The notes: generated by a model from the letters alone, not told the origin. DNA of 60,898 nt, filler included, from 10 parts of 10 records of this genome joined end to end with filler, not necessarily neighbours in it; one strand, 5' to 3'; counted from the first letter of the whole stretch, positions 1-60,898 are shown. Program-made: numbers and translations.

Positions 1-830
1 CACCGACGATGTGAATACACATCTAACTAGCGGCCCCACCCCAGCGCTAGCGATGCAGCGCTAGCGACGCTAGAACGCCACGGGGGCTGCGGAAACTTCT
101 TCTAGGTAGCGCCTGTCAAAGTCTGATGGGATGTCTGTGTCACCGACCTACAGTGCGCCCTCTTGTGACATCCGTTGTCTTGTCCACAGTCTCAGCTGCG
201 TAAAAACAGCTGCCACGACCTCTCTCCAGTCCTCAACCGGGTTCGCCGCTAGGCCCGCATTGATACCCAGCACACGGCCCACAGATTCACTCGGTCGCAA
301 CCATCGTAGTCGATTTCGTGGTGGGCCTGCAACTACGCCTGGGGGTACGTACGTCGGTGCATTGCCGTCATAGCTGCCTCGTAACGCGCAAGAAACTCTG
401 AACCACTTTTCGAACACGAACCGCGTCGAACGTGACCCGTGAGTGCATGCGGCGCCGCCGCGCGGTCGGTGCGTGCCGCGCATGTCGCACTGACATGTCG
501 CGCGCCGCGCGCGCGCGCGACCGCGCGCGCGACAACGCACGGCTACCACACGCCTTCGTGGCACCACACAACGCACGGCGCGACGTCCAGCGGCAGAGCG
601 TTGGTCTCTGTCAGAGCGGCGCTGACCTCAGTCGGACTCTCGCGCGCTGTCCCTGCTTGTCGTTCTCGCGCTCAGTGGTTGACACGGAGCGCCCAGTGTC
701 TGCGCAACGGCGAAGGGTCGCGCCCGCGCCGAGTGCTTCAGCGCGCCCTCTGCTGGCCCGCGCGCGCCGTGCAGCTTGAGGTACAGCGAGGTGCAGGCAG
801 CTCACCGCCTCGCTGGCAGTGGCAGCAGCC

Positions 831-3389
831 ATGCTACTCGGGCTCAGTATGATGCTGGCGGCCTGCTCGGTGACAGCCACTGCGGGCTCAGTGTCGTCAG
901 CGGGAGGCCAAGCCCTCGGCAACTTAAGCGGGGTCAACCTTCGCCTGACACTTATCCACGAGGAAGGTTATACCAATATGCTCGACGACGATGGGCTACT
1001 CCTGCCAACAGAAGAGTGGAGTGGATTTCTGATCGACCTGCTGCTGCGGGTCTCAGAGCACTCTGGCCTGAAATACACCCTCCACTCGCCATCCGGCAAC
1101 CATAGCGACTACTGTGCGCCAAGCAATTTGACGGGCGCAGCGCGTGCGGCGTTCTACGCCAAGCAGTACAACTGCGGCCAAGGAGACGCTGTCAACAACG
1201 CGACGGATGTGCTGTGGGGCATGTTCTATATAACTAGATTTCGCATGGACACCGGGTTCACATTCACGGTGCCATTTGCGGCTGACAAAGGCCTCGCGAT
1301 GTTAACTTCCGCAGGGTCACCACCGACATGGTATGAGGAGAGTCTCAAAATCTTCCGTCCGTTCGAACCACTAGCATGGGCGCTGTCGCTTGGTGCCGCG
1401 GTTGTGTACGCTGGCCTGATGTGGCTCATGGAGGCTGGGCACAGCCGGCGACAGACTGGGCGGTACGATACAGCGTATGATGTTTATCAGGATGATCCGC
1501 CCAAGTACACGCATGACGAGCAGGACTGTCGGCACTACTGGGGCTCGGAAGTGCACAGCGAGAATACGTGGGGTTTTTATAAGACGATCTACGGCTCGAT
1601 GCAGACCTTGCTTGCCCATGACTTGCCCGAAGTGACCACAAAATCCGGATTTTTCTACACCTGGATCTTTTCGTTTTATGCCGTGGTTTGGATTGCTGCG
1701 TATACAGCAAATTTGGCCGCGATTTTGGCATCATCTACAGCTAAGGTAGCCTTCGAGTCGATACCCGCGCTGATGGTGGCCCAACAATCTGGGCAGGTTG
1801 GGCCTGCGTGTGTGAAACTTGGAGCAGCCTATGTGACGTGGCTTGAGGTTAACTTCCCAAAACTAAAGCTTAAAAAAATGCCTGCAAGTGGGCTGGACAT
1901 TGCACAGGAAGTGGCGGCGAAAACGTGTGACGTGATGATTGACGCATCTCCCCAGGTTGAGTACATTCAAGCGGCTGAGTGCCAGCTGAAACTAGTCATA
2001 CCAGGCCAGCCGTTGAACTATGGAGTCACAGATATGGCGCTCGCAGTACGCGACGGTCTCGACTCGCACATACTGGACAGCATTTCATATTGGATACAAT
2101 CTTTGAAGCAGTGTGCACGAAACGATCGCAGCCCTCACTGCTACGGGAGGGAGAATATCGCCGCCATGTTTGACGTCTATACCAAATCGAGCTGCGGCAC
2201 CGATCAGAAAAAACAGGGCATCGAGCCTCTGTCGTACAAAAGCTTCACGTTGTTTTATACGCTGATCATTGGGGTTGGTGTATTGTTGGTCGTCACAGCT
2301 AGTGACACGAAATCACCATTGGTGCGGTTTTGGAAGTATAGTCTAAGCAGCCGGTGGAAACGCTGCGTGGCAAAAATGTGTTGCTGCCGAGCTGAGCAAG
2401 GAGCTGAACCTACCAAGGAGCAAGTTGCAGAGTACCCCCAGCGCCTTGGCGAATTGATCGCAGACGTGATCCAACACACGGACGCACACGACGATGCTGA
2501 TCGGCGTAGCCAACTTGACTCAATGGTGACTTTGCTGCGAATGATTCGCGCGGAAACTGACCCGGAGGAAGGTGGACCAAGCAGCGCCGCAAATCAGAAC
2601 GTTCACATTGCTAGTCTACGTACGCTCTTCAACTCCAAAGAAGGAATTAAACAATCAGCAGACCCAACAGACGAGCAGAAGGTTGAGTTGGAAACGTTGA
2701 AGAGTTTCGTTCGCAAGGACAAGAGTCTACTCGACTACCTCTTGCCCACTAATGCCGAAGAGGACTCAACTAAAGACGAACGTGACAGAGTACGCATGCT
2801 AGGGGGCAAGTTCACAGCACTACAAGCCAAGATATTTGATGCTCTTGAATATTATTATACGCATCACCATGTTGAAAGCTGGATGTACCTGATAGAACTG
2901 AGAACACAGCTCACAAAGAAACGCAAACGTGTGAATAGGCAACCGAAATGCAGAGGAGACAAGACTCAACGCGCAGCCAAGACTCGCGAATCTCAGCACC
3001 TTATCTGTGAGTCTCACCGGACTATACGACGTATCAATCAGCTCAGAAAATGCTGAGGACGCTCATTGAATCTACTGACTGACTGACTGACTGCAGTGAA
3101 ACTAAATGGACGCGTCCGTATCATGCTCTCCGCGGCATGGGAGCACGCGATAGATGAATGGTCGCCGCAAGCGAGCACAGGGTCTGGTGGCTGGAAACGG
3201 GCAGCCTCTGTTGCCCAACTAGCACCAGCAGTTAATGCAATTGCCATACTAGCACCAGCAGGGAAACCCGATGCCGAACCAAGCCAGAGTGAGCACCAGC
3301 AGCAACCATCGCTGCCAGAGGCGGAGCCAGACGAGGCTGGTCTGAATCTGGCGAAGCAGAAAGCACCCGCCTCGGGAGGCCGTGCGTAA
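831..3389 (+). CDS. Ionotropic glutamate receptor-like (iGluR/GLR) ligand-gated ion channel lacking the N-terminal ATD; exons 831-2928 and 3097-3389
   Basis: First ATG at 831 followed by a signal peptide. S1 lobe ends in FTVPF; pre-M1/M1 is IFRPFEPLAW; the re-entrant segment is SMQTLLAHD; the M3 gate is AYTANLAAIL (SYTANLAAF family); then S2 lobe and M4. A phase-1 intron GTGTGA...CTGCAG (2929-3096) joins ORF 819-3056 in frame to ORF 3096-3389. Confidence 0.85.
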
Positions 3390-3696
3390 GCAACTGCAAG
3401 AAGTTGTAAAGTTGGGTACTAGTCACGGGGAGGTCGTGTGCGCACAGACTGGCAGAAAAAGGGACTGCGCTTTTTTCAAAATTTGAAATCAAATTGAAGA
3501 ATTGGCACATTCGTGGTGTCTGCCTGTCTGTATCCACTTTTTTTCTGCCAAAGCACGATCGATAACATCATTCACAGTTTAGGTGTGAACGCAGCCGCCC
3601 TGCAACCTCGTGATGCCGACACAAACAGAGAGTACATTGTGAGGTGTGTTTGAATCGATGCGCACTGGTTTGTAGTGTCGATTGCACCGCCACGGG

Positions 3697-3732
3697 CCGA
3701 CGCCCAACGCCCAACGCCCGACGCCCGACGCC
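3697..3732. repeat. 7-bp minisatellite (CCRACGC)x5
   Basis: ccgacgc-ccaacgc-ccaacgc-ccgacgc-ccgacgc read directly. Confidence 0.8.
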
Positions 3733-4043
3733 GTTCCGCCGGTGGCCGGGTTCGTTGCCACGGACGTATCCCTCGCGCGGCACATGTACTCCACTGTACA
3801 GTGTAGTGTACAGTAGAGATCTATAAATGTACGTGTAGTGCTGGTACTCTCTAACTCAGAGAGTGCCTAGCGCGACAACGTCGCCGCCTTGCACTGGAGG
3901 ACGAAGCAAATTGACTAGTGTTCACATTGTCCTACGTTGAATATACCTATTCGAATACATTCGTTCTACCCTCTTACCAGTCTGCCCTAGAGGATTTGGC
4001 GCCATTTAAGGGTGGTGGCGCCGGTTTGTGGCGGTTGTTGCTT

Positions 4044-4143
4044 NNNNNNNNNNNNNNNNNNNNNNNNNNNNNNNNNNNNNNNNNNNNTTAATTAATTAAN
4101 NNNNNNNNNNNNNNNNNNNNNNNNNNNNNNNNNNNNNNNNNNN
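4044..4143. other. Artificial contig-joining spacer; identical spacers at 7548-7647, 14374-14473, 20658-20757, 31282-31381, 37192-37291, 41507-41606, 44697-44796 and 48628-48727
   Basis: Each is exactly 100 nt (N44-TTAATTAATTAA-N44), the core has stops in all six frames, and several genes are truncated at the spacers. Confidence 0.98.
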
Positions 4144-4386
4144 CCGACCTGTAGAGCCCCCTTCGGGCGACTGCGGACTGGGCTAGAACGCGTCTGGTCA
4201 CAGTGTGATTGGGAGGTCACGACAACAAACGTGGGGACGATAAGAAAGCTCGCGGGTGCGCGCTACGGTACCGTGGGCAACCGGAACCAGGCGCCGTTGG
4301 CGCGAATGACACTGCGACTCGTGCACTGGTCCGGAGGCAGGGCGGGAGCGAGCACGCACAAGGCACACTCTTCACTTGCAGCGAGC

Positions 4387-5413
4387 ATGGCCCCTCTGCG
4401 CGCTTCTCACACTGCGGCACTGCTATGGCGACGCGGCTCCTCAGGCGCAGCGGTGCGAGCTGGAACTGTTAGGCTAGGCTCTGCGGTGCATGGACGGTGG
4501 CAGAGCACAGAAGCAGGGGCGGGACCGTCTGTGCTGGTGCTGGGCGGGAATGGATTTGTCGGGTCAGCGGTGTGCGCCGCGGCGGTCGGTGCGGGTATGC
4601 GTGTGTCCTCACTCAGCCGCTCGGGCAGGCCTGGTTGGTATGAAAAGATTGCAGAGGAGGAGCGGGAGGCCCACTGGGCAACGCGCGTGGACTGGAAATC
4701 GGGCGACGTGTTCGAGCCAGCTTCGCTGCGTGAAGCGATGGGAGACGAAGCGCCAGTAGACGCCGTCGTGTCGAGCATAGGGGCGTTCGGGAGCAAAGAG
4801 TTTATGATTAAGATGAATGGACAAGCAACAATAGGCGCAGCAGAGGTCGCGAAAGAGCTTGGTGTGTCGCGGTTTGTGTTCGTTTCGGCGCACGACTACG
4901 GCTTTCCAGTGCGCAACCTTGTCGCAGGTTACTACGATGGCAAGCAGAACGCTGAAGCAGCCATCACCGAGCTGTACGGTGACAATGGCGTGATGCTGCG
5001 TGCATCGGCCGTGTACGGCAAGCGTATTCTCCCGGGCAAGGACGGGAAGACGTTGCCGCTTGACGTGCGTTCGTTTGCCTGTTGTCGTTTGCTCCGCCCA
5101 GTAAAAGCCTAACACGAACGGTCGACTGCACAGCTCTTGGGCGTGCCTCTGCGCACGATTGGTTCGGCCATTGGATTTTTGCAACCCGTACCATTGGTAA
5201 ATTTGGTAGCAGTACGGTGGGTTGACGTGAACGAAGTAGGAAGGGCTGCAGCACGGTGAGTGAGCACGACTAGCCACTTTTAAAGCGCTGACTTCCCACA
5301 CGCAGGGCTGATAGCGAATATGTTGCGCGCGAGAGTGCAGGGTCGCATCCCCGACGTCTACATATTCTGGAATTCTAGACGTGGACACGATCATCGACAT
5401 AGGTAAACCGTAA
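4387..5413 (+). CDS. Atypical SDR / NAD(P)-binding Rossmann protein (Coq11/At1g32220/NDUFA9-like), probably mitochondrial; exons 4387-5064, 5134-5255, 5341-5413
   Basis: Arg/Ala-rich presequence MAPLRASH..., VLVLGGNGFVGSAVC dinucleotide-binding motif, SLSRSG, FVFVSA, YYDGK (YxxxK). Two GT-AG introns restore a C-terminus ...GILDVDTIIDIGKP*. Confidence 0.85.
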
Positions 5414-5551
5414 AACGAGTAAGGTAGTGTCTAGGGTGCGAGCAACGCCAGCGAAGTGGTACAATGTATCAAGGCAGTGCACCTATTACACAGCTGCGCG
5501 CTCTGTGAGCCACAGCCCCCGCTCGACATCTTCGCTGGTACCTTGTCGATC

Positions 5552-7547
5552 TCACGCAAAAGTCACTAGGTAAGTCTTTAGCTCCATCGGACGCACTGTC
5601 ACGGTTAAGGCAGCGTCTGTTTCGTCCAGAGGCACTCGGTCTGTTTCAGCGCCTTCAACGTTGGTATTTGGGTAGGTGGTCGACGTCGCCCAGATCTTCT
5701 TCTTGGCCTCGAACTCTTCCCGGGGCTGGTTGGCAGTCAGCATCGTCTCCGTGGCTGTGGCGATCTTGAGACCTGCCTTAGCAAAGACCGCCGCCAGCGA
5801 GAATGTCGCTGGGCGAGACAGGGTTGGGTGCTCGCCAACGGCGTAGAGGTGACTCAGCCGCAGCAAAAGCTTGCCCTCGTTCCACGCAGCGTAGTTGGAA
5901 CCTAACGTCATCAGTTTCACGTTGGGTGGAAGCGACTCTGATATAGCTGACATCGACGGCACCGCAACTGAGTTGCTGCTCGACTTGGAGAATGCAAGTG
6001 TCGGCGGGAAGTTCAAGTGCTCAATCAGCTGACGTCGCGTTGCGTGTGATTTTTCGATAATATCGAAGACGAGCAGTGCAGACCCACGCATCGTGAGACC
6101 TTCGCACTCGCAGCCGCCGTCGCCCTCGTGGCCGTGCGCGCCCATATCATGCGGCTGTGCTCCAATGTCATTGCAGCCACACATCGTTTCGTTGAGCGGC
6201 TCCTGCACGCCCCGATGGTCATCATGCTGGCATCGGCGATGCACCATGATTTCAAGCTGTCCGTCGGTCATAGAGCTGCCACCCATCGATACGTCAGTCA
6301 CCACCGCCATTTCATTCTCACCGTCATCAAGAGACAGCATTGAGTTTACAGGATCTGCACGCAAGCACAGATCCACAATAGGTCAGAGAAGTTCATTCAA
6401 GGCTGACATAAACCCGATCCCGAGTAATGTAGAGTACGGCGGTCGAGGCGCACAATAGTTTCCTGCAACGGGTTCGTTGATCTGGAGCTGAGGGTAGCTT
6501 GGACCCCTTTCGTTGCGTACGCGTTTGATCATCTCACGACCATTGGAGTCAGCAAAGAACGTGCCTTTGCTCTCAATGCCTGAAGAGAATTTGATCACGA
6601 GCTCCTTTCCACGCGTGCCGTCTTCGCTCTCAGGATCTGGCCGTTCAGGGTCCAGAGGTGCCTTGCCTTGATTCCATGGAATTGGACCTGCGATCCAATC
6701 CACCTCGACATAAGGCGAGCCCTTTGTGAGACGGACCGTGTGGGTCGCCCAGCTGCCAAACGACTGCTTGACCTCAGTGACAAGTGGTCCAACAGAGACA
6801 TCGATTGTTGGCTGCACTGAAGAAACGGCGAACGTGTACTGCTCCTGGGGACGAAACAAGTAGGCGCCTGAGGCCTGAGTGGAACAAGAATGAGTTCCGT
6901 TCGGCAGTTTTGTGCATGCAGAATGCGGACCATCGCCTTCAGAAGAAATGTAGTAACCCCATGAAATATTCAGCGTCGTTTCAACCCCACTCTTCAAGTT
7001 CTTAATGCTGCTGATTGCACCCTTGGCGTGGTCGATCGTGAGGCTGTATACGCCATTGCTTACCGACGTCGGCGCAACAGATACAGCTTCACTGGGAACT
7101 GATGTCGACGTGGACTTTTTGACGGAAAAGGTAGAGTAGCCGACCGGCGGGAGGGGCGCCTCGAATGTCACGACATGCGTAGCCTTGTTGCTCAGACGAG
7201 CGCTTTCGGCAGAAATCGCAGCAGCGGACAGATTCGCACGGTTCAGGTACAGCAATGGAAGGCTCTTTGTACGCGCATCGAGTGCAGTGGCCTGACTCGG
7301 TAGCACTGCCTTGGTTGCGAGGTCCGTAACGGTCCATGTGTCGCCTGACACCGGGATGCGCAGCCAACTAGTCGAGTTCTGGGCGAGCGGGTTCCATGCG
7401 ATGACGGTGAACTCATCCACGCCAGTAGTGTAGGCGCACATGGACATATTCAAGCAGTTCCCGGCCGCATTGCAATTGCAGTGGCCAATGTCGCCCTTGA
7501 TTCCTGTGAGCTTCTTCAGGGCCATTGCCACACCGGCCTCAACTTCG
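5552..7547 (-). CDS. Lysosomal-type alpha-mannosidase (GH38), C-terminal part, 5'-truncated; intron 6355-6453
   Basis: Motifs QASGAYLFRP, FFADSNGREM, PVAGNY|YPVN (restored by splicing), GQLEIMVHRR, LLLRLSHLY, VRPMELKTY. Confidence 0.92.
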
Positions 7548-7647
7548 NNNNNNNNNNNNNNNNNNNNNNNNNNNNNNNNNNNNNNNNNNNNTTAATTAAT
7601 TAANNNNNNNNNNNNNNNNNNNNNNNNNNNNNNNNNNNNNNNNNNNN

Positions 7648-7972
7648 CGTCGCGGCCGTCCGCAAGGGAGGGAAGCTCACATCAACGATGCTAGAAGACG
7701 ACGAGCTGCGCATGATCTTCGATGCAGTCGATATGGATGGCAACGGTGTTGTGTCGATTGCAGAGCTGACCTCCTGGGTGTGGCCAGCGCGGGCAGCGAC
7801 AGGTGTGATTACGGGCGCTGCCTCTGACAACCGAGGAACTCTACAGACTACAGCGGGACAAGCACGCAGACGATCACAGCTGGAGCCACAACCAGCACGT
7901 ATTACCGCTGCTCAAGACCATGCTAAACATGCTGTAGACACAATGTCCGGCTCGGAAACGGAAGACGACTAG
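7648..7972 (+). CDS. EF-hand protein, 3' fragment
   Basis: ELRMIFDAVDMDGNGVVSIAEL is a canonical EF-hand; the frame is open from the contig edge. Confidence 0.65.
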
Positions 7973-8103
7973 CTCAAGTCAGCAAGAGCCCCAATCGACT
8001 GCCTGCTCGACAACAGGGAAGGCGGCAAACTTTATGATCTGGTTGCACCGATAGTTTGTAGAGGTCGTTGCATTAACGAGCAAAATGACAATCATATTGC
8101 CGT

Positions 8104-11100
8104 TCATCTCATTGACTGATGCTCAACCGCACCAATCGGTGCTTCTCCAATCAAAGCGTCCGAGCGGCCATCGCTCACGCCGAGCTTTCCTTGCCCCGCC
8201 ACTGCTTTTACCAGCCCCGCCCGTGCATGGCCGTTTCGGGCAAGGATTTCTAGAGGAGTGTGGCCGAATACATCGCGGGTCGGCGCGAGCCCATTGCTCC
8301 TACCTCTTCGTTTTGGCCGTTTCCTACCGGGCATGCTAGGAGCAACTGATAAAAGTTTGAGCAGGCACTCGAGCTCGGGTGCATCAAGACCACTGTCAAT
8401 ACCGAGCGATGCAGCGTAATGGATCGGAAGCCGCCCGACACGATTCTGTACTGAGATGACCGGGGTGTACTCAGCCACGAGCACAGCGCAGGCGTCCTCG
8501 CGGACGGCACGAGCGTTCTGGCACAATAAGTGCAAGGAAGTATTGCCGTGCGCATCCTGGGCAGCCACTGCTTCTCGACCACATGGTGAGAGCACGAGAC
8601 ACCGAATGTGTGCTGATTTTGCGTGAGGGTTTGCACAAAGAATGTGCAGCGGATTTCGACGGAGCTTTCCACTGGTATGGATCAGCGCCTGCGGGTAAGC
8701 GTAAGTAATCTCCGCCAAGTCTTGCTCGGTGATCAGAGGATCTCCACACGCAAACGCAAGCAGGCTCAAGTCACCTGGCGTGGGTTCCTCCATCGGAACA
8801 ACAGGCGCGTCGGATGGCTCACGCAACGGCACTGCTGCCAACCGTCCGTCGCTTTTGACGACTAGTTCTTTGAGTAGCTTCGCGGTCAGAGCTGGCTCGT
8901 TCTCCGGACGGCATGTAAACTGCAACACATCCAAAGGTGTGCGGCCATCGCAGTTTGGTACAGACCAAGCTGCGGTCGTGGCAGAGCTTCCCGCCGCCCA
9001 GCACAACAGTTCCCGGGTCCACCTCGTTGGATTGGTGCAAAGAAGATGCAAAGCGGTCATGCCCGAGTGATCCTTTGCCGCCCAGTCCACCAAGCTTCGT
9101 GAGTAACTATTGACATTCTCATGCAGACGGTCCCCGTGTCCAGCACTTGGCAGCTGTTGCCAGGAATGCTGCAACTGGAAACGGCCCGCTGATGCTTCGA
9201 TTCCCGTGTCATCTGGTATCCCAGCGATGATTTCTGCCATCGACTGGCCAGCGTACTGTCGTGTGTCGGCTGCGTGAAGTGAACGCCGCGGGGCGGAGAG
9301 AAAATGCGCGCCTCGAATAGACGTGCGCCTCCGGTTCGATTTTTGAACCGATTGCGACTTCATGGTTTTAGCAGCAACTTGCGATCGACGATCGACATGG
9401 TCTTGAGCTTGCCTGACAGCACGAGGTGATGCTGAGGCAGCCTCCGCCGCACGTCGCCTCTGTTTCTCGTTAAGTGCATGCTTTTTCCTAATTGATCGCA
9501 CATGATTGGTCTGCTCGGCAAGCTTGCTGGCAAGGATATCACGTGCCTTATCGCCAGCATTCAGCTCAAGGGCAAACTCTGGCCTGCCAACCATATTTTC
9601 TGCAGATGCCTGGCTCACTACCACCTGCTTCGAGTCAATCGCTGCGACAGCACTCTCGTTGAGGGTCTGAAACAGGGCCAGCACCTCTGGAGCAGCCGCG
9701 GCTTTGTTTTTGCACAGATAATGCAGGGGTGTCTGACCGCGGCCATCAATTTGTGCGGCGGTACTCCCAGCAGCAACCATAACCATCTGTAAAGATTTGA
9801 GCGTCAAATTTGGCTGTGCGCACAGCCAGTGCAGCGGAGTGATGTTGCCATCTGCCAGTTTCGTCACGTGTGCAGGACCAAAGTCACTGCAGTCTGGGCC
9901 GTGTGTGTCCTTAATTTCCCCTGTTGCAAAGGTCGAACACTCCCCCACCAGTTTCTCCAGTAGATCCACAGAGAGGGCACCATGCGCTAACAAGAGATCG
10001 AGAGCCGAATTAGAATACGCGTCTCGGAAGTGAATCGACTCAGACAAACGATCGGTCATTTGTTTTGCCAGCACATTTATCGCATCCGCGAAAACGGCAT
10101 TGTGGCTGCAGTAAATTTGCAACGGAGTGCGTCCCTCTTCGTCTTGTCTGACCACGGCATCAGGGAACGCGCCAATCACAAGCTGCAGACCAACAACAAC
10201 AGCTCGATTGTGCAGTGCGTTCACCCTAACTGGAGCGTTTCCACTGGACTCAGCTGGTCGCTCCCTGCCTTCAGTACCTCCGGTGTCTTTCTGGTTGGAT
10301 GCCTTTTGATCTGCCTCGGTGTCCTTGCTGTAGAGATCTGTGACCTCAGCACGTAGAGCGACCCCTGCATCGTCTTTGGTCTGCAATCTTGCCACGATCA
10401 GGTCTACCAAAGCAGTTTTGGGGGCGTATGACTCCTCAGCCTCGTCCACTGCATAGGCGGGAACACCTTCCAACAACGCTCGCTTGCGCAGCGCACCCTT
10501 CTTCAAATGTGCAAGATCCCTGCGCCACACTCCCTCGTGATCAATTTGCCCGTGCTCTAAGATGAGACCCCTCAAATGCTCTCGGTAATCTACCGACGCC
10601 GGCAGGTGCCCAAGTAGACTTGAACGTACGTCAGGTTCTGGATCCCTGCTGACGGTGTAGCACATCCAGTGAAGCACTGTAATTGGTTCTTTGGACCAAG
10701 GGTTACGCATGTCTTTCATAGGGACTTCCGCGACTCGTGGGGTGTGTTTAATTAAATCAAAAACGGTTGCTGGAGTAAGCCTGCGCTCAGCCACAAGCAG
10801 GTCTAATGGGCGGTCACCATTTTCGTTCTGTTCCTCCCAGCAGCTACTCAGTGCCGCGCTGATGGTAAGCAAATGCGCAGACGTCGTATATTCTCCCATG
10901 CAGAGGAGGTGAAGCGGGGTATTACCTGCAGGTCCTGCGACCGCGCAAGCGTCGGGGAACGCATCTACTACCTTTTGCAATGTAGATGATGAAACAGCAA
11001 CATCTCTCTCCGAGGCGTGACTGTGTTGCATGCACAACCAGTGGAGAGGCGAGACGGAGCATGTGCTATCTTCATCCACCGTAATCGGGGCATGAGCTTC

Positions 11101-14076
11101 ATCAGGTGTCGTGAAAATCTTGAGCTTTGCGATGATGTCTCTTCCACTATTGACCAGTGCTTCGAGTGCCACAGCATTCAGCAAACGATTCAGAGCGAGC
11201 AGATCTAGCGGCGTCCTTCCATTACAATCTTTCTGGTCCCATCCACTCCACTGGCTTGAAATCTTGGCAACCTTATTGATCTTTTCAGGCGTCCATGCGT
11301 GCTGGTTCGAACACAGGTGATGCAGCGGGGTTCTTTTGGTCTCATCCACGTGAGAAGTTGCCATTTGCCTGGACGGCTCTTTGGGATTGTCTCCATTCGC
11401 AGGTTGACCACGGAGAATCGTTTCTAGCAATGTCCCAGTCACGAGTCGATTTGCACACAGAACATGCAGTGGTATACGACGATATGCGTCTTCCGCGAGA
11501 CGTGACTCCAACGTTAGGACTGTCAGCAAAGAGTTGAGTGAGCCTAGCGAGACAGTTTCGGAGGCACACAGCCAGTGGAGTGGAGTGGTTCGCTGAGCAT
11601 CTCGCACAGCCGCGTTGTATCCCGCAGCAGTGACAAGTGCAGCCGCCTTAGCCTTCTTCCACCGCATTCTGACCCTCAGCTGCGCCTTAGTTTGCGTTGC
11701 GCTGCCTTCTTCCCCGACTCCTCGGTCAAGTGGTGCCGCTTGATGGTTCGCATCATCAACTTGTTCCCGCGCCTCAGTCTTGTCCGTCTCGACTCTCTCG
11801 TTACCCGAGGTTTCCACAAGTACTGCCGAATCTGTGACATTTCCAATGCCAAAGGTGCAATTGCGAAGCTGTTCCAACGCCCACATCTCCTCTGTGTCGA
11901 CCTGCGCACCGAGGCTGGGACCCAACTCCGCGCGAAAATCAGCCCCGTTTTCAGGCATTCGGTGTAGCAATACCATTGCTGCACGCCGTGCAATCTTCTT
12001 CATGTGAGGGGTTGTTCGTGTCTGCCAGTCCATTACAACGAGTAGTATCCTCCTAAACTGGACTTCCTGCCTGGCCAGCTTCGCGACAGGCCACTGCAAT
12101 AACATCTGCAACAGACAATTCATCGCACGATTTCGTACACGATCCTCGTTTCTGATGCCCACCGCTTCCTCGGCGATGTTCACGAGCCTTCTGTGGGTAC
12201 TACATGCAATGATTTCATCTAAGCACTCATTTGCAGCGGCAAAAACCACTCCGTCTGGCCCGCACCTTAGGAAGAATATTGCCGCTGTGAGCTGCGGCAA
12301 CGCATGTAAGAACTTTCGATCGCAGGCAAGATCACGCACGATCTGTTTGAGTGTCTGCAGTGCTGCCAATCGCTCGTTATCATCGTCCAGGCCACGTAGC
12401 AGCTCTATCAGATTCGGGATGAGCTCGCCAATCTTTCCACGCAACCATGAGTATGAGTCAGCGTTCAGTCCTCGATCAGTAGCCTCACCTCGCAACTTAG
12501 CCACACCCATCGCCTCTAGTTCTTTTTCTTTCATCTCAAGATAGCTTTTATTGTCCATTTTCGACTGTTCGTCGTCCATGATTAGCTTGACAAGTGCCGC
12601 TTTATATGTCTGTGTCAGGTTATCTAACTTCTGCAATCCCTCCTTCCTGCTCTGCGCGAGACGGCTCTGCTCCAGGAGCTCCTCAAGGTGCAGAAAATTT
12701 GGCTTGACGGCGTCCATTGCAGCGCTTTCACCTCGGGCGACATACTCCCATTCCCCGTCGGTCATCTCGTATCGCCATTTGCCGGGCAGATGACCCGATA
12801 TCTCTGCCTGCTTTAGTGCCGATCCTGACTTTGGCTGTAGCTCTGGCTTTGGCTCGTCCAACTGTGGTTCCAACCTGTCAGATGCAATGCACATCTGCTC
12901 ACGCATCTGCCGATGTGAGTCTCTAGCCTTCTGCATCTCTTGTGCCTTGAGGTTCTTGATTCTCTCCGCCAGTCGCAGGTCGCCTTCACTCAAGCATGAA
13001 AGAGCACGCTGAGCTGCAACGCGTGGTGCAGAACAACGCGGCCGATGCAACACCTTTACTAGGCTTGCGCACAGCTGATCAGTGTCCACAGCAGCCTGCC
13101 GCACGATCGCGTCTCCTTGTTCGTACAGCCGGCGGATTTGAATTGCTGCCGCTGTACACTCTGACTCCCGGGAATTCGACAGGCCATACGCAAGATCCTC
13201 GAACGAATACCTGGCGTTGACAGCGCGACGTTCGTTCTCTTCCGCTGTTTCCTTGCTCAGTCGCTGTTCTTCCTCGGCAGCTGCTTCAGCAGGAGGCTTT
13301 CTTGTTGCCCACTCAGACTGCTCCCATGGCGGCAGCGCAAGCCGCGATGCTGCGGCTCCTGTGTTGCAATCCACTAGGACAGCCAACGCCTCGCCCCGTA
13401 GTAGGTGTCGTTGCTCCAGCAGATCGCATGGCCTCAGGCCATGCCGGTCAGCGCGCAAAACCATTTGCGGCGCGGCAGCAGCGAGCGCGCGCAGAGCCTT
13501 CAGGAAGTCTGCCCAGTTGTGCGCGACCAGCTGCTCATTTTCGCACAGAGCGTGCAGCGCGCTGCGGCCGGTCCAGCTGTCAAAACGTGACGCAAAGCCC
13601 TCATCAGGACCTCCCGATAACGCGTGGTCCGCAGACAGCAGGTCTTCGACCGCGCCGCTGTTCACGTCGTGCTGCGCGCACACCCATTGCAAGAGCGTAG
13701 TTTCGCGGCGCTGCTCCCACCAGCTGCCGATCCGAAGTGGTTCACGCGTAATCTCCGGTCGAAGCTTGATTAGCTGCATCAGAAGAGCTGTGGTGAGGCC
13801 ACCGTGGTCCACGAGAAGTTCCAGCGGCGTCGCGCCCTGCAAGTCGCGAGCCGAAAGAGCCTCCGGGATGCGTCTAGCCAGCAGCAACACTGAGCTGCAT
13901 GCCATGCTGTCCTCGTCTGCGAGACACACGTTCGCGCAGAGCACGTGCAGCGCGGTGCGACGCGTGTGTGGGTCGCGCGCCTGTGCTGCATCAGCCTCGT
14001 CCTTCAAGAATTTGTCGATCCGCTCGAACGAAGCGCTCGGGCTCCGGAGCAGTGTAATGAACGGGTGGCTAGCCAT
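8104..14076 (-). CDS. ~1990-aa protein with many degenerate ankyrin-like repeats and a central ARM/HEAT-like region
   Basis: Uninterrupted ORF from ATG 14076 (MASHPF). Recurrent (G)xTPLHxLCxN and GxTPLDLL repeats; helical HEAT/ARM-like and coiled-coil middle. Confidence 0.8.
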   Translation of the reverse strand: MASHPFITLLRSPSASFERIDKFLKDEADAAQARDPHTRRTALHVLCANVCLADEDSMACSSVLLLARRIPEALSARDLQGATPLELLVDHGGLTTALLMQLIKLRPEITREPLRIGSWWEQRRETTLLQWVCAQHDVNSGAVEDLLSADHALSGGPDEGFASRFDSWTGRSALHALCENEQLVAHNWADFLKALRALAAAAPQMVLRADRHGLRPCDLLEQRHLLRGEALAVLVDCNTGAAASRLALPPWEQSEWATRKPPAEAAAEEEQRLSKETAEENERRAVNARYSFEDLAYGLSNSRESECTAAAIQIRRLYEQGDAIVRQAAVDTDQLCASLVKVLHRPRCSAPRVAAQRALSCLSEGDLRLAERIKNLKAQEMQKARDSHRQMREQMCIASDRLEPQLDEPKPELQPKSGSALKQAEISGHLPGKWRYEMTDGEWEYVARGESAAMDAVKPNFLHLEELLEQSRLAQSRKEGLQKLDNLTQTYKAALVKLIMDDEQSKMDNKSYLEMKEKELEAMGVAKLRGEATDRGLNADSYSWLRGKIGELIPNLIELLRGLDDDNERLAALQTLKQIVRDLACDRKFLHALPQLTAAIFFLRCGPDGVVFAAANECLDEIIACSTHRRLVNIAEEAVGIRNEDRVRNRAMNCLLQMLLQWPVAKLARQEVQFRRILLVVMDWQTRTTPHMKKIARRAAMVLLHRMPENGADFRAELGPSLGAQVDTEEMWALEQLRNCTFGIGNVTDSAVLVETSGNERVETDKTEAREQVDDANHQAAPLDRGVGEEGSATQTKAQLRVRMRWKKAKAAALVTAAGYNAAVRDAQRTTPLHWLCASETVSLGSLNSLLTVLTLESRLAEDAYRRIPLHVLCANRLVTGTLLETILRGQPANGDNPKEPSRQMATSHVDETKRTPLHHLCSNQHAWTPEKINKVAKISSQWSGWDQKDCNGRTPLDLLALNRLLNAVALEALVNSGRDIIAKLKIFTTPDEAHAPITVDEDSTCSVSPLHWLCMQHSHASERDVAVSSSTLQKVVDAFPDACAVAGPAGNTPLHLLCMGEYTTSAHLLTISAALSSCWEEQNENGDRPLDLLVAERRLTPATVFDLIKHTPRVAEVPMKDMRNPWSKEPITVLHWMCYTVSRDPEPDVRSSLLGHLPASVDYREHLRGLILEHGQIDHEGVWRRDLAHLKKGALRKRALLEGVPAYAVDEAEESYAPKTALVDLIVARLQTKDDAGVALRAEVTDLYSKDTEADQKASNQKDTGGTEGRERPAESSGNAPVRVNALHNRAVVVGLQLVIGAFPDAVVRQDEEGRTPLQIYCSHNAVFADAINVLAKQMTDRLSESIHFRDAYSNSALDLLLAHGALSVDLLEKLVGECSTFATGEIKDTHGPDCSDFGPAHVTKLADGNITPLHWLCAQPNLTLKSLQMVMVAAGSTAAQIDGRGQTPLHYLCKNKAAAAPEVLALFQTLNESAVAAIDSKQVVVSQASAENMVGRPEFALELNAGDKARDILASKLAEQTNHVRSIRKKHALNEKQRRRAAEAASASPRAVRQAQDHVDRRSQVAAKTMKSQSVQKSNRRRTSIRGAHFLSAPRRSLHAADTRQYAGQSMAEIIAGIPDDTGIEASAGRFQLQHSWQQLPSAGHGDRLHENVNSYSRSLVDWAAKDHSGMTALHLLCTNPTRWTRELLCWAAGSSATTAAWSVPNCDGRTPLDVLQFTCRPENEPALTAKLLKELVVKSDGRLAAVPLREPSDAPVVPMEEPTPGDLSLLAFACGDPLITEQDLAEITYAYPQALIHTSGKLRRNPLHILCANPHAKSAHIRCLVLSPCGREAVAAQDAHGNTSLHLLCQNARAVREDACAVLVAEYTPVISVQNRVGRLPIHYAASLGIDSGLDAPELECLLKLLSVAPSMPGRKRPKRRGRSNGLAPTRDVFGHTPLEILARNGHARAGLVKAVAGQGKLGVSDGRSDALIGEAPIGAVEHQSMR

Positions 14077-14473
14077 CGCCAGCCACGACCGCCTGCAGCG
14101 AGTGCACACGGACCACAACGCACCTACCGAAGCTCCCTAGACAAACCCGAGCTGGCTCCCTCCAGCCGTTCGCAGCGGCCGCCACATCCCGTCCTCATTC
14201 AGCCAGCGCAGCCGCATCTATGACCACCTGCGTATGGGTTGACGGCCATCCTCCGCCATCAGCGCCATCACTGGCACCGTGCCGAAATCAACAATCATTT
14301 CCAGTCAGCCAACGGCGGCACTTTTTTTTTTTCTCTCTCTTCTTTCTCTCTCTTCTTTTTGACGTTTTTCACTNNNNNNNNNNNNNNNNNNNNNNNNNNN
14401 NNNNNNNNNNNNNNNNNTTAATTAATTAANNNNNNNNNNNNNNNNNNNNNNNNNNNNNNNNNNNNNNNNNNNN

Positions 14474-15919
14474 GTCTCTGGGTCGTTCTTCAGTCGTGGA
14501 TGCGACCGTGGCGGAGAACAGGCATTCGAAGTGTTCGAAGTGAATCAGTTTCGTGATGGCGTGTTGATATGGACCGGCGAAGTTAGGCATTTCGGCATGC
14601 CACCAAATGCCACCAGTACGTTAGCATCCGGACGGCAAGCCGAATATATGGGAGATCCCACTGCTCGTCCGTTCGAGATAGGTGATATTTTGTGTGTCCC
14701 GTCATGCCCCGCAACACCATCACCATGGCAGGTTGTGTTGCGGGAGACACGAGCGGAGGATCCGACCGCGTATAGTGCTACCGTTGATGGTGTGCTACGA
14801 ACGTTGGAACTGCAGGCAGCAGTTCCGGCGCACACTCGTGTGCGGTTGGAGTGGTGAGAGATCGTGCTCGCCAGCCAGCGCGTTGTCCAGCTTGTCCTCA
14901 GGTTGTTGTCCGCGTCCTCAGCCTTACAAATGGCGCAATCTCTTGCACGCAGGGATTACGCTTGCTCGCCAGAGCAGGACCAGCAAGGTGTTTCCGAAAT
15001 GGACGGGGTCTCCTGCTACCAGGAGTGAGCACTCTAGTGACTCGTTGTGCAACCTTGGATTTCGCGGGTGTGCGGGGCATTCAGCCCAGCGACTTGTCTG
15101 CCCGGTGGTGCACGAGTCGTTTTACGTACCCGTTCAGTGCGTATACTGCTGACGGCATGTCGCACCTTGCCTCGGTCTGTTGCAGATTCATCGAGTGGGA
15201 CGCTGCGCCTGCTTTGTTCGCGGATGCCGTCGACCCAAACATCCCTCTGTCTGGACTCACGAGCTCGTCAGGTTCCGGCTTTTCCGGGGCCACTGAAGCG
15301 TTGTTTTGCAAAGCTTGTGCACCATCCGCTGCTGCGAGACCGGCAAGTCTCACCCAGACAGACAGCCCACCAACTTAGGTCGCATTGGCCCAAGTTTCGT
15401 CCGGGTGGCGCGCCAGTTGCCTTGCAGTCCTGCGCGAGCTCACCACACGTGTACACGGCCGCCCTGCTGCATTTTCTTCGGTCGTCTCAGCAAACTTCTC
15501 ACAAACCAAGTTGCGTTCTGTTCACCGTGTTCAGGGCGACACATGCTGGGCAGTCACGACGATCGGTGATACAAACCGTGGTTGTGGATGCAACTCCGGT
15601 GGATGGGCAGGCACTGGCGTGTATTACGGAGGTTGGCCTGCTGGAACATGCAACGCCTGCGGCTGCCAAGGAGGGGCTTTCGTGCGTAGCCTCCGTTAGT
15701 CTGCCGCAGCCGTACACTCCGACTTTCCGCATGGAATCGTCCATTCCGCCAGCCGAAGAATGGGCTCCATATGCTTCACATCCACGAGAGCCGCACCAAC
15801 GACTAGCAACACACTTGACTGCACTTGCTGTTGGTTTGCAGGCGGGGTACAAGGAGAGTGGGCAGCCCAAAGGTGGCGCCCCTGGCTACGGCTTCCAGAT
15901 TTCGGTGCTCACACTATAA
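14474..15919 (+). CDS. Hypothetical multi-exon protein, 5'-truncated; exon structure only partly resolved
   Basis: Coding-like segments 14474-~14853, 14953-~15024 and 15186 onward join in frame via GTGAGA/GTGAGC donors and YAG acceptors; the last open frame ends at 15919. No family recognised. Confidence 0.4.
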
Positions 15920-17141
15920 GCCATGCGTTCGGACGAGTGGCGACGGGCAAAGCAACCAGGCGATCTCCACTACGATCCCACCTCATCTCCGAGTAGCCAC
16001 AATCATGAGTGCTTCATGCCCACCGAGCGAGTCACAATTTTGCGGGTAGCAGCCCCGCGCCGGCTACAGCGCCGTCAGACTAGGCTTATTATACAGCGCT
16101 GCTGCGCGGCGCTAGAAGACCCGGCACCCGAATACATACAGTGTACACATTGGTGTCTTCTCTGGCTCCTAAATTTTGCTGCCGCCTGCATTTTGCATCA
16201 GCTACTCGTGGTTCTTCTCTTCTTCAACGCGATGCATGGGAGGTGGTAACGAACCCTGCCCCCCTCCCTCCGTTCTCAACAGCCCCTCCCTTCCAGCTCC
16301 AGCCCCAGCTCCTACCCTCAACCACGGCCGAACCGAACGGCACTGCGTTCTCATACGCACCGCACAGACCCTGCACACCCGGGCTTCACTTCTGCTCCTG
16401 CCTACAGTACGGTACAGTACGGTACCGTATGTGTTCACGTGTAGGAATTCCGGCGCCTGGATTGATACAGTATGCGTTGAGCCAAATCGAACTGGAACTG
16501 CGACCGGCGATTGCAGCCAGAAGACGCACCGACCGGTCCGATCCATGCCGCACATGTACAGAGACTTTCCAGCGCGACGTTGTTCCACCACATTCATGCA
16601 AATCCAATAGATCTACTAGTATCCGAACCGTCGACCGCTCTACAGTAGATCTACTAGTATAAACTACGGTATAATAGAGCTACAATTGTACCGTGTACAC
16701 ACAGTGTGTACACACACTGTACTGGTACATGTACAGTATAGTACCCGGTGTGGCTACAGCATGAATGGAAAAGTCAACATGCGTCATCATCGGTCGTGCG
16801 CGGTGCGGCCGGTCGCCCGACCACGGATCGGAAGGGACACTCTTCGATGACCCCGACCGACCAGCCAGGCAGGTCGATTGCAAAATCAAGCGCCGGGATT
16901 TTTCATTTTCAATTTTTGTGCCGTCTACTCCGGAAAATCGTACCATTTTGAGGACCGTCTTACGGCGGGTGCGAACTGACAGTCTGACACCGCTGTCCTG
17001 TGGTCTCCTCGACGAGCGGCATCGTCGAGCAGGCTTGGCAAGTTGGCAGGGCGGAGGATTGGATCGGATTGGCCGCTCATATGGCGCTCTAGGAGGCAGC
17101 CTGGTGCGTGGGAGGGCGAGGGGGGAGGTTGACGGGTCGAG

Positions 17142-17977
17142 ATGAGCATTCCGAGCAGACTGCACCGCGACGGCAAGCATTTGAGCCACCATGTTCGGCA
17201 TGCGCCGTCGCTGTCGTGGGTGCCGGGAGAATCGACGAGCTGCCAGAAGCTTGAATTCCTCAAGCAGTTTCACATCAGGTCTAACAAGTGCGGCTCCGAA
17301 CCGCCAGCCAATCGCCCCACATCTTCCCCTGTCACACGTGTCACGCTTTTCTCACCAGCATGTGGCTAGTTTTTGACTGTGCGAGTGCTGCGCAGTGACC
17401 TTCTGGACGCACACGGAGCACGCGGCAAGCAACCGTTGCAGGCACCAGTGCGCACTCCGGCAGGGGAGAAGCGTATGTTGAGCAATTACCAAGGGGAACT
17501 ACCGCTCGCGTATTCCCCGAACGGAGGGCAGCTGCTAGCCGCGGTCGATTCGACGCAGCTGAGTGAAACAGGGACCAGAAGGTACCTTCCAACCGTCGGG
17601 CGAGCTGCCGGTCCAGTCTTTGGGCGACGTTCGGTCGGCCGCGTAGCCCACTACAAGACGGACTTGTGGGGCACGAGCACTTACCAGAAAGCCAACCAAG
17701 ACCTTAGCTACAGTCGCAACCGGGCTTGGACTGACGAGGAGTCGCGGCGCCTCAAGGAAGCAGTTGAACAGTTCGGAGCCGAGCACGCGTGGCAACGAAT
17801 CGCCATCGAGGTCGGCGACAACCGGGCCGCAGGAGATTGCCGCCGGCACTGGGAGGATGCAGGGCGCTCAAAATCTAGGTGCGTTGGTACTCTGCAGCGG
17901 TCACTTGAGTTCACCGCTGCGTACCTCTACTCATGGGACGATTCGTGATTGTCAGTTTGATGTGAGCTCGCAGGTGA
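17142..17977 (+). CDS. Single Myb/SANT-domain protein (exon model tentative)
   Basis: AWTDEESRRLKEAVEQFGAEHAWQRIAIEVGDNRAAGDCRRHW has the three spaced Trp of a Myb repeat (~17720-17855). Possible introns 17279-17395 and 17879-17973; alternative start at ATG 17475. Confidence 0.7.
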
Positions 17978-18081
17978 TCGGCGACGGGTCCCGCGCTGCA
18001 ACATGATTGTTATGCTGCTATCCTCAACGATAGTTGAAATACATTAACCTTTATATTGTACCATGAACGCAGACAGTTTTT

Positions 18082-18194
18082 GTCGTGCGCGCACCCAAGC
18101 TCAACTGCGCCGGCCCACCCTCCGTATGACGCTCTTTCAAGCAGGAAGGTGTTTCAGCCAACGCCGTGTCACGGCCCGGTGCACAACGCACGAC
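18082..18194 (-). promoter_or_regulatory. Eukaryotic SECIS element (form II, GUGA core) in the SelO 3' UTR
   Basis: On the minus strand: GUGAC...UGAG core; 12-bp helix II ACGGCGUUGGCU/GGCCGGCGCAGU with one mismatch; unpaired GAAA; apical stem CACCUUCC/GGAGGGUG; helix I GUCGUGCG/CGCACGAC. Begins ~20 nt downstream of the SelO stop. Folded by hand. Confidence 0.85.
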
Positions 18195-18213
18195 CTGTCC
18201 ACGCGACCAACAC

Positions 18214-20479
18214 TTATGAGGATCAGCTCATGAATCCAACGCCACCTACAGTCGCAGAACTGGGCGGGGCCTGCCGCCACAAGCAACACGACCAGCACAC
18301 CAAGCAACAGTAGCCACGCATCGGGTCAGCCGAACGGAGCTAGGTGACTGCCGCAAAACGCTGGTGACTGCTCCGAAATTTGGTACGCGACAGGTGGCGG
18401 ACCTTCTTGTAGTACTTTGCCTCCATGGACTCTTGCTCGTCGTACGGATGTTTAAACAGCTCGTGGAGCGCCTCCACCTCGCTGTAGTCCCCGGTGTTCG
18501 CCTTCGTGTAGGCGTCCACAAGCATCCACTCTCGAGGCACGTACTTGGGCGACGCGCGACGCATCACAGCAGCGGCCGACGCACCACCACCTTCCTGCGC
18601 TTTGACTTTGCCCGCCCACGCCCTCAGCCACACTTCCCAAGCCTCTCGCAGAGGGCCTGGAGCACAAACGGGCACCCCAAAAACCCACAGACATCCGAAC
18701 AGCGCTCAGCAGCAACTGTGCAGACGCACTGAAGCCATTGTGCTGTTAAAGACGCACCTTGTTCTGGACCTGTGCATTCGTGAAAGCATGGGAGCAGAGG
18801 CTTGAAAATCTCCGCCTCATCCACAGTTTCTACGTCGAAAGCGTCCACTTGCTCGGCAAGCTCTGCCAGCTGTCGCCAGAAGATCGTCCAGTCGCAGCGA
18901 GTGTGGTTCAGCAGGGGCAGCAGCTTGTCAAGGAGGCTCTGCGCGCCATGCGGCGTCGCCGACTTGTCCCAGGCGCGGAATCCGAGCTTCGGTCGCCAGC
19001 ATCGCTCCTCCAACGCCTTCGTGGCCACGCGATCTGAGCTCTCACCCAGTGCGACGGCCGCCTTTTGCTCCGCTTCGCTGAGCAGCGGCACCACGGCGGT
19101 GAGGAGACTCTTGAAGTTCGTCATTCCTGCGGATGGCTGGTTCAGGAAACCGAAGTGATCGCCTCCGCCTGACCACATGTTCCACAGTGGTTCGAACTGC
19201 TCCATGAACCCAAAGGGCCCGTAGTCCATGGTGCGTCCAGCAACAAGGCAATTGTCCGAGTTGAAGTTGCCCTGGCAAAAGCCGACGCGGATCCAGTCGG
19301 CGGTGAGAGCCGCGATGCGCTGCTGCGACGCACCCAGCATGCGGAGGATCCGCGTTCCGATCTCGCCATCTGGGTCGTCATCCCAAAACTCGCGCTCGAT
19401 CGCGTGCTTGATGATGTTCTCCAGCGCCTCGCGGTTCTCGGGCGTGTCTGACTTCTTGCAGCGCCGACCGTGCAGCTCGATATGACCGACACGCGTGAAG
19501 GACGGCGCGACGCGGCACGTGATCGCGCACTGCTCCTTGATCATGACGTCCGGTTGCTGCAGCTGCATGGCCAGCTGGCCCAGCAACTGCTTCCTCTGCT
19601 CGATGGGCAGGTGCGCCAGCCGCGGATCGTCCAGGCCCGGCACCTCGCGCGCGTTGGAGTACCAGGGCCGAGACACCGTCTCGGCGCCCGAGCCCATCAG
19701 CGAGAGTGCGCGAGTAGTCGACACGTCAAGGTGGTGCATTGCCTCCGACACGAGGAACTCGCGGATGGAGGAGCGTAGGACGGCGCGCCCATCCCCGCCG
19801 CGGCAGAAGGGCGTGGTGCCGGCACCTTTGAGCTGGAGCTCCCAGCGCGTGCCGCGCGCGTCGGCAGCGCTCGGAATGACCACCTCCCCGAGCGTGATCG
19901 CACGGCCGTCGCCGTAACCGTTGCCGTTCTTGAAGGGGCAGTTCTGGTACATCTCCTGCCCGTAGATCGACAGCGCGTAGGGCGTGGCCCACGACTCGAA
20001 GCCATCCGCTTGCTGGCCCGCGGAGAACATCGCGGCGAACTCCTCCGAGGCGCAGGCCTCATCGTCGAGCCCCAGCTCGGCCGCCATCTCCTTGCTGTGG
20101 ATGATGCGGAAGGGCTCCGGCAGGGGCGTAGGCTTGACGAGCACGTAGTGGCCCGACCGCACCTGGCGCGAAGTCTTGTTCGGCTCTCGCTCCGGCCGCT
20201 CCGGGTCCTCCGCCAGCTGCCGCACCCACGAGTGGTCGCAGCGACTCCCGAGCAGCTCCAGTCCACCAGCGACACCCGCTCCCGCCGCCGCCATGCCGGA
20301 GTGCGTTCCGCGGTAGCAGCGCCGCCACGTGGCCGCGCAGGCGAGGGTCGCAGCGCCACCCACCGCCGCGGCGGAGCAGAAGAGGTTCCGAATGGTCGGC
20401 GCCGCCTGCCCAGGTCAGGGAGGGCCGTGCACTGCTGACCACTGGGCAGTACGCGTACCGGGGTCCCTGTGGACTGCAT
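18214..20479 (-). CDS. SELENOO: Selenoprotein O (protein adenylyltransferase, YdiU family) with C-terminal selenocysteine; exons 20479-20459, 20405-18758, 18656-18403, 18270-18214
   Basis: Motifs GYGDGRA, ELQLKGAGxTPF, DGRAVLRSSIREFL, TTRAL, GFCQGNFNSDN, DYGPFGF, PKYVPREW. Three frame-consistent GT-AG introns. The last exon encodes APPSSATVGGVGFMS-TGA-SS-TAA. The 21-nt first exon is the least certain part (alternative ATG at 20294). Confidence 0.93.
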
Positions 20480-20795
20480 GGTTAGAACTTGCGTGCGTGT
20501 CGACCGCACAGACGCGACGGCCCGCCATCGGCCATGCAGCCTGAGGCACGCGCGCCGGGCGCCCTGCTGGAGTTGGAGTACCCAGGTTGAGTTTCTAGTA
20601 CTGGGTATGAGCTGAGTAACTCCCGCACAATCTGGGCACTGCTGCAGTCTCATCGACNNNNNNNNNNNNNNNNNNNNNNNNNNNNNNNNNNNNNNNNNNN
20701 NTTAATTAATTAANNNNNNNNNNNNNNNNNNNNNNNNNNNNNNNNNNNNNNNNNNNNAACTCGTCGTAGCCGCTGTGTGAGAATCGAGCTGGTCA

Positions 20796-20853
20796 GGAGG
20801 TCCTCGTCCTGGGCGCGCACAAAGACAAGCTCACGGAGGTCCTCGTCCTGGGC
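20796..20853 (+). repeat. 19-bp direct repeat just upstream of the Tudor-like gene
   Basis: GGAGGTCCTCGTCCTGGGC at 20796-20814 and 20835-20853. Confidence 0.8.
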
Positions 20854-20876
20854 AGTGTGAAGGCAGACGGTGGTGG

Positions 20877-21950
20877 ATGGACGCGGCTGGCCCGAGGCGA
20901 GAGGAAGGCGGGGTGCGTCGACCCGCGGAGGAGGAGCACGCCGAAGCGCCGCCGTCGAGCAAGCAGCGCGCGGATGGCGAGGGGGGCAGCGCGGCGGCGG
21001 CGAGCGACAGCGACACTGCCGGACAGGGCAGCGCCGTCACGGAGGTCGCGCCCCAGAGCGACACAAAAACAGCCGACGATGCGAACCAGTTGACCTCTGA
21101 GCCGTCGCCGGCTGAGAAAGCGTGCAGCGAGCAGACCGGCGTCGAGCTGAGGCGTGGCATGCAGCTGGAGGTGCGGTGGGTGGTCGAGCAGCCGAACGAG
21201 GAGACTGGCGAGTCAACCTCCGAGGCAATATGGTGGGCGTGCACGCTGGGTGATGCGGTACCCAGCGAGGAGAAGGTCACTGGAGACTGGGAGTGGAAAC
21301 TGACGTACGATGCCATGCTTGAGCGCGGCTTTGACGCCGAGGATCGCACGGTGTCGTTCGCGGCGAAGCACCTGCTGGTGGACCTGCAAACGCGACGCGC
21401 ATCTGCTGCTTCTGGCGGAGGCGTGGAGGAAGGGGTGATGCAGTGGCGCGTGGCCGGTGACGAGCACGAGCCGCCGGAACTCCTGCATGTGGGTACTCGT
21501 ATCAAGGCTCGGTGGCAGGGTCGTGAGGAGTACCATGCCGGTAGGGTGGCAGGGCTCAATATGGATGGCAGCTACCGGGTAGACTATGCCGACGGGTCTT
21601 TCGAGGAGAGTGTGACTCGAGACCTGATGGAGGTCGTCGAGGTGGAGGCGGCCGTTGAGCAATCAGAGGAGGAGGACGCGGCTGACGATGACGGCGTTGT
21701 GATGGGGACTGATGCCATGTTCGACCTGGTAATCGGGAGGATGGTGCAAGGCCCGGCGTTCAGTTCGCTCACGCCAGACAAACAGCGCCAGGCTTCTGAG
21801 AAGATCGCGGGCTTGAAAGTCTTGTTCGAGGCGGAGCTGGAGCAGCTCAAGGCGCACCGAGGCGCCGGCGCTCTTGTCACGCAGCAGGACGTGATGCAGA
21901 TCCTGCCACGAATACTAGCGGCAGCCCAAGCGGGGCGTTCAGGTGCTTGA
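20877..21950 (+). CDS. Tudor/Agenet-like domain protein, 357 aa
   Basis: LHVGTRIKARWQGREEYHAGRVAGLNMDGSYRVDYADGSFEESV is a typical Tudor-like barrel; a second, more divergent barrel (LRRGMQLEVRW...WWAC...WKLTYD) lies upstream; acidic linkers. Confidence 0.75.
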   Translation: MDAAGPRREEGGVRRPAEEEHAEAPPSSKQRADGEGGSAAAASDSDTAGQGSAVTEVAPQSDTKTADDANQLTSEPSPAEKACSEQTGVELRRGMQLEVRWVVEQPNEETGESTSEAIWWACTLGDAVPSEEKVTGDWEWKLTYDAMLERGFDAEDRTVSFAAKHLLVDLQTRRASAASGGGVEEGVMQWRVAGDEHEPPELLHVGTRIKARWQGREEYHAGRVAGLNMDGSYRVDYADGSFEESVTRDLMEVVEVEAAVEQSEEEDAADDDGVVMGTDAMFDLVIGRMVQGPAFSSLTPDKQRQASEKIAGLKVLFEAELEQLKAHRGAGALVTQQDVMQILPRILAAAQAGRSGA

Positions 21951-22022
21951 AATCGGAGAATCCGCAAACATTGTCATTATCGCTTTACACTACATTATGC
22001 GCCTGCAAGCACCCGTTGACCT

Positions 22023-25000
22023 TCACGGGTGGAGCTTGACAGCATCCATCAATAGTTTGTTGATGTCCGTGTCACCCTGCATCTCTGTGACCGTCGCCTT
22101 TACCTGGTCCACTTGAGCCTCTATCTTGTCCATTTCCTCCGACAATGCAGCAACAGTTTTCTTGACACTCTCCTCCAAGTCTTCTGCCGCCGCGCCCGCA
22201 ATCGATTTGTACGTGTTGAGACCCTCGTCCGCCCGCTCTGCGACAGCCTTCACTGCTTTGAGCTCCGGCTTCATCTCCTGCTGCACCTGCGTCTTCATGG
22301 CGTCCATCTTGTGCGTCATGTCCTGGATCGACTTATCCACACTTCCTTCAACGTGAGTCTTCAAGTCCTCCAGTTGACCTGTCATAGTGGACCTGAGTTC
22401 ACTGATTTTGTCACTCACCTCGCCGTCTACCTTGGTCTCCAGCGTCTTGATCTCACCGGTGAGGCCCTTTTGTGTTTTCGCTAAGTCCCTCTTCAGTTCC
22501 TCGGTCGCCTCCGCGAGAGCCGTCGCCGACGCTTTCCTTGTGTCTGCCACTTCTTCCGTGCGTTTCTTGACCTCCTCATAGACAATCGTCTCAGCCTCGT
22601 CTTTGTGCGCCTCAACCACGGTTTGCAGCGTAGTCAGCTCCTCGTTTAGGTTGTCGACGTGTGTCTTGGCCCAGTCCCTGACCTCACTGTCTACCTTGCT
22701 GTCCCCGCGCGAAATTTTGCTTTCGAGCTCAGTCTGGGCGCGCTCCAAGTTCTGGCGCACCTGCTGAAGTTGCGTGCGCAGCTCCGACTGCTCTTTCATG
22801 TTGCTCTCATCCTGCTCGTCGTTCTTGGCAGCCATGATCTTCTTGATGTCATTGAATAACGCATCTGCTTCCTCTTTCTGCGTTTTGATGCTCGCAAGAG
22901 TCTCGCGCTCCAGCTTGCGCTGTGCTGATTCGCTGGAGCGACGGAACTCTTCCATCTTCAAATCCTGCTCGTCCGTTTTGTTTTGGACGTCTTGCTCCAG
23001 ACGCTCCTTTGTGCTCGACAGCCGGTCCTCGATTGCAGAAGCGCGCCGCACCAGCTCTGCATTCGTGTCACTGATTTTTTGCATAACGTTCTCGTGCTCG
23101 CGAGCCATTTGAGCCTCGAACGTCTTTTGCGACGACTCCGCAGCGCGGGTCAACCGGGCGACACTGTCGTTCAACCTCTTCGAACTATCCTCGCTGCTAT
23201 CCACAATCTTTCTCTCGAGTTTGTCAGTTGAAGTCGAAAGTACTTTCTCCATCTCCGCGCATGCCGACTTCGTTTTCTCATTGGTGTCCTCGAGCTTATC
23301 ATCGAATCTCTTAACCTCGTGGTCAATCTGCATCTTCATATCTGCCAGTGCCTTGATGCCGTCCTTTTTGTGCTCATCGAGCTTGCGAGTGAGGTTGGTG
23401 CTCGCAGTGTTTCCATCATCCTTGTGTTTTTCCATGTCAAATCGAAGCATCTGGACGATCTCGGTGATTTCAGATTTCAACGTTGTAGCAGCAGCCTGCA
23501 CTGTGTCGTAGTTCTCCTGACCTTCACGTCCAAGCCTGGCGGTCTTTTCGTCGAGTGATTTTGCGAGTTCCTCCACCTTGTGATCGAACTTCTCGGCTAC
23601 GGCTGCGCATTCCCTCTTGGTATCCTTGGCGATGTCCTCGAGCTTGGTCTTGAACTCAGATGTCTTGGACTCGACCGTGGCTTCAGCTGCCTCAGACTTA
23701 GCCACAGCGCGACTTAAGTCGGAGGCAACATCGCTTTGCGAAGACTCGATCTGTTGCTCCAGATCACGCTGCATGCTGCTGCACCTCTCGTTGTACTTGT
23801 CGTCCATGCCGTCGACGCGCGACTTCATCTTCGACTCTAATTCGAGGCATCGCTCGGTCAGCGCCTTCTTGGTGCTGTCAACGAGCTCCTTCTGGTCGTA
23901 GTCGGGAAGCTTGGCCTCCAACTTCTTCGTTTCTTCCTTGACTTTGGCAGTCACATCAGACCACGTAGCCTCCACACGGGTGTCCAACTCTTCGCAGCGG
24001 GCTGTGAAGTCAGCCTGTGCATCCTCGAGCTTGATGAGCATCCCAGCATTACCATCTGAGAACATCTTGTTCAGCTGGATACACTGCTGGAAAAAGTACT
24101 TGTGGTGGTTGTCAATTTCGGTCTCGTGTTTCTCAGTCGACTCGTGGACCTGCGTGTCAAGGGTGGAGATCTTCTGCGAAAACTCTTCGTAGTGCTGCAG
24201 AAGAGCGTCTGAGAACTCATCCATGCGCTCGTCTAGCGTAGTCCCCTTCTCCGAGAATTTCATGTCCAAGAATGAATACTCCTCGGTAAACTGAGTCTGC
24301 ATTCGCTTGAAATCCATCGTCAGCTGCGAGAAGTGCGACTCGACCACCTGGTCTAGCGCAGTAGCCTTCGATGCAAGCTTTTTGTCGAGCTTAGCGTCCT
24401 CTGCGAGGAAGAACTCATGGTGACTTGCAATGGAGTTGTTGATCTCGGCCAGCTTGGCGTCATGCAAAATATCTGCTTGAGCTCCCTCGGTGCGAATCTC
24501 GTCCAACTCTTCCGTAATTGTTTTCTCAATGCGCTGCACCTGGTACTGTAGCTGCTTGACCTCATCTTCAACAGTGGACTGCTGGTCTTCGTAATTCTTG
24601 GCGACGGTCTGTTCCAACGCCTTGACTGCAGTAGAGAACTTCTGATCCAGATCCTCAGTGGCGCCAGTGCACTTCGTGTCGAGGTTGACGCAAGCCTCCG
24701 TCAACTGTTTTTGAATCGTGTCTATGCGGGCGTCACCAGAGCTCTTCTTGTCTGCGAGCTGTTTCCTGGTGCTCTCGAGACCTTCACTCAGCTTCAGGTC
24801 AAGACTGCCGATATCGTCCTTCAATTTGCGCTCCAAAGCATGCGTTTCTTCGGCCAGCTTTTTACGATCAGCATCCGCGCGCTTCTCCAGGTCAGCGGTA
24901 CGTTGAGTCAGGCTTTTGGTCGTGTTGCCCAGACTCTGGGTGAACTTGTCTTCCTGCTCGCTCAGTTTCTTGCTGAGCTTTGCAGACATCTTCGCGAGCT

Positions 25001-28000
25001 CGTCAGCAGAACGCTTGGCATCTGCCTCTTGCTGGTTGGAGTAGTCCTGGGTCTTGTCGCCAAACTTCTTGTCTAGCTTGCTTAGCTGATCAGCGTGACG
25101 CTCATCAGCTGCCTGGATTTCTTCAGTCACCTTCTTGGACATCTTTGCGAAGTCTGACTTTGCAGTAGCAAGACCTGTATCAATCTTACTCGATTGTTCC
25201 GTGGTGACGGATTTCAACTGACGTTCCAGTTTGGTGGTTTCCAGCTGGACCTTCTCGTCCAACTGAGCCAGTGGCGACGAGAACTTTTGCTCAATAGTCT
25301 CACACAGTTCTGTAAAGTACTTGTGCTGGCTGTCAAGACGAGCATCCTGGTCAGCGATCTTGGCCTCAAACTTCGCGTCCATACGCCCTGTCTTTCCATC
25401 GAATTTTGCGTCCAGATTACTTCCATCGTCCGCGAACTTTTTCTCGAGCTTGCGGAACAGAGCAGAAAAGTAGTTGTGCTCGCGATCAATCTCTTCGGCC
25501 TGCTCACCAACCTCCTTAGTGATCCGGTCTTCGATGCGTTCAACCAAGGCTTTGGTAGAAACGTCTTGCTTCGCATCTTCCTCTCGCTGGCGCTCCTCCA
25601 GCTTAGCACACTCGTCAAGGAAGTACTTGTTCAGTGCGTCCATCTTCTTTGAAACCTCAATGTGCTTCTCGCTAAACTGTTTCTCAAGACGGTCGTTGTC
25701 TCGGGTGAAGTTCTTGAATAGTTCGGCAGTATCATCTGCAAACTTGCGCTCCAGCTTGGCCACAACGTCGGTGAACTTCTTGTTCTCAGCAACCATAGCT
25801 GCATCCTTCACTGCGCCGTCTTCGACCATCTTCTGCTCTAGAGCGTTTAGAGTCTCGCCAAACATTCTTTGGGTCGCATCCAGAGACTCGTCTTGCTCTG
25901 CATTCCTGTCCGAGAACTTTTTGGTAATATCAGCGGCTAGCTGTGTGAATACCTCATGGTCGCTCTGAACGTTTGCTGCCATCTCCTTGATCGTAGCATC
26001 AGTCGCCGAAGCATTATCAGCAATCTTGCGCTCGAGATCAGAGGCAGACTTTGCAGCTCTTTCCTTGATTTTATCCGCCTTGTCAGTAAGATGCTTTGAA
26101 ACATCGTCAATCAGCTTCTCCAGGCTGCTGTTCTCTTGGGTAAACGTCTTGGTAAGTTTCTCCACAGTATCTGTGAATTTCGAGTTGGTCTCATCCAGCT
26201 TGACTGCCACATCGTTAAACGCAGCATCGAAGCCCTCCATGTTGTCAGCGATTTTCTTAGCTAACCCATTCACGTCGTCGCGAAGATCTTTCTCAAGCGT
26301 AGCGCACACGTTCGCAAAGTGACTGTGTTCCGTGTCCAGACGATCCGTTGTGTCAGACAGCATTGCGCTCATGGCCTTCTCCAGCTTTGCTGTAATCTCC
26401 CCACTCGATGAGCTCACGTCAGCGATTTCATCCGTGAGTCGTTTCTCCATCTTGGTGCACATGCTAGTGAGGTGCTTCTGCAGCCACTCAGATCGCTTGT
26501 CAGCCGCAGCCGACCTCTCTCCCATCTCACCATCGAAGTGGGCACGAGTCTCGCTGATGCGGCGACCTAACTCAGCACCAGATTCGGCAATCTTCTTTTC
26601 GATCTTAGAGCAGCGATCAGAAAGCTGTTTCTCGCCGGAGTCCTGTCGCTCTGACAGTGTCATTGTGGTTGAGTTGAGCTGGGCGTCGAGTTTGTCGCAG
26701 ATGCCGCTGAAGTGCTTGCGCATGCTCGCGACCAGTTCGTCCTGTTGCGTAGTCTTCTCATTTAGTGTGCTTTGCATAGACTGCATATCATCCATGGCCT
26801 CTTGGTGATTCGAAGCCACTGATTCCTCCACATCCTCTAGCTTGGAGTCGATCGCAGCACACCTGGACGAAAACTTCTCGTCAAGGAAGTTGTTCTCATC
26901 CGCAAGGCGTTGGCCAAGCTTTGCGCATTCGGTAGATATCTCCTTGTGATGCTCTGCAATGGTCGCATCGCGTGCAGCACCGTCCTGAGAGAACTTCTTG
27001 TCAAGCTGACTGGTGATGCTTTCAAAGTACTCATGGTGCTGGTCGACAGCTCGAGTCAAATCGTCCAGTCGGGTGTCAGCTTTGGATGCTGTCTCCATAG
27101 CCACCCTCTCTACCTCATTCAGGTCTTGGGTAAACTTGGTCTCCATCTTGGAGGTGGTCTCCTTCAGGTATTTCATCTCGCCGTTGATGCGATCGTCCTG
27201 CTCGTCCTGGTCTGTGGCGAACTGCTTCTCGAGGCGGATGCAAGTACTTGTGAACTTCACATCCAGGTCATTTGCCTTATCGGTGATCTTCTTGTCCACC
27301 TTGACAATCTCAGCCGAGAAGTGTTTGTGCTCTGCCTTGGATCGCTCAGAATGTTCCAGCTCCGAGTCAGCCAGCATCTTGTTGAGCCGTTTGGACTCAT
27401 CCTTAACAACCTTGACCATCTGTGCACTTGATGCGTCCACCTTCTCATTCAGCTGCCCGATAGTCTCGTCGACAGACCTCTGCAGGCTGGTGAAGGCCCC
27501 CTCAAGTTTCATCTCCAGGCCGGCCTCAACGGCTGCAGTCTTTTTGTCAAGTTTGACCACGCTAGAGTCCATCTTTGTTTCCAGATCAGTGCACGAGCTG
27601 CTGATCAAGTTCGTCAGGTCTTGGGACAAACTCGATAGACTATTGCTCGTGTCGCTGGCGCGATTGGCAATCTTTGTGTCCAGGTCACGGATGGAGCCGT
27701 TGAGCTTGGAGTCCACAGCGGAGATGGCGCCCTCCACCTTCGTTGTTGTTGCTGTAAGACGGTCGTCAAGATCAGTCGTCTTGTCGCTCAAGTCCTTGCC
27801 AAGACCAGAGCACAGCTCATTGAAGAATCGATGTTCGTTCTCGATGCGATCTGCGTTCTTGCCACTCTCCTCAGTAAACTTCTTGTCCAGCAGAGTGCAT
27901 ACGTCAGAGTACTTGTCATCCAGCCAGTTGGTTTTCTCCTTCAATTTTTGCTCAAGGGCCTGGCACAGCCCAGTAAAGTGCTGACTTTGACTCTGGACGG

Positions 28001-31000
28001 TGTTGTCCTGCTCAGCAGCCCTTACGGTCGTTTTCTTGTCGAGCCCGTCCGCAATCATGGTGAACTTCTCGTCTAACGCTTGGCTCTCTTCAGTAATACG
28101 CTTTTCGAGAGTAGAGCACACGTTGTTCACCAGGTGGCGACCTTGGTCTTCGATGCGCTGGTCTTGTTCAGTGATTTCGTGGGAGAACTTCTTGTCAACC
28201 TTGGCAATGCCCTCGCTAAACTTCTTGTCTAGCGTCCCAACCTCCTTTGTAATCTTCTTGTCGAGCTTGTTGCACAGGTCGGTAAACTGTACACGGGTCT
28301 CCTGAATGAGGCGCTTCTCATCAACTTCCGACATCTTGCGTTCGATGCGGTTGCAGGCATCCGAAAACTTGTCGTCCAACTGCGCCGTCTCATCGGTACA
28401 CTTCTTCTCAAGTTTCCCGCAGACAACACTGAAGTATTTGTGCTCGTTTTCGATGCGCTCCACTAGCGCATCATTTTCTTCTGAGAATCGCTTCTCGACT
28501 TTGCCGTACAAAGCTGTGAAATGCTTGTAGTGTGCAGCCGCGGTCTCGTCAAGGCTGTCGGTTTTGTCACTAAACTTCCGGTCCATTTGGGAGCATAGCT
28601 CGCCCAAAGTATCGCATTGGTGAGTCATTTTCGTGTGGGTGTCACTGATCTTTGCCTCGTGCGCAGCACTCGTCTCAGTAAACACCTGATCAAGATGAGC
28701 TGTCTCTTCAGTGAGGCGCTGGTCAAGCTTAGTGCACATGTCCAAAGACAGCTTGTGGTACTCATCCATGCGCTCGTCTTGCGCATTCGTCTTGTCTGTG
28801 AATTTCTTATCCAGTTGTACGTACACGTCGCTGAAGTGGGTGTGGTGAGTTTCCATGATAGCGTTGAGGCTATCCATGTCGCGGTCTAAGGCTGCACATT
28901 TTTCAGTGAACTTGACGTCAAGCTGATTCTTTTCCCCAGTGAACTTAACATTGAGGTTCTCGCATTGCTCGGAGAGCTGGCCAAAGTTGGCTTTGATCGC
29001 ACCTTCCATCGCCGTGACTTTGCCCGCAAGACCACGCTCGACGTCCCCAAGCTCCACAGTGAGTCGCTCGTTGATGTCTGCATCGGACTGGCTGAACTTC
29101 GTGTCAAGATCTGTGCACTGGCCAACCAGGTACTGGTAGTCACGCTCCATTTTTTCATCGATGGAATCGTTGCGCTCCTGCATTGCCATCTTGATCTGTT
29201 CCATCGTCGCTCCGAAGTTATCATCGATATCCGCGAGGCGGTCAGTGATGGCATCGTTCTCCTCCTGATACTTCTGGTCAAGCTTCGCGCAGCGATCGGA
29301 TAGTGTCTCCATGTTGACCTTCACATCATCCTGCAGCGTACCTATCTGTGCATCCACCGCAGAGGCGAACTCAGACTGCCGGCTGCTCATACCCTTGATT
29401 TCCTCGGTGACTTTACTATCCAGGCGTCCGAACTTGTCGGTGAAGAATCGATGCTGTTCGGCAGCACGTTCGTCCTGCTTGGCATTCTCGCTCGCTTGCT
29501 TTTTCTCTACCAAATTGCATCGGTCGGTGAAATGCTTGTAGTGCTGCTGGACGCTGGTGCTAAGGTCGTCCAGACGGCGGATACGACGATTGGTGAAGCG
29601 ATCGTCGAGGTCAGCAATGTCGTCGGAGATCTTTTTCTCAAGCTTGCGGCAAAGGTCGTGGAAACCCTTGTGTTCACTCTCAAGTTTGCTCTTGAGATCA
29701 CCTGTCTTGTCCTTCAGTTGCTTGTCTAGTGAGCTGCAAAAGTCGGTGAACTTCTCGTCTAGGCTGTGGGTTTCCTCAGTGAGCCGACCTTCCAGGCTCT
29801 TGCAGAGGTCACTGAAGTGCGCGTGCTCCACAGCCATTCGCTCGTCCTGCCCAGCGATTTCCTCGCTAAACTTGTTGTCCACCTTGCTCAGGTCCTCTGT
29901 AAAGACGCGGCCCTGCTCCTCGAGCCCATCCATCAGTTCGGTGTAGCGTTCGCTGTTTTTCTCCTCAAGCTTGCCGCAGGTGACCGCCAACTCCTCTGCC
30001 TGCCGAGTGACGTCAGCGCGCAGATCTTCGAGCAGCTCCTCGTGCCGCTGCTTGGTGTCAACCACTTGCGACTCCAGAGCATTTGTCTCGTCGGTCACCT
30101 GGCGCTGTAGCTTACCGAACAGGTCGCTGAACAGCTTGTGGTGCTCTTCGATGCGTTCGTCGCGAGTCAAGTTCTCTTCGGTAAACTTCTTCACAAGCTT
30201 CGAGCAGACGTCAGTAAAGTCTTCGTGCATCTCATGAATGCTGTCAGAATTCTCCCGAATTTTCTTATTGAGTCGGCGCTCCAACTCCTCCAGCAGGTCG
30301 TGTGTGTCCTGTGCAAGATGCGTAAGCAAGGATCAGGAACGGCTTACCAAAGCGAGACACGTGGGGCATGCAAACATGTCGGCGTACCTCGATAGAGATG
30401 GTCTTCTGCATCGTCTCGAGGAGGCCCTCGAGGGTCTCGCGCTGGCCGGCCATTTCGACCTGGACGTGCTGCGAGAGCTCTGCCAGCTCCTGCAGGCCGG
30501 CCTCTAGGTCGGTGGTATTCTTTCGGACAGGGGTCATGAGCGCCTTGAGCTCCTCCTCGAGAGTCACACGCTGCACAGTCGCATTCGTCAGCCGAGAGAC
30601 TCAGTAAACTCGACGAACCGAAAGGGCTGACGCAGTCGTGGGTGCGGTGGGCATGTGCTTACCATGCTGCGCTCTTCATTCAAGAATTCCTCGAGCTTGA
30701 GTCGCTGCAGAGATAGAAGAGTCGGCGCGGGCGGTTAGGGTGCAGCCAGTCAGCGGCGGGGGCTAGCCAACTTTGCTATCGGCGCGCCCATGGCGGTCTG
30801 ACGCATGATGGGAGTCACAACGGCGGCGCACCTCGCTGCGCTCCTTTGTGATCTCGCCCTCGATCATCATTCGCTGAGCGCACACGAGGGCAGGCGGTGA
30901 AGCAGGTCAGCGCACGGCTGAAAACTGGACGGCAGCTGAGAAGCGCAAGCAAGAGCGTTGCGAAGGCGCTTACTGCCAGTCGTTCCTCCTGGTACGACTT

Positions 31001-31075
31001 CTCGAGCAGCTCAACCCGGTCGAGCACGCTCTTCATCGACAGCGGGTCCACCGACATCGACGCGCTAGCGCTCAT
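22023..31075 (-). CDS. Giant coiled-coil repeat protein (~2880 aa), probably cytoskeletal; exons 31075-30974, 30873-30832, 30704-30663, 30570-30388, 30308-22023
   Basis: 8.3-kb terminal exon that is E/K/D/L-rich, nearly Pro-free, with recurring HxxFxxxCxxLxxKF units. Four phase-0 GT-AG introns link it to ATG 31075. Confidence 0.85.
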
Positions 31076-31676
31076 ATCACCGGCCCCTGCAACCCACACG
31101 CACCACCGCACCCGTTGTTCAAGCCTCAAGCCATCGCCCCCCAAACACCGCCCCCTCACAGGCACACTGCGCGCCACACCATGCCATGCCGCACTACGCC
31201 GCACTACCGAACATAGCACCGACACTCCGAGACACCCTGCACACCTATTCGACGGACAAGACAAGCAAGCAACTCGCGAAANNNNNNNNNNNNNNNNNNN
31301 NNNNNNNNNNNNNNNNNNNNNNNNNTTAATTAATTAANNNNNNNNNNNNNNNNNNNNNNNNNNNNNNNNNNNNNNNNNNNNAATCGAAGCAGAACTTGAC
31401 CCCCTGGTGCGGCGCGCGGCCGCGGGAGGTACTAGCTAGTACATGTACCGGGATACGGATGAGTGGTGATGTTTCCGGCGCGCCGGTATTGTCCGCCGTG
31501 TACAGCTGTACACATGATCTGCCCAAACCTTAAATCGCATTGTGAATGTGATCGCCTATCGCCCCGCGCGCCGGCGTCCCGCGCGCACGCGCATGCGCAG
31601 CGCATTCGTTTGCTCGCCGCGAGCACTCCAGCCCTGTCCGTCAGTGTTCTCAGAGTGGCTTGGCTGGAGCATTAAC

Positions 31677-34600
31677 ATGGCGGTGGCGGCTGGCGGTGGA
31701 TTTCAGGTGGAGTATGCCAAGTCTGGGCGGGCGAGCTGCCGCAACACGAAATGCAAGGGTGCCATCGTAAGCCCTGCCGGCGGCCGCCTTGCTCCTCTCG
31801 AGAGTGTTTGAAACGTGTACCCCGCCCTGGCTGCCAGTGGCAGCACGCTGCAGCTAATCTCACTCTCACAGCACAACGTTGACTTGTGGTCCGTCCATAC
31901 TGTGGCGCAGGCCAAGGATGAGCTGCGCGTTGCGCGGATGGTGCGCAGCCCTTTCTTCGACGGCTTTCAGCCGCAGTGGTTCCATCTCGATTGCTTTTTC
32001 ATCAAGAACGCATGGGGCGCCAAGAGCCCGTCTGAGCTTCAGGGTGTCACAGACTTGCGGCCAGACGATCAGAAAAGTGTGGCCGACGGCTTTGCCAAGA
32101 TGGCGGCGGCACAGGGCACAGCTGCCGCCGGTGGCGCCAAAGCTAAGGGCAAGGGCAAGAAGGAGAAGGGCGGCGCTGCTGCAGCTGCTGCCCCGCCGCC
32201 CGATCGTTCGATGGAGCTGCTTGCGGCCGACGGCTCCGCACTGCTACGCGTGGAACACGCCAAAAGCTCTCGTGCAGGCTGCAGGTACTGCGAGGTGAAG
32301 ATCAACAAGGATGTGTTGAGACTTGGCGTCATGATGGAACCCGACGAGAACTCTGAGTCATCTTTCCGAGGGATGCGGACCTGGTGGTACGCTTACCACG
32401 ATATACATCCACGCCCCGTGCTCAGTTGTCACGCATTGTCTGCACGAGTTTCAAATCCACTGTGCATCTGTGACTCACCCATAAGTCGACCTTAACCTGT
32501 GGTGATCCACGTGGCGGCGCAGGCACCATCGCAAGTGCTTTGGCTCGGTGCTTGAGCAGAAGATTCATGCGTCTATCCCCTTGCCGGCACTCACCCCGCA
32601 GCACTTTGAAGGTCACCAGGCGATCACCACGGAGGAAATCGAGGACATGGCGGCGATGTTTGAAGATGCACGCAAAAAGTCGGGCATTAGTGCTGGCGCA
32701 GCGAAGGGGCCGGGAGGAAAGCACACGCGCGATGATGCGGCGGACGATCCGCAGAAGACGAAGAAGAGCAAGAAGAGCAAGAACACCGGCAGCGGAGCTG
32801 CTGCGGCCGCTTCATTCCAGAACACCGCGCTGCAGGCCAAGCTAACGGCACAAGCCTCTGAATTGTGGAAAATTAAGGATGAACTCGCCCTCAGTGACCT
32901 AACAACTACAGACCTGAAAGAAATGCTGTCAACCAATAAACAGCCAGCGCGAGGGGGCGAGAACACGCTCCGCGACTTGGTAGCTGACGGGATGCTCTTT
33001 GGGTCCTTGAGCTCCTGTGTGGAATGTGGCAACGCCTCGTGGAACATGAAGAGTGACGGCTACCACTGCCAGGGTGACGTCTCTGCATATGCGCCTTGCT
33101 TGGTCGTGACGCACAATCCTCCACGGAAGCCCTGGAAAATTTCAAAGAATTACAGAAGCCGTGCTGGCACGGCGTTCTTCACCAACTGGAAGTTTGTAGA
33201 GCGCTCGCGACTCTTTGGCGAGGCTCCTAGGGTGGGCGACCAGCCTGCGACCGAGCCGTCCGTCGGGGTGGGCGATCATGCTGTGGGGGCAAGCGCTGCT
33301 GCGCCACAAGATGCGAAGAAAGCGGCTGAAGCTGCTGGCAAACCGCTGACAAGGCTGAAAATTGCCTATGCAGGTAAGGTTGGCATGGCCAAACTAAAGA
33401 AGATCGTAACGAAGCTCGGCGGTGAGAACACAACGACGCTGAACAGCACTGTGTAAGTCCTCTACGCGTCACCTATCACGCACTACTTTGGAAATATTTT
33501 GGAGTAACCAGATTTCTTGTCACTGTTGATGTGGGCAGGACGTGCGTGATCACAACCGAAGACGAGGTCTCGAAGGAAACTGCACGCATCAGTGACGCGA
33601 ACAAATTTGCGCTTCCGCTGGTGAGCGATGCGTGGCTACACGAAGCAGAAGAGAAGATGACATTGCCTCTGCTGGCGCCGCACCTGATCCACTGCGCGGG
33701 AAGCGTGCTGGAGCCAGCACACGAGAGTGTTCCAGAGCGACTGTTGAAGCGTAAGCGTGGTGGGGCGGCTTCCCAGACGGTTGTTGCGAAGGGTGGCGGG
33801 GCTGTCGACCCAGCATCAGGTCTTGCTGGGGAAGGAAGCACACACGCAGTACTGGCCGAAGGAACCACAGGTAGCTTTCCGCTTTTTGACCTAAGAAATG
33901 ATATGTGAAAGACTATATGTGTTGATATCAGCCTCAGATAACACGCCGTTGCCTGGGACAGTGTGGTCGGCATCGTTGTCATTGGTTGACCTGCGTTCAG
34001 GGGCAAACTCATTCTACAAGCTACAAGTCATTGTTGATACAGAGCGTCCAGCAAACAAGCGCGTTACTTTTTTTCGTGCATGGGGGCGTCTCGGAACCCG
34101 CCAAGGCGACCAGCGGATCTCTGAGATGGGCATCGCTGCTGCAAAGGCTGAGTTCTGTGAACATTTCTTGGCGAAGACAGGGAATGAATGGGAGGACCGT
34201 GCACATTTCAAAAAGCAACCTCGGATGTTCGACCTGGTCGATGTGGCGTACGATAATGACGACTCTACCAAATTGCCGTACGCACTCCCATCCTGGAACT
34301 GCGCGATGACTGGACATCCTCGCGTTTCTCACCTTGCTGGTCGGTGTACAGGGACGCAATGAGCACAACCGACGCATCACGAGTGCCAGGAGCGTCACAG
34401 CTTCCGCAGAAGGTACAAGACTTGGTCTCTCAACTTTTTGACGTCAGTCAGGCTGAAGCGACCATGAGCACGCTATCATATGAGCTCGACACTCGGAAAA
34501 TGCCGCTTGGAAAGATCTCTGCAGCGACGATCCGATCAGGGTATGCGATTCTCAAAGAAATCGAGGATCTGCTGGGCATGGTGGACGGGACCAGCACGGA

Positions 34601-36608
34601 TGAGATTAAGGTCAAGGACGAACCGACAGGAACGAGTCGCAGAAAAGAAGCAGAAGAGCAAGACCAGGACTCTGATGCCACAGAAGAAGAGGACGAAGGA
34701 GTAGCAGCATCTGCAGCCAAGGAAGCGCCAGGTATGGACGATGACCACAGCGTGTTTTGGTACTGGAAGGGCGATAGCAATGAAAGTGCAGCCCAAGACG
34801 TGTGGATCCGTTACAACGCGTCGACATGTGTTGCGCTTGAGGAAGCCCGAGCTGCCAAAGAGAAAAAGTACAAACTGGACGACGAGCGATTCATTGATTT
34901 CGGGAAGATGGTTCAGGCTCGTTATGATGACCCAAAGCGACGTCGTGCGCTGAAACGCGAGACCCCTGCCATTCGGAGAGCTGCGTCGAAACGAAAAGCA
35001 ACGATGGCAGCCAAGAAAGCTGCCGCTGCGAAAGATAGCAAGGCCGAGCCTGCTGGCAACATCAAACAACGGGCATCTCGACGTGGTTCTCGCAGTACTG
35101 CTGCTGCATCCAATGTGGACGATGCCCAGAGTGGACACGGCGCCAGCGCAGCAGCCGCAGCACATGAGCCATTGAATTTGTCAAAACTGCCCACGAAGGT
35201 CCGTCAGGGATTACTTGAAGCGTCAACACGATTCTATTCGAAAATTCCTCACGCATTCGGAAATAAGACTCCTCCAGTTTTGTTGAGCAAGGAGCAGCTT
35301 ACAGAAAAATCAATGCTGCTGGATGAGCTGCTGCAGCTCGAACGTACCGCGCAGATCATACGCTCAGCGACCTGTGACGATCCATCGTCGACGGCAGAGA
35401 CTAAAGTGCCACGCAGTCCCATTGATGTGTGCTACGGAAAACTGAACTGTGACCTCAATGTGCTGAAGCCCGACTGTGCTGAGTACCAGCTGATTGAAGA
35501 GATGCTCAAAAATACGCATGGGGACACGCACCGCAACTTCTCCTTGAGTGAGTCGATTCCTATTCGAATATCATTTGCCGCAAGTTTCGTTTGCAGTTGT
35601 TGTGCGGCTTACAGCTCGATGCTTGCCACGATACCTACGCGACAGGCGTTGATACTATCTTTGCTGTGGATCGGCATGGCGAGGGCGAGCGATACCGCGC
35701 ACGTAGCGAGTCGTTAGAGCCCAAAGCTCTGCTCTGGCATGGGAGTCGTTCATCCAACTTCACTGGCATCCTTGCACAAGGCCTGAGAATCGCGCCACCC
35801 GAGGCTCCAATGACCGGATATATGTACGTATGGCACAGCAACTTCTGTTAGCAGCCAGAGGGCGACTTGACATCTGCCATGTCTATAATGCGACAGGTTT
35901 GGAAAAGGAGTGTACTTTGCAGATATGGTAGGTGACAACGGTCGGCAGGCACTCAGATTAGAATCTCCTAGTGACAAACTGTTCGCTTCTACCGAGCAGG
36001 TCAGCAGTCTGCGTTTCAGCATGCTTGCTAGATTTAACTTCTTGTGTATCTGACAGGTCTCGAAGTCCGCTCAGTATTGCTTTGCTACTGCGAGCAATCC
36101 GACCGGGCTGCTGCTGCTGTGTGAAGTGGCACTTGGCACTCCATTGGAATTGACTGGCGCAAAGAGCATCAAGAAGCTTCCGGCAGGGACAGACAGCACG
36201 AAAGGCACTGGGCAGACTGAGCCTGACCCAGACGGAGACAGAGTCATCTCGAGCTGGCTCGAGGAGGCTGATGGCGCCGGTGCTTGCAGGCCTGCTACTG
36301 TCGACGGATCTCCGCGACTGCCTGTGCGCGCGCCATGTGGGGGACCAACGAGCGCTGACGTCCGACGAACCTCGCTCTTGGTGCGAGCTTGATTGCGAGC
36401 TTGCCTCGAAGTATGCGTTGGTGCTCATTATGCGTTGTGCCTACACATTACGACAGCTGAGGTGTTTGGTAGCACTAACATTTTTGTTTACGATGTTTGC
36501 GGGACCGCACAGTACAACGAGTTTATTGTTTACGATGTGGCCCAAGTAAAGATACGGTATCTCGTGAAGGCCGACTTTCTGTTCACCCACCGGCTTCGGC
36601 GCCGGTAA
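31677..36608 (+). CDS. PARP1: Poly(ADP-ribose) polymerase 1-like, 10 exons: ZnF1, ZnF2, PADR1/ZnF3, BRCT, WGR, helical domain with WWE-like insertion, catalytic domain
   Basis: VEYAKSGRASC...WFHLDCF; VEHAKSSRAGC...WHHRKCF; ADGMLFG...CxxC; AWGRLG; KMPLGK; FYSKIPHAFG; H-Y-E triad in LWHGS, GY|MFGKGVYFAD and SLL|YNEFIVYD. Introns 31767-31910, 32387-32522, 33453-33538, 33871-33937, 34278-34351, 35548-35645, 35824-35896, 35928-36056, 36381-36512. Confidence 0.93.
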
Positions 36609-37291
36609 TGATACGAGATCTGACACCACAACATAATGTGATGCAAGTTGTTTCATGTCCTTGTGCCCAGGGGACGTCAGCCCTAATCGCGCAGGCCTAA
36701 CTAATGGCGAGTGTATGTATAGATAACACAAGCATTGTTTATTCAAAAACGGTAAGGCTCGTACCAGGTATTGTAAATTGCTGGAGTGCCTGGTACCTCA
36801 ATGCAAAGGAATAGCCAACATTCTTAGCAGTGCGGCGAAATACTCGTGCCTACATCCGCCCAACATCGCGCACCGAGCTCCTCCGCATCTTCCGAGCATC
36901 ATTGCGGCCCAACTCTGCCCCAGCTGCTAGGGCGCGCGGTATTGTACAGTCCGAGCGCGCAATCGCCGACACTACTAGTCCAGATCCTCACATTGTCGAG
37001 CCACAGCCAGTGCCCGAGGTCTGGGCGGCTTCTAGCTCGTCTAGCCGCTCGTGCATTGCAGGTATGGAAAGCATTATCATAGGTTGCGATTACACACTCC
37101 TCACCGGGGCTTAGGCACGCGAAAATCATCAAAATGAGGGCTGGCGCCAGACGCCACCACTGTCGTGTTGGCGCGCTGCTCGCGCTGTAACNNNNNNNNN
37201 NNNNNNNNNNNNNNNNNNNNNNNNNNNNNNNNNNNTTAATTAATTAANNNNNNNNNNNNNNNNNNNNNNNNNNNNNNNNNNNNNNNNNNNN

Positions 37292-40200
37292 GCGTGGAAA
37301 GAACTTCTCGCTGGCGTCGAAGAACAGCGGATCTGTCCAGTTGAATGTGTGGTACACGATCTGTCCGCCGCTAGACATGTGCAGCCGAGTGCGATCTGTC
37401 GCCATGAAGATGTCCTCAGTGACGACGATGTCCAAGAATCGCAGAGACTCGAACGTCAACTCGCGAGCGCTGACCGTCATTACATAGGTCGTCAGCGTCA
37501 TGTAGTCGCCTGAGGTCGCATTGAACGAGTTCTCCGCGAGGAGCATTGCATCAGAGCTGCGAGTCCGTAGCTGTTCTGCCACTGCTATCTCCATGGTGTC
37601 GTTGGCTTTGAGGGTGACGTTTGTAGATGAAACGTCAATCGTTGAGTCCGCATACAAGCCCAACTCGCCAGTCACCACACGAGTTTCTTGGCCGACAGCT
37701 ATGTCAGCGTTGTCAGACACAGCCAAAAACATGTTTCCTCCGAGGGCAACTTCAGCATCTGCCCCAACCGTCAGTTCCGCTGAATCCGCGGCAGCAACGA
37801 TCAGGTCAGACATGCCCACCTCAAGCGTGCTGCCGATATCAGCTACTGCACTTGTGTTCACGTGCAAGTTCAGCTGGTGTGTTGAACCTATGATCGTGTC
37901 CGTAGACTGTACTAAGATTTCTTTAGAGGCGATCACCACGCTTTCTCCTGCTGCCAGGCCCATACTCGTCTGTGCTACAGCTTCAGTGCGATCAGCAATG
38001 ATCGAGAAATCATCGCCGGCCGCAACGTCAATGCTCTGACCAATGTCAACGCCCAGCGTAGCCGCACGCAGAGATGCCGAGTCCCTGACTTGTACTTGCA
38101 GCGGCCTCGATGCGTTCAGCTTGAGCTCTCCAGTGCTCAGAGCGACACCTGATGACACATTCAGCACGAGGCCGTTGGTTGACATCTGTGCCGTGTCTTG
38201 AACGAACACGTCCGCGACTCCCCCAATTCCAGTCGTCATGCTGGAGGTCGTCAAGGCAGTGCGATTGCCCGCAAATGCATCTACAGTGCCAAGAGCATGC
38301 AGGTTGACCGCGTCGCCACTGACGTTTAGGCTCTGGATAGTAGTGAGGCTGAGTTCGTCGCTAGTTAATGACGCCGCGCCAACTGACGCTATCTCCACCG
38401 CCCCGTACGATATCATCGAAATGTGTTCCCCAGCTGTCAGGCTCATCCGCTCTCCCACGAATATGTCCGCCTTCTCGGTGGCACTCACAAAAAACTCCGA
38501 CACGATCACATCCAGGGATTCGGCTGCACGCAACTGCATTTCCGCTGTGTTTACGACGACACGCTGGCCACTTGCCCGAAGCGACTCAGTGGTGTGCAGG
38601 GCCATTTCGGAGGCCATGAGATCCAAGCGACCAACAGCAGCTACCTCTAGGTCGCCTACACTGCCGCGAACGACAGCAGAAGTCACCGTGATTGATTCGT
38701 CCGCAGAGGCGAAAATGCTGCCGTCGGTACCGAGGTTCAGGGCGCCAGTTGTAAGATTCAGCACGTGTGAGCTGTCAACAAGGATGGAATCCGTGACGAC
38801 GGACAACGCCCCAGCAACGTCGACTTCTAATCCAGTCCCCGCGCTCACGTACAACTCTCCACCTGCAACAGCTGCCACGTCGCCTCCAGCCGCGAGAATG
38901 GCGTCTGCATTGGCTGAAACTGACAGTGAAGCAGAGCCCACTTTGAGCGGCCCGACCGAGTCGACTTGTATAGATCGATTTGCTTGCAAAGCCAAGTCTG
39001 TCGTGGTTGCAACAAGCTCGGAGTACGCCTCCAGCACAAAGGAATTCGTCCCGATTGAAAACTGCCTACCGCCATCCAACTCAACCCCGTGCTCTGCAGC
39101 GATTTGAACCCGCCCAGAAACGAAAGATGTCGAGCGTCCGACCTGCATTGTAACGTCCCGCCCAGCGAGCACAGCCAGATCTGTACTAACGAGATTTGTT
39201 TCGTTGACCGCAAACGCACTCACGGAGTCGTTCGCAAACAAGTTTGCAGTGGCCGTAGATGTCTCTACGAAATCCGATGTCTTGGTCGTTGACCTGTCAG
39301 CTGTGGTGAACACGTCCTCCTGCGTGCACAAGACTTCAGGACAAACCTCCACAGGCTGACTGAGAGTAAGTTAGTGCCGAGATGTGCTTGCCTTACCTTA
39401 GCAAACACATCCAGCGCGTGCCCAGCAGCCAGCCAGAAATCTGTCGTAAGCATGGCGGCCTTATTTTGCGCCACCACGTCCAAGGTATCGCCGGCGCCAA
39501 GCGTCATGTCAGCTGCAGACGCATCGATAGTATCGCGCGCGTTAACAAACGCGTCCTGCGAGGTTGTAGTGACCAGCTCCGAAACAGATGCGTTCAGGCT
39601 TTGCCACAATTCAGCAGAAAAGTTGCTCGCGACCAGGCGAACACTTCCAAGGGCTTCTGCTGTGATGTTTGTCGTCCTGTCGACACAACGGCGGGGTCAG
39701 CTGACTTAAGTATACACGGCAAGGCAAACGCCAGCAGTAGATTGCGCAGTTGCAGAGAAGTCTTTACCAAATGTCCAAGTTTGGCGTTGTGACATCTACG
39801 TCCTGGGAATGTAGGCATCACACAGCGTGAGAAGGAGCAGAAGTACGGCGAGAGCCAGAAGGTGTGAGACTGCCGCACCTGTCCACTATACACTGACGTA
39901 CGACCCCTGCGACAAATGCCAAGTCATGTGTAATTCTCAACACAGGATGTACGCTGCTGCAGAACGAGGCCGTTGACTTACGGAGTTGATATGTTGACCA
40001 AGTCGGTTGTTGCGCGCATGGAAGAAGCCCCGGCTCGAAGCGCATACTCGGTCTCCGAGTGCACCAGTACCCGACCGCCAAGACCTGGCGTGAGAGTAAT
40101 ATCGGATGCGTATGCAGACTGGATATCCAAATCAGTCCTGGACGAAACCAATCTGCCAAGCATTGTGCCTGGGACGACCGTCTGCAAACAGCCCGGTCGA

Positions 40201-41143
40201 GTCAGTAACGCTGAAAACAGCTTGTGCTCTGGGGCAGCGGGGATGTGCGATGGCCTCACCGGAATAGCCTCCATGCGTGGCCTTGCCATGCGGCGCCGGC
40301 CACGTCGGAAGTAATCAACAGCTTCGGGCTGAAACTCGTAAACTGCAGTCGTCTCGTTGCCACAGAGTATCCCATGGAGAGCCGTCCTGCGGAGCCGGTG
40401 AGAACAATGAGTTGTTCTGAAGTATCATAGCTGGCGCTTGCTCGCAAGTACCCACGGATACGTTAGGCTCACCCATTCTGCAATGACACTTGGGATTGGA
40501 CACAGGTGGAGTTGTCGGGCATCAATGCAGATTCTTCCAAGCGCCGCAATGTGACCCTCATGCTATCCTCCGCAACACCTGTTGACAGCCTCCGTAGTCC
40601 ATCGGCTTGCGTCACGTTGGCTCTGGTGGCATTGATCAACGTTCCATTCACGAAGTCCACACCATCGAGATGTACGTTGGCGCCCTGGCGCTGCGATGCG
40701 TGCGCCTTCCGCTTCAGTTTTAGGCCTGCACTGTGAGTGTGCCGAGGACAGCGGCGCTGACCAGAGAGCGATGGACAAGGGTTCGGATCTCACCAGAATG
40801 GTCTCGTCTGGGTCAGCACCCGCGGTCAGGTCGACAATACCCGTGAGCGTCATGTTTCCCCATACGTTCACGTTGCTTGGGTCGCGCCCAACGTTTACAT
40901 CGCCGGTGACAAACAACGACTTTCGCGGGTCGACCTCCTCTGGCAGCTCCCAGTGCCTGAGATGGCAGGCGCGACACTCAGTTGGCCGGCTGCATCGCGG
41001 CGACGCACAAAAAGCATCAACGCTACCGGTGCGCACCCAATTTGTGTTTCCGCTTTGATCGTCACCCTACCCTGCGGGCTCACAGTTACCCACCCGTGAG
41101 CGCCACCGACTAAACCCAAGACTGTCGCGCTCAACAGCAACAT
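37292..41143 (-). CDS. Secreted multi-exon protein made of short beta-strand repeats (putative beta-helix/solenoid), 3'-truncated
   Basis: ATG 41143 begins a signal peptide MLLLSATVLGLVGGAHG. Several GT-AG introns link the minus-strand coding segments between 41143 and 39265 to the >650-aa open frame at 39352-37292, which is rich in V/S/T/A/D/G with alternating hydrophobic residues and NxS/T sequons. Confidence 0.7.
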
Positions 41144-41606
41144 AGCGGCCGGTCGCCGAGCGGATCGACACAGTCACCCAAGTAAACCAGGCTTCCCGGG
41201 CCGTTGCCGCCTCGCTCGCTGTGGTGGCTCCACAGGTATCCTCGATCGCGCGCGTTCCGGTGACCGGTACTGGGGCCCTTTCGGACTCCGTTTCCTCGCC
41301 CTCAACCTGCACCACGCTTGTCGGAGCAGTCGTTCAAGCCGCTCCCCTGAGAGTCTGCGTGAGTCCGACGGTGGCACACAGCGCCAAATTTAGAGACACA
41401 TTTAAAGTTGTGCGGCGGAAGCGCCGGTGAATTGTCGAAGAGGGCTAGATCTACTCAAGGGTAGACTGAACTGAGTCTACTGTACATTTGCCTTCGTCTG
41501 ACATATNNNNNNNNNNNNNNNNNNNNNNNNNNNNNNNNNNNNNNNNNNNNTTAATTAATTAANNNNNNNNNNNNNNNNNNNNNNNNNNNNNNNNNNNNNN
41601 NNNNNN

Positions 41607-44600
41607 CACACAGGACTCCAAGTAGCAAAGGGAAGCTCGTCCCTAAATTCAATACAATGATCAAGAGCTCAGATCTAGCTAACGCGTACCAGAGTCACAG
41701 CTAGCGCGAGCAGAATTTCTCCATACCCGACGGCAATGTCCCTTTCGATTGGCGCTAATGCCTGGTTCAGAAGATTCTGTGTGCTCGCCCCGCTTACAGT
41801 GCGTGTCACAAACTCTAGTAGCCCCGATGCGAAAAAAACATGCTCACACGGTACCAAGCAGAACTGTAGGAGCAGTGATTCAAGCATTGGCGCCGCTACA
41901 ACCGCATACCTGCAACACGACAGCGACAACTCAAGCTATGAGAACACGCGGATTCTGCTGGTGTGTGCTGCATCTACTAAATTTGACAATGAAGCAACCA
42001 GCAAGTGCACAAGTGCACAGTAGCTAGAAAAAGTGAGTGCCCGGGTGAGAAATGCACTGGAAGCATAGACTTTGTGTATCCATGCTTGCAACCTGTTTAG
42101 CAGCTGCATGGCCATGACTTGGACAGCTGTTTAGCGCACCACTTCGAGTTAATGTTGTCGAATTTTTCTCCTGGGATGTCATTGAATAAAAGTATGGACG
42201 AATTTAGAAGGAAAATCAGCACGATGTAGTTGATGAACTGGCACAAAAAGATTCTGTACAGGTACAAGCCGCGTGCGACAAGTACTTTAGTCTCTGATTA
42301 CACGTAACGACACTAAGATGTTGATATATCTACGACAACTGGGAGAATAGTGATAGAACACGCACCGAGTCGAGGTGGCCATCATCTGCAGTGAGATCGT
42401 ATGTGCTTTCGCGAATGGCGAAGTGAAGATCACCGCGAACTTCAGCGCCTGATTGAGCAGCACGACTACCAGCGTGCCCACTAGAAACCAGAGGACTGCG
42501 GAAGCCTTGTCGTCCTCGTACTTCTTGCAATAGTCTTGACCGAGTGATGCATCCCGATCTTTTCGGACAGATTCGAGGGCGCAGATGCATGCATAGCACA
42601 TGGCATCAACATCACCTGTGATAATATACGCAGAATGCCTTCAGGATTCGAACAGAAGAGACGTACATGTAGACTGTGGGCCTTGGTTGAAATCAAATGG
42701 TGGACTATAGAGCATTAGAAGCCAACCCGGTGTGGAAATGGTGTGCAGAGGAAAGAAGTGCATGAATGCATACCACCAATGAAAAGGGCAGCTGGTTTCG
42801 AGTCGACACGGTGGCAGTTGGCGATCCTTTCGCCATTACTGGTCACGGTCCAGTCCGGCCAACTGACACGTCCAGCACTGCGAGCCGGCTGGCAGATTGC
42901 TCCCCGTGGAAGTCTAGCTGGGCCCAGCTGTCACATCAAGATATCGCTTTGTCAACAATGTCTCTGGTGCAGAAAAGCAGATACATAGTGGAGCACACCT
43001 CAAACGTCGTGATCCGCGGGAATTCCGTCGTCGCAAGGGCATCAGCCAGGGACTGATACGAATCACGGTAAACCTCGGGATATGCCGTGTCCGCGTCAAG
43101 CGCGCCAGGACAAATTGCACCGGCAGTAGCGTTCGTTTGCGGCCCGACCACCCATTTGCATCCGTTGGTGTACGAGTTTCTGTCTTTCAGCTTCCCCACC
43201 TGCGGCGAGGGCCGGCGAGAATTACAACTAAAATAACAATTGAAATGTGCCGAGCGGGTAGGAATTCCTACGTACCAGTACTATGAGCCAGACACCAAGT
43301 AGTAGCACTGCGACCGTGCACGAAATGATAGTGGCCGCACGTATCCGGCGCTGCTTTTGTGTATACTGCAGGTTCTTCCAGAGGATAGTCTCAGGCTCTG
43401 GTGCGCCTTGGATCGAGACCGTCAGCCCGTCATGGAATCTGAGCTGCTTGATTTTCAGAGCCTCCTCGAATGACTTGTCGTTTTCGAATGTCGCAAATAC
43501 AGCTACAGGCGTCACTTGAACCCCATCTTCGTGGCGCCTCGGCGAAAGTGAGTCCAGCCTGGCATTCAATCTTTTGAGCTTCACTTGCAATTGCCTGACA
43601 GCATCGGTGCCTGATGCTTCGCCAAGAACCCGCCGAGCCTTCAGCGCTGCCTCAAGCTCGAGCAGCAGCGCCCTCTTGTCTTCCCACAGCCGAAAGGACT
43701 CCTCCTCATTCCAAGCAATCCAGACAGCCGGCTCGCCTCCTGAGCAAGCCAACATCAGGCCACTAAATCAATATCCGATCACCGTTGTCACGCGAGTAAT
43801 ACCATCCAGATCATTTGACGAATGCACCTATTCGATCTCGATCTGAAAAAAGTGGGGTATTTGCAGGGCTAGTACCAATGTTGGCGATGGCGGAGCCGGG
43901 GATAGCAGTTTCCAGCGTCTGTTTCACGAGCTGCTGCAGCGCGGCCTTCTGCTTTTCCCTGGACACTATGCTGCCCGCGCGAAACCCTGCCCATACCTCA
44001 TCATTTGCTGGCTTGATCAGGACAGTGTAGTCCGCCATCGTCACGCTCTCAAGGTCCACTGTATCAGAGACCGCCTTTACGTTCTTGCCGATCCAAAGCG
44101 TGAACACTGTCAACACGATGGAGACGAGAGCGTTCGTGACAGAGCTCAGCCACAGGGTCCCTGCAACACCACAACAACTTAGATACCAAGCTGAACATAT
44201 AGATCGCCGGTGCTGCAGCTTCTCTCACCGGATTCGCCAGCAGCGATATCAGCGTCGCTCACACGAATGTTTCCCAGCCCAAGTCGAGCAGGCCCTGCCA
44301 GGTGGGCGTAGAGCTCCGCTTCCGGCTGATCGTACATTTCCTGGGCTCTGTAGCTGACCATTGCCGGCAGAGAAATCACGCCGCACGCCAGCAACACAAT
44401 AGACAGAGATTTGAGCAGCAGGAAGTAAACACGCAGTCCTGTGCCTCCGATTTGTCCTAAATCCTCCGGGCTGGTATCGCAGACAGGATACTTCCTCACG
44501 CCATCAGTTTTTAGCCAGCCGTTCTCGTCCTTCGGCTGGAGACCTCTCTGTACAGGATAGCGTTCCTCTCTGCCAGAAATGTCCGTGGTGTTTACATACA

Positions 44601-44696
44601 CCGCCTGGTGGAGTAGCCTGTAGCGACGTGCTATTTCCATCTTCGGCTCCGAGGTCCAGTCCACCTGCTCAAACCATTTCCACACACGGACGGCCA
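41607..44696 (-). CDS. OSCA/TMEM63 (CSC1)-like membrane channel, multi-exon, probably truncated at both ends
   Basis: GTGLRVYFLLLKSL...ISLP; LGLGNI; TMADYTVLI; VFATFE; IQGAPEPETILWKNL followed by TM helices; FINYIVLIFLL segment near 42200-42250. Confidence 0.78.
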
Positions 44697-44877
44697 NNNN
44701 NNNNNNNNNNNNNNNNNNNNNNNNNNNNNNNNNNNNNNNNTTAATTAATTAANNNNNNNNNNNNNNNNNNNNNNNNNNNNNNNNNNNNNNNNNNNNAGTT
44801 CTGACTCCGTCTGTGGACTGAATTCTCTATTCTGACCCATCCATTGGAGGTACCTTCATGTCCGCAGGTATTTCATG

Positions 44878-45119
44878 CCCTCCAAAACTCATACTTATCA
44901 GTCACGCACCATATACGGAGGACTACGAGTTTGTAGAGACCGTGCAGTAGCGGAAGGCCCCTCCAAAACTCATACTTATATACTACACAATAATATTCAA
45001 AAGATTACGACTTTGTACCGCGACACTGCAGTAGAAAGGCCTCTCCAAAACTCATACTTATCAACCACCCAACCATGTACGCAGGACTACGACTTTGTAG
45101 AGACAGTAGTATTGGAAGG
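44878..45119. repeat. Tandem repeat, three units of 81-82 bp
   Basis: Units start at 44878, 44959 and 45041. All share an invariant CTCCAAAACTCATACTTAT, then a variable ~20 nt, then GAYTACGASTTTGTA...GTAG...AAGG. Confidence 0.9.
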
Positions 45120-45164
45120 TGGCGCTGGGGATCGTCCTGAAGAGGCTGGGGGGTGCCGGTCAAG

Positions 45165-47292
<2,128 letters not shown>

Positions 47293-47512
47293 TCAACCAG
47301 TCTAGTGTCATAAATCTCATATTCCCAATTCAACCCAGCAGACACATACTTCCGCACATACTATACTCAAGTCCTCGTGTTGCATTTTGAACAAAGAGGG
47401 CAGACAGCACCATTCAGCACCACGCTGACGGCGTGAATCCTTGCGACACCCACATGCCGCACGGCCTGTGCGAGCCGGTTGCTTGAGACAGCTACAGCGC
47501 CGCATCCCATCG

Positions 47513-48627
47513 CTATCGTCGCGCCCGCTCTCGCATGTTCTGCTGCGCACGTTCAATCGCACGGAGTTCTTCCCTAAGCTCCTGCTCCGTCGGCCGCCGC
47601 TCTCTAGCATCGCCGCGACGCTGGCGCTTGTTGTCACCTCTCCTGTCTGCACCGCCGCTGTCACCGTCTCTATGCCTCCGCTCCCCCCCAGAGTGACGGC
47701 TGTCGGACCGACTCCGATCACGATGGTGTCCATGGCCGCGCGGGTCTGCTTTCTTCGCTGCCGCTGCCGCTTTTTCCATCTTCTCAGCTTCAGCGCGCCT
47801 TTTCTGGGCTAGCGCTTTCTTTGCTCGCATCCGATCCCGCAGGGAGCCCACCTGGGCCTGCCCGGTCTCCCACGACGAGGGCTCGGAGCCTGCGCCAGCG
47901 TCAGCGCTCCCCGACGACGACGGTGCGGCGGGGGCAGCCCCAGCCCCACCATCGAAATGCCTCGGTGGGTGCTGTGCCATCGCAGGTGGGTGCTGTGCCA
48001 TCCGCGGCGGGTGCTCGGGCCCTGGCCGAAATCCTGGCCCGGGATGGGAGCCCCATGGCCCAGGTGGATGGTGGCGGTGATGCGGTCCAGGCGGCGGCCC
48101 CAGCAGCCCGCGTCCTTCCATGTGGCGGCGTGCGTAATCGTCCGGATGGCCGTACCGGGGGTCAGGGTGTCGGCCCGGGTAGCCGTGCGCTGGGAAAGCT
48201 CCGCGGCCCCCACCCCGGCCGCCGCCCCGGCCGCCGGGCAGTCCAGCCTTACTGGCCCGTCCACCGTGCTCCTCGCGAACGGTGAGCTGCCTGCCGCCCA
48301 ACTCGGTTCCAGTGAACTGAGCTATCGCCGCTGCCACAGCCTCCTTGTTGTGGAAGGACAGCACTGCGCATCCCTTCGACTTGCCGTCCTTGCGCTTCAG
48401 AAGCTCGACGCCCGCGAGCTCGCAGTCCTTGAAATGCTCCTTCAGCTCGTCCTCCGTTGTGCCGAAGTCCACGTTCGACACGAAGGCCTTCCTGCTCAGA
48501 GCGTCGTCGTCGCCGCCGCCGCCGCCGCCGCTGGTGTCCGCGGCGGGCGCGTCGTCCGCGGCCGCCGCCGCCGTGTCATCTGGCGCATCAACAGCTGCCT
48601 CCTCTTCCACAGCGCCCTCCTCTTCCA
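47513..48627 (-). CDS. RRM RNA-binding protein with RGG, Pro/His-rich and RS/RD-rich regions, 5'-truncated
   Basis: RNP2-like AFVSNV, RNP1-like KGCAVLSF, GTELGGRQLTVRE, GGRGGGRGGGRG, RDRSRSDSR; open to the contig edge. Confidence 0.85.
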
Positions 48628-49297
48628 NNNNNNNNNNNNNNNNNNNNNNNNNNNNNNNNNNNNNNNNNNNNTTAATTAATTAANNNNNNNNNNNNNNNNN
48701 NNNNNNNNNNNNNNNNNNNNNNNNNNNTTCAATGAATCCAGCCGTATTTTGTAGTAGTACTCTAGTACTATGAATGGTAGTAGTTCTCTAGAGAGTAGTA
48801 CAATATATAATACTGGTAGTACCTACTAGCTACTAGTGTACACGTACTAGTAGTAGATAGATGTACTACTAGTAGTACTCATAAGTCAAGTATTGTACTG
48901 ATAAAATGGTACTAGTACTGAGAGTGTGAACCATATGGTTGTGGAATGCCGGCTGACTGGTGCAGCTCCAACCCCCGCTGCTCCCCGATGTCGACGTGGC
49001 GCTGATAGTGCAGACAGCCTGGGCTACCCAGCAGCCCGTGGACTGAGCCCCGGTTTTGACCTGGTTTCCGCCGGGCAGGTGGTATCGTGCGAGTGATGGT
49101 AGCAGTGACGAGGGCAGCAGAGCCACGCACACCACACGCTAAACATAGATGACGTGAACACCATTCGAACTCATCGCCGCCGTGTGGAGGAGCGCGCCTG
49201 CGCCACCAGTACGCCGTGAGGCACAACTTGAAGTTTACTCGCTCGGCGTGCTGGGACCTTGCGGCTGATTAGACAGGAGGCCGTTGCGCTGGTGCCG

Positions 49298-52200
49298 ATG
49301 CCAGTCAGCATTCCAACAGTTGCTTCGGTTGCGCGCGAAGCAGGGACTGACAGAGTGGATCCACTGCTGGGAGGGCGGCAGAAAAGTGACGTGCTCGGTA
49401 CTTTTTGGGTGAAGCAGACGCACCTCGGGTTTTGCCCTGCGGACGTCATGTTGCAGGTCCACCCGGAGAGCCTGGTTCTCCTCAATGATGATTATGAGGT
49501 GGTTGAGTACCGGTTTCAGAACATTGTGCTGTGGACGCAAAGCCGATCAAGTATCACGATCCTACTACAGAGTACCCTGAAGCGACTGGTGCTACGAGCT
49601 AGGAATCGTATGGCAGCACGAAAAATCGCTGTCATGCTACATGACGCGACCGAAGCCTTGGGGGGGGAACTAGTCAGGAAAGCTGCTTTCTGGGGACTGG
49701 ACTCAGAGGAGGAGCGTATTGATGGTGATGGGATGCCCACAAAGAGCAGCGAGTTTGACAGTGTTGAAACCGAGCGCCAGCCACTAGAAAGTGTTCAAAC
49801 TTTCAGAGTCAAACAAACGTTTCTGACCGATCACCCAGAACATACGCCGCTCTTATTGAACATCGACAAACACGGCTTGTCTCTCAAAGACATCTCGGGC
49901 ACTACAATCTGGACATGTGAGTGGTTCAATATTTTGATGTGGAAAGCAGACGATACAGCGATTGTGGTTGTGCTCAATCAGTCAAACCGTCAGATTGAGT
50001 TGATAAGTCAGTTGAGCCAAAACATTTCAACTGCGATGACCGATAAGGCGCTTGCTGTGCACCAGTCTATGCGAGGGGAAACATACGAACGTCACTCGTT
50101 TGGTCGCAGCCAACACCTGCCAAAAGCCGAGTTGGAGTTCAGGCGTCGGATGCTAACATTTGAGCCGCCTACTATCACCCCAAACGCAAAGTGGCAGGTG
50201 GTTGGTGGGAGAAGTCTACGGGGAATATTTTCGTTGAAAAGCCAACAGAGCCTACTAGAATCAGTGCAAGCACGAGAGCAGCTGCAAGCTATTTTCAGTC
50301 AGGCAGATGTCGATGGCTCCGGGTCTCTGGATGTCGGGGAGGTGAAAGATCTCTTGAACAGCCTCAACATATTCAAAGAAGATGAGACAGAATTCTCGAA
50401 GAAGGACATCCAGCTCATGATGATAGACATGGATGCCTTTGGTAATGAGGTAACCTTCGACGGGTTTGTTGCTTGGGCGCTCGGTAGTACCAGTGGAGCA
50501 CGGGCGACGACGCTCTTGAAGAGTCGGGTGGAACACCGTAAAAAAGAAGTGGCAGCAGTCGGGCAAATTTATGACCAGCTGGACCAAGACGGGGACGGAA
50601 TGCTGGACCGTTCAGACTTCACGGCGTTTTTGACTCACGTAGGCTTGTCTCTAAATGATCAAGAGATCTATCTACTTTGGGGAAGGTTGGATAGAGATCG
50701 GTCAGGACAGATTGGCTTCCAAGAATTCTACGACTGGTACAAACGAGAAACCATCGATCAGGTCACAATGCAGATACAACGGTCAATTCGATTGACAAGA
50801 CTCCTGGTCAACACGAAAGGGGCGATGGTATATGCTGTGGATCGAGGGAATCTACGCGCAAAGGACTCCTTGCGGAAGCTATTTGAGTCCGTCGATCAAG
50901 TGGGTACTGGAGTGATCGGACAGGAAGATCTGATGGCTGTTGTCAAAGACCTGCGGATGGAAGCGGATGAATACGACGTCGTCATGGCGCTTAGGCAGAT
51001 GAGTCAGGGCGGGGATGGTAGCGTAGACTTCAAGGCCTGGATGTCTTGGTGGTGCAGCAACCCAAACGATACAGAAAGCGGAGTTTTGCGCAGCAAAATG
51101 AAGCTCGCTGCGTTCACATCGAGAAGTTCCGGCCCACTGTTTCAAGTTGTGGGTACATCTACCGAGGCGGCTGCAGCATCTGAGGCTTACCTGAATGAGC
51201 TACTGCAAGCTGCGTTCGCTCAGAAACAGGAGCTGCAAGGCTCGTCTCTGGGTGTTTTCGGGGAGAACAACAAGCTTCGTCTGTGGTGCTCACACCTGAT
51301 CCAAAACCCGCTCACTGATCGTCTGTTGGTGGTGGGCATCTTTGGAAACGTGGCTTTAATGGCAGCGCAAACACCTGGAGAAGCTTCGACAGTTGGGCTG
51401 GCGGCAGTGAACTTTGGTCTGATGGTAGTCTTTACTGCGGAGATGGGAATGCGCATTGTAGCCAACGGCTTGGTGTTTGGCGAAACAGCTTATCTACGTA
51501 ACGGTTGGGACGCATTTGATTTCTTGATCATCAACGCGGTCTGGGCAGTATACGCCGCTTCTCTGTACGTGGATATTGACGAAAGCGTAGGTTTCACATT
51601 AGCGATGCTACGGTCGTTTCGAGCGTTGCGGTTTTTCACTCACATCAGAAATATCCTTGCCAGTATCATCGCGGGGCGTGCTATGATAGGCTCGGTGCTC
51701 CTTCTGCTCGCGTTCTTTTTCATGCTGGTTTACGTCATCGGCTTTCAGATGTTCCATGGGGTGTTGGACACCGCGTGCTATGATGCAAGCAGTAGTTATT
51801 GTGATGAATGCGGTGTAATTGAGGACTGCCCAAGCACGCTACAGTGCTCCAACGTGTACCCCGACGGGCACATATGCCATTCGCTGACTGTTTCCAATGC
51901 AACCACACCAGACCGCACCCTCGCAAGCACACCAATATTCGGGTTTGACACGTTTGCGGCCTCGGCATTGACTGTAGTTTCCATCACAACATTTGATGGG
52001 TGGTTTGACATCAGTGTTCATATGAGAGGCAGTACGGTGACGATGCGACGTTGGGCCTGGCCGGGTTTTGCTGCAGCGGTAGTCTGGATCGGATTGTTCA
52101 CAGTCAATCTGTTCGTAGCAGGATTGGCGTATTCGTTCATCAAAGTGCGGAAGACGTCGAGAAATCTGGACGCACAAGGAAACCTGAAGAAGTCACTCGT

Positions 52201-55200
52201 CGACAGGTTGCTTAATGATAAGCTGCAGAGCGGGGTGCTTGAAGAGGGATCAAGGCATGTCCTTCAGTTGTTGCATCCCGCAGCAACACGCACGGCGAAA
52301 CGATGGAGCCACAGCAGTTGGTTCCTAGACGGCATTTTGCTCACCGTGATGATCAATGTTGGCTTCATGGCAGCAGAGCACCACAACCCTTCTGAGCAGA
52401 CAGTATTGATTTTCGAGATCGCAGAAGCAATCTTTACGGTGATATACACCTTCGAGCTCTTAGTAAAGTGGCAGGCGATGGGATTTTCGCAGTACTTTTC
52501 CATCAGTCTGAACCGCCTGGACTTCGTTATAGTGCTGTCAAGTTTGTTCGGCTACTGGCTGATGCTGTTCAACGACGATGTAAGCAATGCACAAGGCAGC
52601 GCCGTTCTACGACTGCTACGGGTCACAAAACTAGTTCGTGCTGCGCGTGTGGCAAAAGTTATTTTTCGTTCAGCCTCTGTCAGAGAGATGGTGGCTAAAG
52701 CATTTGCTGGGCTCGACGCAATCTTCAGTCTATTGATGTTTATCTTCTTCATGCTGACGCTGGCAGCCATTGGTGGAAGGGAGCTATTCCATAGCTGTTC
52801 CAATGGCGCAGAACAGGCACTGACCCACCACCCAAACTTCAAGACCTTCTGGCAGAGTTTCCTTATTTCGTGGCAGGTCATGACGTTAGACTCATGGACA
52901 GGGCTGATGATTGCGCATAAGGAGTGTGCAGGCAACATCGCAGTCGTGTACTTCGTTTTCATTGCTAGCACATGTGCATTCGTGCTGGGTAACCTCTTCG
53001 TAGCAATTTTGTAAGTAGTTGTCCACTGCAGCCGGTACCACCTATGTAGGTGCACTAAGCCTGACCGCGTTGCTGCTGTGCACGTAGCATGGAGAACTTC
53101 GAGATCCAAGACGAAGAAAAACGAGATATGCAGGTCGGGATCTATATGCAAATGCTTGCTCAACAGGGAGCGAGTGAAGGTCCGAAGGGATGGGTGAATG
53201 AAATTCAGAAAGGCCTTCAAGGAGTGGAAGATATGCTGACCGAGACAAACACTGTCAGCGTGCTGCGGCGCCGCACACTTGATGAGTTCCTGAAAGGTGC
53301 AAAACTTACGACAACCGCTGGAAAGTATGTCGGCAAAAGAACCCTTCGGATCATGCCTATCACCAGACCAGTCGATCGGTGCAGCAAGTGGTGGGCTGAC
53401 TGCCGTCAGCGTCACAAGCGTACAACGGACGATAGCCAGTCCCCACGGTTCAGTGCTTCAGCACTGAAGCAAAAATCAACTGGGTGCACGCAACGACAGT
53501 TCTGGATAGATGTAGTAGGGAGCACCTCCTATCGCAATTTCATGATCTTCACCACGACTGTGGGAATCGTTGATACAATCTTGAGCGCTGAGAGCTCTGG
53601 GATGTCAACGATGCAACACTTCGTGTACATAACAGCTAAACTGTTTGTTACAAGCGCGTTTGTTCTGGAAAGCATCATTAAAGTGTACGCGTACCGCTTG
53701 CTTGGCGACAAAGATCCAAGCGTCTGGCCCTCACCTACGACTTCCTGGGAGTTGTTCATGGCTGTTGTACATGCTTTAGCCGGTCTAAATGTTCCTTACG
53801 CACCCGCGTTGCTACCTCTACGGGCATTCCGTATGGTTTACATGGTGAAGCGGCTGCGATTGATGTTTGAAGCATTTGTTCGATCATTATCAGCCGTTTG
53901 GACGGCACTAATGCTCATGGCAGCCAGCTTTCTGGCTTTCGGTATCATCGGCATGAATTTGTACTCAGGTTTACTTTGGCACTGTGTGGGAGCCTTGCAA
54001 CTCGATCGGAAAGAGTGTGATGCAGCAGGACTGCCCTGGGAAAATCGAGCTGCCAGTTTTGACAATATCGTTGAATCATCTATTTCTTTGTTCACTGTCT
54101 GGTCTCTACAAGGCTGGACAACACTCTGGTACTGGGCAATGGATGTGACATATATTGATGAGGCTCCCGTCAAGGATGCTGGAACGTTGACGGCATTTGT
54201 TTTCTTCGCTTCGTTCATCATGTGGAACTCTCTGATGCTCACCAATCTGTTCACGAGCATGCTGTGCGACTACTTTGCCCGTGAGTTCTTCTTACACCAC
54301 TGCCCATGGCAATCACTTGCGCTGACCTCGATTGCGATGCGTCATTTTGTAACAGAGACTTCCGGGAGCATCTTGATGACTAGCGAGCAGCGAAACTGGC
54401 AGTTTATGAGCATGTTTCTGGTGGAGAGCTTGAAGCTCGAGGTGGTCCCTCCGCCTGATGCCGATCGTTGGTTTGGAATGGCGGCCACGGGCTTCGATGC
54501 GGTGCACTCGAAAGTGTTTCAACGTCTTGTTGACCTTACAATTGTTGCCAGCGTTGTTTCTATGGTAGGACAACAATCAATGTTGAGCCTAGACCCGACT
54601 GGTATCGTCGCAGAAGTGTTATTGTCACTAGACGAGCTTGCTCTGTTTGTGTTCACCTTGGAGGCGCTTTGTACTTTGGGTGGACTCGGTGTCAAGATTT
54701 ACTTACGCGAATTTCAGATGGAAGCAATGGTGTGCGCTACAATGTGGATGACCACCGTGCTGTTGTATCTTCAAGTTTACCATGGGATCGTAGTGCTTCC
54801 ACAGCTTCAAGCCATCACATTCATCCGAGCAATGCGTTTGATTACAGTTTTGAAGCGAGTAAATGCGATCAAGAAGATTCATTTTCTAGTGGCGCTTGCG
54901 TGGCCTCAAGTGGTTAACCTCTGCTGCATCATGCTGATTGTGTTCATCGTTTTTGCGGCATATGCTAACATGCTGTGCGGAGACATCCCGCACAGCTCAG
55001 CGGTTAATGAGTTCGACAACTTTGATACTGTACGTTCGTCATTCCGAGTTCTGTTTCAGCTGTGCACGGGTATGTCTATGCTCGGCGTCAACTATCAGTG
55101 CGCTGAGTACCACGGGAAGATCGTTCTTCTTTTCTTCATGGCATTTTTCTTCTTGACGAATCTGCTACTGGTCAATCTGTTCATCGCATTGTTGCTGGAC

Positions 55201-56694
55201 AACTTTGACCTCATGGGATCGGAAGACATGGCAGTGAGCGATATGGATATTCGGTTATTCAAGCGTCGCTGGGTCCGGTATGCTGGAGGAAAAAGTGGAG
55301 AGAAGCATAGACAGACGATTCACGACAGCATCAGTCTAGCGCAGGTGCGGAGGTTCGTGCACCAGCAAGGAATGGGTACATTTTCTATGATGCCGCAGGC
55401 GGATCCATTCTATTTCAACAGGGTGGTCTTTGAGCTTCATCCAGCAGACGGTAAGCCCGGTGACTACACTATGCAGGACGTGCTGGAATGTCAACGAGGG
55501 AGCAAAGATATCCGAGTGTTCTTCTTCGACCTGCTACTAGCTCTCTGCCATATCCGCTTCAGCAGCTCGTGCCTTACGCTTGCAAATGAAGTGACAAAAA
55601 GCTCACTGATGGCTGAGCAAATGAAACACCATGCTGCTCGCATCATACAGGTAGGCGTCCGTGCTTTTGTTGCGAGGCGGTCGGTGAATATACACGGGGA
55701 ACGCTCGGCCCCTGGATTCATATGGGTTAATGCAAACTCCACAGGGGAAAAACCAATGCCACTAGCCAGGTTGGTCAAAGGCTCAGACTACCCAGATGGA
55801 CCAAACGGCCGTTGCACCATGTGCACTCTTCCGAAACCCTGGTGTGGATGCAACGAGAAGCGAGCAGCAGCGAAGGAGCAGGAAGAACACCGGCAAAAGC
55901 TTGAACAAGCGCTTGTCTCAGGTGATCGGCAAGCTGTGGCCTTGCTCAAATCTACCGATTTGCCTGGTGAGAGTGACCTCGGTAGTTGGGACGCAGAACA
56001 CGATATCGATAACAATGCCTTTCAGGAAATGAAATCGAAATCAAAGCATACATGGGATTGCGCAGTCCACGTCGCAATGTTTCTGACCCTCAGGTCACTC
56101 ATCAATGTTGATCGCATAACACCAGAGCACGTGGTATCCGACGCGTTTGACCAATTGCAGAGTCTGGTTGATAAGCGCGAGGCCAAACGAAGCATGCTGG
56201 GAAAGTTGAAGGACCGAAACAAGTCTGTAGATTCGATAGATGACATGGCGGATCAATATGATCGCGGAAACCGTGTCAGCCGAAAAAGCCTTCGATCATC
56301 AGAGCATCAAATCGACCCGGGATACATCGTGCACGAGCTGCGCAAGCTGGCTGATATGGCGCGCGAAGATACACTAGGAGCATTTCGAGTGCACGATGAG
56401 CATGAATCAGGCTGTGTGTCTTCCAAGGAATTCGGCGCTGTTCTCGCGTTCCTGGAAATACGGCTATCTGGTGAGCAGCTCCGTGCTCTCGATGGCGTCC
56501 TCGATAAGGAGCAGGATGGTACGATTGACTACGAAGACTTCCTGGAGTATTTGGCTAGTGATGGTATGGCTGCACTTGAAACCAAGCTTGTAGACCAGGC
56601 TGACATCACACTTGACATCAGCTCCAAGAAGAAGTGGAGGGGTGCCAAAAAAGGTGCACGCAAGAAGAAGGCCCCCCCCCCCCGCAATTCCTAG
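49298..56694 (+). CDS. Four-domain (24-TM) voltage-gated cation channel (Cav/Nav/NALCN superfamily) with N-terminal PH-like and EF-hand domains; introns 53011-53087 and 54281-54355; start uncertain
   Basis: Four repeats, each with an Arg-rich S4 (LRSFRALR; LRLLRVTKLVRAAR; LRAFRMV; IRAMRLI), a P-loop (FDGW, LDSW, LQGW, GMSM) and an S6 NLF motif. Post-S6 LLDNFD; IQ-like IQVGVRAFVARR; EF-hands at both ends. Confidence 0.9.
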
Positions 56695-58610
56695 AGGAAT
56701 CCATGGTGTTCTCAAATCCTTTGAATCCAGAACAACTTGACCTGCCGTTGCAAGAGGGTCCCGCTAGTTTTGAGGCAGACGGTGCTAGCATGAAGTTCGT
56801 TAATCCGCTAGCCGCATCATTTGATGACGATGGAGCGCTTGACAGTAGCTCCGATGACGACGCTGGTGATCCAACAGTCGACGGTGCTGACCCAACAGCC
56901 GACGGGAGCATGCTTGAGTCAATTGCAATGGTTGAGACAGGTGAGCAGCGCAAGATCAAATTGACGCCAAGAACCCCAGTGTTCCGTTACAAGGTCTGTG
57001 CGATAGGAAAGTTGCGTACTACAATGGAGGCGGACTCGCCAGAACTGGCAGGATTTCTGAGAGTTGGCGAGGTGGTCATAGCTGACCAACGCCAGCAACT
57101 AGCTGACGGCGTTGGGGTGCGAATCAGCGGTAGTCGGTTTGGGGCGGATTACGCATTCACTAACGTGGCAGCCCCGGACGGATCCGTTCTGCTGGAATGC
57201 ATGCATGATGATGCAATAGCTTTCGTCTTCAGAGCTCGCAGCAAGACAGTGCTCACCAAACAGCTGGAATATTCAGCAGAATCTGCCGCCAGGTCAAAAG
57301 CGTACGCGCACCAGCATCATTGCGGCAAGCTACGGCGAAATGAACGGGTTGAGGTTCAGTCGTTCCGTGCCGCTGGGGGTATTATTCGGCTAAAGCTGCA
57401 TGACAATCTTGGGTGGACGACACTTGTATCAGAAAGTAGGGAGCAGCTGATGGCCCCGGTCCGGCCGCTTGACATGTTGCGCTTACACTTGCACAGTTTG
57501 ACGTTGCAACAACTTCGCACAGAGGCTGTGCAAACCTATCAGGTTGACCAGGCTATCGTGGACGTTGCTGGATCAGAGGTAAGCGAACTCGATCCGAAGG
57601 GTACAATAATTGCGCTGTGTGTGAATAACTGGAAGATGTCGACTCGAGGGACAGACTTTCTCGCGACCCTCCTTCACAATGCTGATGGGCTATTCGAAGT
57701 GCTCAGCGTTGACGACAGAGCAATCATCCATGCGCCCTTGGATCCTTTGATGAGCAGTCTGCACGGGGTGCTTGGTCGCGTGGCAGGTGTAAAAAAGGAC
57801 AAAGGTGGAAGCACAGTCGTAGACGTTCTGATGGATGGCGAGCGAGCAACGCGTTCGTTCGACGCAAGTCTTGTAATGAAACACGTCGACGAGGCAATCG
57901 CAACAAGTCTGTTTGACGCCGTCCTGGTGGACGACAAAGACGCGCTTGATCGCTTGGTTGCCAGCAAAACGGTACCATCCGATGCCATTCTCGCAGACCA
58001 AACGCCAATCCCCGCTGGTCACGCGCGCGTGACTCAAGCAATCAATCGAGAAGGTCAGACACTGTATGAAGTAGCCACGGCGAAGCGCAAGAAGCGTTGC
58101 GCAGAGTACCTTGCATGCAGGCTCATGTTTCAGGCAGTGATGGATGATGACGTTGAAGGATTGCAGCATTTGCTCCAGGGCGCGGGATCCATCGACGCGA
58201 TCTGCCCCCAAGGTGCGTTCCTCGAGGAGGGTATACTTGCTACTGCTGACGGCAAGCATAGATACCCACGCAGCCCAGAGGCTGGGGAACCGCTGATTGA
58301 GCGTGCCCGGCGTGTATGGGAGTGTAACGGTGCACCTGCCAACGCCGAGTCAGCCAAGCTGCTCGGTGGCAGGTGCTGGTTCGTGCTGTCCGAACTCTGG
58401 GAAGATCGCTTTGGCAGTTTGTACACCCCACAGAAGGCTCAACCGGGCGACTCAATGGCGACAGGGATCCAGAGCATGGTTACCGCGTCACGCATGCGAA
58501 GAAAGCTCGAGGAAGCGAAAGATGTGCGCGCAAACAAGTCCGAAATTGAGGCAACTCTGCAATGGAAGGAACGCAACGCCTTCATGACGCGCAAAACTGA
58601 AATCTCGTAA
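56670..58610 (+). CDS. Probable C-terminal continuation of the channel across a homopolymer frameshift, or a separate gene from ATG 56703; two SH3-like repeats and an ankyrin-like region
   Basis: ORF 56634-58610 overlaps the channel's end in the -1 frame at the C12 run (56672-56683). Contains FSNPL/FVNPL motifs, an acidic linker and beta-rich repeats (GFLRVGEVV...; GKLRRNERVEV...GW). Confidence 0.7.
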   Translation, partial: GPPPPQFLEESMVFSNPLNPEQLDLPLQEGPASFEADGASMKFVNPLAASFDDDGALDSSSDDDAGDPTVDGADPTADGSMLESIAMVETGEQRKIKLTPRTPVFRYKVCAIGKLRTTMEADSPELAGFLRVGEVVIADQRQQLADGVGVRISGSRFGADYAFTNVAAPDGSVLLECMHDDAIAFVFRARSKTVLTKQLEYSAESAARSKAYAHQHHCGKLRRNERVEVQSFRAAGGIIRLKLHDNLGWTTLVSESREQLMAPVRPLDMLRLHLHSLTLQQLRTEAVQTYQVDQAIVDVAGSEVSELDPKGTIIALCVNNWKMSTRGTDFLATLLHNADGLFEVLSVDDRAIIHAPLDPLMSSLHGVLGRVAGVKKDKGGSTVVDVLMDGERATRSFDASLVMKHVDEAIATSLFDAVLVDDKDALDRLVASKTVPSDAILADQTPIPAGHARVTQAINREGQTLYEVATAKRKKRCAEYLACRLMFQAVMDDDVEGLQHLLQGAGSIDAICPQGAFLEEGILATADGKHRYPRSPEAGEPLIERARRVWECNGAPANAESAKLLGGRCWFVLSELWEDRFGSLYTPQKAQPGDSMATGIQSMVTASRMRRKLEEAKDVRANKSEIEATLQWKERNAFMTRKTEIS

Positions 58611-58978
58611 GGATGGGTACAGTTCTGGTACATCATCATTCGTGCTAAACATTTGTGAGGTGAATGCATTGCGAGACGTCCGATTTGGTTAGTTTTTATC
58701 AATAGTCGTGCTACCGGTGACAATCACCTAAGGATTGGCGGCTAGCACAATAGGCATCCTACTACTAGTATACAGTGTAATGCCCCGGATGCCAGTGTGC
58801 TCGCGGGTTTCGGGCGGACGGCCCACACAGCCTTCTGGACGGCAGCGATGCGGTCTTAGCTGCCCGCCTCGTGCGTCCCGCCACCACCTACGCCTATCTA
58901 GGATATCACGTCGTGGCGCTACAGTAGTCGTTGCTGGTTCTGCAGGTGGCGGTCGCGCAGTCTCCTCGAGTCCAACTT

Positions 58979-59186
58979 ACTCTCCCTAGTGTATGCAGAC
59001 ACAACCTGACCCCTGATGCCATGACGTTGCTGCCACATCCACCGCAGGACAGCACGACGAATCTGACTATCGCAGGTCCACTCCCTATGCTATGCGGATA
59101 CAACCTGACCCTGACGCCATGACCCTGCTGCCACAGTCACCACAGGACAACACGACGAGCCTGACTAATGCAGGTGTCCACTCCCA
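58979..59186. repeat. Degenerate ~99-bp tandem duplication (~2.2 copies), intergenic
   Basis: ACAACCTGACCC...GCCATGAC...GCTGCCACA...CAGGACA...CACGACGA...CTGACTA...GCAGGT...CCACTCCC begins at 59001 and again at 59100. Confidence 0.85.
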
Positions 59187-59338
59187 CCAAGTATAGGTGC
59201 TAGCTATAGGGCTAACAACGCGAGCAGGTGGTGTGTGGTGGTAGTTGATTGCAATGAAGCCAAATATTCGCGTTCGTCTATTTTGCACAATACGCGAGGT
59301 CACCGGATTAGGTCTTCTTTCTTTTCGTTTACGGTCCT

Positions 59339-60671
59339 CTAGAAGAAGAGGAGCGAGGACTCGCCCATCGTCTCCTTCGCGAAGATCTCGAAATACTGGT
59401 AAATGATCGTCACAGCCAGCAAGATACCGGTACCGCTGCCGATTGCGCCCATGAAGTCCGCAAGGATGGTCAGAGCACCGATGCACGCACCGCCGAAGGC
59501 AGCGGCGGTCGGGATGTACATGCGGAGCACATCCAGCATCTTGTCCTCACGCCAGCCCTTCATGATCATCTGCTGATCCTGCAGCTGCTTTGCGACGTCC
59601 TCCGGGGCGGAGCCAGAGACAGTGATCCAGGTCTTGGAGAACATGGCACAGGAGCCCATGACGAACACCACATATATGAAAGCGTGGATCGGGTCGGTGA
59701 CAATTTCGCCGAAGGAGGTTGGCGGCGAGATGTAGTACGCAATACCGGCAGTGGGAACACTCTGGCCGTCTTGCACCTCCGACCAGGAGCCGAAGAGGTT
59801 GACGAGGAAGTTGGACGGGTAGCGCTTGTAGAGCATCTGGGAGAAGAAGTAGAGGTTCGACACCAGGGCAGACTGCAGGATGATTGGCATGTTCGAGGTG
59901 TAGAACAGCTTGATCGGGTAGGATCCCTGCTGGCCACGGGCCTTCGCGTACTTAATCGGCAGGTCGACACGGAAGCCCTGGAGGTAGATGACGACCATGA
60001 AGATCAAGACGGTGGCGAGCAGGTTGGTAAGGTTCGGGAGGTTGTCGCGGAAGAAGGCCTCCTTGATCGCCTTGCCCTTGTTCTGGCGGGTGAAGAGCAG
60101 GTGGAACAGCGCGATGAAAGCGCCCTCGAACTCGGTGCCACGGCCCGTGTTGATCGTGGTGGGCGAGAACGCCTTCCACACGATGGTCTCACAGATGTTG
60201 GTTGCGATGAAGAGCGAGATGCCCGAGCCCAGGCCGTAGCCCTTCTGGAGCAGCTCGTCCAGGATCAGCACCACCAGGCCGGCGGTGAAGAGCTGGAGGA
60301 TGATCAGCACAGCGTTGCCGTAGCCGAGCTCCGAGACCGGGCCGTACATGCCCGAGGCAACGTAGGCCACGGCCTGGCCGACGGTGATGATGATACCGAA
60401 CAGTTTCTGGGCGCCCTGGAAGAGCATGCGGTCCTCCTTGAGGCCGTTGTCGACTTCGATGATCTTGGAGCCAGCGAGCAGCTGCATGACCATGCCAGAG
60501 GTGATGATCGGGCTAATGCCCAGCTCCATAAGCGTACCGCGGTTGGATGCAAGAATCACACGCATCCAGTAGAACGGGTCGGCCGACTTCGTGACCTGGA
60601 TGCCGTACAGCGGAATCTGGCAGCACACCAGGAAGATGAAGAGCGTGATCGCTGTCCACAGGATCTTCTCG
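59339..60671 (-). CDS. SEC61A: Protein transport protein Sec61 subunit alpha; 5' exon(s) missing
   Basis: [90 protein letters not shown]; splice acceptor CAG at 60674-60672. Confidence 0.97.
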
Positions 60672-60898
60672 CTGCGCGAGAGCGTGCAGGGCAGAGGGAG
60701 TCAGCCAGATGCAGCATATGGCGTCGCATTCGTCGGGTGGGCTGCTTCCCAGCCCTCGCCGGTGGCGCCACCCGAAGGCTGTGCGCCCCCCCGCCGCCCC
60801 CCACCCTCATACAACCTCATACAACCCCACCTCCCGCAGCGTAGTTTCGCACGCGCAAGACAGCCAGACAAGGGGGGGGGGGGGGGGGGGGGGGGGGG

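Follow-up and report, generated by a model that had tools for sequence, protein, structure and literature searches.

An uncultured marine protist encodes a PARP1 whose autoinhibitory helical domain (HD) is interrupted by a WWE domain, so that a PARP1 of DNA repair carries a domain type that reads poly(ADP-ribose) (PAR) inside its own autoinhibitory HD. The insertion is genuine, it is coding, and it is conserved within the lineage: the sequence, domain identities, predicted folds, point of nesting and conservation in relatives are all established. We propose below that the WWE may act as a tethered reader.

A complete PARP1 gene

The window (60,898 nucleotides) consists of short contigs from an environmental bin that were concatenated. 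The contig with the PARP1 gene (31382..37191) has no N inside it, as read from the table of N runs, and an artificial spacer (44 N, TTAATTAATTAA and 44 N) lies at each end of it. The coding region lies on the plus strand at 31677..36608. Splice sites were read from the sequence, and the assembled and translated gene has ten exons, all on the plus strand: exons 1-5 are 31677-31766, 31911-32386, 32523-33452, 33539-33870 and 33932-34277, and exons 6-10 are 34352-35547, 35646-35823, 35897-35927, 36057-36380 and 36513-36608, the last ending in TAA. The nine introns are all GT-AG, measure 61-144 nt and all end in CAG. The CDS of 3999 nt encodes 1332 aa with zero internal stops. This protein is colinear with the canonical PARP1 proteins P0002 and P0003 over aa 9-799/806 and 1009/1012-1325, and with the relative P0156 over aa 726-1332.

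Judged from its sequence, the gene is complete, with the order Zn1-Zn2-PADR1/Zn3-(BRCT)-WGR-HD-ART. Exons 1-2 (31677..32386, plus strand) encode two PARP-type zinc fingers (PF00645, 76.2 bits against a cut-off of 39.3, in two stretches of the ORF 31812-32495); the first finger begins in exon 1 and contains intron 1. Exon 3 (32523..33452, plus strand) encodes the PADR1 helical and zinc-ribbon domains (third zinc finger; PF21728, 61.6 bits; PF08063, 39.5 bits) and the start of the region equivalent to BRCT. Intron 3 interrupts that region, which aligns colinearly with P0002 and P0003, both BRCT-bearing, and gave no Pfam match in single-exon translations. The WGR domain is in exon 5 (33932..34277, plus strand; PF05406, 51.1 bits, cut-off 22). 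The ART domain occupies exons 7-10 (35646..36608, plus strand), with PF00644 profile positions 27-81, 93-150 and 178-198 on exons 7, 9 and 10. In the assembled protein the contexts of the H-Y-E triad are WHGSR, GKGVYFAD and YNEFIVYD, and the same motifs of P0156 align to those of human PARP1. The initial annotation had called the host a PARP1, and two zf-PARP matches, PADR1, WGR, HD and ART with its triad contexts bear this out. The putative activity of the enzyme is DNA-break-stimulated PAR synthesis.

The helical domain is split by a 211-residue insert

The whole nested arrangement lies in exon 6, where the insert and both HD halves share a single open frame (stop-to-stop ORF 34260..35717, plus strand) on one N-free contig. 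We searched Pfam with the 446-aa translation of 34263-35600. PARP_reg (103 bits, cut-off 26.8) matched in two stretches around a full-length WWE match, the split pattern that had been predicted for this protein. The N-terminal half of the HD (34392..34577, plus strand; PARP_reg profile 1-60) contains helices aligning to human alphaA-alphaB, ends in ...GYAILKEIEDLLG, and aligns to residues 6-65 of the human PARP1 chain; its helices are modeled at pLDDT 74-97. The C-terminal half (35190..35546, plus strand) aligns to chain residues 73-174 and contains helices aligning to human alphaD-alphaF, plus the first ART residues.

Against the human PARP1 chain 4hhy_A, the HD match ends at query 76/chain 65 and restarts at query 288/chain 73. 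Between the equivalents of alphaB and alphaD there are thus 211 residues in the window versus 7 in human PARP1. A tblastn search with two canonical PARP1 proteins placed the break at 34574-34595 and the restart of the alignment at 35190-35211. The initial annotation had described an in-frame insert of about 210 aa within the HD, opposite a human loop of about 10 aa. Its quoted peptides are present in one open frame, the human loop is indeed short, and the location was right, but the exact start, given as 34576, was not: the codon frame begins one base earlier, at 34575. The same gap was measured in 127 other clade-1 PARP representatives, chosen as having both HD halves and no WWE. Its median length is 9 residues, with 5-21 residues in 116/127 and low-complexity inserts of 29-97 aa in the other 11. 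Over the insert, the other frames and the opposite strand gave no Pfam match (0/5 ORFs at E<=1).

In an AlphaFold2 model of the whole exon, the HD matched the HD of PARP1/2/3 across the insert (Z 10.1-10.7). The split HD as a whole superposes on residues 662-831 of human PARP1 4dqy_C (167 aligned, Z 10.7, rmsd 4.1). Both halves are predicted to form a normal bundle, and in the model the WWE is a globule of its own, connected by two long flexible tethers.

The insert contains a WWE domain

The WWE domain (34752..34958, plus strand) matches PF02825 at 35-36 bits over profile positions 1-67 of 67. It scored 35.2 bits (cut-off 21.1) at residues 164-232 of the 446-aa translation, and 36.4 bits (E 7e-9) when the 210-aa insert was searched alone. 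In the AlphaFold2 models its pLDDT is about 90-98, and the 89-aa WWE model has a mean pLDDT of 79.8. By secondary structure, the models have the half-barrel fold (strand-strand-helix-four strands). For the WWE model, every Foldseek match ranked 1-24 is a WWE domain, among them those of TRIP12, RNF146, DTX1, HUWE1, PARP14, ZAP and PARP11. VIA-align of the WWE in the whole-exon model gave DTX1 (Z 10.8, rmsd 1.4, 64 aligned), HUWE1 (Z 10.2) and RNF146 (Z 9.1-9.4), and matches to DTX1, TRIP12, HUWE1 and RNF146 spanned Z 9.1-10.8. The WWE identity proposed for the insert is thus upheld by the HMM match and by a confidently predicted fold whose best solved matches are all WWE domains.

The inserted module of about 210 residues comprises, in order, an acidic patch, the WWE domain, a conserved basic helix and a variable linker; the acidic stretch before the WWE and the basic one after it were both present as previously described. 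The acidic linker (34578..34748, plus strand) is predicted to be disordered (pLDDT <50 for exon residues 85-130). It is 57-64% identical to relatives, with indels, and its motif DSDATEEEDE (columns D107-E116) is invariant in the window and three relatives. The basic helix (34965..35039, plus strand; TPAIRRAASKRKATMAAKK...) lies directly 3' of the WWE at exon residues 206-230, has pLDDT 90-95, and contains R209, R210, K214-A221 and K223 as residues invariant in 4 sequences. The variable Ala/Ser/Arg-rich linker (35046..35189, plus strand) is again predicted to be disordered (pLDDT <50 for exon residues 236-270); relatives match it at 64% down to 18% identity, with indels. Overall, the disordered flanks of the WWE (pLDDT <50) measure about 57 and about 45-75 residues.

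Codon usage favors the PARP frame in every segment of the insert, while the scores of six introns are about zero or lower in most frames. In the acidic linker, the PARP frame scores +0.44 bits/codon versus -0.11 and -1.16 in the other two; the coding signal of the Ala/Ser/Arg-rich linker is weak, yet best in the PARP frame (+0.05).

The nested form is conserved in environmental relatives

The nested form occurs in six environmental relatives, 49-99% identical to the window. Four of them, P0154, P0004, P0155 and P0156, contain the N-terminal HD half, the WWE and the C-terminal HD half in order (99, 74-77, 73-76 and 58-67% identity), and the fragments P0005 and P0057 contain the WWE followed by the C-terminal half. 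The insertion point is identical in all relatives that cover it, and the Pfam WWE scores of the relatives are above threshold (30.9-36.8 bits). Identity to P0004/P0155/P0156/P0005 is 86/79/70/65% for the WWE, with 0-2 gap columns, and 79/84/70/58% for the C-terminal HD half. By these comparisons, conservation of the WWE is about equal to that of the HD, and the linkers are variable. All the relatives are fragments at the ORF level, and a search for full-length predicted proteins with the nested-WWE architecture returned none. In P0057, the loop holds an extra Tudor/MBT-like domain (PHF20L1 Tudor, E 1.7e-4; Tudor-knot, 21.4 bits, cut-off 20.8).

Comparison with known architectures

In the portions of the PARP-family literature available to us, we found no description of a WWE nested in the HD of PARP1, in agreement with the novelty claimed initially. 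The accompanying statement that WWE domains do not occur in canonical PARP1 needs a correction of scope: they are not foreign to clade-1 PARPs, since PARP2-like enzymes have an N-terminal WWE. Perina 2014 describes one in the bird, frog and fish homologues of PARP2, and we found protist WWE-WGR-HD-PARP proteins (P0001, P0013, P0024 and P0117). Because WWE domains were already known in clade-1 PARPs, the new element is the nested position together with the PARP1 host.

With canonical PARP1 (human ARTD1, protist P0002/P0003) the window protein shares domain order, full-length colinearity outside the insert, H-Y-E contexts, and an HD and ART that align to human PARP1 structures. It differs in the WWE-bearing insert; its BRCT-equivalent region gave no Pfam match in single-exon translations. 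The PARP2-like enzymes likewise combine a WWE reader and a WGR-HD-ART writer in a single chain, and the WWE domains of P0001 are 33-41% identical to the window WWE, with the motif DDERF(I/V)D...M.Q.R.DD common to both. However, in P0001, P0013, P0024 and P0117 the WWE is N-terminal to the WGR, the HD is unbroken and PARP zinc fingers are absent; the window protein, with its WWE inside the HD and its zinc fingers, falls outside this type.

The WWE of RNF146 (Iduna; PDB 3v3l/4qpl/1ujr) has the same fold (Foldseek prob 1.00, TM 0.63-0.67), but its partner domain is a RING rather than a PARP HD. Those of HUWE1 and TRIP12 (PDB 6miw, 6pfl, 9bkr) are best or near-best structural matches. As PMC11269756 describes for these two, the window WWE has a Trp in the place of RNF146 Tyr107 and acidic residues around the distal phosphate. 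HUWE1 and TRIP12 differ in being un-nested, in HECT ubiquitin ligases. A parallel in design principle is offered by the split KH domains of PARP9 and PARP14, into which Macro domains are inserted (Suskiewicz 2023, PMC10450202). There too, according to that account, an ADP-ribose reader is nested with disordered linkers inside another PARP domain, but the host is a KH and not an autoinhibitory HD, the reader is a Macro and not a WWE domain, and the enzymes are clade 3 mono-ADP-ribosyltransferases.

The ligand site of the WWE

In the RNF146 WWE, Gln153 binds adenine and Arg163 binds phosphate (PMC10877565, PMC11269756), and Tyr107, Arg110 and Trp114 make the distal-ribose/distal-phosphate contacts of iso-ADP-ribose preference (PMC11269756). 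Across 21 aligned WWE sequences, W15, W17 and E42 are invariant and W30 nearly so; the equivalent of Gln153 (Q67) is invariant and that of Arg163 (R77) nearly invariant. In weak pairwise alignments with RNF146 (E 0.46-1.4), Gln153 and Arg163 align to the Gln and Arg of MVQARYDDPKRRR, and are thus kept in the window WWE. In alignments that are likewise weak (E 0.46-1.1), Trp, Gln and Ile stand where RNF146 has Tyr107, Arg110 and Trp114. The loop between strands 1 and 2 has 7 residues more than in RNF146, some of them acidic. Because the three distal contacts are replaced, iso-ADP-ribose specificity is doubtful, and by its residues the WWE does not appear to be of the RNF146 iso-ADP-ribose-specific type. 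Together with the longer loop, these changes mean that affinity and specificity could be low or different. The HUWE1 WWE bound an 11-mer PAR at 0.15 uM and that of TRIP12, with the same Trp, only at 13.3 uM (PMC11269756); the Trp is therefore compatible with strong or weak binding.

A proposed tethered reader of ADP-ribose

We infer ligand binding, specificity and functional consequence as follows. The WWE is probably (at about 55%) a tethered ADP-ribose/PAR reader for retention at modified sites. Probably aided by the basic helix, it would bind ADP-ribose units of PAR made first on the enzyme itself, on histones or on neighboring proteins, and the built-in reader would then hold or concentrate the enzyme at the modified site. 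If HD gating of NAD+ were affected, this would be a secondary matter of drag on alphaB or of steric hindrance there, not the action of a rigid lever. If this is true, spreading or prolonging of the signal would be favored. We prefer this reading because the tethers are predicted to be disordered, the Gln and Arg are kept, the three distal contacts are absent, and P0057 has its Tudor-like domain in the loop. The disordered flanks, the low-complexity inserts of 11/127 clade-1 PARPs and the Tudor/MBT-like domain support a tether over a rigid lever.

PAR bound to the WWE might instead pull on alphaB, or stabilize it open or closed, so that the enzyme's own product would directly gate NAD+ access as feed-forward or feed-back, partly independently of DNA. 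Allosteric product feedback was the idea of the initial annotation; we consider it unlikely. The insert joins the HD exactly where the alphaB equivalent ends C-terminally and the alphaD equivalent begins, at the same point in all relatives covering it; since it is anchored at the end of alphaB, a direct effect on gating keeps some weight against a tether-only view. The conserved acidic patch and the basic helix beside the WWE could make a switchable intramolecular contact, and in RNF146 ligand binding by the WWE is reported to switch a neighboring domain (cf. PDB 4qpl). On activation, alphaB, alphaD and alphaF are reported as the dynamic elements; alphaB exchanges about 1000-fold faster, and its rearrangement admits HPF1 (PMC8150716). 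A 2026 preprint names PAR among the allosteric ligands of PARPs. However, both connections are long, predicted to be disordered and variable in length, with indels among relatives, and would therefore transmit force poorly. Elsewhere the loop accepts unrelated low-complexity inserts, and in P0057 a second reader-type domain, so a permissive docking site fits better than a tuned lever. Judged by pLDDT, secondary structure and fold matches, the model gave no evidence of a WWE-HD contact.

There is a smaller chance that the WWE is folded and conserved but no PAR reader, and that it serves another adenine nucleotide or a protein partner, or as an automodification or histone-binding platform near the active site. 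The literature names six ligand contacts for RNF146, of which three are changed here, human WWE affinities for PAR, ADPr and ATP span orders of magnitude (PMC11269756, Table 1), and the invariant DSDATEEEDE and the Ser/Lys/Arg-rich linkers may be similar to segments that bind histones or accept modifications. Against this speak the Gln that binds adenine and the equivalent of Arg163, kept in all or nearly all 21 sequences, as does the Trp shared with HUWE1, a strong PAR binder (if also with the weaker TRIP12; PMC11269756). Moreover, the nearest WWE relatives are all in ADP-ribose-signaling proteins (WWE-PARP, WWE-WGR-HD-PARP and WWE-Macro).

Splicing of the insert

Four of 11 "RNA" contigs contain predicted intron sequence and no splice joint was found anywhere in the gene, so those libraries represent DNA or unspliced RNA of the locus. 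Because introns are present in them too, the RNA contigs are uninformative on splicing of the insert. The insert could in principle be a facultative exonic intron, GT...AG at 34581-35207 (627 nt), with canonical PARP1 and a WWE-bearing isoform both made. The GT at 34581 and a CAG whose last base is 35207 enclose the insert in frame, and its removal would leave ...EDLLGM joined to GLLEAS..., and nine of nine mapped introns end in CAG. We nevertheless find this improbable: the boundary zones hold 6 GT/AG pairs, 4 of them in frame, and chance alone would be expected to give an in-frame pair; GTGGAC does not resemble the nine donors that the gene uses; and 627 nt is over fourfold the length of any mapped intron (at most 144 nt). 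The RNA contigs show no joint, a point of low weight given that they are unspliced throughout.

That the insert is an artefact, whether an overlooked intron, an assembly error or a piece of a decaying pseudogene, is very unlikely: the RNA contigs carry introns with no splice joint for a mature mRNA, and the window is built from short environmental contigs, but one open frame on one N-free contig spans the insert together with both HD halves, the same arrangement recurs in independent NCBI, ENA and Logan records at 58-99% identity, the WWE is as conserved as the HD with zero frameshifts, codon usage favors the PARP frame throughout the insert, and the remainder of the gene is intact.

The relative P0156 reads unbroken from the N-terminal HD half via the WWE and the entire ART domain to the C-terminus, and therefore lacks introns 6-9 of the window. 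P0156 begins in sequence resembling a retained intron 5, and may derive from a transcript spliced only in part or from the genome of a species that has fewer introns.

PARP1 gene structure

Read from the sequence, the PARP1 gene (31677-36608, + strand) has ten exons separated by nine GT-AG introns (61-144 nt), every one of which ends in CAG. The joined exons give a coding sequence of 3999 nt (1332 aa) with zero internal stops. Intron 4 has two in-frame acceptors 6 nt apart, at 33931 (ATCAG) and 33937 (CCTCAG); the gene model uses the first, and the alternative changes two residues.

Two canonical PARP1 proteins of protists, P0002 and P0003, are colinear with the 1332-aa protein over its residues 9-799/806 and 1009/1012-1325, as is an environmental relative, P0156, over residues 726-1332. 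Pfam recognized two PARP zinc fingers, PADR1 (helical part and zinc ribbon), WGR, a split PARP_reg helical domain (HD), and the catalytic domain (ART), the last with matches in exons 7, 9, and 10. The sequence contexts of the His-Tyr-Glu triad were found in the protein, and their P0156 counterparts align to the human motifs. BRCT gave no Pfam match in single-exon translations and is assigned by colinearity only. Apart from this domain, the predicted product is a full PARP1. An insert occupies residues ~800-1009, and a WWE domain within it residues ~859-927.

A WWE domain nested in the helical domain

The initial annotation proposed that a WWE-like domain lies inside the autoinhibitory HD. The peptides it quoted are indeed in the window and share a single open frame (stop-to-stop ORF 34260..35717, + strand). 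The split PARP_reg match that it anticipated was also recovered: in the translation of 34263-35600, PARP_reg scored 103 bits (Pfam cut-off 26.8) in two stretches around the WWE. The WWE itself (PF02825) scored 35.2 bits against a cut-off of 21.1 and covered profile positions 1-67 of 67, at residues 164-232 of the translation (window 34752-34958); the isolated 210-aa insert scored 36.4 bits (E 7e-9). The HD match to human PARP1 (4hhy_A) ends at query 76/chain 65 and restarts at query 288/chain 73. The gap between the equivalents of helices alphaB and alphaD is 211 residues in the window versus 7 in human PARP1, and tblastn alignments of the two canonical protist proteins break at the same place.

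Codon usage preferred the PARP frame in all insert segments (+0.44, +0.39, +0.13, and +0.05 bits per codon); the corresponding frame of six introns scored -0.25 to -0.01. None of the five ORFs in the insert's remaining frames and opposite strand had a Pfam match. We call the insert exonic because its frame is conserved, it is constrained at the level of the domain, and its codon usage fits, rather than on RNA evidence. The nested WWE is confirmed as a real feature.

An acidic motif with CK2-like Ser/Thr contexts, DSDATEEEDE (34668-34697), lies on the N-terminal side of the WWE. Together with a basic helix (34965-35039) it flanks the domain, and neither element varies among the window and three relatives. 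The pair might serve as a latch, bind histones, act as a nuclear localization signal, or help in PAR binding.

Predicted structure of the WWE and the helical domain

We modeled the 89-aa WWE region (21-sequence alignment) and the whole exon (399 aa, 41-sequence alignment) with AlphaFold2. The WWE region was predicted as strand-strand-helix-four strands with a mean pLDDT of 79.8, which bears out the domain call. In a Foldseek search of the PDB with this model, WWE domains filled ranks 1-24, including those of TRIP12, RNF146, DTX1/Deltex, HUWE1, PARP14, ZAP, and PARP11; the first unrelated row had a probability of 0.06. VIA-align against 48,161 PDB representatives matched the WWE to DTX1 (Z 10.8, rmsd 1.4, 64 aligned) and to TRIP12, HUWE1, and RNF146 (Z 9.1-10.4).

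In the whole-exon model, pLDDT was 74-97 in the HD helices and 94-98 in the WWE. A long basic helix (pLDDT 90-95) immediately follows the WWE on its C-terminal side, and two linkers (exon residues 85-130 and 236-270) fall below 50. VIA-align superposed the HD, across the insert, on human PARP1 (4dqy_C 662-831; 167 aligned, Z 10.7, rmsd 4.1), PARP3 (Z 10.7), and PARP2 (Z 10.1); for a helical bundle, a Z of ~10 is not strong by itself, and here it agrees with the sequence match.

Relatives with the nested form

HMMER, run exhaustively against 1.84 billion representatives, returned 1453 matches at E<=0.001, and we inspected the best 150 of the 1453. These, together with word-indexed searches, yielded the list of nested forms. 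Three relatives run through the N-terminal HD half, the WWE, and the C-terminal HD half: P0154 (452 aa, 99% identity to the window), P0004 (427 aa, 74-77%), and P0155 (406 aa, 73-76%). P0156 (662 aa, 58-67%) adds the whole ART. Two fragments begin later: P0005 (240 aa, about 60%) has the WWE and then the C-terminal HD half, and P0057 (230 aa, about 49%) has the tail of the WWE and then the C-terminal HD half. Three smaller fragments (P0023, P0011, and P0006) are consistent with the nested form.

Across P0004, P0155, P0156, and P0005, identity to the window was 86, 79, 70, and 65% in the WWE (0-2 gap columns) and 79, 84, 70, and 58% in the C-terminal HD half; in the linkers it fell from 64% down to 18%, with many indels. 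P0154, P0004, and P0155 enter intron-like sequence past ...NFSLS and are thus ORF calls on genomic DNA. P0156 continues unbroken across the HD, the WWE, and the entire ART as far as the C-terminus and therefore lacks the window's introns 6-9; its N-terminal residues resemble intron 5 sequence left in place. It represents a transcript spliced only in part, or else the DNA of a species with fewer introns.

The word-indexed searches (~8000 candidates sharing most words in each) found no full-length predicted protein with the nested architecture, a weak negative. DNA of the relatives was found neither among prokaryote genome contigs nor among JGI metagenome contigs queried with a single protein; a 4-sequence alignment run against the latter returned a single PARP, L001, which is 38% identical and lacks the insert. 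As a lead only, the ESM Atlas holds two WWE-only clusters (0.83 and 0.79, below the 0.9 level).

The alphaB-alphaD loop in other PARPs

The best 150 of the 1453 matches include 127 clade-1 PARPs that match both HD halves and carry no WWE. In these the loop gap spans 9 residues at the median, with 116 of them at 5-21 and the other 11 (P0069, P0045, P0130, P0019, P0146, and six others) at 29-97. The long loops are low-complexity Lys/Arg/Ala/Ser stretches, mostly basic, and not domains. The alphaB-alphaD site generally tolerates insertions.

P0057 carries a further domain. At residues ~62-112, C-terminal to the WWE tail and a basic stretch and before the HD resumes, lies a royal-family domain that resembles the PHF20L1/PHF20 Tudor (E 1.7e-4) and the MBT repeats of L3MBTL3; it scored 21.4 bits against Pfam Tudor-knot (cut-off 20.8). 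In this lineage, the loop may gather reader domains.

Known and new features of the architecture

The component domains, and the principle of a reader nested in a PARP, are already known. Passages of Citarelli 2010 confine WWE domains to PARP clades 2 and 3, and passages of Perina 2014 place an N-terminal WWE in PARP2 homologues of bird, frog, and fish. Nesting itself is described in sections of Suskiewicz 2023 (PMC10450202), where split KH domains of PARP9 and PARP14 hold Macro domains. We also found protist WWE-WGR-HD-PARP proteins whose WWE domains are related to that of the window.

To the initial annotation the architecture seemed undescribed, and the passages returned by full-text search of the PARP literature mention no WWE inside an HD or in a zinc-finger PARP1. 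Among the best 150 of the 1453 matches, no WWE-interrupted HD was found outside the nested-form relatives, and 127 have an uninterrupted HD. Writer-reader fusion in clade-1 PARPs therefore arose more than once and at differing positions, N-terminal in PARP2-like proteins and nested here.

Tether or gate

The HD is the gate that holds PARP1 off until DNA damage is sensed, and clinical PARP inhibitors act allosterically through it. A natural PARP1 with a reader of its own product inside this gate tests how far the loop can be loaded before autoinhibition breaks, and provides a test case for whether product binding at the loop feeds back on activity. We think that the WWE probably acts as a tethered ADP-ribose/PAR reader that would retain the enzyme at modified sites (probability roughly 0.55). 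The disordered tethers, the insert-tolerant loop, and the Tudor-like domain of P0057 favor this reading, and such a reader-gathering loop resembles a permissive socket that takes up targeting modules.

The initial annotation raised product feedback on PAR synthesis. In a product-sensor form of this idea, PAR bound to the WWE would shift the open/closed equilibrium of the HD, and the enzyme would be switched on or off by its own polymer, besides DNA breaks. The insert is anchored at the end of the alphaB equivalent, which makes allostery attractive. Passages of PMC8150716 report that, upon activation, alphaB and part of alphaF exchange ~1000-fold faster and that alphaB rearrangement admits HPF1. 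Under product sensing, the conserved acidic patch and the basic helix would form a latch, and the lineage would reuse the loop as a socket for more readers, such as the Tudor-like domain of P0057. However, both tethers are long, predicted to be disordered, and variable in length; other lineages carry unrelated inserts in the same loop; and the P0057 loop bears its Tudor/MBT-like domain C-terminal to the WWE. All this argues against rigid coupling, and we hold product sensing to be unlikely.

To PARP researchers, the nested WWE should be of moderate to high interest. If the product-sensor reading were true, the PARP1 gate would contain a natural case of reader-in-writer allostery. If the module is merely a tether, an unstudied marine lineage still supplies a clean case of one domain nested in another within a DNA-repair enzyme. 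For the engineering of sensors, the alphaB-alphaD loop also offers a place in PARP1 where insertions are tolerated.

Ligand site of the nested WWE

The WWE could also have a different ligand or role, which the ligand site bears on. Sections of two papers (PMC10877565, PMC11269756) describe the iso-ADP-ribose contacts of RNF146: Tyr107 stacks, and it hydrogen bonds the distal ribose; Gln153 makes a dual hydrogen bond to the adenine and is strongly conserved across WWE domains; Arg110, Trp114, and Lys175 contact the distal phosphate; and Arg163 contacts a phosphate. We mapped these residues by alignments to human and mouse RNF146, which are weak but consistent. Gln153 and Arg163 are kept, as the Gln of MVQ and the third Arg of KRRR; these are invariant and nearly invariant, respectively, in 21 aligned WWE sequences. 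Tyr107 is replaced by Trp, Arg110 by Gln, and Trp114 by Ile, and the loop between strands 1 and 2 has 7 more residues than in RNF146 and is partly acidic.

Like the window WWE, those of HUWE1 and TRIP12 are described as having a Trp in place of Tyr107, with acidic residues in the distal-phosphate region. Both have this Trp, yet their affinities for an 11-mer PAR, in the portion of PMC11269756 that treats them, are 0.15 uM (HUWE1) versus 13.3 uM (TRIP12). The closest WWE relatives are WWE-PARP, WWE-WGR-HD-PARP, WWE-Macro, and WWE-VWA proteins. In our reading of the alignments the ADP-ribose pocket appears intact, a preference for iso-ADP-ribose is doubtful, and a different ligand or role is improbable.

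RNA contigs and splicing

Eleven contigs from 4 runs in 3 studies (marine/seawater metatranscriptomes), at least 99% alike, tile 34298-35474 except for 34759-34774 and place the organism in seawater samples. Across the parts of the gene that they cover, not one splice joint turned up, and predicted intron sequence is present in four of the 11: X1 record 1 begins within intron 5, X2 records 5 and 7 span intron 3 and introns 7 and 8, respectively, and X2 record 8 begins within intron 9. Unspliced cover of introns 3, 5 (part), 7, 8, and 9 (part) extends over 33427-33646, 34298-34506, 35697-36062, and 36400-36666. Because the contigs carry introns, the libraries hold DNA or unspliced RNA and are uninformative on expression or retention of the insert.

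The insert might be a facultative exonic intron that is sometimes spliced out: an in-frame GT...CAG pair at 34581-35207 (627 nt) brackets all of it, and excision would leave a loop of canonical length. However, of the six GT/AG pairs around the insert borders, four keep the frame, which is the chance level, and no joint at 34581-35207 occurs among the contigs, themselves unspliced. We consider facultative splicing very unlikely.

Contig context

Nine artificial spacers, each 44 N + TTAATTAATTAA + 44 N, split the window into ten contigs (4044-4143, 7548-7647, 14374-14473, 20658-20757, 31282-31381, 37192-37291, 41507-41606, 44697-44796, and 48628-48727). The window is thus a concatenation of contigs from an environmental bin, and neighborhood across spacers is no evidence of synteny. 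PARP1 is the sole gene on its contig (31382-37191), which has zero N; that the nested WWE is an artefact is scarcely credible.

The remaining genes of the window, on separate contigs, include those for giant repeat proteins, ion channels with EF hands, a GH38 mannosidase, SelO, and NDUFV1. On contigs other than that of PARP1, a 2769-aa open frame (22023-30332, - strand) has apolipoprotein-like helical repeats, and one of 2010 aa (8104-14136, - strand) has ankyrin repeats. Adjacent ORFs of 1260 and 1209 aa at 49232-56694 (+ strand) contain Ion_trans and EF-hand domains and may be a single multi-domain cation channel.
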